DNA of 63,092 bases, filler included, from Atractiella rhizophila (taxonomy: Eukaryota): NCBI GenBank assembly GCA_021432655.1. It is 6 parts of 6 records of this genome, joined end to end, with 100 filler letters (N's around TTAATTAATTAA, not from the genome) between each part and the next. Parts side by side here need not be neighbours in the genome. Positions count along the whole stretch, not along the records: positions 26,455 to 39,560 come from MU271990.1; 5 more parts are not named here. One strand, written 5' to 3'. A program made the translations under genes and the position numbers. Shown here piece by piece: positions 1-63,092 of this stretch. The number at the start of each line of letters is the position of its first letter. Position 1 is the first letter of the stretch. Below the pieces are notes generated by a model that was not told the DNA's origin, ran no database searches, and was given only the letters and a program-made list of their open reading frames with translations.

Positions 1-64
1 GAAGATTTTGGTGAGCCTCCTTGCTGATACACTGGACTGTTCATGTGACATTCCTCTCAAAGAG

Positions 65-2194
65 ATGTCCTCGTCCGACTCTCCTCCAAACAGCTACCTC
101 CCACCCCAGCCAGCAATCTCAATTCGAGAATTTGGAGATCGCCTGGGATACACTTACTTCCCCCAAACCAAAGCTCCGGATGCAGGACACTTGAACAGAT
201 ATGACAACGACCGGTTCTGGATAACAGTGGATGAGCAGTTGGTGTATTCCCCTTTCTTCAAGGACTCTGGGCCTTTGCATGTCGGTTATTTTTACCGATT
301 TTGCCTTCACCTACATAACATACTGGAGGTGAGAAAACTCTGTTGTTCAATTCTTGGCTTAGACGAAGTACTAGGATGAAAACATGGCTGGCAAACGGGT
401 TGTGCTCTACTCCAGTTCTTGTCCAGATAAAAAGGCAAACGCGGCGCTACTTTTGTCACTGTATTGTGTAAGACGGCACTATGTCCTAGGAGTATGGACT
501 AATCACGGTCCAGCTGGTTGTTCTCAGATGGGCACCATCTGACGCCCTCCATCCTCTGTCCGAGCTTGAATTTGTTTGTTCATGCCACCTCCTAAGATTC
601 CAACTGAGTTGTTTTAGCAACCCTTTCGCGACGCGGGATACGCACGAGCAGATTTCCATATGTCTATACAGGTGGCCCTTTCTCTGATGTCAATGGAGTT
701 AGGCCTTACCTTTGAACAGGATTGCGTTTATGGCGTGAAGAAAGCAATTGATAATCGCCTTCTGCGACTAGACTGTTTTGATCTGAAGGAGTACGAGTAT
801 TTCGAGAAGGGTATGCCAAATGTCGATGGGAACTGCTCAGTCTCACTAAATGGATAGTGGAGAATGGCGATTGGAACTGGATCACGCCAGGGATCATAGC
901 CTTCGCCAGTCCACTGGAGAAAAACTACCCCAACCGAAGAACCAGCGATGTCAGCAAGCTTCCGAGAGCGTTCATCAACGCCCTGGAGCATTTTGAGAAA
1001 GACGGTGTGAAAGTGTGAGATTGGATCACCTCTCAAATTCAGCATGCCTCTGACGGTTAATAGTATCATCCGGTTGAATAAGAAGCTGTACGATGCGAGA
1101 CATTTCACGGATAGAGGTATGGATCACAGGGAAAGTGAGATCTTTGTCTCTAAGTGCTGGACGACTGTAATAGTTATCTCTTCTAGTGTATTTCGATGAC
1201 GGAACGAACCCGACTTTCGAAATGTGTCGCGAATTCATTGATATTTGCAAGTCAACTCACGCGCAAAAGGGTGTGGTCGCCGTACACTGTAAGGCTGGCC
1301 TTGGCAGAACAGGAACGCTGATCGGCGCGTACCTTATCTATGAATACGGATTCACGGCTTCCGAAGCTATCGCTTTCATGAGAGTTATGCGTCCAGGTTT
1401 GTCGCTCCATATGGCTCCGTTCGTTGTCTAACAGTTGGCTCCAGGAATGTGCGTCGGGTACGTTCCATTTCGTTGATGACAACCATGAATTTCATTCGCA
1501 TCTCAGGCCGCAACAACAATTTCTTTATGAAAACCAGCAAGTGTGGGTGAAATGGGCAGCTCAAGATGCTATGGCCGTTGCTCGTCGGCGATCGCGAACT
1601 CCACCTCTTAGACCTCAAAATGGGATCCCCGTAACTCCTTCCAACACACGTGTGCCTGGTCAACGTGAGCACTCTTACAATGCTTTCCCTCGTCTTAAGA
1701 TGACTTGAGCAGCCCGAAAAACGCCAGGGAAGCTGAAGAACGAGACTGCAGCACCTGAGGAATTAGATGATGAGAATGATGCGGCCGTTAGACCAGTGAC
1801 TCGCTCTGTCCGAAGTCGAATAGCAAAGCCACACCCGGTAAGCGCGAACGTGATTCAATCGGAACGCTCGAGCACTCCCACCAGAGAGCCGGAAGTGAAA
1901 CGATCACGCGGATCAAAGAACCTATCAAACCTGTTTGAGGAAGGTCCGTCTAGTGCAATTGAGGATGGATCTGCCGAAAGACGCTACGATTTGAGATCAG
2001 CACCGCGTGTGCCGTCACCATCAAGACTTCCCCGGCCGCGCAACATGCCACCAGGTCACATGGAGCGACCAAGGAGAATGTATGCTCTTGCTTGTGTTGA
2101 TTCCAGGTGTTGATCGTGGCGCAGTGCCTCAAAATCCAGCACTTCCACCACTACTGCCCGACGGCGTACTAGGCGGTCGAGTGGGAAGGAGTAG
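65..2194 (+). CDS. CDC14: Cdc14 dual-specificity protein phosphatase (multi-exon)
   Basis: Spliced exons give LVYSPFFKDSGPL, PFRDAGYARADF, ENGDWNWITP and YFDDG, plus the catalytic loop VHCKAGLGRTG (~1282-1314). Many ~45-nt introns, including a 13-nt micro-exon at 1445-1457. Ends are inferred from splice signals. Confidence 0.93.
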
Positions 2195-2519
2195 CTTGAT
2201 GGACTTCGTCTCTTCGGAACCGTTGCTATGTAGTCAACATTTGTTCTGTCCCTTAGTTTTTCTTGGATTTTTTGCTTACTTGGTAGCTTGGAAGTATGAA
2301 GCCCCGCCCTATCTGAGTTGATGCGCTGATGCCGATTGGTCTGTGCGCTCTGTCCCGGAATGTTCAGCTTTATCAGAGCAGCAGAGGGGAAACGATGGCT
2401 GCATGAGTCGCAGGGCTAAGGTGGAAGAACATATGGAGCTAACATAACGGTGCTTTCGATGTTTCTTTATTCATTAATCGCAACCTGCACACAGCCGATA
2501 GTTAGCGACAAATCTCATA

Positions 2520-5500
2520 TCAGACAGAAACAAAGCCCACATTCTCAAAAAACTGTCTAAGAATGCCAGATAAAATCTGAGGAAGTACTGCTACATCTCT
2601 TAAGACCACATAATATTCGAAAGGAAACGAATCCATGTAACGGTCCAGCTTGACCTCCATACCAGAACCGTCAGATTTCGATACGTACGACAAGGAGTTG
2701 AGAGAGAGGATAGACTCCGATTCTCCAGCTGAATTGCGATGAAGAGAATCAACAATAATAAAGACCACCAATATCCTCTGCTCTTTGGCCTGCCGGAGGA
2801 GATGACGGAGCTTGTCGTGATCGTTACAGTGACCATCGGAAATTATGATCTCGAGCTGCCACAGTTCTGCAGCTGTGCTTGATGCACGCTCTGCAGCCGA
2901 CGAGAATTCGGCCATAGACTTTTCCAACAAGAGTGCCACATCCGTTTTCTCTTGATCAAATGTGAATGCATCGATGATGGATGCCCCGTCCATTGCAACC
3001 GTGGCGGCTAGAGGGCGGACCATTTTAACGACGCCTCCAAAACTTGCAAGGCCAATTTGACCAACTTCTAACCTCTCCAAGCCTTGCAAGAGGAGTGCCA
3101 TGGCTTTGAGAGTGAGATCTATGGTCTTGTCTTCTCTCATGCTCTTGGAATCATCGATCGCCAAAAGTATATTGTATTCCCTTTGGCTTGGACGTGTCCT
3201 TCTCATCCAGATCTTGTCCTTTTTGAAATCCGATGCGACAAAGGAAATGACTTTCTTCATGTTGAGTCGTTTCCCTGTCCGGTAATCGCCTCTCAAGCGC
3301 GTGGACATCGTGGGTTCGAGTATGAGTCGAAGCTGCTCTGCCAGCTGGAAAGACAAGGATGAGGTAGACGTCATGTAATGTTTCCACACGGCAGCAGGAT
3401 CAAGGGGTTGCTCTGCGTTTGCTTCGCGCCAGGTAGCATGGGTCATGAGCTTCGGTTGCGGCTCGTCTTGCGAGAGCTTGGGTGAGTTGATGTTTGTCTG
3501 ATCGAACATTCCGCTCGATGGTTTGAACTCTGCAAAGGGGATTGCCTTTTCTTCGGTGGTATCGTTATGGTCGAAATCTTCGCAGATATCCATAGTAACA
3601 TCATTCCTTTCTTGGATCCCACCCTGTTCATCAGATATCCCTGCCTCCTCCATTTTAACGTCTTCCTCATGATCCTGTGGAGTGCCCATTGTATCACCAG
3701 CATTGTCTGCCCTGTTTCTGAATTCCTCAACCTCGGCTTGAGTAGCAGCCGCGAGAACGGAGTCGGGATCAGTCGACTCGTTTGGATCATACGTCACTTC
3801 TGCTCTCTCCAGTCCACCTGAATTTTCCGACTCGGATTGCTCGAGAATATCCTGAAGCCGCTTTCTTAAGGCAGATAGGGATTGGTCCACTGTGCGGTTC
3901 TGGCTAACCGAAGGGCGGTGACTTTCTTGGCTCTGGTGACCTTGAATGTCAAGATTGTTGGTCGGAGTCTGTGCTGAGTCATTCCAGGAAGGTTGGGTAG
4001 CGCCAGGTTGGGTGGTATCTGCATCGTCAGGAGACGTTCCTGACTGATGCTGGGAACTTGAGGGGTTCTGGTTTAGATCATTGGTAGCATTCTCATCATT
4101 GTTTCTCTCGAGGAGTTCCGAGTCTTGTTGCCCTTGACCTCCACCAGAAGAGGCAAGTGTACTTTCAAATCCATCTTTTTGGCCGCTAGTTTCTTCAGAT
4201 GGATCATCTACCTTGTCGTCTTCTCCGCCATCTACATCCTTCATTCCTTCTGGTGAGGCAGGGTCCTCCTCGTCCGGAAGGTTTCCTATCTTATACGTCA
4301 GCGGATCGATTATGTTGTGCGTTCATTTACCTTCATTTTCTTCCGCAAGAACACTGTCCACTTCATCTGCTTCTGCTTCAGTATTATCAGTTGGCAGATC
4401 AATATTCAAGTCTTCGGGAAGCTGCAGAACCTCTTGTTCTGTCATCGCAACCTGATCTAGGCCGTTTTGCGGCTCGTGGATGTCGTCTTGAGGCGGCTCG
4501 CTGCTCTCTTCATCCTGCAATTCACTCGTGTTTTCTGAGTCCTTTTCCGCGCCAATGTCCTCTCGCTCTGTCGGGTTCTTTGTAGGGTCTTTGGACTCTT
4601 CGTCGCCATCGCCTTGACCTTGATCCTCTGTGTCCATTGGCTCCTCCTGCAGTTTGTTTTGCTCTTGAGAACGGTCGACTTGGCTTCCAGGCTGAGAGCG
4701 TTCATCTTCTCGTTGTCCTTCCCAAAACTTTTCGTCGACCGCGGTAGAATCCAGAGGATCGACGCTTGACATCTTTTCCTCTATGTCATCCTCAGATCCC
4801 TTATCCTGTTGGTCCTCTTCCTCGTTATTATATTCCCTCTCTTCTCCTTCAAACTCTTCACTCATTTCCACCGCATCTTTCTGACTAGTATCGAAATCTT
4901 CCTCTTTCTTGTTCTCTGGCATTTCCTCCTTTAGCCCCTCAAGTTCTTCCTCCCCAGGAATCTGGTCGCTAATGTTCTTCTGACCATGTCCTTCCCCCAA
5001 CCCCGTCCCCGATTCTAACTCGCCGGAACTAGCGTCTTCTTCTCCAGCTCCAGCATCTGGAGGTTGACAAAAGCCTTCCTTAGAAAGCGACAAGACCGTG
5101 TTCGACAACACATACGTAAGTTTGGCGATTGCTTTTTGCCAATGTAGGGATTGATGAACCGTAAGACGTAAGGCTTCCAAATATGCTCCTGAGAATGGTA
5201 AACATCGAGATACACAACGCTTTGCGCAGTGAGGCGTTCTCAATTTCGAAATCTGGTCAATGAACTCCACAAGGTGTGTACTGAATTCCACGGCCCGAAA
5301 AGAGGATGAAATCCTGTGCACCAACCGGTCTGGACGGCTCAAAAATCCTTTCGGGGGGAAAGAATCAGTCTCAGTTTTGATAGAGACATCTTCATCTATG
5401 ATGCGCGAGAGATCTTGCATAACCACGAGAACATTATCCACCAGATCATTAGATATTTGACGAAGGGATTCGTCGTGCTCCCACTTCTCAGATTCCTCCA

Positions 5501-8500
5501 CTGTCACAACAGTTTTGAGCTCCTCCTCGAATGATAAAAGCCATTGCAGTGTTGGCCGAATTGCGTATGCAAGCAAAGGAAATTCGCTCGTCGCGAGACG
5601 GAGTCTCTGAACGGTGCAGAGGTGTATCGAGACTGACGATTGGAGCAGTTTAACTTCACCAGGCACCCATGTAATCCTCGGTAGCGAGCTCGAACAACTT
5701 CTCGCTTTCAAGCTTTTGAGGTGCTCCTTGATGTCGTCGATCGTCGGTCGGATGAGTTGTCGAAATTGTTGCGTGATCGTCTGATCTGGAAGCGAGTCGC
5801 ATGTGATTTCGACTAGGTGATTTAATTCCTGGAGGGCATCCTGAATGTGGCTGAATATAACGACATGTCTTTCTATTTTAGAGTCAGAATGAGTCCATCC
5901 TTCGTTGTTTTTTGCCATTTCTTGGAGGCGCAGTACAGCTTCCTCGATGATGGAGAACTTTGACACCAGGTTACACAAAGCGCCGTGCCCACGGTACATA
6001 ATCGAAACGCAGCTATCGATGTAACCAATTGCCCTTTCTAGATCGCTCTTGAGGATGTCACTATGGGTTGCAGCGATTGATGCATGAACTTCGGGGAGCA
6101 AATGGAGGATCCGAAAAAGGTAACGCAGATAAGGCCTAGCATCACCGTCAAAGGCTACAATAAAGCTTCAGTAGAAATTCGACACGACAGGCGTATTTCT
6201 CACCAGAGGTGTTTAATGGCGGCAAGGTAAACAGGTAATAGTCGTCGCGAACATTGCTTTGAGTTTCCGCAGTAGGTCGAAGCGGCAGCCCTGACAGTCT
6301 TAAGCTCTTTAATAGATCGCTCCAAGCTTTCCGCTTCAGGCGGAGTAGATTCTTCTTTGCGATAGTTCTATTACCTCCATTTGCTGTGACGGGTAGAGGA
6401 TGATCACGAAGCTCCTGAGTGGTGGTAATGACCATTGAAGAAAGTGTGTCAACGTCGTCCGCCCAGTTACTGGTGAGAGTGTGGGATAGCTTGTCGTTGA
6501 GAATGTTTTGAAGTTGATGCCATGTATTCCTCAGATTTCGGTGTCTCGAGTATCGCTCTGATGTGTCTTCATCGAGATCAAGCGACATTTCTGAGGATGG
6601 CGGCCGCATAGTCACGCTGAAGGGGGTCTGCGCTTCTTCTTCTGGTGTAAAGCTGAAAAGTTGATTGGATGGCGCCTGTAGTCCTCGTCTGTATTTGCGC
6701 ACCTGCCTGTAGAGCTGAGAATGGCTCTTTTTGGCGCTGTCTCGAACCGCATAGACATTGGTATCCTTCCAGCTCGCCAACAGGATAACATTCGATATTT
6801 CTGCTTGACAACTTTGTGTGACAGCGCTGACTTCAGTCTCTATACTGGGGGAGAACTGTTTGTAGTATGTCTCGACATTGCTAACGGCGTCAGAAAGTGC
6901 AGGCGAAACCCGAAATTCTGGTACGGAGCGAAATTGCGTCATCATAGCTGAAAAGGAAAGCAGAAATCGAAGTCGTCCTTCGTACTGCCCAATGTTGCTG
7001 TCGGCAATAAACGAACGCAACAGCGATATGGTCTCACGCAGGCGCTTTGTTGGCTCTACATCGCTTTCCATGGCGGGTGACATGATAGTGTAAAATCTGA
7101 AGAACCAGTCGCTGAGGTCTGCGTTGAAATTCTTCTCCTCTTTTGAAAGCAGCGCAGACCATGATTGCAATTCTAAACGCCTCCAAGACAACACAAGCTG
7201 GATCAGATCTGAACGAAAGTATTCCAAGGAGTGTGCCTTGTCTGCGTATTTTTCCCAGTCTTCTAAATCAAGCAGCAACTGCTCTAATTTCGTTAAGATG
7301 CGCATGATTGGAGTGTCGATATAAAGACGAAGAATGTCATCACAACGATCTCTGAGATGTTCGAGAACGACTTGCTCCGGAAACTCTGCCAAAAGAGATG
7401 ATAGGCGTTGGCGAAGTGGTCGAAGGCAAGCAATGGCGCGTGACGTTTCACGAATGTTACCTTCAGAGTAAAAATCAGGGGTTTCATCATTCAATCCATC
7501 CATTGCCCTCCTCCATTGATGCAATCTGGTGGTCTGATATGGTAGACTGAGATTATCCAAACTGTCGGCGAAAGTTACAGCTGAATTCTGGATCACGGTT
7601 TGCAAGATCGCGTCTCGACTGGCCTCTAAGATCCTCATTGCTTTTTGTGATTGGTGGCCAAGGAACAAGGCGCTATGGATTGTCCATATTTCAGACCACC
7701 AAATGCTTTTCCGAGGCGTAGGAAGTATTGGTTCATCTATGTCCGATTCATCATAAGCAGGGAAGAGGTCGTGGAACTCTTGTCCATCCACATCGTTCTC
7801 ACTGTCGAGATAGTCGTAAGTTTTCATTTTATACAAGCTGTCTTTCGATTGCTTCTCGTTTTCTTGGATGTCCTGTAGTCGCAACCATTCAGAATGCAAT
7901 ATTGTGTACGCTGATAAGATAGTGGATCTGTCGAGCACAATTGGCAAATTGCATTGGCGTCTGAGGCATAAACCGAGGCGGAAGAGATTCCATTCCATCA
8001 AAGGGAAGCCAGAAAGAGAGGGGAGATCGACATCCTCAATTGAAATTGCTACCGTGGGAAACGTGAGGATGTTTTCGACCAATTCTTGCACCTGAGCAGT
8101 ACTCCGTGATGGAGCGTTCCCGACAATCGACAATCCAAGCTGAAGGATGGATAAGCAGAAGAAAATTGGCCGGAGGATATCGTCAAAGTAACCATAAATT
8201 TGCGATAACTTTTGGGTAAAGAGCTGGACAGATGCATATAGGTTTCGACTAATTTCCGAAGAGTTGTCGTTCAATGCTGGAGGGCTAAGTGCATTGGAGA
8301 GATCAACATGCAGAACATGCTTCGAAAAACCGTGCAGATCCTGGAAGAGCGCGAATAGAAGGGCTGGTTGGGGGAGACGGGAGACTGGCGGAACCGGAAG
8401 ACTCGCCGCCTCTACCTTCAGAAGATCATTCCATCGCTCGAGGAGGGCAATCCTCGGAGTACTTTGTGCGGGGAAAACAACATTTGACTCGGCATCGACA

Positions 8501-11500
8501 TGGGTAGAGGTATCGATACCGGCAATTTCATCCGCCAGGAAAGATCCACGATGCAGAATTACAGCCACTGGATCCACAGGGAAGTTGGGAATGAGCAGGC
8601 GCCAGAAACTTCGCGCAAGCGCTACCATACTCTTGCCAAGCTCGGTTTCATACTCTCCTTGTTCCACTGCAGCGAGCAAGGCATAAGCCTGTGGCATCAA
8701 TGTCGAGCAAAATACTGTCCGATACTCCTCGTTTGCTGATGTCGAAGCTCGCTCCAGGATCTGACGACTAACAATCAATGTGGCTGTCAATGTCGATTGC
8801 GGATGTTGCTGCACGAGCTCTATCGAAGATTCCATGACAATGCGGATCTGCTAGCTGATTGGCATAAAGGCCGGACGAAACCAATGGAACTCACAGCATC
8901 AATGGAAGCAAAAAAAAGGCGGACAAGCTGAAGCCGTCTGGAGTGCTGCTGTAAGGAGTTTCGAAGTAATCGCTGTACATCCATCGCTCCCTGAGCTTCT
9001 TTCCGAACTTGGGAAAGATCTTGCAGAGAAGCATCGGGTCTTGTTTTCGTCAGAATACAAAGAAACGATGATCACTGCAACTCACTTCATTCCCACAACA
9101 GAAGCCAAAATCTGTGCCCGTAGAAGCAAATGTGGCTGCCACTCTCTTGTCTACTGAAGTATTAAGGGGATGCAAGCGACAACGACGGCGTGGACAAGGG
9201 CTCACACTGATGCCGATTCCCTGCAGGCCGTGACAAGCATGTTCGAAGGTCTGGGACAACATCTGGAGTGTGTCCGCTGCCTGCAAGGCTGGATTTGAAG
9301 TGTTGATGATAATGGAAAGTGGAATATGATTACTGCTTTTCAGTAGGTGCTTGAGAAATGGTACTACGCTTGTGCCCTACTTTCTTGTGAATAACATGTA
9401 GGAATGACCAAGGTGACGACCTACGTCGAGAATTGTCTGCATCTGAGTCTCTATTCCAACCACCTCTTCATAAAGACTTGAGTGATTGTAATCGGAGTTG
9501 ATGCATGAGGTGGCCGAGTTTAGGGCCTGTATTTTATCAGCGTGTCCCTGCCACCACGTTCAACTCACCTCAAATATGCCCACGGATCTTTCTTGTCTAC
9601 ATTCTGAAGAAAGGATCGTCGAGATTTCTGAAATGATGTTGCTCATATCTAATAAACTATCAGCCAACAATGGATACCTTGGAAAACCAACCTTCAAGCT
9701 TGGTGGTGTGAATCCTGGAAACGATCACATTTTTATTCAGCCCGTATAGCCTTTTATCACTAATGCTGAATCCTCTCCAGAACAGTTCGAACCCCTTGCC
9801 ACTTAAGCGATTCACAAGTGTGATCGCACGCCTAACCTTAGCCACGACTGGATCTGACCAGGGCTTCAGAGCCGATGGAAATGTCTGCACCAATTTCGTC
9901 AACCACTCCAGTGTTTCAGCCACTGCCGCATGGTCAAAAGTATGGCGCGCTGCCAGAGCAATCAAATGACGATTGTACGCTCCTAGAAAAAAGATCAAGT
10001 CTGTCACGTCCTGAAGCTAATATCAGTCAAAATGTCACGTAGGACATTGGCTCACAGTTTGAAGGGTCTCAAAATTAAACCCGCATAGCTCAATGAGCAG
10101 TGCTTGTAGGTCCATTTGAGCAATTGTGACCATCTGCACGTAATCCCCTCCAGAAGTATTTTTCCCATCAAAGGAGGAAGAGTCGGCAGAATGTCGACAA
10201 GATGCTAAATTGTAGATGGCGGCGGAATGTGCCGAAACGACGGTTTCCAGGTGTGCATCTGATATTTGCAGGAAGTGAAAGGGCAACGCAGCTTTGTCAA
10301 GAGGCTGTGCCAAAGTTATACGGACTCAACTTTAGAAATGAAGAGTAGCTTACACGGTAAGTGACGAAGTGGCGCCGCTGAGATAATGTCTCAGCAGTAC
10401 GCATGACGTTCGCATATAGCCCACAATCAACTGCTCGGGATAGAAGTTGACCCAATGACCTATCAGAGGACAAGTGACAGTCGAACCTCGCGGCAATCCC
10501 ATGATATGACGGAGGGATTTTAGCCAGTTTATTTTGCAAGGAAGCGCAATGCCACATAACTGAGGGACTAGGAGCGAGCGGAGAAAATAATCTCGTGAGC
10601 CAAGTCAAAGAAGGCTCGTATAAGAGGTTCCGGTATCCAGTATCATTTCCAAATCCCAACGGTGTCTCTGAAGTAACCAAGAATGTCTCAATACCTCGGT
10701 TCCTCATGGCGCGAGACAACTCTCCTTTGGATGGGTCAAGGCTGAGGAACATTCTGAAGTCCGGATGAGGGTTGATTGTTATTACTTCGCCTTCAACCGG
10801 TCCTCTTTCGTTCACTTGCAAGCGACCATTGATCTCGAAGACAGAGTTAAGACGGTCTAAAACAGCCTGGCTACAAAAGTTGGCGTTACGCAACAAAAGC
10901 CACTCTCCAGACAGCATTGACCTCACTAGGCTCCCGTCTCTCCAGACGAAGGAACCCTTTTTGATATCCAGGCTGAGGAGCTTCTGGCGAATGGCGGCTA
11001 ATTTGGAGGTATAGGTCGATTGGTCCTGTAAACACTTCTCTGTGGCGTGCAGGGTGTTTAGTGCGCACTCCCTATCCAATTTCGTTCCTTCGGCCTTGAA
11101 TAGAAGATAGTGGAGCTGAGGGATTACGTCCATAATATGTTCGCCACCAACACCGGAGTGCACGGCCTCCGAAACGGTGCAACTGAGCATCTCTATCGCC
11201 TGTCGAAATCGGATTTGCTTAGTATCTTGCTCAAAAGTCCCGAGGAGTTCCATGGTATCCTGGGAGCTACTCATGTCAAATTCCCGCAATCTGCTCCCTT
11301 TCAACGATGCTAACGTTCGAACTACACCCAAACGAATCTCTTCACATAAACTTTGGAGAATAATCAACCATCCACGATCAATGGCAGTCGCCAGACTCCG
11401 ATATTCTCCGTGGTATTCTGAAATGAGAATGGGGAAGGCAGACGGTGAGTGGCTCATGGGAAGCTCACGTCTAGGCATTAGATGCCCTGCGTCGAGCTCT

Positions 11501-13127
11501 AAAAATGTCTCGGAAATGAACAAGGTAGTGGTCGTTCCTATATCTTCCATCCCAAGAAGTTTTTCGAAAAGTTCGGAAGCAGCTGCGCGATCCTGACGTG
11601 TTCGAAATCGATGAACGTAAAGCGTTTGGAGCTCTTTTTTGGCAGCATCGAACACTGTGCTCGAATCTTCCTCAACAGATTGCAAAAGTTGGAGCCACCT
11701 TAACGTATCTCGCAGGTTGAATTCCCAAGGTGCGCCAAACTGCCCAAAGCTACGCCGAACCCGAGTTTCGATATCCAGTTGCGCATTAACTAAGGCCATC
11801 TTTTGGAGCACAGAGATGTCGATGCGAGGACATACCGTGTGAGCGATTGCTACCGTGTCATGTTCAGTAAGGGCCTGTAGGGTAATGCTCGTAAAGCGAT
11901 TGAGGTAAGATTTGGGAAGACCTTTTCGCCCTCCGCCCTGAACTAGAGGGTTTTGAGTAGCAAATATACGGAACTGAGGATGTTTTCTGAAGTTACGATC
12001 TAGTTCCGGGATGTAAACTTCCCCGCGATGATCCAAACAGGAATTGAGGCCTTCAAGTACTGTCTGAGGAGCAAGATTCATCTAATACGGAGAAAAATGG
12101 TTTGAGCCAATCTGATGTCGAAAAAAGTTCCAAACCTCATCCAACAAAACCCAGTTCCCATTTTTCATTGCCGTCAGGAAAGGAGCATCTTTCCACGAGA
12201 ACCCCCCACCTTCCGTGGGTAAATCACTTCCAAAGAGGTCCGAAAGGTCCGTCTGATCTGATAGGTTGATTCTGATGGCTTCATAACCGCAGGCTGCAGC
12301 TAGAGCAAGTACCAAACTGGTCTTTCCAACTCCTGGATCTCCTTCCAGCAAGACTGGCTTGGAAATCTGCAAAGCCCGAAGCAGCTTTAACGTGTTGGAT
12401 CGTGCGGTAGGTGCCACAAAGCTGAATTGGGAGACCAGGGTGTCGTCCCGCCCTTTGACAACGCGAAACGGGCCAACTTGAAAGTAATCGGATGAGGAGA
12501 CAACACTTGGCGTCGCCTCAATTTCGATATTGGATGAATCAACCATGGAACTAGCCTTTCGTATACAGGAGAGTGTTGCTTCATCACTGACAGAAGCTGG
12601 CAACGCATCCACGCAGATGAGCAAACAGCCATGCACGAACGAGAGTGGCAACCCTAAACTCGATTTCGTCGCCTTCATAAAATCAATCCATGCTAGAGCG
12701 TCACGCAGGCCGAATGCTTTCTGAGAAAACGCATATTCTGTTTCAAACCAGCGAAAGAAGGATAGAATAGCTGTGCTGTATGCAGAAATATCTTCATTGG
12801 AAGATCGCGCCTGCATCACTTCGAGAAAGTCTTCAGTGTCTGACATCGAAGGGACCCAAATCTCTGTAAATCGATTCCTGAGTGCGGGCGAAAGCTCTTT
12901 CTTACCATAATCACCACCGGGATTCATAGTTGCAAGGATATTAAATCCAGGTGATGCTACTACGTGGAGATGACTGAAGTCGTCGCCTCCCATCTCTGTT
13001 ACCGTCATGGATCGTGATGGCTCCAACACGCTGTTGAGACGTTCTAGTACAGAGTCGTCCGCTAAAGATATTTCGTCTAGCAGAAGAAGGTCGCCTTCCT
13101 TCATCGCCTGTACTAAAGGACCATCGT
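2520..13127 (-). CDS. MDN1: Midasin/Rea1 AAA-ATPase, 3' part (5' end cut by contig edge)
   Basis: AAA modules (LLDEISLADDSVLERLNSVLE, LATMNPGGDYGKKELSPALRNRF, GDPGVGKT, FATQNP..GGGRKGLPKSYLNRF), a long linker, an acidic D/E region, and a C-terminal MIDAS domain (LRLILEPT..LRGDYRTGKRLNMKK, AIDDSKSM, IISDG). Confidence 0.96.
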
Positions 13128-13227
13128 NNNNNNNNNNNNNNNNNNNNNNNNNNNNNNNNNNNNNNNNNNNNTTAATTAATTAANNNNNNNNNNNNNNNNN
13201 NNNNNNNNNNNNNNNNNNNNNNNNNNN
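13128..13227. other. Artificial contig linker N44-TTAATTAATTAA-N44
   Basis: Identical 100-bp spacer with stops in all six frames, also at 26355-26454, 39561-39660, 52729-52828 and 58837-58936. Confidence 0.98.
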
Positions 13228-14257
13228 CTCCATCAGACGGGGTGAGAAGTTGATGCACTTATCAGCAGTTTTTAACGAGATGCTAGATCTTGACTTCAAG
13301 GCCGACATTTGTTTGCGAAGAAGCCGACTCTGCCATCACCCTCGGAGAAATCATACCTACCCCTCTCTACCTCTTCGATTTCCTTTCGAAAGCGTTGAAA
13401 TGGTTCGAAGAGCAAGTGCGGAACCGCTGGGAACGCTTACCCTCAGAACTACACTTAATCCTTCATGGCATGCGATATTCCTTTCTGGTCGCTCTCTGCG
13501 GCTATCAACGCTTCCGTCAGAAATGGACCTCCTTTTGTACTGGCTTGATCAAACAACAGAAGCTCAATCGCAGCGAGATATGTGAAAGCACTGACAGCTT
13601 CGCAGGAGATAGAAATTCTCTTAGAGAAGTTATTCTTTGGGTTGAGTCAGTTTGGACGGAGGGAATCCTCTTTTTGACAATGGGCTGGCTACTTAATCAT
13701 TGCTCCCCATCCTCAATCGACTGCTCATCTTCAATCAGTCCATCCATGCTGCCTCCTCGTCACAAAATCTTACGCTGGTTGAAGGGGAAACGTCTTACAA
13801 AAGGTCGCTTTTTCTCGTCATAAATCATCTCTGACCTCTTTTGTTAGCTGATCTGCACTTTACGACCCAGTCTGCCTTTCCACTCAAGCTAATCGCCGAT
13901 AACAGCTGGCCGACGAAGCGAGATCTGCCCCAGCACCCATTACGCAGCGTCATGGATGCCCTGAACAAAGACGTGGACGATGCCTTCTGTCTTGTCCGCC
14001 TATACCTCAGTCGAGAAGTAGGCCGATGGTATGCTTTCGATCACGAGTGTTTGAAACCTGCAAGCGATTCAGAATACTATCGCTCCGACGAAGAACTGAT
14101 CTCAGAGTACAAAACGAGGTTAGCGTTTATGTCTAAAGCTATGGATGATATCTCTGCGTTCATCCAAGACTTTGAGAAGGTCGAGGAGCCAGAATATCCA
14201 AACATGGTCAAGGTACATAACTATGGACGACGAACTGGCTCAACACGTTTTCCCTGA
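13228..14257 (+). CDS. Orphan protein, copy A (3' exons only; paralog of 15937-17810)
   Basis: ORFs 13290-13823 and 13841-14257 align end to end with copy B (WERLPSELHL, SISPSMLPPR, SREVGRWY, KVHNYG) and share intron positions. Confidence 0.75.
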
Positions 14258-15196
14258 ATAGACATGTTTTCCTGATTTATTCATATTTATAGTTAACAGT
14301 GTGTCAGTGACGCAGTAGTTCAGTCTGTCAAACTGCAATTTTCTTTCAATTCTTCCTCCATCAACAGCACACTCAGCAGTAGTTTCCACAAGTAGTTTTT
14401 CTATCAACTAATCTTTGTTTTGTGGTTTCTAACACCTAATCCGTGGTAATCGACTTCCATGGTCACTGCGTATTTTCTGCAAGCAATCTCCACTCCAAGA
14501 ACAATCATCAACAACCAATCCTAAAACATTGACACTCAGTCCCAGTCCGTCCTTGACAGGTCAACAACATTTCCCTGCAGTACTAAGTCGAAGGCATGGG
14601 TGGGTAGACGCGGAGGGCAGAGGGATTGGAGCACTGGGAATAGCGTTGACGCGAGACACAGTATCCGGAGGACGGTAGTGAGGTTGGCGGCGGGAATGTG
14701 TCAACTGGCGTGGAACGAGGGGAGACGAAGTATCAAAGCTTCGTAAATCCAACCAATGCGTTCATTTCGGCTCCCCAGGACTCTTTGATGGCTGTCTGCG
14801 ATGTGTTGATGTTGAAAAGGAGGCTCGTAGTACGACGACCAATATCGGCGTCTGAACTACTCCATACTCTCATCAAATGAGAACAAAGGAGCTTGGCATC
14901 ACGTACCAAAGCGCCCAAAGGCTTAAACAGCTTCTTGATGGCAGTACCTTCTGTTCTTGAGAATGGAGCACAGATCGTTCAGAAGTGAGCGCGAGCATCG
15001 CAGCAGTGCCGAAGAAAGATGCGTTCCGTGTAGCACTGAGCCCTCTGGCTGTATTGATTCTAAAGTCAAACGGCATCAGTGATCCAATATGCGCAACAAT
15101 TTCCATCATCTGCCGTCTTGTTGATGGTTTAGATAATTTCTACAGATTTTTGCGCTGCCTTTTCGGTGGCGCCAACAATCTCCGTCATCGTCATTC

Positions 15197-15511
15197 GCTT
15201 CAACAATGTAGATAGTAGCATATATCTTGCGGTTCCACCCAGCTGTAAAGCGACTTTTCAGACAGATGTAACACTTCTGCAACCTTGATCCTGAAATCTT
15301 TGCTGACATGTTCAGTCCTGCCAAAAACCAACTAAAATCAGTTGGGTTAAACAGCGAACCTTTCACTCCAGTGTCGAAGCTTCATAAGATTTGGATACCA
15401 GGCGTCGAAATGCTTTTCCTGATCGACTATCACAATTTTTTCTGCTGCTCTGAGAGCTTCCATGGTCACATTCTCCAAGTCTGCGATGCTAGAAATTCGG
15501 TTAATCCGCAT
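15197..15511 (-). CDS. Putative divergent homeodomain-like protein (3' structure unresolved; may be a pseudogene)
   Basis: ATG at 15511. A 42-nt GT..CAG intron (15359-15318) joins LMKLRHWSER to TEHVSKDFRIKVAEVLHLSEKSLYSW, which matches homeodomain helix spacing up to W48. No WFxNxR continuation found. Confidence 0.35.
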
Positions 15512-15936
15512 GAATTTTTTTTTATCACTGAGCAAGTGTAAAAAATTACAAAGATAGGAACAGGATGAGTTCTAATAAATGAAAGAGGTGGGGCATCAGG
15601 CCATCAGGTTTTTAGGTTTCGAACGTATCTATTCTGGTCGTAAATCTAAAGAACGGTCGCTGTGAAGAATACAAGCATCCAAGGGAAATGGTTTATTAGA
15701 TTTACAACAGTGATTTATTTGTCCCCTTTGTGCTCTAGCAGTTTCAAAATAGCTTTCGGAACCCTCTTCTGATGTATTAACAATGAAAATCTAGGTTAAC
15801 TGATCTTTGTCATACAACATTAAATAAGATCGCTTTAGAGTTCGACAAGTATTTCAACTCTTTCTGTGACCATTGAACCGAAGGGAATGATCCATCCAGA
15901 ACACCATCAAGAGACAGCTCCTCAGTTCTAATTCTC

Positions 15937-17810
15937 ATGAGCTCAGTATTTTCACCCCACTTGGTTGAGGAACATGCTGAATTGCTCAGATCCCTCGAGC
16001 ATGTGCTTTTCGATCTGGTCGAGTCCTTAGACGACATTGATTCTGGCCTGCACAGCGTGTTTTGTGTCTCCCCTCCACCGACGGCTGTCCTAATGTTCGA
16101 CTTGCGCTATCTATTGCTTCTACTCTCTCAAATTTTTGGGTGGTGCTTCATGGATGCTGATAAATTGACAAATTCTTTCGCGACCTTCGAACCGCGGCAA
16201 TGGAGCGACAAGGCTTCTAAATTATGGGCGACAGTTACTAACAATCGTTGTGCACATGTTGTAGCACATTTTGCTATGTGTGACACCCTTTTCGGAAAGC
16301 TGAGTGAGACAGGCGAGAATCTCGAACAAGCCTTCACTGCCGAAGCCGCAAATCTCAGAGTCCAAATAACACGCCATATATTGTTCTATCGACGCATGAA
16401 TTCTCGTCTTGGCAGAATTGGTACGCTTAAATTGCACGAGTCTGCAGAGAACTAAATGGACTTTAGGAGCTGGAATCCAACGACTTTCTGGACATTTTAC
16501 TCGACTGCGGCACTTATTTGCTTCGTGTTATCACTTTTGGTCCAAGATCTCTTCTGACTTTCGGAGTATTCGGCCAAACATCAAGCAACTCAAAGAGGAA
16601 CAACTCGTCGCGTTCGCAGATGGATGGGCATCTTGTCAGCAGAGCTACCGCCGACTCAGCGAGTACCAGTTTCCCTTGACAGTTTCACAATATCGAAGGG
16701 ACCTTTTTCAGCCTATCCCCGTACTTCGTAGTAAGTAGCGTCCCATACGGAAAACACAGCTGACGTACGGGTAAAAAGAACCGTCACAAGAGGTGAGGAC
16801 TTCGTGTGCTCATGCGCAGGGTTTAATGAGGAGGTAGATTCAAGCGCTAAGACCGACCTTCGTCTGCAATGAGCCCCATGCTGCTCTCACCATGGAAGAG
16901 ATCGTGCACACTCCGCTCTACATCTTCCAGTTCCTTTCGCAAGTGCTCAAATGGTTCGACGAGGAAGTGCGAAACAAATGGGAACGCTTACCTTCAGAAC
17001 TACATCTAGTCCTTCACGGCATGCGATATTCCTTTCTTATCGCTCTCTCCGCCTATCAGCTCTTCCGTCAGAAATGGTCCGCGTTTTGTGTCGACTTGAT
17101 TAATCAACAAAAGCTCAATCGTACCGACATATGCAACAGTACCGACAGCTTGGCAGGAGATGAACATTCTCTCAGAGAGGTTATCCTTTGGTTAGAGTCA
17201 GTTTGGAAGGAGGGAACGCTTTTTCTGACCATGAGTTTGTTACTGGATCATGTCTCCTCATCTTCCATCGACAGCTCATCGTCTATCAGCCCATCTATGT
17301 TACCTCCTCGTCGAAAAATTTTACGATGGCTGAAATTCAAGCGACTTTCAAAAGGTAGATCTCCCGTCATCATAGTTGTTTCTCACCTCTCTTTCGTTAG
17401 CCGAATTGCAGCTTACTTCTCAATCCGCCTTCCCCCTAAAGCTCGTGACGGATAATAGTTGGCCAACGAAACGAAATCTTCCCCAGCACGCCTCGCGTAG
17501 CATCATTGACGCCATCATCAAGGACGTGTATGATGCCTTCGGTCTTATCTACCTGCATCTGAGTCGAGAAGTCGGTCGGTGGTATAACTTCGACCGAGAT
17601 TGTCTGAAGCCTACGAGCGATTCAGAATACTATCTCTCCGACGAAAAGCTGATCTCAGCCTATAGGATGAGGCTGAAGTTTATGTCTAAAGCTACGGACG
17701 ATATCTCTGCGTTCATCCACGACTTCGAGAAGGTCACGGAGGAAGAATATCCAAACAAGGTCAAGGTACATAACTATGGGAGCCGAACTTCCTCAACTCG
17801 TCTGCCCTGA
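15937..17810 (+). CDS. Orphan protein, copy B (~5 exons)
   Basis: ORFs 15937-16455, 16409-16738, 16892-17455 and 17376-17810 link through four plausible 45-48 nt introns. Conserved with copy A. No domain recognised. Confidence 0.75.
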
Positions 17811-18224
17811 GTAGCTGTGTTCTTTTCGACTTCGTCATGTTTTGTCGTTTGTTTGTGGTATAGCGAAAGCTATCAGTACGATCTGCATGCCGTAGTTAAA
17901 TTTTCTTGAGTGTCCTGCAATTTCTTCCCATTTCTGCCCATTCTTCCATCCCACTAAGTTCATGTCATTGGAAGGAGTTTCCCACAAGTCAGGTTATCAA
18001 CCCATCCCATCTTTATTTTGTGACTTTCGGATAGCTTATCCTGTGTCAGTTTCCATGGTAAGAGTCATGTCACATACCCTGCAGGAACAATCATCAACAA
18101 CCGATTCAAAAAAATTGAGTGAGCCGCGCAGGATACAGTGTTACTTCCTCCCGTCACCTTATAGAAAGCCTAGAATCATTAATACCAGTAACGGAATACC
18201 CAACTGTTGAACCTAGATCTTGAC

Positions 18225-20767
18225 ATGTCAGTGGACACGAAAAAGCAGAAGCGAAAGGAAGAGAAAAAGGTGAAAAAGCAGGCTTCCAAAGCGCTCTCAA
18301 CAACGAGCGATCTTTTGAAGTTGAAGGGCTCGAAGGAGGAGGAAGATGAAATGCGTTTGAAAAAGGAGGAGAAGAAGGCACGGAAGGCTGAAAAGAAAGC
18401 GAAGAAAGCGGAAACGAACGGGAAGGAGAATGTGATCGTTGAAGAACCTCCTGTTGAGGTAGCGAACGAGGCTAATGGTGATGCGAACGGTGCCACTGAA
18501 GAGTCGAAGAGGAAGAAAGATAAAAAGCGGAAACGTGTTGAAGAAGGGGATGACGGTTCGCCGAAGAAGACAAAAGTCGCCATCGAAGCACCAACTGAAG
18601 ATTACTCCACGTATTTCGAGGAATCACGGATTTCTTTCGATCCTCCTGCCGTTTCAAGTACTTTTACCCCGATTCGCAAGTTCGAAGGGCTGAAAGGGAA
18701 AGTCTCTGATTCATTGCTTAAAGGAGTTGAGGTGTGCTTCCATTTCTATCTTCACACTTGATCGACTCACTGATGGGAACTAAAGGGTTTCACAGCACCG
18801 ACTCCTATCCAAAGCATCACATTTCCCCTCCTCCTCGCAGGACACGACTTGATTGGTATCTCGAAGACCGGAAGTGGGAAGACGCTATCGTTCTCCCTTC
18901 CTTTCGTTTCCCTCCTTTCCTCCTCCAGGAGCGGGAAAGGGAAGGACAAAAAGCCAGCCCTCCTAGTGCTGTCACCAACGCGCGAACTCGCCATTCAGAT
19001 CCAACAGAACATCAACGACCTCCTCCCTTCTTTTGCTCCCGAAACCATCTGCATCTACGGCGGTGTCCCGAAGCCTCCTCAGGTCCAGGCGCTCAAAGAG
19101 GGCAAGCGAATTGTCGTTGGGACGCCTGGGAGGATCAATGATCTCGTCAACGAAGGCAACTTGGATTTGTCGAACGTTTGTTATCTTGTGGTGGATGAGG
19201 CGGATCGATTGTTGGAGAAGGGCTTTCAAGTGGATTTGGAAAAGATCGTATCTCATTGTAAGGGAAAGGAGGAGAGGCAAACCGCCATGTTCTCCGCTAC
19301 CTGGCCGATGGAAGTGAGGCGACTTTGCGAGAATTTCATGAGGGATGGAGCAGTGCGAGTGACCGTCGGAGTGGATGAGCTGAGGGCGAACGAAGACGTC
19401 CAGATGGTCGTACATGTTCTGAGTGATGGGAGACAAAAAGAGACCAGACTCGTAAAGTCGTTACAGGAGGAGGGTTTCAAACCTGGGAAGGGCAAGGCTG
19501 ACAAGAAGGCGCTCATCTTCGCTCTGTACAAGAAAGAGGCGCGTATTGCTTCCACCTTTCCTACCCTTACTGACGTTAGATGACCTCAACAATTACAGGC
19601 TACAAGGCTGTACAATATGCTCAACAGCAAAGGTTACTCTGTCGGATGCATTAATGGCGACATGTCGCAAGATGCACGAATAAAATCTCTCGAGGATTTC
19701 CGTGCAGGTCGCACCCTTCTTCTCGTCGCCACAGGTGCGTCAGAGAGGCAAACCGCCATGTTCTCCGCTACCTGGCCGATGGAAGTGAGGCGACTTTGCG
19801 AGAATTTCATGAGGGATGGAGCAGTGCGAGTGACCGTTGGCGTGGATGAGCTGAGGGCGAACGAAGACGTCCAGATGGTCGTACATGTTCTGAGTGATGG
19901 GAGACAAAAAGAGACCAAACTCGTAAAGTCGTTGCAGGAGGAGGGTTTCAAACCTGGGAAGGGCAAGCCTGACAAGAAGGCGCTCATCTTCGCTCTGTAC
20001 AAGAAAGAGGTGCGTATTGCTTCCACCTTTCCTACTCGTATTGACGCTAGATGGCCTCAACAATTGCAGGCTACAAGGCTGTACAATATGCTCAACAGCA
20101 AAGGTTACTCTGTCGGATGCATTAATGGCGACATGTCGCAAGATGCACGAATAAAATCTCTCGAGGATTTCCGTGCAGGTCGCACCGTTCTTCTCGTCGC
20201 CACAGGTGCGTCACCTATGCACGACCTCTCGTTTTCACTCTGCTGACTAAAATGTTTCGTAGACGTCGCCGCTCGCGGTCTTGACGTTCCAAACGTTGAG
20301 GTGGTCATTAACGTCACGTTCCCCCTGACCATCGAAGTGATTCAGTTCCTCTCGCGCTTCATATCAATACTGATTGAGCTGTCTGCGTGAAGGACTATAT
20401 CCATCGCATCGGTCGCTGTGGGCGTGCTGGCAGGAAGGGCAAGAGTGTGACTTTCTTCACTTCCGAGGATTCATCACACGCCGGCGAGCTGATTCGTGTG
20501 ATCAAGGATGCTGGACAGGGTAAGCATCTCATCCTCCTCCCCTGATGCGCTTCTAAGATGGTTGGGCGGCATAGAACCTCCTGAGGACCTGTTTCAATGG
20601 GGAACCACAATAAAGAAGAAGGTGCATTCTTCATATGGCAACCATTTCCGGTTCGTCGTCCTTCCCTTTCCCTCAGTCAGTCAGAGTGCATTTATTGACG
20701 ACATTGGCTTCCATGGCGCAATAGGGATGACGTGAAAGGGACAGCGAAGAAGATCAAGTTTGATTAG
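18225..20767 (+). CDS. DBP3: DEAD-box RNA helicase Dbp3 (contains internal duplication)
   Basis: K/E-rich N-terminus, [54 protein letters not shown], and the Dbp3-type tail [18 protein letters not shown]. Confidence 0.9.
19272..20213 (+). repeat. 471-bp head-to-tail tandem duplication inside DBP3
   Basis: 19272-19742 and 19743-20213 are nearly identical (about a dozen substitutions). Confidence 0.95.
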
Positions 20768-20990
20768 ATAGATTCATAGATAGAAGACTGTCACGACATG
20801 GTATAACCCAGCAACTAACCCAGACCTGGAATACGATAAACATGCTAGCTGAATATGCACTTTTGAGTCACCAACTTGTACTCTCCTCAAACTAAGTAAC
20901 GAAAATATCTACCACGAACATCTAAGCATTCCCAAACCACCTAAACCTTTCCCTGAAGGCTCATTCCCTCCTCCGCTTGAACCATTCCGA

Positions 20991-22934
20991 TCAACCGCGC
21001 TCCACGATCTCCAATCCCCTCTCGACCCTCCACAAAACATCTGTCGCAAACTTGGAAAACGTGCTCTCCGGCGTGCCCGCGATCGCCTCTCCTCTCGCCG
21101 CGACCATCGCATCCAAAAACGGGGGCATCATCGGACCCAGCGCGACGCCATCCGCTTCGACGTACCATCCCTCCACGACTTCGCGGTACGACTGCAGGGT
21201 GGAGAAGTCGGCGAGGGTGAAGACGCAGGGGAAGGCGGTGGTGAAGAGCTCGAGGGCGCGGTCGTGGAGGGTGGGCGAGTCGGTGGCGATGAAGAGGGGA
21301 CGGTTGAAGGGGAGGAGGTGGGATGGCGAGTGTGGGGGAGAGCGACAGACGAGCTTGGGCTCTTGCTGTTGCTCCTTCTCTGCTTGGAAACCGACTAGCC
21401 TTTTGAGCAGCTTGAAAGGACGACTTATTTTCCCATCTGTCCTCTTCTCCTCTCCATCCTGTCTTCCATTCCTCCACCGATCCACCAACTCCTCCTTGGT
21501 GGCATTGGAGACACCCATCTCGCCCAACAATTCTCCAAACACCCTCAACGCGTTCCTCTCCTTATACTCTCTAAACTTCCCATCCCCAACTCTCAAATGA
21601 ACAGCCCAATACCCCTCTTGCCCACCACCTCTTCCCTGGGCTTGACGAGCAGCGAACGTGCGCAACGTCGACGCGATCTCGTCCGCGACCTTCTTGAGTC
21701 CCGGATTGTTGAACACCATCGTCTTGCGAGCGAGGGAGCGAGCGGAGTATTCGGGAGAGGAGCGGGGGAAGAAGTGGAGGCGAGTGGTCCCAAAGAGTGT
21801 TCCGAGGGCGAGGAGGGCGTGGTCTTTTGTCCGCTCTTTGAGGTCGCTGAGAGGTAGGACAGATAGGTATTTGTTGTAGATGTAGTATCTGTCTTCGGCG
21901 GTTGAGAGGCTGGAAGAAAGACCGGTGGGTGGTGGTGTTGGAGGTGAGGATGGTGGTGGAATGGTGGAGAGGACAGAGAGGGTGGAAGGAGAGACGCTGG
22001 ATATGCGGAATTGGTATAGCTTCTCATCCCAGACTTCAAACACGTCCCCATTCCCGACCAAGCTCCCTTGTTCCTGTAAGATCTTTTGAATGGCCTTATA
22101 GGAACTAGAGAGGCTTCTTTCGCGCTCTACCCCCAACTTCTCCCCAATCCAAGACTCCGAAAACTCCCACCAATCCACGACCCTTCCACCCTGCTCCTCA
22201 TACCCTGAGAGATCAACAAAAGTCTCCCAACCGACCATGGTCCAGTCCCAATAACCTACACACTCCCTACTCAGTCCCCTCTCCCGCTTGCACCCTTCTA
22301 ATCCCTTTTTGCTAGCGGCGCGCAATCGATCATACATTTTGCTGTAGCTGATATACGGAATAGCTGTCCCCAACCACACGGGAGGTAGGAGGAGCGTCCG
22401 ATTGAGCAGAAGGGAAAGGGATAGAGCGTTCTCGAGTGAGATGCGCTGGTTGTGGAACCCGCTGTGCGGGAGGTAAGAGAGGTATTTCTCGTTCGGATCT
22501 GGCGGAGTGGGAGGGGGTCTTGCTTTCCGGAGGAGGGGTACAGGTGTAGGCTTGATCAGCTGCAACGCTGTAGGAGGTATGGTCGCAGTTGTGTTGGACT
22601 GCGACAGCGGCGGAGGAGGTGGAGATGGAGAAGGAGAAGGAGAAGAGGAGACCCATAAGCGCAACAAGAGGAAGAGCACGACACCGCCGAACACGAGCTT
22701 CCGTCGTCCTTTGATCCACTCCCACGCACCCTGCTTCTCGCGCGTCGGGGGAGTCGGGAGCCAGTCGGACCTGGCGATGTTGATGCTGTGGAAGGCACGC
22801 GCGGGCGGCTGAGGAGGCGAGGGCGAGGGAGAGGGCGAGTAGAAGGAACGCTTGCGCGAGGAGCTGCTGGATTCACATTAGCTTTGCACTACGATTACGT
22901 GTCAGATGGGGTTGGCTCACCGCAAGTGTGACAT
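20991..22934 (-). CDS. O-fucosyltransferase-family (GT-B) type II membrane protein
   Basis: ATG at 22934 and intron 22920-22867, then a TM anchor and Pro-rich stem. Motifs YLPHSGFHNQR..NRTLLLP, AVHLRVGDG, LFIATD, FLDAMVAA..GT.ESTFS. Confidence 0.8.
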
Positions 22935-24106
22935 CGTGTAGATGTGTCGTTTTGGGTCGTTTCGTCGTGGTTTGTGTGGCTTTCTGGTGTGGAGTTGAAG
23001 TAGATGTTGAACAAAACCACCAAACGAGAGTGGTGTGATGAAATGGAGCAGGGAGGGATGCGTTGGATACTTGCTGAACTGCTGAAGGGACTCGGGAACC
23101 TGCTGGGTGAGATTTCTGTACAGAAGTAACAAGTGCAATAGTGTGCTCTTGCTCAAATACCAGGATGACAATCACAAAATACCACATGTTCATCCGAGTC
23201 TTGACAGCATCAACCATTATTTTTGTGCTAAGATCATGGAGTCTCGCTTCATGATATCTCACTTGGAGAAGGGCTAGAATTGGCAGGCACATGTCTCATT
23301 CAAGATCCCATCATTCCTTGTGTCCCGATGCGTTGTTATTCATCTTTGAGAGACTCGGAGTACTACAGTGTCAGTTTGAGCCTGACAGCTCAATGTGGAG
23401 CTGTTTGATTGTGATTATCTCAAAGACCGTGGCAGCATTTACTAGGTTTTCATCAAGTTATATTTCCATGAGATTATTAAAACGACTTGGTCAGGATGGC
23501 TTACAAAAATATCTTACCATCAAGAGTGGAACCTCCCAGTCCGTTGTGTGCAACTCATTCGAGTCGTGTCGATTCGTTTCGAGAAACGTAACTCTAGGCT
23601 TGGCTGGTGCGTCGGTTTTGCAAATAATATATTATGTGCGCGCATGATTTACTCGAGCAAGCAAAGACGCTGACATTTCTAGTCCGAATCATGGTTTGAG
23701 ATGAGGAGTCGGTCACAGCCATTCCGTTTGGACTTTAGAGTCTAGGTGTTCCGCCGTTGCCAGTGAGCCAGAGTCTACTTAGAGCATGGGAAGCACCTTG
23801 AGCCTTTCCTGTTTCCTGTTAGCCGTTCCTGTTCGTCAACAGTCCAAAGCAGTCCCGAGTTGTTTTGAAGGGATCTTCAATCAAAAGCCTTGAGGAATAT
23901 CCTCACCCGTCCGCATGCTCTGTCACGACTAACACTCCTCGGCCATAGGAATGGGGATGCCTAACCACCTTTTCACACCTTGTTACGCATGTTGGCTGAA
24001 GGCTGACAGCCCACAGTTCGAGTGAATACTTATATAAGACGTCTTCCAGTCCAGAGGTCGCTTCCCAAAACACCATCAGCTTCGTCTATTACGAATAACT
24101 GGAAAC

Positions 24107-24477
24107 ATGAAGTACCTTGCACTCACCCTTGCTCTCCTGTCCTCCATAGTCCTCGCTGACGAAGTCTGCACCGTTCGTTTCTCATCCTCTACTTCCTCTC
24201 ATCTCGTCTGAGTTATTGAAACAGTGCACGAGCGCCACAGTCATCTCTTGTATCGTGGACGGAATACAGACCTTCCCCTACTCGTGTGCCGTTCCCTCCA
24301 ACAACTTCGAAGTATAGCTCCCACTCCTCTCCTCCATTGCCAAGGGCGTTTTGATGAATGTGTACCCAGGGAGTCTGCGAAGGTCCTGCAGGTTCAGCCG
24401 TGTGCGTTGATTCGCCCTCTAAGCGCGCATTAGAGGACGGCTGTACCGTAAATCTCCAGCTCTTCTTCCGTCCTTAG
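24107..24477 (+). CDS. Small secreted cysteine-rich protein (~85 aa, 3 exons)
   Basis: TATATAAG at ~24031. Signal peptide MKYLALTLALLSSIVLA. Spliced core DEVCTCTSATVISCIVDGIQTFPYSCAVPSNNFEGVCEGPAGSAVCVDSPSKR. Missed by the ORF track; last exon uncertain. Confidence 0.75.
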
Positions 24478-24865
24478 CCTAAATCTTTCCGGTAATGGAC
24501 AGTGCGTTGACGAAAAAACAATCTCGTGCATCGTCGGAGGAATTCAGACTTTCCCTTACTGGTGCGGGACGCCTGATAACAACTTCGAGGGTTTGTGTGA
24601 GGGAGAGCCTGGGAAAGCTGTTTGTGTTGATCCATGAACTTCCCACAAGCGACGATGAGCGATGAGACGATTATATGAGGAAGGATGTACATGTCTGTAC
24701 TACCGAATCAATACCTCCCTTGTAAAGCATTCGTTCGGAGCGACGTTCAGAAACGAAATTGCAGCACCCTCAGTAGCAGGGTGATGCTACTGATAAACGC
24801 AAAGGAGGTTGCTTCATGATAGAAGGACAATGAGGATTGACGGAGGAGAGATAAATTAAGCCCGC

Positions 24866-26354
24866 TCAACGATTTTGATGTTTTTTCCCTACAACGCGCT
24901 CAAATAATTCCTTCTCATAAATCTCGTCCTCTTTCTCATCCCTCTCGTCCACCTCTCGCTCTTCCTTGACCTCATCCACATCCTGCTCCTCATCCGAATC
25001 AGTTAGGACATTCCCTTCCTCGTCGTCCCAAAATGAAGGTGAGGGTGATCGGTAACCAAAAGACAGCTCGTCTGGAGTCCTTTTCCTCTCGATTTGAGAT
25101 GGATAGGTCATCCGGGGAGGATCCCAAGAGAAGCAGTCGTCGATGTTTCTTACTTCCCCAAATGGTAATGCTGAATCCACCTCTTCGACTGATGCCGTCT
25201 CCTTGACTTCCTGTGCATGTTCAGTGGAATCAGAAATCTCAGAGCTCCCTTCTTCTTCTTCCTCGTCGTCCCCATCAGGCACCGACGAGGATTCTTCGTC
25301 CTCCGAGTCAATCAAAGTCCTGTCATGAAGTTGGAACCGCGTGATACGCATGCCCATGGCATGCTTGAGCTGCTGCATTGTCTCATGACTCGTCAGCAGT
25401 CCGAGGTTGTTGAGAGCGGAGCGCATTGCATTCGCAGTAATTTTTTTCTTCAATCCCCACCATCAGCTGAATAGTTGCGGTAAGGAGGGAGAAAGAACGC
25501 ACCTCGTACGATGAGGTATCGCTTGACCAAGAACTGCAGATTATGACTTCTTTGATAACACGAGAGATGAAAGCACGGAGGTGTTGTAGGAGGACTTCGA
25601 CTATGGAGGTCGCGATTTCAGGTTCCGCTGTAAAACTATCCTCAGGAGACGTTCGTTTGAGCAGTCGACTATTACCGTGGCTGATGAGGGAAGCGAACAT
25701 TCCAGGTAAAGCGGAATCCATACTCAGTCAAAGCTGCCACCTTTCCGAGAAAAAACACCTCAGCAGCTTCCTGTAACTCGTTCAGCTGGTCTGCGTCCTC
25801 TTCCTCTTCTCGCTCAGTATCTTCTTCGGCTCCTACCTGTTCTCTCTGTCCCAGGATCCTGTCAACAATCTCATCAAGTCGGCGGAGCGCTCTTTTCTCG
25901 CCGGACTTTCGTCGCCTCCACAAAATGGCGTCGTAGACGGCTTTGCATTCAGCGAGCGAGAGGCTATGCGCACTATAGGGGTGGGAGGCAAGAATGTCAT
26001 CAATTCGTGAACGAAAAGAGCCCACTTTGGTCCGACGCTTTTGTGGTGTGAGGAACTGATACTCTTCGGGAGCAGTTGGGATGCCAGGGGAAGAAGGCCG
26101 AGAGGAAGAGACTTGCGAGGTGTGCGAAGAGGTTGGGTCTGCCGATTGACGAGGTTCGATGTCACAGAGCGAGGTGATGGAGATGTATGCTGACTCTGAA
26201 CGGGAGGGTTCATCGTATTTTTCCACTAGATACGCGGCCATTTGTTCCTCTAGAGCTGTCCAATTGCCTCCTAACTCTCGCGCAGCTGGATGATCCACCG
26301 TCGTTCCTTCTGTCAGAACTGCCTGATCAAGGAGTGAGATGTAGGCATGCACTT
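24866..26354 (-). CDS. Probable Rrn5 (Pol I upstream activation factor subunit), 5' truncated
   Basis: HAYISLL..PAARE..W.ALEEQMA resembles the region after the Rrn5 SANT domain. EPEI..LLQHLRAFISRVIKEVII..ITANAMRSALNNLG resembles its histone fold. Acidic tail. Confidence 0.55.
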
Positions 26355-26454
26355 NNNNNNNNNNNNNNNNNNNNNNNNNNNNNNNNNNNNNNNNNNNNTT
26401 AATTAATTAANNNNNNNNNNNNNNNNNNNNNNNNNNNNNNNNNNNNNNNNNNNN

Positions 26455-27387
26455 GCCTCCCTCCCCCGCACCGCCCGCGACGCACTTCCCTTCCCCGGCT
26501 TCTCCTTCACCTTCTCCCGTCTGCTGAACGTGACGCCGTACGAGGAGACGGGGTTCGGAGGCTACTTCAGCATGGGATTGATAAATACGACGCTGTATGA
26601 GGGAGCGATCGATTGGGTGGATATACCCGATAACTTGGAGAGTTATTGGGTCGTACCCCTGGAGAGGATGGCTATCAATGGGACTAATTTGACGGCGGTG
26701 AAGAGCACTAATGTCGCTATTCACACGGGAACCACACTCGTTGGTGGACCTGCAGCGGCTATTCAGGCCCTATACAGCCTCATTCCAGGTTGGTCGCTTT
26801 CTCCTACTCCACTCCTACTGGTTACTGGTACTTCTTGAGGATGTTTACTGAAATGGGATTGATGGATAGGGAGCGCGCCAGCGACGGGCGAATTCGAAGG
26901 CTACTACTCCTACCCCTGCAACACGACCGTACACATGTCCCTAACCTTCGGTTCTCGAACATACAACATCACCCCCGACGACTTCAACCTCGGCCCCTAC
27001 ACATCATCCGACGAGACCCGCTGTCTCGGCTCCTTCTTCACCCTCGACTTTGGAAAGTCAATCATCACCTGGGTCATCGGCGCCACGTTCCTCAAGAACG
27101 TATACAGCGTCTATCAGTACGACCCGCCCGCGGTGGGCTTTGCGCCGTTGGCGAGGAGCAACCTCACCAGCAACTTTACAATGTCCCTCCTCGCGGCTAA
27201 TCAGTCTAATGCTACGGGAACGCATGGGTCGGGACCGAAGGGGACGCAGGCAGAGGCGTCTCTTCCTCCGTATGAGCATTCGTGGGCTACGACGCTTAGG
27301 GTTGGTTGGGCGGGCGTGGGGGAGGTCGGGTGGAGAGAGGCGGTGATGGTAGGGTTGGGAGTGGCGGGTGCGGGCGTGCTATTATAG
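26455..27387 (+). CDS. Pepsin-like (A1) aspartic peptidase, C-terminal lobe with GPI-like tail; catalytic motif reads HTG
   Basis: YEGAIDW, SYWVVPLERMAING, VAIHTGTTLVGGP, YSYPC, WVIGATFLKNVYSVY..VGFA, hydrophobic C-terminus. 5' end lost at contig edge. Confidence 0.85.
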
Positions 27388-27857
27388 CCTTGGATGGAGA
27401 TGTAGGTGCATGTGACGCGTGAGGTGGTGGATGACGGTGGGTGGTGGGTGAGACCCTCGTTGGAGGGGACGGACTGCAGTTGCCTTGAATCACATCGTCC
27501 ATCATTCAGTCGGATCGATGTAAGTGAAAGGATGTAACATATAATATATCAGGTTGAGACGTTTGAGGTACTTGGAGGACGTGTGTTTAATAGTATTATT
27601 TATGATTTTTCCTTCACTTCCCTACCCTTCCCTTCTCTAATGCCAGAAACTTTTTTGAGTACAAACTGAGTATTGTTCAACTGCTCTTTTCGTCTTGATG
27701 AAGAAGACGGTTCATACGATGCCACCTTTGCAGCTCTTGTCATCATGTTCGAAACTTATGCGAAAGCTCAGAACGTCTAGTCCCAACTTCCTTCAGAGCG
27801 CTGCCATCGGTACACGCTAGACAAGTGGTCCTTCCACACCGGAAACGAAAACCCACA

Positions 27858-29396
27858 TTATTCTCCCGACTCCTTAACCCATGACGAATCATCGCCCTCG
27901 CCGATTGCGCACTCTTTCATCCTCCCCCTGGCAATCCAAATCTCCTCTTGATACCAGTCTCCAAAGAACAAGAGAACGTGTAACACCGCTCCACTCGTCT
28001 CATTCATCCGTCCAACTCCAGCCCGTACCAACCGCTGACCTTCAAAGAACCAGGGGATGAAGGAGAGCAAATCGGAATACTTTACCGCACAGTAAGCAAT
28101 GGATATCTGTTTGATCACTACGGCATGTTTGAGATTGCTGAAAAACTGGCCACAAACGAGGTTTGAAGTTTCCTCACCACCGTCGAGGTTGAGGTAGGTC
28201 AGTTGTTTGAGCAGTGATAAGTTGAGCGGTCTAGAGTCGAGAGGTTTAAAGTCGAGAGGTCTGGCTGGGATGGTGGTATTTCCATCATGCAAGACAGGGG
28301 TAAGCTTGATTGTGAGATATTGTAGATGAGCAGGCAGAGGGGAGCCTGATATCGAGGTTGGGAGGGGACTCGGAGTGGTGAGGCTTGGTTCAAGGAGAGT
28401 GTGTGGGAGGGAGAGCCGTACGAAAGGTGGGTATGTGAAGAGTGTTAGGGATATGGAGCCAGCAGGTAATCGACGACTGTCTAATGCCATGAAGGAGGGA
28501 GAGAAGGAGGAATAGTCTTCTGCTGCCTGAATGGAGAGCTGTACAATCCTCCCCCTCATCCCCTGCATGAAGTCCTCTACCTCCTGCTTCCTCCATTGTC
28601 TTGAACCCATATGTCCAAAGGTTACAACCTCCAGCTTTGTCAAGCCCCCAATTGCATTTAACACCATTGTAGCCTCCTCTTCACTCCAAAATGCATCCAG
28701 CCATACATTCGTAACATTCGGCGAACCCAAGATGACCACTTCTACCATCTTAACATCCATACATTGTCGAAACTGGAGTTGCTTCCACAAACGTCCAGAA
28801 TCAGCATACAGTTTTAAACGTGTATGCTTCTTCAACGCAGAATGAGGCTCTTCCCAATAGGCGACTGAAACAGCCCTCCAGTGCTTGCAAATGCGGGAGA
28901 GGATGTTCCAATTTGCGTCCCATGTTGCCAAGAGATAACTGAAAATGAAGGAGAGAAGCTCAGGAGGCAAGTGTGAGATAAAGCATCTCCTATCCTTTGC
29001 GATAGGGTGAAGCGAGAGTTGGATAATGCTCAGAGCTTGATGGGAGGATAGGAGGGATAACGATTCATTATCGTTATCCATGATAGGGACAAAATGATTG
29101 TTGGCCACGGAGTATGAGGCAACGGGGACCAAGATTGCCTGCGACCGATTAGGGAGGAGAGGAAATGTGCAAGAAAACACACTCCTTGTGGGTTCATGGT
29201 CTGAAGTCTCTTCACCCTTCCCAAATTGGACTGTGACATTTTCAAGATCAAACCTAACACACAGATCTGCTCTGCAATCTTGTTCGGCCCTGTTTCCGAA
29301 TGAATGCAGGAGATTTGGCAGAGAGAAATGGGATAATTTCGAGGACACATTTGTGGGAGAGTGATAAGCATATCTAAGAGGTAAGACAAATGTGAT
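27858..29396 (-). CDS. F-box plus degenerate LRR-like protein (possibly the last exons of the NLR gene)
   Basis: F-box FISHLPPELLSFIFSYL..LSRICKHWRAVS (~28870-28985), followed by LxxLxL repeats (HLQYLTIKL, LKQLTYLNLDG). Confidence 0.8.
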   Translation of the reverse strand: MTFVLPLRYAYHSPTNVSSKLSHFSLPNLLHSFGNRAEQDCRADLCVRFDLENVTVQFGKGEETSDHEPTRSVFSCTFPLLPNRSQAILVPVASYSVANNHFVPIMDNDNESLSLLSSHQALSIIQLSLHPIAKDRRCFISHLPPELLSFIFSYLLATWDANWNILSRICKHWRAVSVAYWEEPHSALKKHTRLKLYADSGRLWKQLQFRQCMDVKMVEVVILGSPNVTNVWLDAFWSEEEATMVLNAIGGLTKLEVVTFGHMGSRQWRKQEVEDFMQGMRGRIVQLSIQAAEDYSSFSPSFMALDSRRLPAGSISLTLFTYPPFVRLSLPHTLLEPSLTTPSPLPTSISGSPLPAHLQYLTIKLTPVLHDGNTTIPARPLDFKPLDSRPLNLSLLKQLTYLNLDGGEETSNLVCGQFFSNLKHAVVIKQISIAYCAVKYSDLLSFIPWFFEGQRLVRAGVGRMNETSGAVLHVLLFFGDWYQEEIWIARGRMKECAIGEGDDSSWVKESGE

Positions 29397-29503
29397 CTGG
29401 AGGGAGTGAATTGACCGAGGCAGACGAAATAGGAAAGAAGGAAGGATGGACAAGTGGAGGGAAGCAGCGTAGGATGTTGGGGTGATGAGATGGGCTCGTG
29501 CAG

Positions 29504-32500
29504 TTAAGTCTGGTTCCTGAGGCCCCATAGATCTATGTTAGATAAGAGAGGAAGAGATGAAGAAAGGTGCATCATTACACAACCGATTGTCATCCTTGAA
29601 GTAGAAGCACCACAACTTTTGACACAACACTGGGCGACTTGTTCAATTTCGCTGCTCGCATTGGCATATTTTGACAGTTCGATGAGGAGTTCAGCCATAT
29701 TCTCTCTGGCAATAACTTCGTAATACATGCTGGCCGTCTTGCTCAAATTGATTGCTTCCTCGTAAACCTCGATCACATTCATGAACTGATGGTTCTGAGC
29801 ATAAACAGAACCAATGTTGGTAAGGCAGTCGAGTTGACTCTCAAAGGCTCCCAATGCTAAATAGAGTCCCTTTGCCTCCTCAAATCGATTCATTGCTACC
29901 TCTTTGCATCCACGAACCTGCTCAATCTTCCCTATGGTGTGAATGCAATGGGCAAGGCCACACCAATCTTCTTGTGTTCGACACAGCTGCTCTGCCTCAT
30001 TGAAATATTTCAGTGCTTGCTCACTCCTCCCGTGCTGCCTCTCAATCTTCCCCATGCTGTGAATGCAGTGGGCCTGACCTTGATGATCTCCTATCACTAG
30101 ATATAGCTGCTTTGCCTTCTGTAATTGCTTTAAGGCTTCCCTAAACCGCCCTTGTCGTTGTTCAATCTCCCCAATGCCACGGATGCAGTTAGCAACACCT
30201 CCCTGATCTCTCACCAACATGTACAAGCTCTTTGCCCGCTCAAACTGTTTCAGTGCTTCCTCATTCTGCCCACCAAGCTGCTCTATACCCCCTTTGCAGC
30301 GAATACAGTTAGCAGTCATTTGCTGATCTTCCAACAGCAGATACAACTGCTCCGCCTCCTCAAACTTTTTCAGTGCCTCCTCATTCCACCCTTGATGTTG
30401 CCTGATCTCCCCCATGCTGCGAATGCAGTGGGCCTCACCATGCCGATTGTCCACCAGCAGATACAGGTAGCTCGCTTCCTCAAAATGTTTCAGTGCTTTC
30501 TTATTCTGCCCCTGAAGCTGCTCGATCTCTGCCATGCCACGAATGCAGTGGGCCTCCCCATGCCGATCTTCCACCAGCAAATACCGCTCCCTCGCTTCCT
30601 CAAAATGTTTCAGTGCTTTCTTATTCTGCCCTTGAAGTTGCTCAATGGTCCCCATACAGCGAATGCAGTTAGCAGCCATTTGCCGATCTTCGAACACGTC
30701 ATATAATTGCTTTGCCTCCTCGAACCATTTCAGTGCTTTCTCATTATGCCCACAAAACTGCTCAATCTCACCCATGCTGAGAATGCAGTAGGCCTGGTTG
30801 TGCAGATCATCCATGAGTAGATACAGCTCCATTGCTTTCTCGTACCATTTCAATGCCTTCTCATTTCGCCCACAACGCTGCTCGATCTCTGCCATGCTGC
30901 AAATGCAGTGGGCCTGGTTGTGTAGATCTTCCACCAGTAGATACAGCTCCATTGCTTTCTCATACCAGTTCAGTGCCTTCTCATTTTGCCCTCGATAATG
31001 CTCAGTGTCCCCCATGCTGTGCATGCAGTGGGCTTTGCTCTGAGGGTCTTCTCCCGGTAGATACAGCTCCTTCACCTTTGGGAATTGTATCACTGCCTGT
31101 CGTGTGTTTCCACTCTGTCGAAAAGCTGACCCAAGAGCCCTCGTCAATTCGGCTATGATTAGAGATGAATGAAACACTGGAGATGTTGTGTAGGACAGAG
31201 CCTGCTGGACCAATGCTACTGAAAGGAGGCTTTCACAATATGTAAACTGCCAATTTTCTATCACGAAATTGAGCGCAATCGTGGGATCCTGAAGATATCT
31301 GAAAGCAGCCATGAGGACATGTTCGAGGTTCAAATAATCGTTGCGAAATGACAGCAGTCCTATCTGCGCAACCCCATCCCCGAACTGTCGGACATTTTCA
31401 CGCGCCTTATGACAGAGTGCTTCAGTTAAGGGCTCAAGCGATAAGGCGGTGACTTTGAAAGGAGGAACAGGACCCAAGACTAAACGGTTGATATATTCAC
31501 GAATTGGGGTCAGCATGCGCAATCGTGAGGTATGTGTAAGAGTATCATCAACATTTTCAGCCAGTCCGACTTTTAAGATTGAGGTGACGAGCACAGCAGA
31601 ATCTTCTGAATGGGGAAGGCTGGAGTTATTGCCAAAGGCGATAATGTCGTCAGCCAGAAGACCATCAGGGGTCCAAGATAGAAGGGCAAGGATAAAAGCA
31701 CTGTGGTCCTCATTCTTCCTGAGCAGAGGTGAATTGAATGAAAAGGATATTGAAGTCGCAAGGGAGTGTGTATCTACACTATCTTCGGCCCAGAGCATGC
31801 TGGTCCTCTTTGCCTCCCATTCGCCCACCAAAACCGCTAGGGTCTTAGTCGATTCATTATTGGCACGAAGAATGAAGAGCTTAACAGACAAGGCATGGTG
31901 ATCCAGCTTGGCGACAATGTCCTCGACTAGCTGGTCGTCATCCCGGCGATATCCTTCTCCGCCGACGTACATAGATTCAAACATACCAAGAGCGCCGCGG
32001 TCGCTCAAGCCTCCAATCGCCAGTTCTTGAAATCTCACACCTTTCGAGTACACACGCTCAGCCTGATGGCCACGATGTACTACAACGAGAATAGACCCAG
32101 AAGGGCATTGTCTGGAAAAGAAAGCCTGGAAGAATGGCTGTAGGTTATTCTTGTCAGACCGAGCGGGGGTCTCAAAATTATCGAGGATAAGGAGACACTT
32201 GTGAGCATTGAAATATTTTGCGACAGCAGTAAGCTCATCTTCGCTGGGCGGAGGAGCTAATCCGAATACCTCCTTACAAAGGTTGGTCGAGAGAGAGGAG
32301 AACTCGGAGAAAGCGTCACATCGCGCCCAAAAGCGAAAGTCTTCTTCCTTACCATCCGTGGCGGTCCTGAATGCATTCTTGATTTTGTCTGCATGTAGGA
32401 CCTCCAGTGCAACCGTAGATTTGCCGTTCCCTGCGCCACCGATGATAGCGAGGTGCCTCTGGTCAGTAAGGATGCATTCTATGGCTTTCTCGACTTCCTC

Positions 32501-33661
32501 TTCTCTTCCGTAACAAGCCGCTCGAGGAGGTAAAGCGATCTTCGTGTAAACTGCGACACGATCTTTATGTTCTACAGAGTAGAATGTTAGCATACAATTA
32601 CCAATGATGAAGAATATACCTTTCGCCAGAGATAGAGCAGCACTCAACGCTTCATGTTTCATCGCTTCCATGTAAGCCTTGGTACCGTCTACGGCATCAT
32701 TCTTTCGCCCCCACTCCTGCCACTTGAAACATCCAAACCTATCGACCGAGAAACGATGGTAACAATGCCCTGTCCCCCGCTCTTGCATCATCACCTTCAC
32801 CTCGTTCGAAACCCTTGAGCAATCCATGACTATCGCCTCCAATGTTCGCTCAACATTATCTCGAGTGTGGCCCAACTTGATGGCAGGTCTGGTAACGTCA
32901 CAGCCTAGAGACACAAGGCAGGCGATCTCACAACTGGGTCCCCAGATTCGCTTCGCTTCTTCAAAAGCTATTGCTGTAGGGTTGCCACGACCTGGACTAA
33001 AGTACATAGTTTCATCCACGCTGATAGGATGAAAGAAGGAATGATGGGCAGCAGTCGCTCTTGCAGCTTCCCAGACCATACAAGTAGAAGCAGGGGAGTC
33101 CTGAGAGGATAAAGCACCAGGAATATCGTAGGTGCGCATCTCCGCGGAAACGGCGACGTTGGTCTCGTAGGTAGAAACTACAAAAGTTTTACACCTGTCA
33201 TGCCAGGAGGCATCTTTCATAGATAGCGATTTCGCAGAATCGTGAGAAGTGTTCATATGCTGCTGGATGATAGCGATGAAAGTTTCTTCAAACTTTTCCG
33301 CCGAGTAAGCGTACTCGCCTCTGGAGATCGAGTCATTTTCTAGAGAAACTTTCTGTGTGATCTCTTCACATGCCGTAATGCACTGGCGAACGGTCATTCC
33401 CAGCCTCCCGAGCATGAGCGCGATCCACCCGCCTGTTGAAGTTCCGCAGATGAGATCAAAAATATCGCAGGGACGAGGCTCTTCGTCATTAGGCACATCG
33501 AGAAGATGTGCAACGTGCATCATGATTGTTTCCAGCATGTACGCCTGAGAGAAGGAGCGCATGTCCCCACTATCGATGGAAAGGATCCGCAATCCCTTGG
33601 GATTCACTTTCTTGATGGTCTCAGGGACCTTGAAGATCTTGACAGAATGATCTGCAGACAT
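29504..33661 (-). CDS. Fungal NLR: patatin-like domain, NB-ARC/STAND ATPase, TPR repeats
   Basis: Patatin LRILSID..FDLICGTSTGG..WEAARAT; Walker A GGAGNGKST (~32412-32440); Walker B LLILDNFET; LDHHAL at the GxP position; RMLTPIREY; 40-aa TPR-like repeats. In-frame 48-nt intron at 32619-32572. Confidence 0.92.
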   Translation of the reverse strand: MSADHSVKIFKVPETIKKVNPKGLRILSIDSGDMRSFSQAYMLETIMMHVAHLLDVPNDEEPRPCDIFDLICGTSTGGWIALMLGRLGMTVRQCITACEEITQKVSLENDSISRGEYAYSAEKFEETFIAIIQQHMNTSHDSAKSLSMKDASWHDRCKTFVVSTYETNVAVSAEMRTYDIPGALSSQDSPASTCMVWEAARATAAHHSFFHPISVDETMYFSPGRGNPTAIAFEEAKRIWGPSCEIACLVSLGCDVTRPAIKLGHTRDNVERTLEAIVMDCSRVSNEVKVMMQERGTGHCYHRFSVDRFGCFKWQEWGRKNDAVDGTKAYMEAMKHEALSAALSLAKGIFFIIGNCMLTFYSVEHKDRVAVYTKIALPPRAACYGREEEVEKAIECILTDQRHLAIIGGAGNGKSTVALEVLHADKIKNAFRTATDGKEEDFRFWARCDAFSEFSSLSTNLCKEVFGLAPPPSEDELTAVAKYFNAHKCLLILDNFETPARSDKNNLQPFFQAFFSRQCPSGSILVVVHRGHQAERVYSKGVRFQELAIGGLSDRGALGMFESMYVGGEGYRRDDDQLVEDIVAKLDHHALSVKLFILRANNESTKTLAVLVGEWEAKRTSMLWAEDSVDTHSLATSISFSFNSPLLRKNEDHSAFILALLSWTPDGLLADDIIAFGNNSSLPHSEDSAVLVTSILKVGLAENVDDTLTHTSRLRMLTPIREYINRLVLGPVPPFKVTALSLEPLTEALCHKARENVRQFGDGVAQIGLLSFRNDYLNLEHVLMAAFRYLQDPTIALNFVIENWQFTYCESLLSVALVQQALSYTTSPVFHSSLIIAELTRALGSAFRQSGNTRQAVIQFPKVKELYLPGEDPQSKAHCMHSMGDTEHYRGQNEKALNWYEKAMELYLLVEDLHNQAHCICSMAEIEQRCGRNEKALKWYEKAMELYLLMDDLHNQAYCILSMGEIEQFCGHNEKALKWFEEAKQLYDVFEDRQMAANCIRCMGTIEQLQGQNKKALKHFEEARERYLLVEDRHGEAHCIRGMAEIEQLQGQNKKALKHFEEASYLYLLVDNRHGEAHCIRSMGEIRQHQGWNEEALKKFEEAEQLYLLLEDQQMTANCIRCKGGIEQLGGQNEEALKQFERAKSLYMLVRDQGGVANCIRGIGEIEQRQGRFREALKQLQKAKQLYLVIGDHQGQAHCIHSMGKIERQHGRSEQALKYFNEAEQLCRTQEDWCGLAHCIHTIGKIEQVRGCKEVAMNRFEEAKGLYLALGAFESQLDCLTNIGSVYAQNHQFMNVIEVYEEAINLSKTASMYYEVIARENMAELLIELSKYANASSEIEQVAQCCVKSCGASTSRMTIGCVMMHLSSSLPLLSNIDLWGLRNQT
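29830..31040 (-). repeat. Array of ~10 conserved 120-bp TPR-coding units
   Basis: 120-bp period visible in the DNA (gaatgcagtgggcc at 30061, 30421, 30541). Protein unit AHCIxSMGEIEQxxGxNEKALKxFEEAxxLYLLxED. Confidence 0.92.
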
Positions 33662-34450
33662 ATCGGCGGCAGTAAAGGGTTAGATTGCAAGGCGATCGTT
33701 GACATCCAGGGTCGGAAGCGTCAATAGTGACAAAAATTTGAAGGAAGAAGAAAAATGCGTGAGTTCGAATGGGTCCTAGCACCAATTTCATCAGCATCCA
33801 TGGTTTGCAGGTAATCTTCAAAAGCATAGCATGTTGGCGTGTTCATCAATCAAACCGTTTTGTCGTCCAATTATTTCCCATCTGCGTATTTCATGCATAC
33901 CACAACTAATATTCTCCACAAAGAGACGTCGAGGCCATTTGGAATCCATTCCTCCTCAACGCGTACGTTCACTGTGACAGATGAAACTTGAGATCGCGAA
34001 CAGACTGCTCCGCTTCGACCTCTATAAAGAAGTTCAACGGTAGTCAGGCGTTTATTAAGATCGCTCCCACTTGCATCCCTTTCCGCCATAAAAGGAGAAT
34101 ACTGACAGAGGAACTACTTTCCGTGCTCGCCAACTGAAATATACTCTCCGAATCACTTGAATATTTGAGATGACGGTTTTCCTTAACAAACAAAACTGTC
34201 GTCGTCGATTGTTGAAGCTAGTTTGCTTCGCGTAGCGTGAGCACCTCAAACGTTCGCGGTCGAAGGGTGAATTTGGAACTCTGATATGAGTCATGTTCTT
34301 CACCATGACTCCTTGGCAATTTTGCAACAGTGGTATCCAGCTATTGTATCCAGGGCTATTCCTATCTCATCTCTATCTCTGATATTTGGACGCGAAACAA
34401 ATGTTTTCGTAAACATTATAATACACGTCTTATATTTTGTCGAAAGCGCA

Positions 34451-37400
34451 ATGAAGCGTCTCTCCAGCTTCCTCCACGCGTCGACCAGCGCCATCCACAG
34501 TAGCACATCAACGGCAATGTATACCTATGGAACGTTCCATTCCTCCTCCCTCGCTTCCTTACATTCCTCACCAGTTCCGTCATCCAACACCAGCCTCGCT
34601 CCAACGCCGACCTCCCTCCCCAGTCAGGTATCTGCTCCTCCCGTTTCTTCGCTGGGCCACATGGCCGCCATTGGTAGCAGTAGAAGAGGAAGAGGCGGAC
34701 GGCGTACTAGTAGGATGGTCAGGGGTGGATTCGTTGGGAGGATTACCGGAGAACGAAGTAGAAGTGGGATTGGGAGAAGACAGGAAAACGAAGATGAAAA
34801 GGAAAATGAAAATAAAATCGGAGATGGGAGTGCAATTGGAGAAGGAGGAAAGCTTGGAAGCGTACGACAAGACATCCAACACCTCATCCACCGCATCATG
34901 GGCGACCTGCGCGATCTTCGGCAGATAGAGAAACAGCTTCGATCCGAGGCAAGGGCTATGAGGTCGTTCTTGAGGCTTGCGGTTCATGCTGTGGAGCGCG
35001 GGCGTGAGGAAGGTCGTATCGAACGTAGTAAAGAAAAGGCGGCGCTGGAGGAGGAGGGAAGTGGAGTGAAGGAGGTAAAGTGGAGAGCTGAAGGCCTTTC
35101 GTCGTATCGCGCTTTTGGTACGGGTATCAATTCGCTCGCTCCTTCATCGCAAGCACCATCAACATCACCCTCAGCATCAGCATCAACATCGGTACCACCT
35201 CCCACGCAATATCAAAACAGACAATTGGCGGAAGGAGAAGACGCGGAAGAAATAAGAGAAAGCGACGACTATAAAGAGTACGAAGAAGCGGTGCTCAAGA
35301 AAATAGCCAAACTGAGGAAGCAGATAGTGGTGTTGGAGGGGAAGATAGTGGCGCCGGAGAAGGACAGGAGGATACAGAGGCTGAGGGGTCGGATCTTCAC
35401 GCTGCAGAGCAGGTTGAAGCCGGAGTCTTGGAGGAGTAGGAAAGCGCTGCGGGAGAAGAGAATGTTTGTCCTCCTTTCTTTCTCACTTTCTCTCTCCTCT
35501 TCAAACTGAGAGAATTTAACTCCACATGTTGGTTGGTTGATTAGGTCCCTATTCAAGGCTGTTCAAACAGGTACGGTATTGATGGACAATGCGAGTACGA
35601 GCCATAGCCATGAAGACGACGCTTCAACTTCCCTTGCTGAGGCCGTACGGATGTCCGAACAACAGTCGTCTACAGACCGCTTCAACGCGCCCAAAACTTC
35701 CATAGCCGACTTCCACTTGGGCACTGAGGCGACCCTGCATCCCTCCTACCTAGCCACCCCCTCCACCTCTTCGGAAATTGGGCACCAATCAGGCGTGGCG
35801 CAACAACAGCAAGGAGAGGGTTATCCCATGGCTGCGAGCTTCTTGTTTGAGCTGTCGAAGCAGATGCTGAGTGTGAAGGGAGTGGACGGAGAGACGGAGA
35901 CGGGATCGCATCCGAGGGCAGGGAAGCAGAAGCGGGAACGCAATGGTAGTGCTCTCGCAAGTTCTATATCAGAGGACCCAGCATCTTCGTCTCTCCCGCC
36001 GCTAGCTCCAGGGATGGAATTTCAAAAGGCCACTATATCCCGAACGAACGGCAATAGCACCAACAAGAGGCTGGAGCCACTCTCGCTCGAACCCCTTCTT
36101 CCCCATCCCAACTTCCCCACCCTCCCTCGCCTCAAGCATGCCCTCGAGCGCTGCCTCACCAATCCCGGCTTGCACATGCTCGTCGACCCGAGGACTGGTG
36201 TGAAGAACTTTGATATCCCGGTAGAGATACCGCCGCTCGAGACGTCGATTGGGACGTCATTGGATCCTTCACCAAACCATCTTGCGACAAGAAACTGCTG
36301 CAGCTCCTCGACCTCGTCCCGGTCGGCTGTCCGTCAGAACGGGAAGCTGGAGCGGGAGCAGGAGCAGACTCGCAATCTAAAGAGCACACGCACCAGGAAG
36401 CAGGGCCGATGTTCGTCTCGTCGACGAGCCAGGTCGGAGGACCTCTCGAACAGATCTTCATATCACTCAGTAGGGCCGGACCGAACTATTCCATGTTGAA
36501 ACATGCCTCGTTTAGGGAATCGAAGACGCCGTTTGGGAGTGGAGCGTTGAAGCCGGCGGCGGTGGAGTTGGTGTGGATCAAATCTGGCGGAGAGGGAGAG
36601 GGTGGAGGGAGGTACGCTGTGATGCGGCGAAGTGGGACACGGAGAGGGATGCGGATGCTATGCCGGGTGTTCATTGGTTCAATATGCTCTCTAAATTTGT
36701 CAGTTTCCTTTCTTCGATCAGTCTTCGTAGGTCTCAAATCTAGGGTCTTTTAGGGCACCCTAGGTGAAGCTCTCTTGACTTCAGAGGGACAAATTCGATG
36801 ATTATCTGCTCACCCGCCCGAAGGAGAAGCAACCAGAGAAGCTGGAACATGTATACCACTATTCTAGAGTGCGCTCATTCTCCCTCCTCTTCTTCTCTTG
36901 GGCAATCGCAGACTGATAAAATTGACGACAGGTGGACGGCTCATTGTTCGCTCACAGCTCGATAGTTGGAATCCGAACTTGCCCAAGGCCGCTTTCGACG
37001 TTAAAACGCGGGCTGTGATGCCTTTGCGAATAGACCCAATGAACTACCAGGTTCGTCCTTTATCTTCATCCCTCTTTTCCCTTCTCTCTGATCCGTTGCG
37101 ACGATATAGACCGGAATGTATTACCGCCTGGCGACGCGCGAGGGCGAGCTTGAATCATTTGAGCGAGAATACTTTGATCTCATCCGGAACGCCTTCCTCA
37201 AATACTCCTTTCAAGCCCCGTCTTGGGAATATGGATGGCATCTTTTGTGCGCATCATAATGGAAAACGGTGGTTTGGGTTTCAGTATATACCTCTCGAGG
37301 ATATGGACGCTGCTACCTGTGGGAGCGTGCAGCAGGCTGAGCAGGCTTTTGGACTCTGTACTGCGCTGTTGGAGAGGGTGTTGGTGGAGGCGACGGCGAT

Positions 37401-38395
37401 GTTTCCGAGAGAAGTGCGTACCTCATCTTCTCCTCCAAAAGCTGTAACTGATCCTCCTTTTGACTTGGCGATAGAACGTGAGACTGGTCTTCGACGGGAC
37501 AGGTAACCGTTTGGCGGTCTTCGTCAATCCGAGTTCAGATCCTGACAAACGAGTATGTATGCGGATCAAAACCGAGTCCTACCTCAACGGGCGCCACGTC
37601 GGTCGAGATGTCTCCTTCACTAATTTTGCAGACGGGGGTTCGCTGGATGGGATCGAGTGGACGGTGAAGATGAGCATTGAGGTGGAGAGTGAGGTTAAAA
37701 CGGTGAAAAGGCGACATGATCTGATGCTCGATAAAGTCGCAAGATCTCACTTTTTGCCTCCGGATCTGTTGGATGAGGAGGTGGAGATGGCGCTTGAAGG
37801 TGTGGAGGAGCAGGTGTGGATTGGGACGAGGGAGAAGAGGAATAGGATAATGCTTCTGTGCGTCTTCTTTTCACTTCTTTTTTCTATATGCAAGATTCAC
37901 GCTGATGTCGATGCCTGTAACGGTTCAAGTCCTGGACACAGTTATACCAACGACCCGCCACGTATGGTCCACGAAATTCGACAGCTATCTCTGAAAGCCT
38001 ACAATCAGGCAACGGGGAAGAAGAACGAGATTGTGGATCCGGACATGGAGAGGGAACTCCCACCTCACCTAGCCTATAAGGCTGCTTCCCGCTCATCTGA
38101 CAGTCCTCCACCTGTCTCAACCTCCAGTCAAAACGAAAAGGTACCTTCTCCTTCAACTGACAATGCGGCATCCAACATCGGGTCGTCGTCTGCACATCGT
38201 GATGCCTCGACAGGCTCTTTCGAATCCTCAGTTGCTACTGAGGACATATCATCCTCCTCTTCCCACAACGAAAACGTTACTGATTCGGATCAAGTAACTC
38301 CACTCTCCCCCCCTGCAAATGCCGACACTAGTCAAGAACCGACGAAATCGAGCACTGTTTCCTCTTGGTTAGAAAAAATATCGCGGCTGCGATAG
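34451..38395 (+). CDS. PET127: Mitochondrial 5' RNA processing protein Pet127 (two apparent 1-nt frameshifts)
   Basis: Presequence-like N-terminus. NPGLHMLVDPRTGVKNF, FVSSTS, IVRSQLD..FDVKTRAV, SFEREYFDLIRNAFLKYSFQ.RLGNMDGIF..HN..FGFQYIPL. Frame breaks at ~36240 and 37216-37219. Confidence 0.88.
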
Positions 38396-38780
38396 ACTTA
38401 GATTCGCTTTCAATTATGAGCGAAACGATTCGTTTTTTTACAACTAACTTATTTCGAGCTGCAACTCAGTTTTTGGTAGACATTCCTCTATACTACGTAG
38501 TAGATAAAGCACATTAGCATTAGTATAGTAGATATTTAAACAGTAATTGAGTAAATGGCAACTCCCCTCTGTCATCTCAGCAGTACTAAACGCTTCAGCC
38601 TCTTTCTAGATATCACCAGCTTGCTATTGCTAAAGGCTATAGCGTGAAAGCAAGGATAAAATAAGCCAAAGCGACAGAAATCATGTTGAGATCACGTTGT
38701 TTGCAAACCGGGAAGTGGTCACGTCCAGCAAAGCAAACGACCAGAAACGACGATTGGTGTGGTGAGCCACTCCCTCTATT

Positions 38781-39560
38781 ATGGTATGATTGTGCTGTTT
38801 CCCTGACAAGACAACTTCAGGTGTCCTTCCCTGCGCCAACCTCACCCCCACACATCTACCTCAACTCCCTCCTTGCCCCGTCATCGACCCTCCACTCGCT
38901 CGACTCCACCCTCTCCTCCCTGTCTGCCCATCTCGCCCACACCCACTCCACGCTCAACGCCACACTCGACAACACGCTCGAGTCCATCCAGCGCTCCCTC
39001 CCGCGCGTCGAGAAGTTCGACATCGAGATATTCAGGGAAAATGTCAAGTCGCTCGAGGCTGTCATCGAACAGCTTCAGTCCAAAGGCGCTTTTCCATCTT
39101 CGAATGGGACTGGATCTGGCTTAGGAAAAGGAGGAGGTATAAATCAGGTCCTTTCGCAGCTCTCGTTGCTCTCAACGCTCAACTCTCGCCTGACACTCAC
39201 GAGGGAAATTCAACGCGAAGCTTCGTCTTGGTCCACTCTGGAGAGTGAGGTGACGGGGTTGATTGGGGAGGGAGAGTATTTGAAGGCTGCTGAGAGGCTG
39301 GAGGAGGTGAGCTCTACCAGTAATTCTTCTGCGGCCGCCTTGGGTGTGGGAGTGGGAGGTGCGAAGGAAGAAGAGCGGCTGTCGATCCTCACTTCGCTCA
39401 AGAACCAGCTCGAGGCTTCTGTCTCCTCTGCCCTCGTCACCGCCGCCTCCGATACTCCTCCTTCGTCGAATGTTGGTGTCGGTGGAGCTGGAGTGGAGAA
39501 GCTAAGCGAATCGAGCATCAATCTACTCAAGACATACTTCTCCATCTTCCTCCGCATAGG
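38781..39560 (+). CDS. COG7: Conserved oligomeric Golgi complex subunit 7, 5' part
   Basis: IQRSLPRV..DI, REASSWSTLESEVTGLI..YLKAAERL, RLSILTSLKNQLEASVSSALV. Cut by contig edge; start uncertain. Confidence 0.8.
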
Positions 39561-39660
39561 NNNNNNNNNNNNNNNNNNNNNNNNNNNNNNNNNNNNNNNN
39601 NNNNTTAATTAATTAANNNNNNNNNNNNNNNNNNNNNNNNNNNNNNNNNNNNNNNNNNNN

Positions 39661-40734
39661 ACCGTGCGCTCCATCCCTCCTCCTCCTCTGCATCCTCTTC
39701 AGCCGATACATCCCTCTCTCAAACGAAACTACGATCGGACCTTCGTGCACTCCTTGGTTCAGAGCAGGGAGAGTGGGAGAGGGAACGCGGGATACGGAGC
39801 GAGCTGTATGGGTATCAGAGAGGAAGTGTATTCGCTTTGAGAGTGAGAGAGGCGGGGACGGAGTGGAGGGTCGATCCGAGGTGGAGGTGGGCCGAGATGT
39901 TGGAGAATGAGGAAAGAGATGAGTCGGAGCGGATGGAGGTGGATCCTAAGGACCCTTCTGTGGATTCTAAGCTGGATGGGATGGCGACAAAGAAGAAGGG
40001 CTACTGGTTGGACGAGAACTTGATGTGCCATTTGAATCCTCAATACTTCATGGACAGTCGTGGAGGTATCTTGTATGTTCCATTTCTTCCTCCTAGGCAT
40101 CGATGCTAAACGCGAGCTACTCTTGATGTGGGAAAGGTGCGACGAGATGGGAACCGGAAAGACTTTCATATCACTCGCACTCATCATGTCCACCAAAGGC
40201 TCTCTCGCCGACATCACGGACGTCCAACGGGAGGCTCCATTCTTCCCAAAGCCGGTTGTTATGAGCGATCTATCTGCGTCATGGGTGTTCAAGGAATATG
40301 TAGACGAGCGATCCAAAATGGGATTCGACGACGGGACGCACGCCCAAGAGCAGGCGAAGGTGAGGATTCCCAGCCTACGACACTTGGCGGCCCATCGTCT
40401 GTTGTGCTCAGGGAAGGAGACCAACCCTTTGGAAGGCGTGGATAAGGAACGGATGCGCGGGATGGAAGTGTCGAATGTGATGACGGAGCTGGAGACTAAT
40501 CCACCTTATTATTTCCTGCCCTATGTTTCTCGCCTCGGATACACTTACAACGTCAACCCGACCGCCTCCATTTCCTCCACACGCACTCCAACCCCGACAC
40601 CCAAGGTGCGCGGACAGCCTGCTACTCCAGAGTACAGGAAGCTGTACGTCTCAAAGACCAACCTTGTCATCGTCCCGTCGAATTTGGTAGTACAGTGGAA
40701 GGAAGAGATCGCGAAGCACATCGTGGAAGGCGAG
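39661..40734 (+). CDS. SNF2-family (Rad5/16-like) helicase, internal fragment
   Basis: Spliced motif I RGGILCDEMGTGKT and motif Ia TNLVIVPSNLVVQWKEEI. Bounded by a linker and an N gap. Confidence 0.82.
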
Positions 40735-40849
40735 NNNNNNNNNNNNNNNNNNNNNNNNNNNNNNNNNNNNNNNNNNNNNNNNNNNNNNNNNNNNNNNNNN
40801 NNNNNNNNNNNNNNNNNNNNNNNNNNNNNNNNNNTGTCCAAACAGAAGG

Positions 40850-41787
40850 AAGATAGGTGGTCATCGTTGTGACAACTTAGCATTGGAGGTCACGGTGCTT
40901 TGCGACAGGTTGTAGTTCGCGCAGTAAAGGCTTGCAGTTCTACGGTAATGTAGGGAGCTTAGAGAGCGACTCGTTTTTGATCTTCGTCGCTAGCTCCTCT
41001 TTAACCGGAGCGAAGGGCTTCGTCTCTTCCGCTTCGACCGGCTGGGGCTCTTTTACCTCGTTGACGCTTTCCTCTGCTATCGGGTCGAACTGCTAAGCCG
41101 CCAGTTCTAACTGACCTGCTTTCTAAAGCCAGACTTCCTTCCGCTGTGGAAACCCAACAAGCTGCTGGTCGGCTGTCTTCCGCCCCTCCGTCTTCCCTTC
41201 CTTCAGAGTGTTCCTGGCCTCTTCCACAGCGGCTCTTGCAACAACTCCTCCTTCTCCCTCTTGCTCCGCCGCGTCTAGTTCAACAACGTCCTTCTCTACT
41301 CCTCCATACTCCTGGAACGCGCCGCCCGCTAAACCTTCTTCCTGCACCTCCACCTCTTCCTCATGTTCTAGGACAACTCAGCCCTTCGCCCGCACTCCGC
41401 CCTCTAACGCGCCTGCTTCTTCCTCCGCCTACCCGAGTTCTCGCAGCCAACCGAACGGGACTCCGCGAGACTCCCACGCTCCCTCCCCAACCCGCTCATG
41501 TTCGGCTTCCTGCGCTTCCTTAACCAGTTTGAAGAGCGCAAGTCCAACGTCATACTCTTCCTCACATTCCGCACCGGCGGCAGCACCCTCCTCACCCAGC
41601 TCGCGCCCTTACCTCTCAAGTAGTCCTTGCACCTACCCCACCTAACCTCCTGACGCGGCCACCTCTTCCTCTACGGTCTCGTTCTCCACCTCCGACACTT
41701 TCTCCTCCTTCCCTTCCTATGCTCAACCTCCGTCCTACGCTTCTTTAGAAGCCAGCTTCTAAGCACTCCTCCTGTCATTTTCATCAT
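40850..41787 (-). pseudogene. Decayed E/K-rich reading frame with multiple nonsense codons
   Basis: One frame reads protein-like (VENETVEEEV..GG*VG*VQGLLER*GRELG..FDPIAEESVNEVKEPQPVEAEETKP) but is interrupted mostly by TAG/TAA. Confidence 0.45.
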
Positions 41788-44129
41788 AAACGTAACGATC
41801 AAGTATATTAGCGAAAAGGATTGTAAAAGTTGTTCGTGGTTTGTGGTCCGTCTCTATGTTTGTTGCACAGACTTTCTTTGTTGTTTCGATTTCTCAGGGA
41901 GTTACTTAGCTTAGGCAAGGGCGGAAGTAACCTAGACTGTCTGAGGAAAGCAGGGGAGACCTCCTACGTAACCTCTTTCGCTGCATTGCGGAAGTCAAAA
42001 CCTTCGCGATCACTAGCGTTGTTGGAGTAGGACAACGTACGTCTATAGAAGAAGACCGAACGTACCGCCGACTTACTCTAGCGGATCGGCGCAATTAAGC
42101 TATGGCGGTAACCAGCCTTCTACATTTCGAACTAACATTTCTCCCCACGATTCCCCTGGTGCGGTCGCAGATCATAGAGGGAGAGGAAGGTGAAAGGAGA
42201 AAAAGGAGCGGACCTCAAGGTAAAGACGGGCTTAGGCGAGAGCGAGTAACAACCCTTATCCAGATGAGTTTCTGAAACGTTCCATGCCAACGCTTTATCT
42301 CTCCTACTCTCCCCACAGGAACTCTCGCATCAGAGACGTGCGACTAACCCCCTACTTACAGCGCAAAACTTCATTTCGCGCTTCTGCCCATAGTAGAACT
42401 CCATGGCGCCACAGAAGTTTCAGGAAAAAGCTGTAAAGAAAAAACGCGAGTTAGTAACGAAGAAGTTTTCTTAGAAAGTACGTCTCCTAGAGCTGAGCCT
42501 GGAGAAAACAAACCGGCTATGCTACAGATTGTTTAGTGAATCACTTTTATCACTCAACCTTACATACCGCGTATGGGAGCGAATTAGCGGACACGGAGAC
42601 ACAGACCGCTGGTGTGTCCAAGTTCCTTCTACTAAGCGCATCGAAATGTTTCCAACTGTGGTACACTTCGGGTTGCCTCGAGTTGCTCCTCCTAGAACGT
42701 AACCCCCAGGCAGACTTTAAACACACGACGGCGAAGTGCGAGACTGGCAACGTAAGGAAAGGGGTCCATCATTTATATTCCATAGGGACGCTAGCTGTCG
42801 CGAACTCGCTGCACCTTCTATAACAAGCCCAAGCTTCTCTTCTCCTCCTTGAAAAGGAAACCGAGTACGAAATAAGCTAATTGGTCCATTAATCGGAAAC
42901 GTCTTTGACTCCATTCTTAAGACCGCAGGCGCTACCTTCTTCCTTCCCCTCTGACTAACCTTCTTGGTCCTAACCGACAGCAGTAAAACCAACTGTACCC
43001 GTAGCGGCTTCTGTCACTGCACTCCACGAAGAAGAATCTGCCCTAGAGGAGTTGGGGTATGTAGTAGCGTAGCATTGCAAGGAATCGTCAGTACCAGAAC
43101 TTGAGGAGGGTCTTCAGTAGAAGTAGAAGGGTTCGAGGAAGGTAATCGTGAAGCACGTGGTAGAAGGCGTTAAAATATTATAGGAGTAAAGGTTATTTCT
43201 GGACAAGGACTCCATTATTGTCACAGAAAAGGAAGTCCCCTAGTTTACAGCTGTAGTAAAGACCTTCAGCTCTGTAGCGCTTAGGCTAGACTAATCTGAC
43301 TTATCTGCTGCAGGTTTGGAACGACAGTTCGCGAAGTCTTTACGTGCGGTCCCGTAATCTTTCTTCACTCGCTAGAACTCTGCTCATTCATCTTGGAAAA
43401 GCAGCCTCTCTCAGGAGCGGCAAGAAGTTTCGAAGGAAACATAAAAGGTGTTCAAGCAGGCTTGGTTTTATGTCTACCCTCTCTACGTTCAACCAGTAGA
43501 CAAGGGAGAAGTCAATGTCCAAGGTTTACGACTCCCTCCTGCATGGTCGACGCGGTCAAGGAAAACGGAGGAGCCTACCTTCTACATTAGCTATAGCCAA
43601 GCGACCCTGCACTGTCTCAACTGGCGCTTCTCGCGCTCGTCTTGCAACATACACTCAGCAACTTATCCCAACTTTCCTTCGAACTACTGCAAGAAGCTAT
43701 TACCCCGTCGAACTGTAGAGACCGTTGTAGGAGACCGGCTAAAGAGTGGTATTGAGAGCTTTCCTAAAGTTTGTCGGAAGGCGACGGGTACGGTAGGTGG
43801 TTCATACCTAGTCACTACGGTTGAAAGGTCAACCTACAGAACGGGAACCAGCGTTTCGTCTTTCCAAGCTCCAAGTCCTACGGGGGATGGTAGGAGGGAT
43901 CAAACAGCTTCAGCAGGGATAGAGGCCGTCGGAGTGTACGATCCTTCAAGAGCAGCTGGAGTGGTAGAAGACGTCAGCTCCGTCTTCACTACCTAACCAT
44001 CGGCTCCTCTAACAAACTGCCACACGGGCACTACTACTTGAACCTGACCCGCACTTCGGCAACCTGCTCACACTGGTTAAATAATCTCGGAGGTTCTCAT
44101 ACCGGAAGCAGCTGGTACTAGGACCTGTT

Positions 44130-44899
44130 TTACACAGTCCCGATATCCCTTGCAAACCGATACTCTGCGTGGCGAAGGTCACCTAGAACTGATATAGACG
44201 GTCGAGTAGAGAGGTTCCGCTTCGCTAGATAATAGTCCTCTTCTTCTTGTGCTAGTTTGCCCAGGTATCGACGGAGCTCGTGCATCTGTGTGAGGAGCTT
44301 GTTGAGCTCTCGAAGAGTAAGGTACCAGATGGTATGGAGGTCTTCAAAGCTCTTCTGCCTCAACTCAGCCGGCGTCCAAGCTCGCCCTTCACGCATTCAC
44401 AACCTTCAACCCTCGTCCCCAAGAATACGAAGAAAGAAGACGTACCAACATGATCCTTCTCCTTCCTCTTCGGCTGTATGGTCATCATGTTACTCTCGAA
44501 AAAAGCCCAAAGAGGATGCGACAGGTAATTCTTCATTTCCTCCTCATCCAACTCCCTCAAACTCCTCCATTCCTCCTCCGGCACCTTCGCCAAATTCTGC
44601 GAATAAACGACATGTTCCGGGCTCGGCGGCTGGGGTTCCTCGTTCTTCGGAGGCTTGAATCCAGGTCCCCGGCCCTTCTTCAGCCTCTTGATCTCACGAC
44701 GAGTCCAGACTTTGGGAGGCGGCGGATTGGTGAGTTTGGGGAGTCGCACAGCGGAGGGGAGGACGTAGTGCCCTCCGTAGGTCGTGGGCTCGCGCTTCGG
44801 CCGTCCGTACGACTGGTGCTTGTGGCGCGTTGGGCCGGCGAGGGCGGGAGAGGAGGTGGAGAAGGTGCGGATGCTGCCTGGGAGTCGCATTGGAGGCAT
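44130..44899 (-). CDS. MRPL4: Mitochondrial ribosomal protein uL29m (apparently 3' truncated)
   Basis: Presequence ([12 protein letters not shown]), HPLWAFF, one intron, then [34 protein letters not shown]. The expected SMARIKxVL helix was not found. Confidence 0.85.
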
Positions 44900-45338
44900 G
44901 GTGGTTGCTGTGGATGCCCAAACGAATTTCGACGAGGAAAGGAATGTAGCTGACTTTATTATACTCTAAGAGCCGCTCTGCGCCAACTTGCCCTTCCTGA
45001 AAACACACACTGCTCCTCTCACACTCCACAAAATTTTGTGCTCACAGGTTTGGTTTCGTTTTGGTTCTAATCTGAACGTGACACGTGATCGCTTCACGAC
45101 GCTGAGCGGTTATGTTTTTGCTTTGCGTATCTCTCAGAGGGTAGGTGCAGCTTCAAATTGAATTCATGACGAGCGAGAAACAGTGCATTTGCTCATCAAT
45201 GTGTCCATTAAATGAGAAGGCCAAACGATGAAAAGAGACATTAACCCAACATGAGTATCATTCAAGGAAACAGGATCAAACACATCCAGTCCATCATCAT
45301 CATAAATCGTTAAGTGCTCATACAACCGAATCGAACAA

Positions 45339-46914
45339 TCACATCCAACACCAGATAAGAACGAAGAAGGCGACGGCGACCGTGCAAGCTATTCGAGAGG
45401 TATCCAAAGCCTTCATCGACAGAGCTCCGCTGCCATTTGAGCCGTTTGAGGTTGGGTTCGTCCCAAACTGGGTGTTGGTCACTCTTCCGGTCGTCGTCGA
45501 GATGGGGATGACGATTACAGTTGGACGACCCTGAGAGTCCGTAGTGGAAACCGACGTCACGGTTTGGGACGGAACTGGATTTCCATTCGCATCCGTGGCT
45601 GAGGGGCGGGGAGAGAGGGGGTTGGAAGGATTAGGATTCGAGGAAGGGTTTGCGGAGGGGTTGGAAGGGTTGGATGAGGGGAGGGTGGAAACACCTTGAG
45701 AATCAGCATTCGAGCTTCCACCAACAGGAGAAGTCGAAATCCCACCTCCTCCAGCCGTCGTAGTAGCTCCTCCACCTCCTCCACCGCCAGGAGGTGTGTT
45801 CGTCGTTGTGCCTCCTCCTCCTCCCGGTGGGTTAGCTACCGCGCATGCCCCTGTGGTCACGGGTGCGTTGGCTTGAACGTTGTAACATCTCGGCGCGGCC
45901 CTATGCATCCACCATTCCCGAATGAGCTATTCAGCACAAAGAAAGGAGGGAGACACACAAGCAATAAGTCTGGAGACCTGCGATGTAGCTGTCGAAATTG
46001 TAAATGCTGTTCTCTGCAGTTTGCCCATCTGGTCTGACGGTGAAAAACCATGCATTCGCGTTCTGCGTTTCCATCAGACAGTGTCAATGTCACTCTTGGA
46101 GCGGATGAGAAAGATAAGAAAACGAACGCAGGTGGCGCAGGTGCGAGCTGCGTTTACGTGGTTTTGATTGCAAACGTTCGGTCCTTGAGCAGTGTTGATA
46201 AAGCCATTACCTTTACCATTCAACATCGCATTCATGAGACTTCATTGCGGATCAAAAAAGTGAGAGGGAGGATACGCACAATTCTGGACACATTGCAGCG
46301 ACGAAGGTGTTCCACCTCCACCTAGATAGTCGCGCGTAGGCATCAACATCCATCACCTGTTGGAGAAGAGAAAAAGGAGAGTGAGGGCTAACCGATACAA
46401 ACTGTGGGTTTCCCATCCGAGTCAGCACCACCAGCACCTCCTGAACAAGTGTTCCCAGGTGCTGGAGACCAATCAGCGCAATTGCAAGGATCTGTTCGTC
46501 AGTGCGCACCATCAGGTCACTATTGGGACAGTAATAAGGATGCAATAGAAAACGAACCTGGACGGTTAGGATTGCTGTCGCTGCATTGGAAACAAGAGTT
46601 ATCAGGTGGAGTGCCGCCTGTCCCACCACCGAAAGAAACAGTCAGTTTTGCATCTCTTCGCTAGTACTAGGAACACCACCGTCAGTCGGCGCGCTGGAGT
46701 CAGTCGTGGTAGTCGTCGAAGGGGGAGGGTTGTCAGATGTCGTGGGAGGAGCAGCCTCAGACGATGTCTCTCCTCCTGGTGCTAATCCTGCATTGCTCGT
46801 GGTGGATTCTTGACGAATGACCAGTCCACGCCTTTCATGGAAGAGGGGCGATGGGAAGGTGGGAACGACGAGGAGGAGAGAGAACAGAAGGGTAGTCAGG
46901 GGTTTCGACATCAT
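45339..46914 (-). CDS. Secreted, probably GPI-anchored Cys-rich and Ser/Thr/Pro/Gly-rich wall protein (multi-exon)
   Basis: Signal peptide, dibasic RR site, S/T/P spacer, Cys-bearing small exons (NSCFQCSD, DPCNCADW, RTCATC), low-complexity stalk, SNGSGA plus hydrophobic tail. Confidence 0.75.
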
Positions 46915-47768
46915 CTTCGACGTCGTCTGCGCCTGTCCAACTTGCGAGATATCTGAGTCTACACCGTTAACTTGATCCTGACAGTTATCGTCGTCGCAGT
47001 GGGATCCGGTGGGATGTGAACATTTGCTCAGCCTTTTATAGTGGGTCGTCGGGGTGAATGCAGATGGCGCTCCGAGAAGAATAGAGAGGCTTGTCCTTCC
47101 ATTCTCAACTTCTCAACGGGATCTCACAAACAATGGTAATTTCGCCTCCGCCACTTCTGGAACCCTGCCATCCATTCATCCTTTCCGCACCCACGGAAAC
47201 CCGCCCCTCCGTCTCGAGGGGATTGTCTCGTGACTTGTATTAGTGAATGAAAATGGTCAGGAAAGGACAGAGTGCGAGCGAAAGTGAAGCAAGCATGTCA
47301 ACCCCACCTGAATAGCCTACCTCGTCCGTCGACGGAGAGATTGGAGGGAGAAGTTTTCCGGCACAATATACTAGTGTCATCGCCATCAAAACATAAAGCG
47401 GCACGAGGAAGTGAGAAAAGAGCAAAGCCAGGTAAACACGGGAAGGTAAATGACACCAAGGAGCTTGGATTTGCACACGACAAATGGGCAGGAAGGAAAT
47501 ACGATGATGAGGACATGGCAAGCATGACAGTGCACATACTCTCGAGCAGGATGCATTCCAATCTGAAGAACTAGAATAGCAGATGATAAACACTGCAGCA
47601 CAAGAACAACCCTTCTCAGAGAGAACCGGAGGTCCTCAGCCAAGACAATCCTTGCAGGGATCCTAGAATGTAAAGAATCCAAGAAACAAGAATCCGGATA
47701 AAGACTTACAACAGTCAACCACTTCATCACAGTGGGATGATTGGTGGCCCACATAAACTACCCGTCCC

Positions 47769-48424
47769 TCAAAGCTCTTTTAAGAAACCCAATAGGCCAC
47801 TATCTACTTTCTCCTCCTCTTTCTTCCTCTTCTTCGCAATTACATCCGCTAACTCTTCCTTCTTCGCGTTCCTTCTCTTCCGTAAAGTTCCTGTCCGTAA
47901 TTCTGTTCCAAGGGAGGGCTTCGAAGCTCTCTGGTCATCCGATTTTGCTAGGATGTCGGCTTTCGAGGTCGTGGTGGGAGTTGAAACAGGCGTTTCGACC
48001 CTCGACAATGGAACAGATGGCGGAGGAGCCTTAGAGGGTACCTTGGGAATGGGAAGAAAGTCGACGTGGGAACAGGTGGAGCAGGAAACAGCGAGGACCT
48101 TCTCCTTCTTCTTTTGCTGTTTTACAAACTTGAGGCGAGTCCGGCAAGTCGTTCCATCTCTCGAGACTCTCGCAGTGTTACATCTTGAACAATAATGCGA
48201 GCTTGCTACCTTTATGCGCAGCAATTTCGATCAGAAACTATCACAATATTGGGATTGGAGGAATAGCAGACCTCCTTGAATGCCTCCCAATCCACCTCAG
48301 CGTTTTCGTATGCCTTTCGCTTCAGACTTCGCACGGTTGAGCGACCCAGCAATGGATCTATAGCGCTGAGTAACTGAGAGGCGCTGTGGATGTGAGAAAA
48401 GGTGAGGATGTCGTCGTTGAGCAT
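47769..48424 (-). CDS. Rpr2/Rpp21/Snm1-family RNase P/MRP zinc-ribbon subunit
   Basis: FSHIHSASQLL helix, CSRC..CSTC zinc ribbon, basic tail ending GLLGFLKEL. One intron. Confidence 0.65.
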
Positions 48425-48762
48425 TGTGAAATGTTTTGCGCAAAAAATAGAATTCGGGGCAATTGTAGTGTAAGTGTTACCGTCTGTTACGTAACGACTC
48501 TAGATCATTTGCTCATGCGTGCAGTGATTGTATGGATGGGGGCTTCACAATGGCATGGTTAAAACGTCTTCATAGAAAATCAAGAGAGGTCCAAAGCCAA
48601 GGGGCTATACTGCAAGCTGTTGATCGGATTCAAACTCTACGCGTCCAACACCTTCCCGCCTTTCGCGACTTGACCCTTTACCAGTAGCAAACAACGACAA
48701 CCATTGTCCCACTGAGAAGTTGTAATTTCCCCTAAGAACTCGATAAAATCACATCAATCGCG

Positions 48763-51151
48763 ATGGAATTGCATCCCCCTGCCAATGCTGACGCTGGCAA
48801 CAGCCTCGGCAACATTCCTAATATCAACTTGAACGCAACCAATGTTGTCGCCATCGATGCCCTCCAGGAAGATATCCCTCTTCAGCAAGCTGATATCGCG
48901 CTTGGAAATGGCTCCATATCTGAAGAAATGACCGGCAAGCAAAAAAACTCAGTTGTATACACTTGGGAGAATCGGGGGCCACCAGCGACTGAGGGCGAGA
49001 CGACACCAGCAAAGGTCCCAATATCATGCTTGTGCTGCAAAGCCCAGTCAGTAACTCTCATTCTCAACAACATATCAGTTGCTTTTCTTCCATCCACCTC
49101 TTTGTCTCCCTGTCTCCGTTTGCGCTATTCTTTTCCCTCCGTTACTCCCTCTTCCTCGTTCATTCAGCCGCGTCCACTGACGCAGTTGCGAATGGAACAG
49201 GAAGAAGAAATGTAACGGGCAAGCCAAGAGAGCATGCACCCGTTGCGTGAATAAGTGGGAGAAATGGGTTCAGACCGTTGCGAACGGAAAAGTGCAGAAG
49301 GAGAAAGAGATGGGAGTCTGCGAGTATAGGGCAAATTCGCAGTGTGTTCCTCCTTGCTGATCTTTTATTCGTTTCGCTCCCAAGGTGCCCTCTGACTGAG
49401 TACGAATTGTTGGATAGAGAGGAGACGAACGCGATAAAGGCGCTAAGGAATAGAAAGAGCCCGGATGGCGGCATCGAGAAGCAAGGGAACTTGATGGCGC
49501 CAAAGAGGAAGGGACTCGCTCCAGAGGATGATACGAGGAGTGAGACCAACGAGGCAGGGATGAAGAAGATGAAGACGACCCAAAACCCTCCTGAACACCA
49601 AACAATGTCCTATGTAGACGTCTCGAACTTGAATTGGCTTAGCAACCTTTATCATGCCAATGCCGCACGACCCATGGCTCCTTTCTCTGCCGTCGATCAC
49701 GTAATTAATCCTTATCTAACCATACATCAGTCTCAAAACGGAGAGATGGCGACTGGCGGTTTCGTACCACACCTTGTACAAAGTAGGCCCTATGTCGCGG
49801 AAATCCTTGCTTTGGGGGAAGCAAACCCATGGTCAAACCCCAGCGGTTGGAATCAGACTGCGATGAATCCAGTTGCGATGAATCCGACTTCTGCGAATCC
49901 CATTGCGATGAATCAGTTTGAAATGAATCCGACCGAGCAAGGAGTTTACCTAGGAGAGCAAGCTGGATCTATCCCTCAACTCATGTCGTACCCCACTCTC
50001 CACCCTCAGAATGGCGACATTCCTCCGCCGATGTCTGATTGCAATCAAGGAGGGGATGTCCCTCTTGTCTCCAATGTTCTAGGCTGCGGGAACGGCGTTA
50101 ATGGACCTCTGAATGCCCAACTTGAACCGCTGGCGTTCCCTTTCAACCAGTCCTCGAACTTCAATCCAACAAATCTTGAACCCCCTGCAGCAACAGCGAC
50201 TGCTCTACAGCCTTTCTGGGAAAGTGGGATTCCCATCTTTAAAGGTAATATGTCATCCTGTGACGCGAAAAGCGCGTCCAAGGTCGACTTCGAGAACGGA
50301 GTAGGAATCGACTTCGGAAATCCTGCAACGTCTGGTGTTGGGGTTAACACAGATATTTCACCCCCTTCGATAAAACTGGTATCATAGGAGGTGAAAGTCT
50401 GAGCGGTGTGGATCTGGACGAGTTGTTGAGAAAGATCGAGGCCACCAATAAAGATCCCCCAGTTGAGCACAGCGCGCAAGCTGGAGTCGGTACGGCTAGT
50501 CAAGGAACGCAAGATTTGCCTTCAGTTCACCAAAACGCCGCTCTCGCTCAAGCAGATATCAATGGTGGAATACGCTGGCCCTCTGACATGACTTTATCTT
50601 CCTCTGCATCATGTAGTGCCGCCAAGTTCCATCAACACACCAGTGGGGTCGTCACCTGGGAACAACTCAGGGCAGACGGTGAAAATTTCTTCTCCCTTAA
50701 TTCGAGCCTAAGGACGATGGAGGTAGAGGTGAAGGTGACTTCTGGCGTCCTCGAAGGACTCAGGTCGGCGAAGGATGGTGCAAGTGCGGGCGTGAATCTG
50801 ACAGACGAAAGAGGAGACTTGTGCGATGGCAACCAAAGCCAGTCAGCTGTTATCAGCGGTCAGCAAACTCACGAAGGGGAGAATAACGGTTCTCACGGAG
50901 GAGCAATAATATCAAACGAGTGGAACTTGTTTAATTCCTTCAATGAAGATTCCCCCATCAACATCCCCTCGTTTTCCTCTCCAAACCCCTTCTCGCCTTC
51001 CTTGTCGTTTCCACAACTAGGATCCTTGTCGCAAGATCGGGAGAGCGATTGTAACAATGGCTCTGACAAGGAATGGGATATTTCCAAGTTCTTGACTGAT
51101 TCTGGAGACATTTCGGTCGACAAGGTCGTTGCAACCATGTACCAACAATAA
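48763..51151 (+). CDS. Zn(II)2Cys6-like transcription factor with low-complexity C-terminus
   Basis: Splicing 49047-49200 gives SCLCCKAQKKKCNGQAKRACTRC-x24-CEY. NLS-like PKRK and AMNP repeats. Apparent frameshift in the C-run at 50361-50365. Confidence 0.65.
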
Positions 51152-52829
51152 CCGTCGTGCTGTGATAGCTGACTTCGATTTTCAATTGCTTGATCGTTCC
51201 TACAATTCGTTCTTTTAAGCTGTAAAGCCCAGATACTCAACATACAACATTGCGAATAACCTACTCTTTTCAGTTTAACCAGTTCTTGTACCTCAAAGGC
51301 ACCAATATTTCTTCTCTAAATAGTAACTCGTGGGCTCTGATTGATGTTATGCAGGTCAAAAACATCGTTTAATTTTTCTTGTCCGATTTAGGTTCCGAAA
51401 GACTTCAACCTTTGTCTGCCCGCTAACCTGCACACTCAGTCGCCGCGACAAATCTTTCCATTCCATTCAGGGTTCCAGTGTATAAGCATGTGCAACAGGT
51501 GGACAAGCATTGACTTTAATGGCTAAATTGGAAATGTCATGGAAGCATTGCGCCGCAAGTGCAACGTGAACCAGTGCGTTACCTGACCTTACACTTCCTG
51601 GCTTCTGCTTGTCATCCAACTTCGATGAACAGCTTTAATATATGAACAGGATGTCAGTGTCGCTGTGTTGCAATGAACACATATCTTTATCTGACGATGG
51701 TGACTTAGCTAGTCAAAAACAATGATTTCACCCCTGCAACAGATTGATACATGAATGTTTTCTTGCAAACACAGTACCCTGTGCATCAACGATGTAAAAT
51801 GCAGTCACTTGAATTATCCTTCAAGCGTTGAATATCCTAGCTCGATATTGCAAATTCGTCTTGGATTCATGGGTGAGATGCTGTGATAATGGAGTATCAT
51901 CTTGAGTATCATCTTATTGGATTCCTGCTCTTTAAGCAAGAATGGTGTCTGTCTCCATTGTTAGACTTCGACACCATGTTATGCGTTGATATTTGACAAA
52001 TAGCAAAATCTTCACCTAGCGTTCCTAGCATTCTGTAGCACAAACAAGATCTGTGGACAAATTTCCATCAGTCGTGAAGATATGATGGAAATAGAACATC
52101 AAAAGGAAGTTTGTGGGAGAAGATGATCACTCCCAGAGTAAGTGTTAGAGGATTCTGCGAGGGCCAATATCTGCAGCGATGTGGTTCGCAAAAAACCCGC
52201 GTTGCGACTCAAAAGTGCCTTCAATTTGCAGAGTGACCAACGGATGTGATCTATGATCTATTGTAGTAATGGGCTCGAATGTCTATCAGCCGCTCAGGTC
52301 CGTCATACTATACTCTGGGTCGTATCCCATCTCGTGGTTTAACGGTGAGAGTCGAGTTGCTTCCATGTACCAGCAGGACTGCCCGATGTGCACTTCATCT
52401 CCTGGTTCCCGGACGCGGAGAGGTGAGGACCAAGCGACTCCCCCGAGCACCCCACCATGTTGTAGCAAGGGAATGTATAGTGATGACTGATGCATTACGA
52501 TGGAAGTATGAATAGAGGTACAAGAATTGCGCTTAGCTTGTCTTCCACCTGTCCTTCTCGTTCTGAGTCTTCTTTCTGAGTACGGTATCCCCTTTCGGAG
52601 TCTGTAGTATCCGTCAGTACGTTACAAAGAGTTAGTCCGCGTTAGCAAGCCTTTCCTTCACCACCTGCTGGAAACGAGTTGGGAGTGCGGTTGCCATTCC
52701 TGGCTTCGAACGCAGATCCCCGCTTTCGNNNNNNNNNNNNNNNNNNNNNNNNNNNNNNNNNNNNNNNNNNNNTTAATTAATTAANNNNNNNNNNNNNNNN
52801 NNNNNNNNNNNNNNNNNNNNNNNNNNNNC

Positions 52830-53199
52830 TGTGGATACGATGACTCCTCCGTAGAGTCATGGTTCCCGTCTACTGCTTCGATACTACTTTGGGGAATTCC
52901 CTGTCCTTCCAACACCTCTTCTCTCCCCATCATTCTTCCCCTCATTGCAACATTCAGGTCACGCATTAGGTGATCCTGTAATGATTGTTAGTATCTCTCC
53001 TTACTCCACTATTTCGTCTCTTATGATTGTTACTTTACTCTCTTGCATCTTCGATGTTTGTTTATGGTATCATTGGTATTTCATGTTTATATAAGGCCTA
53101 TCGTACAGCTATGTAAATTCAGACTTGTTCCCAGTCTCAACTCGCATCCAGCACTCCCACATTTCTAACCTTAACCTTTCCGTATACGCCGTATTCACA
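52830..53199 (+). mobile_element. LTR-like sequence (370 bp)
   Basis: TGTGGATACG...CGTATTCACA terminal inverted repeat (9/10) and an internal TATATAA. Left flank lost, so TSD cannot be tested. Confidence 0.6.
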
Positions 53200-53664
53200 C
53201 AACGCTATTCCACTTCTCCTTTTCCCTCCTTTTCCCTGTTGCAAACTTTCACCACGGCCATTTAAATCAAACTTCTTGCACATCCCCAGATCGACGACGT
53301 TCATCAAAGATGCTGAGAACTTTGAAGGCCGTCCCGATCCGAAGAAGGAAGCTGTGAAGATGGATACGCCTCGAACTGCGGAAGGGAATAAGTAAAAGAG
53401 GGGTTAACCCACGAATGGTCCCTCACGTACTCTCTTCGTTGGAAACCTTGGATTCGAGACAACGATATGGTGTTGCCTTGATATATAATTGTAGTTAACA
53501 ACGTAAATGCAGTCGATGTTTGATTTACACGCTGAGAAGGAACAAGCCACCAGAATCCAAAAAGTGCGAATGATGACGGTCAAGGATACGGGAAAATGCA
53601 AGGGGTTAAATCATTTCCAAAGGGTCGCAAACCTTTTTATCACTAACGTATTTAGTGTGCCAAT

Positions 53665-54147
53665 CTACGTAAAATGCTGCTCATTGATGTCTTCAACGGG
53701 TTCCTCTTGTTCCGGAGGATGTCTGTAACGTGAGAAGACGGTCATGAAATTGACTCTTCTACTGGTGGGTCATTGGCTTGAAAAGGGAGGTGCTGATGAA
53801 GAGCCAGAACATACTCTGTGTACATGTAGCGAATCATAGAGCTAAATGTGTGGTAGCTTGTGTCGTTCACCTCTACCACAGTTGGTTCGATGATGGTTCC
53901 CGTTCCTTCAGTAAAATCCGTTTGAAACACTAGTCTTGACTTCAGTTATGTCCCTCACTGCAATTGAAGGGGACACAGTACTGGTCACGAAATAATTGGA
54001 TCGCTTTTGAAGGAAAGCTTTTGTAGCGTAAATTTTGCCTTGAGGTCGCTCGATATCTTTCGGAAAAGTGAAGACAACATCAGAGTGTTCAGGATTATTG
54101 TAAAACACCTCTTTGTGGTGCTTGAGAAGTTGATTATTGATGTCCAT
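53665..54147 (-). CDS. Small BTB/POZ-domain protein (3 exons)
   Basis: YNNPEHSDVVFTF..IYATKAFLQKRSNYF/MFQTDFTE..VEVNDTSYHTFSSMIRYMYT; two canonical introns. Confidence 0.78.
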
Positions 54148-54478
54148 GAGGTCGATTCCTGGCTGCGATCACACCAGGGATTAGCTGAACCTGGATGCTT
54201 TGTTGCTGACCGTAGGTACCATTTGAGCTTGCTGTGTTTTCGACGCGCAATGGCAGGTGAAACTGGGAGATGACAACAATGGTATTTCAAGACAAATAGT
54301 CGCTAGTTTGCTATTTACTTGTTGGACAAATCTATAGACACGCATCAGCAGTAGCCACACAGGTATAGGAGGTACGCTACGACTAATCTCAACATTCGCT
54401 CCTCCTGAGTTAGGTTTTGTTGGAGGTATCCAGTGTGGTACGATCACCGCACACGGGTGTACGTACGAACGGTCAATG

Positions 54479-54577
54479 ACCTGCTCTCCCTAGGTGCTTA
54501 CCACCAGGGATGAGCAGGTAGGAGTCTCGGATAATAGTCATGCGAGGTGCTTACCACCAGGGATGAGCAGATCCACA
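54479..54577 (+). repeat. Hairpin plus 26-bp direct repeat; probable 3' end of an LTR relic
   Basis: aggtgcttaccaccagggatgagcag at 54492-54517 and 54545-54570; ends ATCCACA. Confidence 0.6.
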
Positions 54578-55149
54578 GGTTTGTCTACCATGTCACTCAG
54601 CATGCAACTCCACGCCAGGGTTCCCAGCGAGCAACGGTAAATAGGGAAGGTGACAGTGCAAAGAAAAAGTTTCTTCGAGAGTGACACAAGGAATCGGACT
54701 TAAAATTGACTCCTCATTTGTTTGTTAACAGTTTGGAGGCATATTTGCAAGAAAGTTTGGCGTGTTGGTGCAACGGTAGATAGTGCGAGTTGATCACAGC
54801 AGTAGAGTAAAATCGACTTCCAACTTCTTCACTTAGAAGGACTGAAAGCGACATTGTTTTCCTTTCAAGCTACAGGGGTTAAAGAACGTTGAACAATATA
54901 TCATGTCCCTTCAATGGCTAATAGAAGGCCAGAATGGCTTTACTTTCTTTTGTAGATATGTAGAATTCTTTCCCTGGGCCTAGTTTATGGCATAGAGGGT
55001 CCTGATCTGAATGTGACACCAACAAGGTTGAACGATGGCGTGATCCTTTTCCTTACCTCTAAAAGCCATCCGTTCTTGGCATGAGTCATAAAACGCACTT
55101 TTGAGCCTTTATTCCTCCCTCACCAGGCCCATTGAGACGAAATGAATTA

Positions 55150-58100
55150 TGTTGAAGCTTGGTTGTTTTTCTCTCTTCGTTTTTTGGTTTCCCGTTCATC
55201 TTACGCATTCCGCGTCTGACTGTTCCGTCCGCTACTGTAGTTTAGTCTTGTTCGCATTACCTGAGGTTCATCTTTTCCTCTTCCTGTCTTTCTGATGAAC
55301 CTCAGGTAAGCATCCTATCACACGCTCACATGCAATACTGATCTTTTCCTCTTCCTGTCTTTCTGATGAACCTCAGGTTCAACAGGTTATGAGCCCAAAT
55401 GATCCCTACCGAATAAGCGTCCGCCTTCTCCCCCAAGCCTTCCTCCCCTTCCATCAATAGTCGTAAACACTCTCAAACAAACGCGACACATGTTAATCAA
55501 CAAACCAACTCAACTCGGACGCCTTTGAGCGAGATTTCATGTCTCGATCACCAAGATCAGACGAACCATCTCTACCCCAGGATCCATCAGATCATGGCAT
55601 CGCAACTCCTGAACCATCCACAGCACCTCCACTCAATCGGAGCCCACCTCCATAACCAGCAGACATCCCGTTCAATATGATGGATGCCCTACCTACTCCT
55701 CCAGCAAACTCTTTCTCAACTCGCCGAATCCCCACCGTGCTAGAAGGTCCCAACTATCGAGCATGGAGGGAAGACGCATATGAAACGTTGCGTAGCCAAC
55801 AACTTTGGCTAGTCACATCCGGAGAGGAGAAGGAACCTCTCGAATCTCGTTACAGTGCCGCTTTGTATATCTTCGACCAACATTCCATTGCGTGGAAGAA
55901 CAAAAACCTCCAAGCCTCCGCGCTCCTCTACGAATCCCTCTCTGATGGAATCAAAGCAAGGATCAAGGCGAACGACCTTAAGGAGAAAGCGAAAGAAGCG
56001 TGGGACTGGCTGAAAAAGGAGTACGACGCTGCCAACCACCTTTATGCTGTCACTGCTTGGAGTGCATTTGCACGAACTCATTTCAATGGAAGTACTCCCC
56101 AACACTGGACTGAACACATGGCGGTCTTGGAGAAGAATCTTACTGATTTCGTCAAATACGTTGGGGACGATAACTTCACGACCGCAACCTGGAAGTCACT
56201 CATCTTCTCGGCCCACCTCCAAGCCACCCTGCCAGACTCCCTCCGCGACAAAATGAAGCCGTACTTCTCAGCTTTACAGGCAACAAAATCTGCCCAGGCC
56301 ACCCTTATCGATTTCACTCCCGAGTGGATCTCCAACACTATCAACACGATAATGTTGGAGGAGGGCCTCAGTGAGGTGCAGAAGGCGCAGGAACAAGCGC
56401 TGATTACTAGGTCGGTAACGCCAGCAAGAGGGAGTGGAAAAAGTGGGAGTACGGGAGATCGAGACAAGTCGAGGAGGAGTGGGACGAATCGCCCTTCTTC
56501 CACCATCAACCGTTTCCCCCCGTGTCCTCACTGCAGTCTTCGCTCTCACACCTCTGATCGCTGTTGGGAACTTGAAGGAAATCGAACTCTTGCTCCTCCT
56601 GGATATCGATTCAAAGACGGAGCTGTCAATCCAAGGAGAAAGGATAGCGCCAAAGAACTGACATCACCGTCCATTGATACCTCTTCCATTCTTGACCAAG
56701 TCAACCTGGTCCTCAATACATCTGACTTCAGCTCCGACTTCGCTTCCAATGTGCAATCGTCCTCTCATTTTGCAATTCAAGACCAAGTCCGGCTCGTTGA
56801 AGAAGTCGAAGCCAGCAAGGCAAATCTCTCTTTCGACAAGACCGCTATTGCCATCATCGACTCTGGATGTACCTCTCATGTCTTCCCTCTCGAGTACATT
56901 TCCAACCGTCAAGACCATAACGGATCCATTGAAGTTGCGGATGGAAGACAAATCTCAATTGCAACGAAAGGGTCCGCAGTCTACGTCACCTCCAACGAAA
57001 ACGGGACGCCCCTCTCTGACATACCCCTGCACAATGTCCTCCACCTACCCTCCCTCACGAGTCCCCTAATCAGCGTTTCGAAACTTATCAGCCTCTCCTT
57101 ACCGGCACACGAGCGCCTCAAGTTAGTCTTCGAGAATGGAAACTGCTCTATCTTTAATCAGAAAGGGCGGCTAGTAGGGATAGCAGAGGAGAAAGGGGGT
57201 TTATTCCTACTAAAGGGAGAAGCAAGAAAGGCGAGTGCTCACATCGATACCGTTTCGAAGGCCGCCGATCTAAAGACTTGGCACAACAGGTTGGCGCATG
57301 TCGGGATCAAGAAGATCAAAGATCTTATTTCGAAGTCGCTAGTGGGTGGTTTGGAGGTGAAAGAAACGAAAGAGAAGGAACTTGAGGTCGTCTGTGAGCC
57401 GTGTGTTATGGGAAAAATGCATCGGGGATCGTTTCCATCAAAACAAAGCGCTGAGCTGCCGCCCACACTGCCAGGCGAGTCTGTAGTATCTGATCTCACT
57501 GGCCCTGTGCAAGTTTCTTCCTTGGGTGGTGCCTGGTACTCCATCGTGCACGTTGATGTCGGTTCAAGAGTTGTTCATCAGCAATTCATCCCTGACAAGT
57601 CAAAAGCCACAGTCCTGCCCTCCTTCGAACAGATCTATCCTTCAGGCCAAAACACAAAGAAACGTGAAGAGATGGAAAGTAGATGGCAGAGGAGAGTTCG
57701 TAAATCACTTGTTAAGGTCATGGTTCGAGTCGAATAATGTCGAATGGAAAGCAACAACACCTTACTGTCATCAAGAGAACGGAATCGCTGAACGCATCCA
57801 CCGCACCCTTCGTAACCTCGCCAAATCGATGCTTTATCACGCAAAGCTCCCTCTAACGTTCTGGGCTGAGGCTCTCTACTTTGCCGGACATGTGTACAAT
57901 CGCACACCTCACACTTCACTAAAAGGTAGAGTACCTCTGACGACTCTCGAAGGACTCCAACCCTCAGTAGGCTATCTGCGAACATTTGGATGCACGGCAT
58001 GGGCATTGATTCCTGAGGAACGCAAAAAAAAGTGGGAGGACAAAGCAGTACGCTGTATTTATCTGGGACCCGACTGTCAGGCTTGCCCCTACGCATTACC

Positions 58101-58836
58101 GAACCATTCGGAGTCACGTGACCTACTTTAGTACATGGTAGGATCAAGTGCCTACCCGTCGCCGCTTTGCGCACGTTCGCGCTGACCGCCGCCTTCTCCT
58201 ATCTCACTCGAATCGCCGCTCAGCAAACCTTATACATTTCGCCGGTCTGCACCGTCGCCATTATTGCCTTGTTATCTTTTTCTCACTTGTACTGCTCAGT
58301 ATATCTTATTTCCGAGTATTCCCTTTATTGCTTTCCTGATCTAGCTATCTTACTTGTTTCAAGAAATATATGTTACAGTTTATAGCAGTGCCTTTGCATA
58401 TGTATATATACATTGAGATGTAGTGGTGGTGACCTCAGAGTATTCTCTTAGGTTTACCTCCACTACGTGTTAGTCTTCTCATGCTATACTATCCGCTTAG
58501 GTTTACCTCCACTACAGACGCATCGCCTATCGGCGACCGCACATAGTGTCAGCCCTGACACCGACGTAATGTTCAAATCGCATCGTTGTTGGGATCCCGT
58601 CAAGCGACATCTCATTCGTGCTCGCCATGTTATCTTTGCCGAAAATTATTTTGAAGGAAGGACTGGGTCAGACCGACTAGACGACTATACCTTCTGGTCA
58701 GAAGATAACATCGACGAGTTTCCTCAAAACGCACCTCTGGACACTGGCCTTCCCGACTCACGAATACTTGTCGGCTTACTACGACCTTACCTCCCTCAAC
58801 CTCGATAACAAAGCTACCTCAATCCTCGTCCCCACG
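55150..58836 (+). mobile_element. Ty1/copia LTR retrotransposon, 5' part (LTR, PBS, gag-PR-IN)
   Basis: LTR 55150-55384 (TGTTGAA..TTCAACA), PBS GGTTATGAGCCC, CCHC knuckle CPHCSLRSHTSDRC, protease IIDSGCTSH, WHNRLAH..CEPC, integrase SDLTGP..ENGIAER. Frameshift at ~57640. Confidence 0.95.
58075..58560 (+). mobile_element. Solo LTR (486 bp) nested in the copia integrase
   Basis: TGTCAGG...CCTGACA ends with a perfect 5-bp TSD CCGAC (58070-58074 and 58561-58565). Confidence 0.92.
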
Positions 58837-58936
58837 NNNNNNNNNNNNNNNNNNNNNNNNNNNNNNNNNNNNNNNNNNNNTTAATTAATTAANNNNNNNN
58901 NNNNNNNNNNNNNNNNNNNNNNNNNNNNNNNNNNNN

Positions 58937-60214
58937 CACCTGGACAGAAGACTGGACTGATCTTGCCCATCTCAACAACATCCCTGAGCCAATAAAAGCG
59001 AAGGTCCAGGTGTTTCATTCGACCATGGTGCTCAGGGTTCTTGGATACCTGGAGAGCACTGCTGCTGTCTGTGAAGAGGGGAGTAGGACCTTGAGGAGCG
59101 AAGCCAATCTCTTCTAAAAGATTCCTTAGCCAGACAACTTCTTGACCTGCTGAGACTCCTGAGACATATTCTGCTTCGGTAGTAGAAAGGGCAATGACGG
59201 TTTGCAGTTTGCTGCTCCAACTGACTGCCCCGTTGCCTATCTTGAGGAGATAGCCTCCCGTAGAACGTCCAGTATCCTGCACCCAGCAAAATCTGCATCG
59301 CAGAAGGCGTGAAAAGGTTGCATGAGGTCAAAACCAGCTGCAGAATATTCAATTCCTAAGTTCTGAGTGCCTTTGAGGTATCGTAGAAGATGCTTGGCCG
59401 CTTCCCAGTGCTTCTTTCCTGGGTTAGAGAGGTACTTTCCAAGGACAGAGACTGCATGAGCGATATCTGGACGCGTGGAGATGGCCAAGTACATCATGGA
59501 GCCAACAACGTTGCTGTAAGGGATTGTGCGCATTTCTTCTTGTTCTTCCTTTGTCTGAGGGCAGTCCTGCTTGCTGAGACCGTGTCCAACGTTGAGAGGA
59601 GTGAGGACAGGGTTGCAGTCATCCATCTGTTGGTGTTCTAGGAGGTCCTTAACATACTGTTCTTGATCCAACCACATCATTCTTCGCTTTCTATCCCTCC
59701 TAATACGAACCCCAAGTAGGAATTCCGTTGGTCCAAGGTCTCTGAGTTTGAACCGCTTCCCTAACTCCCTCTTGAAGTCCTCTACAGCACCCTTTGACGT
59801 GCTAGCAATCGTAATATCATCCACAAAGACCGGGACAAGTACTTTGATGTCCCCCTTTGAGTAAATCCACAGACTCGAGTCGCTCTTGATCTTCTTAAAT
59901 CCCATATCAACAAGTTCCTTATAGAGTTTCTTCTGCCATTGACACCCTCCTTGCCTTGTGCCATAGATGGCCTTGATTAACTTGAGAACATACTCTGGAG
60001 GACCCTGTGGATGACCTTCTGGTTGTTGTGCATAGACCTCTGCATCCATATCGCCGTTAAGGAATGCCGTAGAGATATCCACTGACTCCAACTCCATGTC
60101 CAAGACACAAGCGAGCGAAAGAATCGTCCTAAGTGTCGCCCATTTGACCGTAGATGCGAAAGTGTCAAAGTAGTCGAATCCAGGGCGTTGAGAGAACCCC
60201 TTGATGACGAATCT
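58937..60214 (-). mobile_element. Ty1/copia RT-RNase H fragment
   Basis: RFVIKGFSQRPG.D, VDISTAFLNG, KAIYGTRQ, VFVDDI, TRPDI, CDADFAG, LSTTEAEY. Frameshift at ~59280. Confidence 0.95.
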
Positions 60215-61253
60215 GAGTGACTCGGTCTCCGCTACCTTATACCGATATACGGACAGTGTCTCGTACGGTACTCACGTCGTTGTCCTCATCATAACTCGCG
60301 AAGTTCCGANNNNNNNNNNNNNNNNNNNNNNNNNNNNNNNNNNNNNNNNNNNNNNNNNNNNNNNNNNNNNNNNNNNNNNNNNNNNNNNNNNNNNNNNNNN
60401 NNNNNNNNNNNNNNNNNNNNNNNNNNNNNNNNNNNNNNNNNNNNNNNNNNNNNNNNNNNNNNNNNNNNNNNNNNNNNNNNNNNNNNNNNNNNNNNNNNNN
60501 NNNNNNNNNNNNNNNNNNNNNNNNNNNNNNNNNNNNNNNNNNNNNNNNNNNNNNNNNNNNNNNNNNNNNNNNNNNNNNNNNNNNNNNNNNNNNNNNNNNN
60601 NNNNNNNNNNNNNNNNNNNNNNNNNNNNNNNNNNNNNNNNNNNNNNNNNNNNNNNNNNNNNNNNNNNNNNNNNNNNNNNNNNNNNNNNNNNNNNNNNNNN
60701 NNNNNNNNNNNNNNNNNNNNNNNNNNNNNNNNNNNNNNNNNNNNNNNNNNNNNNNNNNNNNNNNNNNNNNNNNNNNNNNNNNNNNNNNNNNNNNNNNNNN
60801 NNNNNNNNNNNNNNNNNNNNNNNNNNNNNNNNNNNNNNNNNNNNNNNNNNNNNNNNNNNNNNNNNNNNNNNNNNNNNNNNNNNNNNNNNNNNNNNNNNNN
60901 NNNNNNNNNNNNNNNNNNNNNNNNNNNNNNNNNNNNNNNNNNNNNNNNNNNNNNNNNNNNNNNNNNNNNNNNNNNNNNNNNNNNNNNNNNNNNNNNNNNN
61001 NNNNNNNNNNNNNNNNNNNNNNNNNNNNNNNNNNNNNNNNNNNNNNNNNNNNNNNNNNNNNNNNNNNNNNNNNNNNNNNNNNNNNNNNNNNNNNNNNNNN
61101 NNNNNNNNNNNNNNNNNNNNNNNNNNNNNNNNNNNNNNNNNNNNTCTTGAGATGGTTGGAGTAAGTCCAGTGAGTTTCGTGTGGGGAATAGCATGGTTGA
61201 TTGAAGCTGAGGGAGATCTGTTGCGAATGTGGACGACCGCTGAGGCGATAGAT

Positions 61254-61597
61254 TGTTGAACCTTGGGTATAAAGGGTTAATCTGCACTGTTGGGAATGAC
61301 TGGTCATTTTAGTGCAATTGGCTAAATCCAGCATGGTAGCGAGAGCTGACCCTGCATACCCGGGTTCGAACCCCTGTCTGAGCACTTTAGCCATATTGTG
61401 AGAGTGGGGAAAACCACTATAAAAACTGTTGAGTGGGTGCTCTTCCCCACTATAAATGATGGAAGGAAATGGTTGTGGCAGAGAAAGTGGTTGAAGACAG
61501 TACAGATTAGGGAAGGGTGTTGAACCTTGGGTATAAAGGGTTAATCTGCACTGTTGGGAATGACTGGTCATTTTAGTGCAATTGGCTAAATCCAGCA
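61254..61597 (+). mobile_element. TRIM-like miniature LTR retroelement (344 bp)
   Basis: Identical 80-bp TG..CA repeats (61254-61333 and 61518-61597), PBS TGGTAGCGAGAGC right after LTR1, purine tract AGGGAAGGG right before LTR2. No matching TSD. Confidence 0.8.
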
Positions 61598-62243
61598 AAG
61601 GTGTCGAAGAAGTCGAAGCCAGGACGCTGGGAGAAGCCCTTGATGACGAATCTAGCCTTATAACGCTCAATTGAGCCATCAGACTTCTTCTTGATAGCAA
61701 ACACCCATCTGGATCCAATGACCTTTGCTCCCTTTGGTGGCTTTACCAGCACCCAACTCTTGTTGTCCAAGTGCGCTTGAACCTCCCTCACTGTCGCCTC
61801 ATGCCTGTGTTTTGCCTCTGGAGTCTTCATGGCTTCTGCATATGTCTTGGGGATGTGTTCCTGCACTCCTACAGCCATGGCATGCTCAGTAACCTCCATA
61901 AAACCGCACTCCAACGCTTCAGGTTCCGTAATAATCCAACAATCCTTAGCCAACATTGCCAACTCGTCCTCAGAGCTCTCCTCCTGTGGTTGGGGCAGCT
62001 TGGGTGCCTTCCAGAACTCGACTGGTGGTCTCCTCTGCCGTTCAGGATAGCGTCTTTCGATTGGTGGAGGAGCTGCAGGGGCAGGAATAGCGAGAGGAGG
62101 CGTCATTTGGAGAGGATCAGGCGATTCTGTCTGTCTTCCCACCATCATTAGTCCAGTCCAAGGGTCTCTCCGAGGAACAAGACGTAGTGGGGGTGTTACT
62201 GGCCGCTCTGGAGCTGCCTGTGGCCTGTCTTGAGAGAAATAGA
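61598..62243 (-). mobile_element. Ty1/copia IN-RT linker and RT N-terminal fragment
   Basis: IPKTYAEAM, NKSWVLV, IGSRWVFAIK, RYKARFVIKGFSQRPG. Cut on both sides by other LTR elements. Confidence 0.92.
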
Positions 62244-63092
62244 TGCTGGATGGAGCTAGGGGACAGGAGTTGGTGGTCAAAGATGATAGGATTGATGAGG
62301 AAACACATACCTAGGGGACAGGAGTTGGTGGTCAAAGATGATGACCACCAATACTGCCCCCTAGGGAGAAAAACTACGAAGTGAGTAAACACAGCAAAGG
62401 TGGCTGACCACACAAAGACAACACCATGAAATTTAGCAGTTAATCCAACACTCCCACCTGGGCAGCCGCCTCTTGAAGCTCCCACCAAATCCAATAATCG
62501 TCCAAGAGAGCTCCCACCGAATGTAAACAGCGTTGAATAGTATGACACAAAGAAGACATGTTAATTGATTGTCTAAAACAACTAGAGAGATCCTCGTACC
62601 GCTTAGAGCGGCGTCTTATAACCCCCAGAAGGAGGACAGAGTTTTATTGCGCCCCATAACTGCCTCATACACTTGGGTAGGGGCGCAGACCCATCATTTC
62701 ACAGGATTTGGAGACTCCAGCAACTGGTAAAGCCTTGGTGAGGAGGTCTGCAGGCATAGACTCGCCAGGACAGAAGACTGGGGCGATGAGTCCAGACTCT
62801 ACTGTGTCCCTGAGCCAGTAGAAGCGAAGATCCAAGTGCTTCATGCGCCCGTGGTGCTCCGGATTCTTGCTGACTTGCAAGGCGCTGTTGCTGTCCGTAT
62901 AAAGCGTTGTTGGTCCCTTTGGAGTGAAGCCAATCTCTTGGAGAAGATTCCTGAGCCAAACCACCTCTTGTCCTACTGATACCCCTGAGATATACTCTGC
63001 CTCCGTGGTTGATAGTGCCACAAGAGACTGCAACTTGCTGCTCCAGCTGACTGCTCCTCCTCCAATAGTTAAGAGGTATCCTCCAGTAGACC
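62244..63092 (-). mobile_element. Ty1/copia 3' end: RNase H, PPT and 207-bp 3' LTR
   Basis: LSTTEAEY..KHLDLRFYWLR..ADLLTKAL (stop at 62665), AGGTGGGAG tract, LTR TGTTGGA..TCCAGCA at 62450-62244. Confidence 0.92.

Follow-up and report, generated by a model that had tools for sequence, protein, structure and literature searches.

On the minus strand of the window, the 63,092-nucleotide stretch of Atractiella rhizophila DNA that was analysed, a patatin-NACHT-TPR gene of the fungal NLR type adjoins an F-box/LRR module, and there is an even chance that the two are fused into one protein through a 62-nt intron. A single transcription unit on the minus strand would then run through both parts, the NLR gene being without a terminator region of its own, and the spliceosomal intron (29578-29517) would take out the in-frame stop of the NLR, its last codon (..TIGC) then being followed, in phase 0, by the codon with which the conserved part of the module begins (EPDL..). 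The spliced product would be of 1,897 aa and include patatin, NACHT, TPR, family N-domain, F-box and LRR. Retention of the intron would give the 1,369-aa NLR without the module, and one locus could thus make both forms.

To our knowledge, fungal NLRs have been described as three-part, and their extra domains have been catalogued only recently, with none of them tested. If the fusion is true, the receptor would have its own E3-ligase adaptor, linking non-self sensing to ubiquitination in one molecule, and it would be a directly testable fungal model of how NLRs regulate themselves or integrate decoys. A wider reading, in which the four-part receptor is made via the 62-nt splice, the junction is kept at at least two loci and the family of at least 59 diverged members, known from this species only, forms a second hypervariable recognition repertoire feeding into NLR signalling, must be called doubtful; on that reading no earlier fungal NLR would have had such a direct connection to SCF ubiquitination. 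If the genes are separate, the locus would be a tight NLR/F-box pair, maybe conserved at a second locus, and of modest interest.

The NLR gene

The NLR ORF (33679-29504, minus strand) has its ATG at 33661 and its stop codon TAA at 29506-29504. The transcript includes a 5' UTR intron at 34022..34106 (85 nt, GTCAGT..TAG), the joint of which (34021>34107) was present in contigs of run X2, and with an alternative acceptor at 33776 the same intron is 331 nt long (joint 33774>34106, also in X2 contigs). Run X2 was treated as RNA-like on the sole ground that GT..AG introns are skipped in its contigs. Since ATG 33661 is preceded by an in-frame TAA, the 5' UTR introns contribute no coding sequence.

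Coding exon 1 (32620..33661), read from this ATG, contains a patatin-like phospholipase domain at about 33583-33002, with the nucleophile-elbow (serine) motif GTSTG in the translation. The Pfam family Patatin (PF01734) matched residues 33-226 of the ORF as read, with 41.5 bits (cut-off 27.7, E 2.1e-10). The exon is followed by an in-frame intron of 48 nt (32572..32619; GTATAT..CTAAC..TAG), and the corresponding joint 32571>32620 was found in one X2 contig (depth 53.6) and one X1 contig. Coding exon 2 (29579..32571) includes NACHT, a linker, TPR repeats and a non-repeat tail ending in ..STSRMTIGC.

The NACHT domain (about 32452-31991; P-loop GGAGNGKST in the translation) scored 31.4 to 34.5 bits in Pfam against a cut-off of 26.7. 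The first-pass annotation had named patatin, NB-ARC, TPR and F-box domains; patatin, TPR and F-box were borne out by the Pfam scores, while NB-ARC gave 14.8 bits on this same NTPase, below its cut-off of 23.5, and matched the P-loop region only. The TPR repeats, about 12 units at about 31141-29582, were matched by TPR_12 in five stretches (E 1.3e-48), and the tandem-repeat analysis gave a period of 120 nt with 74-76% matches. With effector, STAND NTPase and C-terminal repeats all present, the upstream gene is a patatin-NACHT-TPR fungal NLR. It is of 1,369 aa when the 62 nt are retained and the TAA at 29504..29506 is read.

The F-box/LRR module and its family

The F-box ORF (29537-27858, minus strand), the frame of which is closed by TAA 29540-29538, starts with a beta-rich N-terminal domain of ~175 aa (28992..29516; ..AHLITP.., SILPSF..). 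This domain is family-specific and conserved across paralogues. In the AF2 model its pLDDT is mostly low, and the comparison with the ESM Atlas gave no usable match. The F-box motif follows (LPPELLSFIF...W, 28866..28979; PF12937, E 5.7e-6, 26.4 bits with a cut-off of 24.3), and after it an LRR-like C-terminal domain (27861..28799), including LDGGEETSNLV, extends to the stop codon at 27860-27858. Residues 180-540 of the module have a pLDDT mostly above 85, with strand and helix alternating. A Foldseek search with the model produced 11 matches with E <= 0.001, led by TIR1, FBXL17, COI1 and FBXL2 and with MAX2, Dia2 and Skp2 among the other best, at identities of 10-14% and TM-scores of only 0.2-0.42. 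As modelled, the downstream ORF is an F-box followed by an LRR solenoid, as in SCF substrate adaptors, with putative Skp1 binding.

The module belongs to a large, species-restricted family of F-box/LRR proteins, whose N-terminal domain matches no Pfam family. The protein collection included 59 representatives at E <= 0.001, and the family has so far been found only in Atractiella rhizophila; a metagenome scan with the family alignment gave three loci sharing the F-box motif alone (38-40% identity over ~40-50 residues). The motif SILPSF..LP..IH.L, used as a regex anchor, is present in 26 module copies in 25 database proteins. Nine full-length stand-alone models are of 549-600 aa. The stand-alone members start 36-47 residues ahead of SILPSF, while the frame in the window is closed at -29, and the leader of the stand-alone type is absent from both NLR-linked copies, the one in the window and the annotated paralogue P0005. 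Four further gene models of the family, P0016, P0021, P0025 and P0039, have unrelated N-terminal parts, in P0039 a RhoGAP.

Within the module the first-pass annotation had placed two introns. The one at 29451-29397 would remove the SILPSF..LP..IH.L motif, and the other, at 29180-29139, called likely in that annotation, would remove conserved residues and is crossed by an X2 contig (record 11) that is colinear over 28807-29386. Both were rejected, together with the bridging exon, as family conservation and one RNA-like contig speak against them.

The junction and the candidate 62-nt intron

The two ORFs overlap by 25 nt on the minus strand, counted from ATG 29528 through the final base of the NLR stop codon (29504), with no intergenic space between them, as had been described earlier. 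The homology to the paralogues (frame B) begins at about 29519-29513, 150 codons upstream of ATG 29081, with no space left for a promoter, an intergenic region or a 3' UTR of the NLR. The candidate phase-0 intron (29578-29517, minus strand; 62 nt, GTAATG..CTAAC..CAG) connects the frame of the NLR with that of the F-box and encloses both a 46-nt version of itself (29578-29533) and ATG 29528. It has the consensus donor GTAATG, a pyrimidine tract and the branch site CTAAC at 21 nt from the CAG acceptor, up to which the family homology reaches. The spliced CDS is of 5,694 nt, with 1,897 codons and no internal stop, and the use of the splice sites is what we infer from this arrangement. In the 63-kb window, both strands counted, the strict pattern GTAA[GT][TG]..CTAAC..YAG is found a single time, at this very site, and the loose intron pattern 0.32 times per kb per strand. 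Five introns with spliced contigs are present in the same 9.5 kb, four of them of 48-85 nt and the fifth of 331 nt, and the candidate is within the length range of the four.

Quite possibly, though with less than even odds, the locus instead consists of two separate same-strand genes overlapping by 25 nt, a 1,369-aa NLR ending at TAA 29504 and a 556-aa F-box protein started from ATG 29528 (29526..29528). The promoter of the latter would lie inside the last NLR codons, and the intron-like string would be due to chance or to a CT-rich promoter element; the CT box of fungal core promoters could equally account for the pyrimidine tract. The family consists mostly of stand-alone members, the 556 aa fall within the 549-600 aa of the nine models, and the in-frame ATG is placed just upstream of the homology start, all of which speaks for two genes. 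Against them, same-strand coding overlap without UTR space is unusual in fungi, ATG 29528 has T at -3, and the leader it provides is 10 residues shorter than any listed family start. Furthermore, the chance of finding a frame-restoring strict-consensus intron exactly at the homology start is well under 1% (estimated with 0.32 loose patterns per kb, a target of ~45 nt and one length class in three).

In the annotation, the paralogue P0005 (KAH8930767.1, A. rhizophila, 1,169 aa) consists of TPR followed by the F-box/LRR module. Its junction is near-collinear with that of the spliced window product, being two residues shorter (a gap of two), and it serves as a precedent for the in-frame fusion proposed in the first-pass annotation, which is still possible, only not by the three introns of that proposal. 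The TPR parts of the window NLR and P0005 are 51% identical, and the identity changes exactly at the junction, from ~50% in the TPR tail to ~85% in the module. This jump suggests that the module may move or be converted as a unit of its own, and it also suggests the independent unit expected of two genes, in which case the conserved NLR/F-box neighbourhood would be a functional gene pair with no fusion. The gene model of P0005 begins within the TPRs and omits the F-box itself, and it may therefore be a patched prediction. The unrelated N-terminal parts of other family models speak for the fusion, as does the missing leader of the NLR-linked copies, but P0016, P0021, P0025 and P0039 may equally be annotation merges, which would make P0005 weaker as support for the fusion.

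Among the 10 contig joints listed there was none at 29579/29516 or 29579/29532, nor were pieces over 29387-29669 among those listed. The five other introns nearby did come to light in these contigs. This agrees with two genes to a small degree, as contigs show presence and not absence, 207 further pieces stand outside the listing and the joints are weak as a negative. No fused protein from the window locus was found in the protein collection, none of the 10 annotated A. rhizophila proteins obtained when junction-spanning fragments were sought there spans the junction, and exact look-ups of the 556-aa, the 407-aa and the unspliced 1,385-aa products found none of them in the same collection.

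It is very unlikely that the intron is real but spliced at the first AG (29533), as the 46-nt intron of the first-pass annotation. The string GTAATG..CTAAC..TAG is indeed present and is followed by the codons quoted for a 27-codon exon. However, splicing there enters a third frame without family homology, which runs for 52 codons to a stop near 29376 and would give a product of 1,397 aa with a 52-residue out-of-frame tail, the F-box protein being made separately or not at all. The predicted size of ~1,870 aa is replaced by the 1,897 aa obtained with the single 62-nt intron. The donor and the branch site are common to both versions, and scanning models by default take the first AG that follows the branch site. 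Here, however, that AG is 5 nt past the branch A, compared with 15-25 nt in three confirmed nearby introns. AGs this near the branch site are as a rule skipped, and the AG after it restores the frame. The out-of-frame tail is also without a homologue and lies across coding sequence that is conserved in another frame.

Translation of the module without fusion, from a bicistronic or read-through NLR transcript or from ATG 29593 by means of an internal promoter and the 62-nt intron, appears just as improbable. ATG 29593 lies in the frame of the NLR, encodes the M of ..TSRM and has A at -3, and polycistronic transcripts have been reported to be widespread in mushroom-forming basidiomycetes (PMC4503453). 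The internal start is otherwise without support, and the likeness of the NLR tail to the regions upstream of the stand-alone starts was not significant. For the same reason an origin of the tail from the 5' leader of stand-alone family genes (KSC.. compared with KSA..) was rejected, as 242 to 1,926 of 2,000 shuffles reached the observed scores.

The differences listed between near-identical contigs (40 of 190) were synonymous in 6 of 10 cases in the module and in 5 of 11 in the NLR; both halves look constrained, in line with the fusion.

Comparison with known receptors and F-box proteins

In domain layout, the window NLR resembles PLP-1 of Neurospora crassa, which senses the SNARE SEC-9 and in which a patatin-like phospholipase at the N-terminus is likewise followed by a central STAND NTPase and then by TPR repeats (PMC10197012). 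Cell death by PLP-1 requires the patatin domain, and its ligand is sensed by the C-terminal repeats (PMC10197012). The NTPase is NACHT in the window and NB-ARC in the PLP-1 type, a comparison of layout and not of orthology, and PLP-1 ends at its repeats whereas the window NLR adjoins the F-box/LRR module. The host is a Pucciniomycotina-type fungus, unlike that of PLP-1. A survey from 2014 reported patatin to be almost invariably paired with NB-ARC and reported no NLRs from the Pucciniomycotina-type group (PMC4986451); the locus documents a patatin NLR in such a lineage.

The fusion, if real, would extend the known NLRs with integrated domains and not form a separate class. F-box is among the integrated domains of plant NLRs, in Malus and Solanum, and as at the window locus a canonical NLR is there combined with a domain known from stand-alone proteins too (PMC4759884). 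The plant receptors differ in kingdom, NTPase type, repeat type and size of the addition, which in the window would be a whole N-domain/F-box/LRR protein of ~550 aa instead of a single small domain. Of the Sordariales NLRs, 8% were reported to have extra domains, mostly C-terminal and discussed as sensors or decoys (PMC12258605). F-box and F-box_5 appear once each among their non-canonical domains (supplement files 5 and 12, out of 12 of the 17 files searched), both as short entries of a NACHT or NB-ARC fragment with an F-box match and no repeats, which do not figure in the discussion of that paper (PMC12258605). The patatin-NACHT-TPR-F-box-LRR form is not listed among the Sordariales NLRs in those 12 of 17 supplement files (PMC12258605). 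As F-box is already listed in plant and Sordariales NLRs (PMC4759884, PMC12258605), the earlier statement that no such fungal architecture was known went too far.

The F-box would recruit Skp1/Cullin to the receptor, most likely for turnover control of the receptor itself or of a bound partner. The functional model is the Arabidopsis F-box protein CPR1/CPR30, which controls the level of the NLRs SNC1 and RPS2 through the proteasome (PMC6032283). CPR1 is, however, a separate gene acting in trans and has no homology to the module, which would be its counterpart in cis. Alternatively, the module may be an integrated decoy or sensor derived from the large, fast-evolving F-box family.

Dia2 of S. 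cerevisiae, Skp2, FBXL2, FBXL17, TIR1 and COI1 have the F-box followed by an LRR solenoid as in the module, which differs from the Dia2/FBXL adaptors, at 10-14% identity, by its additional family-specific N-domain of ~175 aa. In Dia2 the F-box is preceded by a TPR domain.

The receptor ORF and its transcripts

The upstream ORF of the pair lies on the minus strand and is open from 33679 to the TAA at 29506–29504, with its first ATG at 33661. Pfam profiles placed in it a Patatin domain at residues 33–226 (41.5 bits, cut-off 27.7), a NACHT domain at residues 410–563 (31.4 bits, cut-off 26.7) and a strong TPR signal at residues ~847–1366 (TPR_12, E 1.3e-48), the TPR region being a tandem array with a period of 120 nt. 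The first-pass annotation had labelled the nucleotide-binding region NB-ARC, but NB-ARC scored 14.8 bits, short of its cut-off of 23.5, while the region scanned alone gave NACHT at 34.5 bits, so that the label is not supported. The patatin and TPR parts resemble those of PLP-1 of Neurospora as described in the available part of the source (PMC10197012); the NB-ARC score, below its cut-off, sets the ORF apart from that type. In the available part of a 2014 survey, patatin was nearly always paired with NB-ARC and Pucciniomycotina were without NLRs (PMC4986451).

No run was on record as RNA, and X2, one of two coded sequencing runs aligned to the window, was judged by the behaviour of its contigs within the 9.5 kb examined. 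These contigs skip five GT..AG introns, two on the plus strand (26789–26869 and 35464–35544) and three on the minus strand: a 48-nt intron in frame inside the NLR (32572–32619, seen also in the other run, X1), an 85-nt intron in its 5' UTR (34022–34106) and an alternative to the latter of 331 nt (33776–34106). By this behaviour X2 is RNA-like, and the NLR is both transcribed and spliced. The two alternative acceptors of the 5' UTR share the donor at 34106, and the 5' exon either lies near a divergent plus-strand ORF that starts at 34271 or extends into it. One low-depth X2 contig (depth 4.8, short side 30 letters) also skips 31126–31970 on the minus strand, 845 nt with canonical GT..AG borders. 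The skipped stretch separates the NACHT domain from the TPRs and has a length not divisible by three; the contig could stem from a paralogue, be chimeric, or represent a rare isoform in which the frame is broken.

The F-box/LRR module and its family

The downstream ORF, open on the minus strand from 29537 to 27858, contains an F-box-like motif (26.4 bits, cut-off 24.3). In the AlphaFold model (mean pLDDT 75.2) its C-terminal region is confidently predicted as alternating strands and helices, residues 180–540 mostly having values > 85. Foldseek returned 11 matches to the model at E ≤ 0.001, yet with TM-scores of just 0.2–0.42, and the top matches of the C-terminal region were the F-box/LRR adaptors TIR1, FBXL17, COI1, FBXL2, MAX2, Dia2 and Skp2. 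The motif together with these matches bears out the original designation as an F-box/LRR module. Typical members of the family stand alone, as proteins of 549–600 aa made up of a short leader, an N-domain, the F-box and the C-terminal region, in this order. The N-domain is conserved, ~150 aa long, includes the motifs ..ALVHLITP.. and SILPSFLSRLPPSIHTLRITFVL, and matched no Pfam family.

The HMMER search against 1.84 billion representatives found 59 matches at E ≤ 0.001, 40 of them at ≤ 1e-10 and 23 at ≤ 1e-30. Atractiella rhizophila was the species name on all 14 matches to the module in word-based protein searches, and the species of all 11 family proteins examined by cluster. Judged from the 13 named members among the 59 HMMER matches, the family appears so far to be known only from this species. 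The protein collection contained no match to the window module at 90% identity or above, and exact matching of three products was empty; the window's own locus is therefore absent from the collection. Many X1 and X2 contigs match nothing but the stretch 28155–28187, which encodes the motif LDGGEETSNLV, and diverge on either side of it. Such a short shared stretch fits many expressed F-box/LRR paralogues in the sampled organisms.

The junction between the two ORFs

The two ORFs overlap by 25 nt, from the ATG at 29528 of the F-box ORF to position 29504, where the NLR stop codon ends, as reported at first. The splice model then proposed, with introns 29578–29533, 29451–29397 and 29180–29139, was decided against because homology to the module paralogues starts at ~29519–29513 in the F-box frame, ~150 codons upstream of the ATG at 29081. 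Its second intron would remove the SILPSF.. motif, which is conserved in the family and served as the anchor locating 26 module copies in 25 proteins. The third would remove conserved residues, and a 586-nt X2 contig is colinear through it (28807–29386). The exon of 27 codons uses the third reading frame, is without a homologue and, read onward, meets a stop after 52 codons.

A candidate phase-0 intron of 62 nt is defined by the donor GTAATG at 29578, the branch site CTAAC at 29541–29537 and a CAG ending at 29517. Before it the NLR frame ends ..STSRMTIGC, and after it the F-box frame resumes EPDLTARAHLITP.., the start of the family homology. The spliced CDS (exons 33661–32620, 32571–29579 and 29516–27861) has 1,897 codons and no internal stops. 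With the two strands of the window taken together, the strict pattern GTAA[GT][TG]..CTAAC..YAG has a single match, the one at this site, while a loose intron pattern occurs 20 times per strand (0.32 per kb); the chance expectation for such an intron is ~0.005 (target ~45 nt, one length class in three). The 46-nt version shares the donor and branch site, the 62-nt one taking the next AG, but its AG is 5 nt past the branch A, against 15–25 nt from branch A to acceptor in three confirmed local introns; a 46-nt splice with a junk tail is thus very improbable.

That the 62-nt intron is truly spliced to give a fusion transcript, while its retention yields a plain NLR of 1,369 aa, appears to us about an even chance. 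Joints at 29579/29516 or 29579/29532 were not among the 10 joints listed, and the bin with the site has cover. The missing joint counts weakly against the 62-nt splice, as contigs show presence and not absence. Two overlapping genes, with a stand-alone F-box protein starting from ATG 29528, are possible, if doubtful: this ATG shares the frame of the F-box, which is closed by a TAA four codons further upstream, and gives 556 aa, an ordinary family length. However, it has T at -3, its leader of 26 residues before SILPSF is 10 shorter than any listed (36–47 for family starts), and separate genes need overlapping same-strand coding regions and a promoter inside the last NLR codons. A bicistronic transcript or internal start seems to us very unlikely. 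The NLR tail was also compared with the 5' flanks of stand-alone family members and is not homologous to them.

If the fusion is real, Skp1/Cullin would be recruited to the receptor through its F-box, which might control the level of the receptor itself or of a bound partner; alternatively, the module may serve as a decoy or sensor integrated into the receptor. Such a fusion, if confirmed, would not be wholly new in kind, because extra domains and F-boxes have already been reported on fungal and plant NLRs. In the available part of one study, 8% of Sordariales NLRs carry extra C-terminal domains, and among 12 of its 17 files, supplement files 5 and 12 include F-box and F-box_5 once each; these entries differ in being short proteins without repeats (PMC12258605). 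The term F-box had zero occurrences in the main text of three fungal NLR surveys, one of which also exists as a preprint. In plants, the available parts of two sources include the F-box among NLR integrated domains (PMC4759884) and describe the F-box protein CPR1 as degrading the NLRs SNC1 and RPS2 (PMC6032283).

Paralogous gene models and surroundings

The annotated paralogue KAH8930767.1 (P0005), a 'TPR-like protein' of 1,169 aa, has a gene model in which the module comes immediately after TPR repeats. Its TPR part is 51% and its module 79–85% identical to the corresponding parts of the window product, and its junction aligned to the spliced window product with a gap of two residues only. 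P0005 is the one precedent for the fused reading, but as a gene model only, which begins within the TPRs and omits the F-box itself. The abrupt change in identity where the TPR part meets the module fits the module duplicating or converting as a unit, which agrees equally with an exon and with a separate gene. Five other annotated family proteins, P0016, P0021, P0025, P0039 and P0050, have unrelated N-terminal parts (RhoGAP in P0039, unknown sequence in P0021 and P0025, Q-rich sequence also occurring in the set) or a second tandem module (P0016, with two). These additions may be either true fusions or products of merging during annotation; upstream genes may readily capture the module, or gene callers may readily join it to them.

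The window contains neither a second NLR nor a second copy of the module, and the locus is surrounded by ordinary genes. These include a midasin (Rea1/Mdn1)-like giant gene on the minus strand (2520–13179; a long ORF run with Midasin AAA-lid, AAA_5 and VWA matches), an O-fucosyltransferase-like ORF and an aspartic protease fragment at 26.4–27.4 kb. A plus-strand copia-type retrotransposon ORF at 55656–57737, with gag, Pol beta-barrel and gag-pre-integrase domains, adjoins the low-GC, N-rich window end. Paired 44-N runs, 12 bases apart, occur at 13128–13227, 26355–26454, 39561–39660, 52729–52828 and 58837–58936, and further runs of 100 N at 40735–40834 and 835 N at 60310–61144; the regularity of the pairs suggests that they arose from masking or scaffolding and are not biology.
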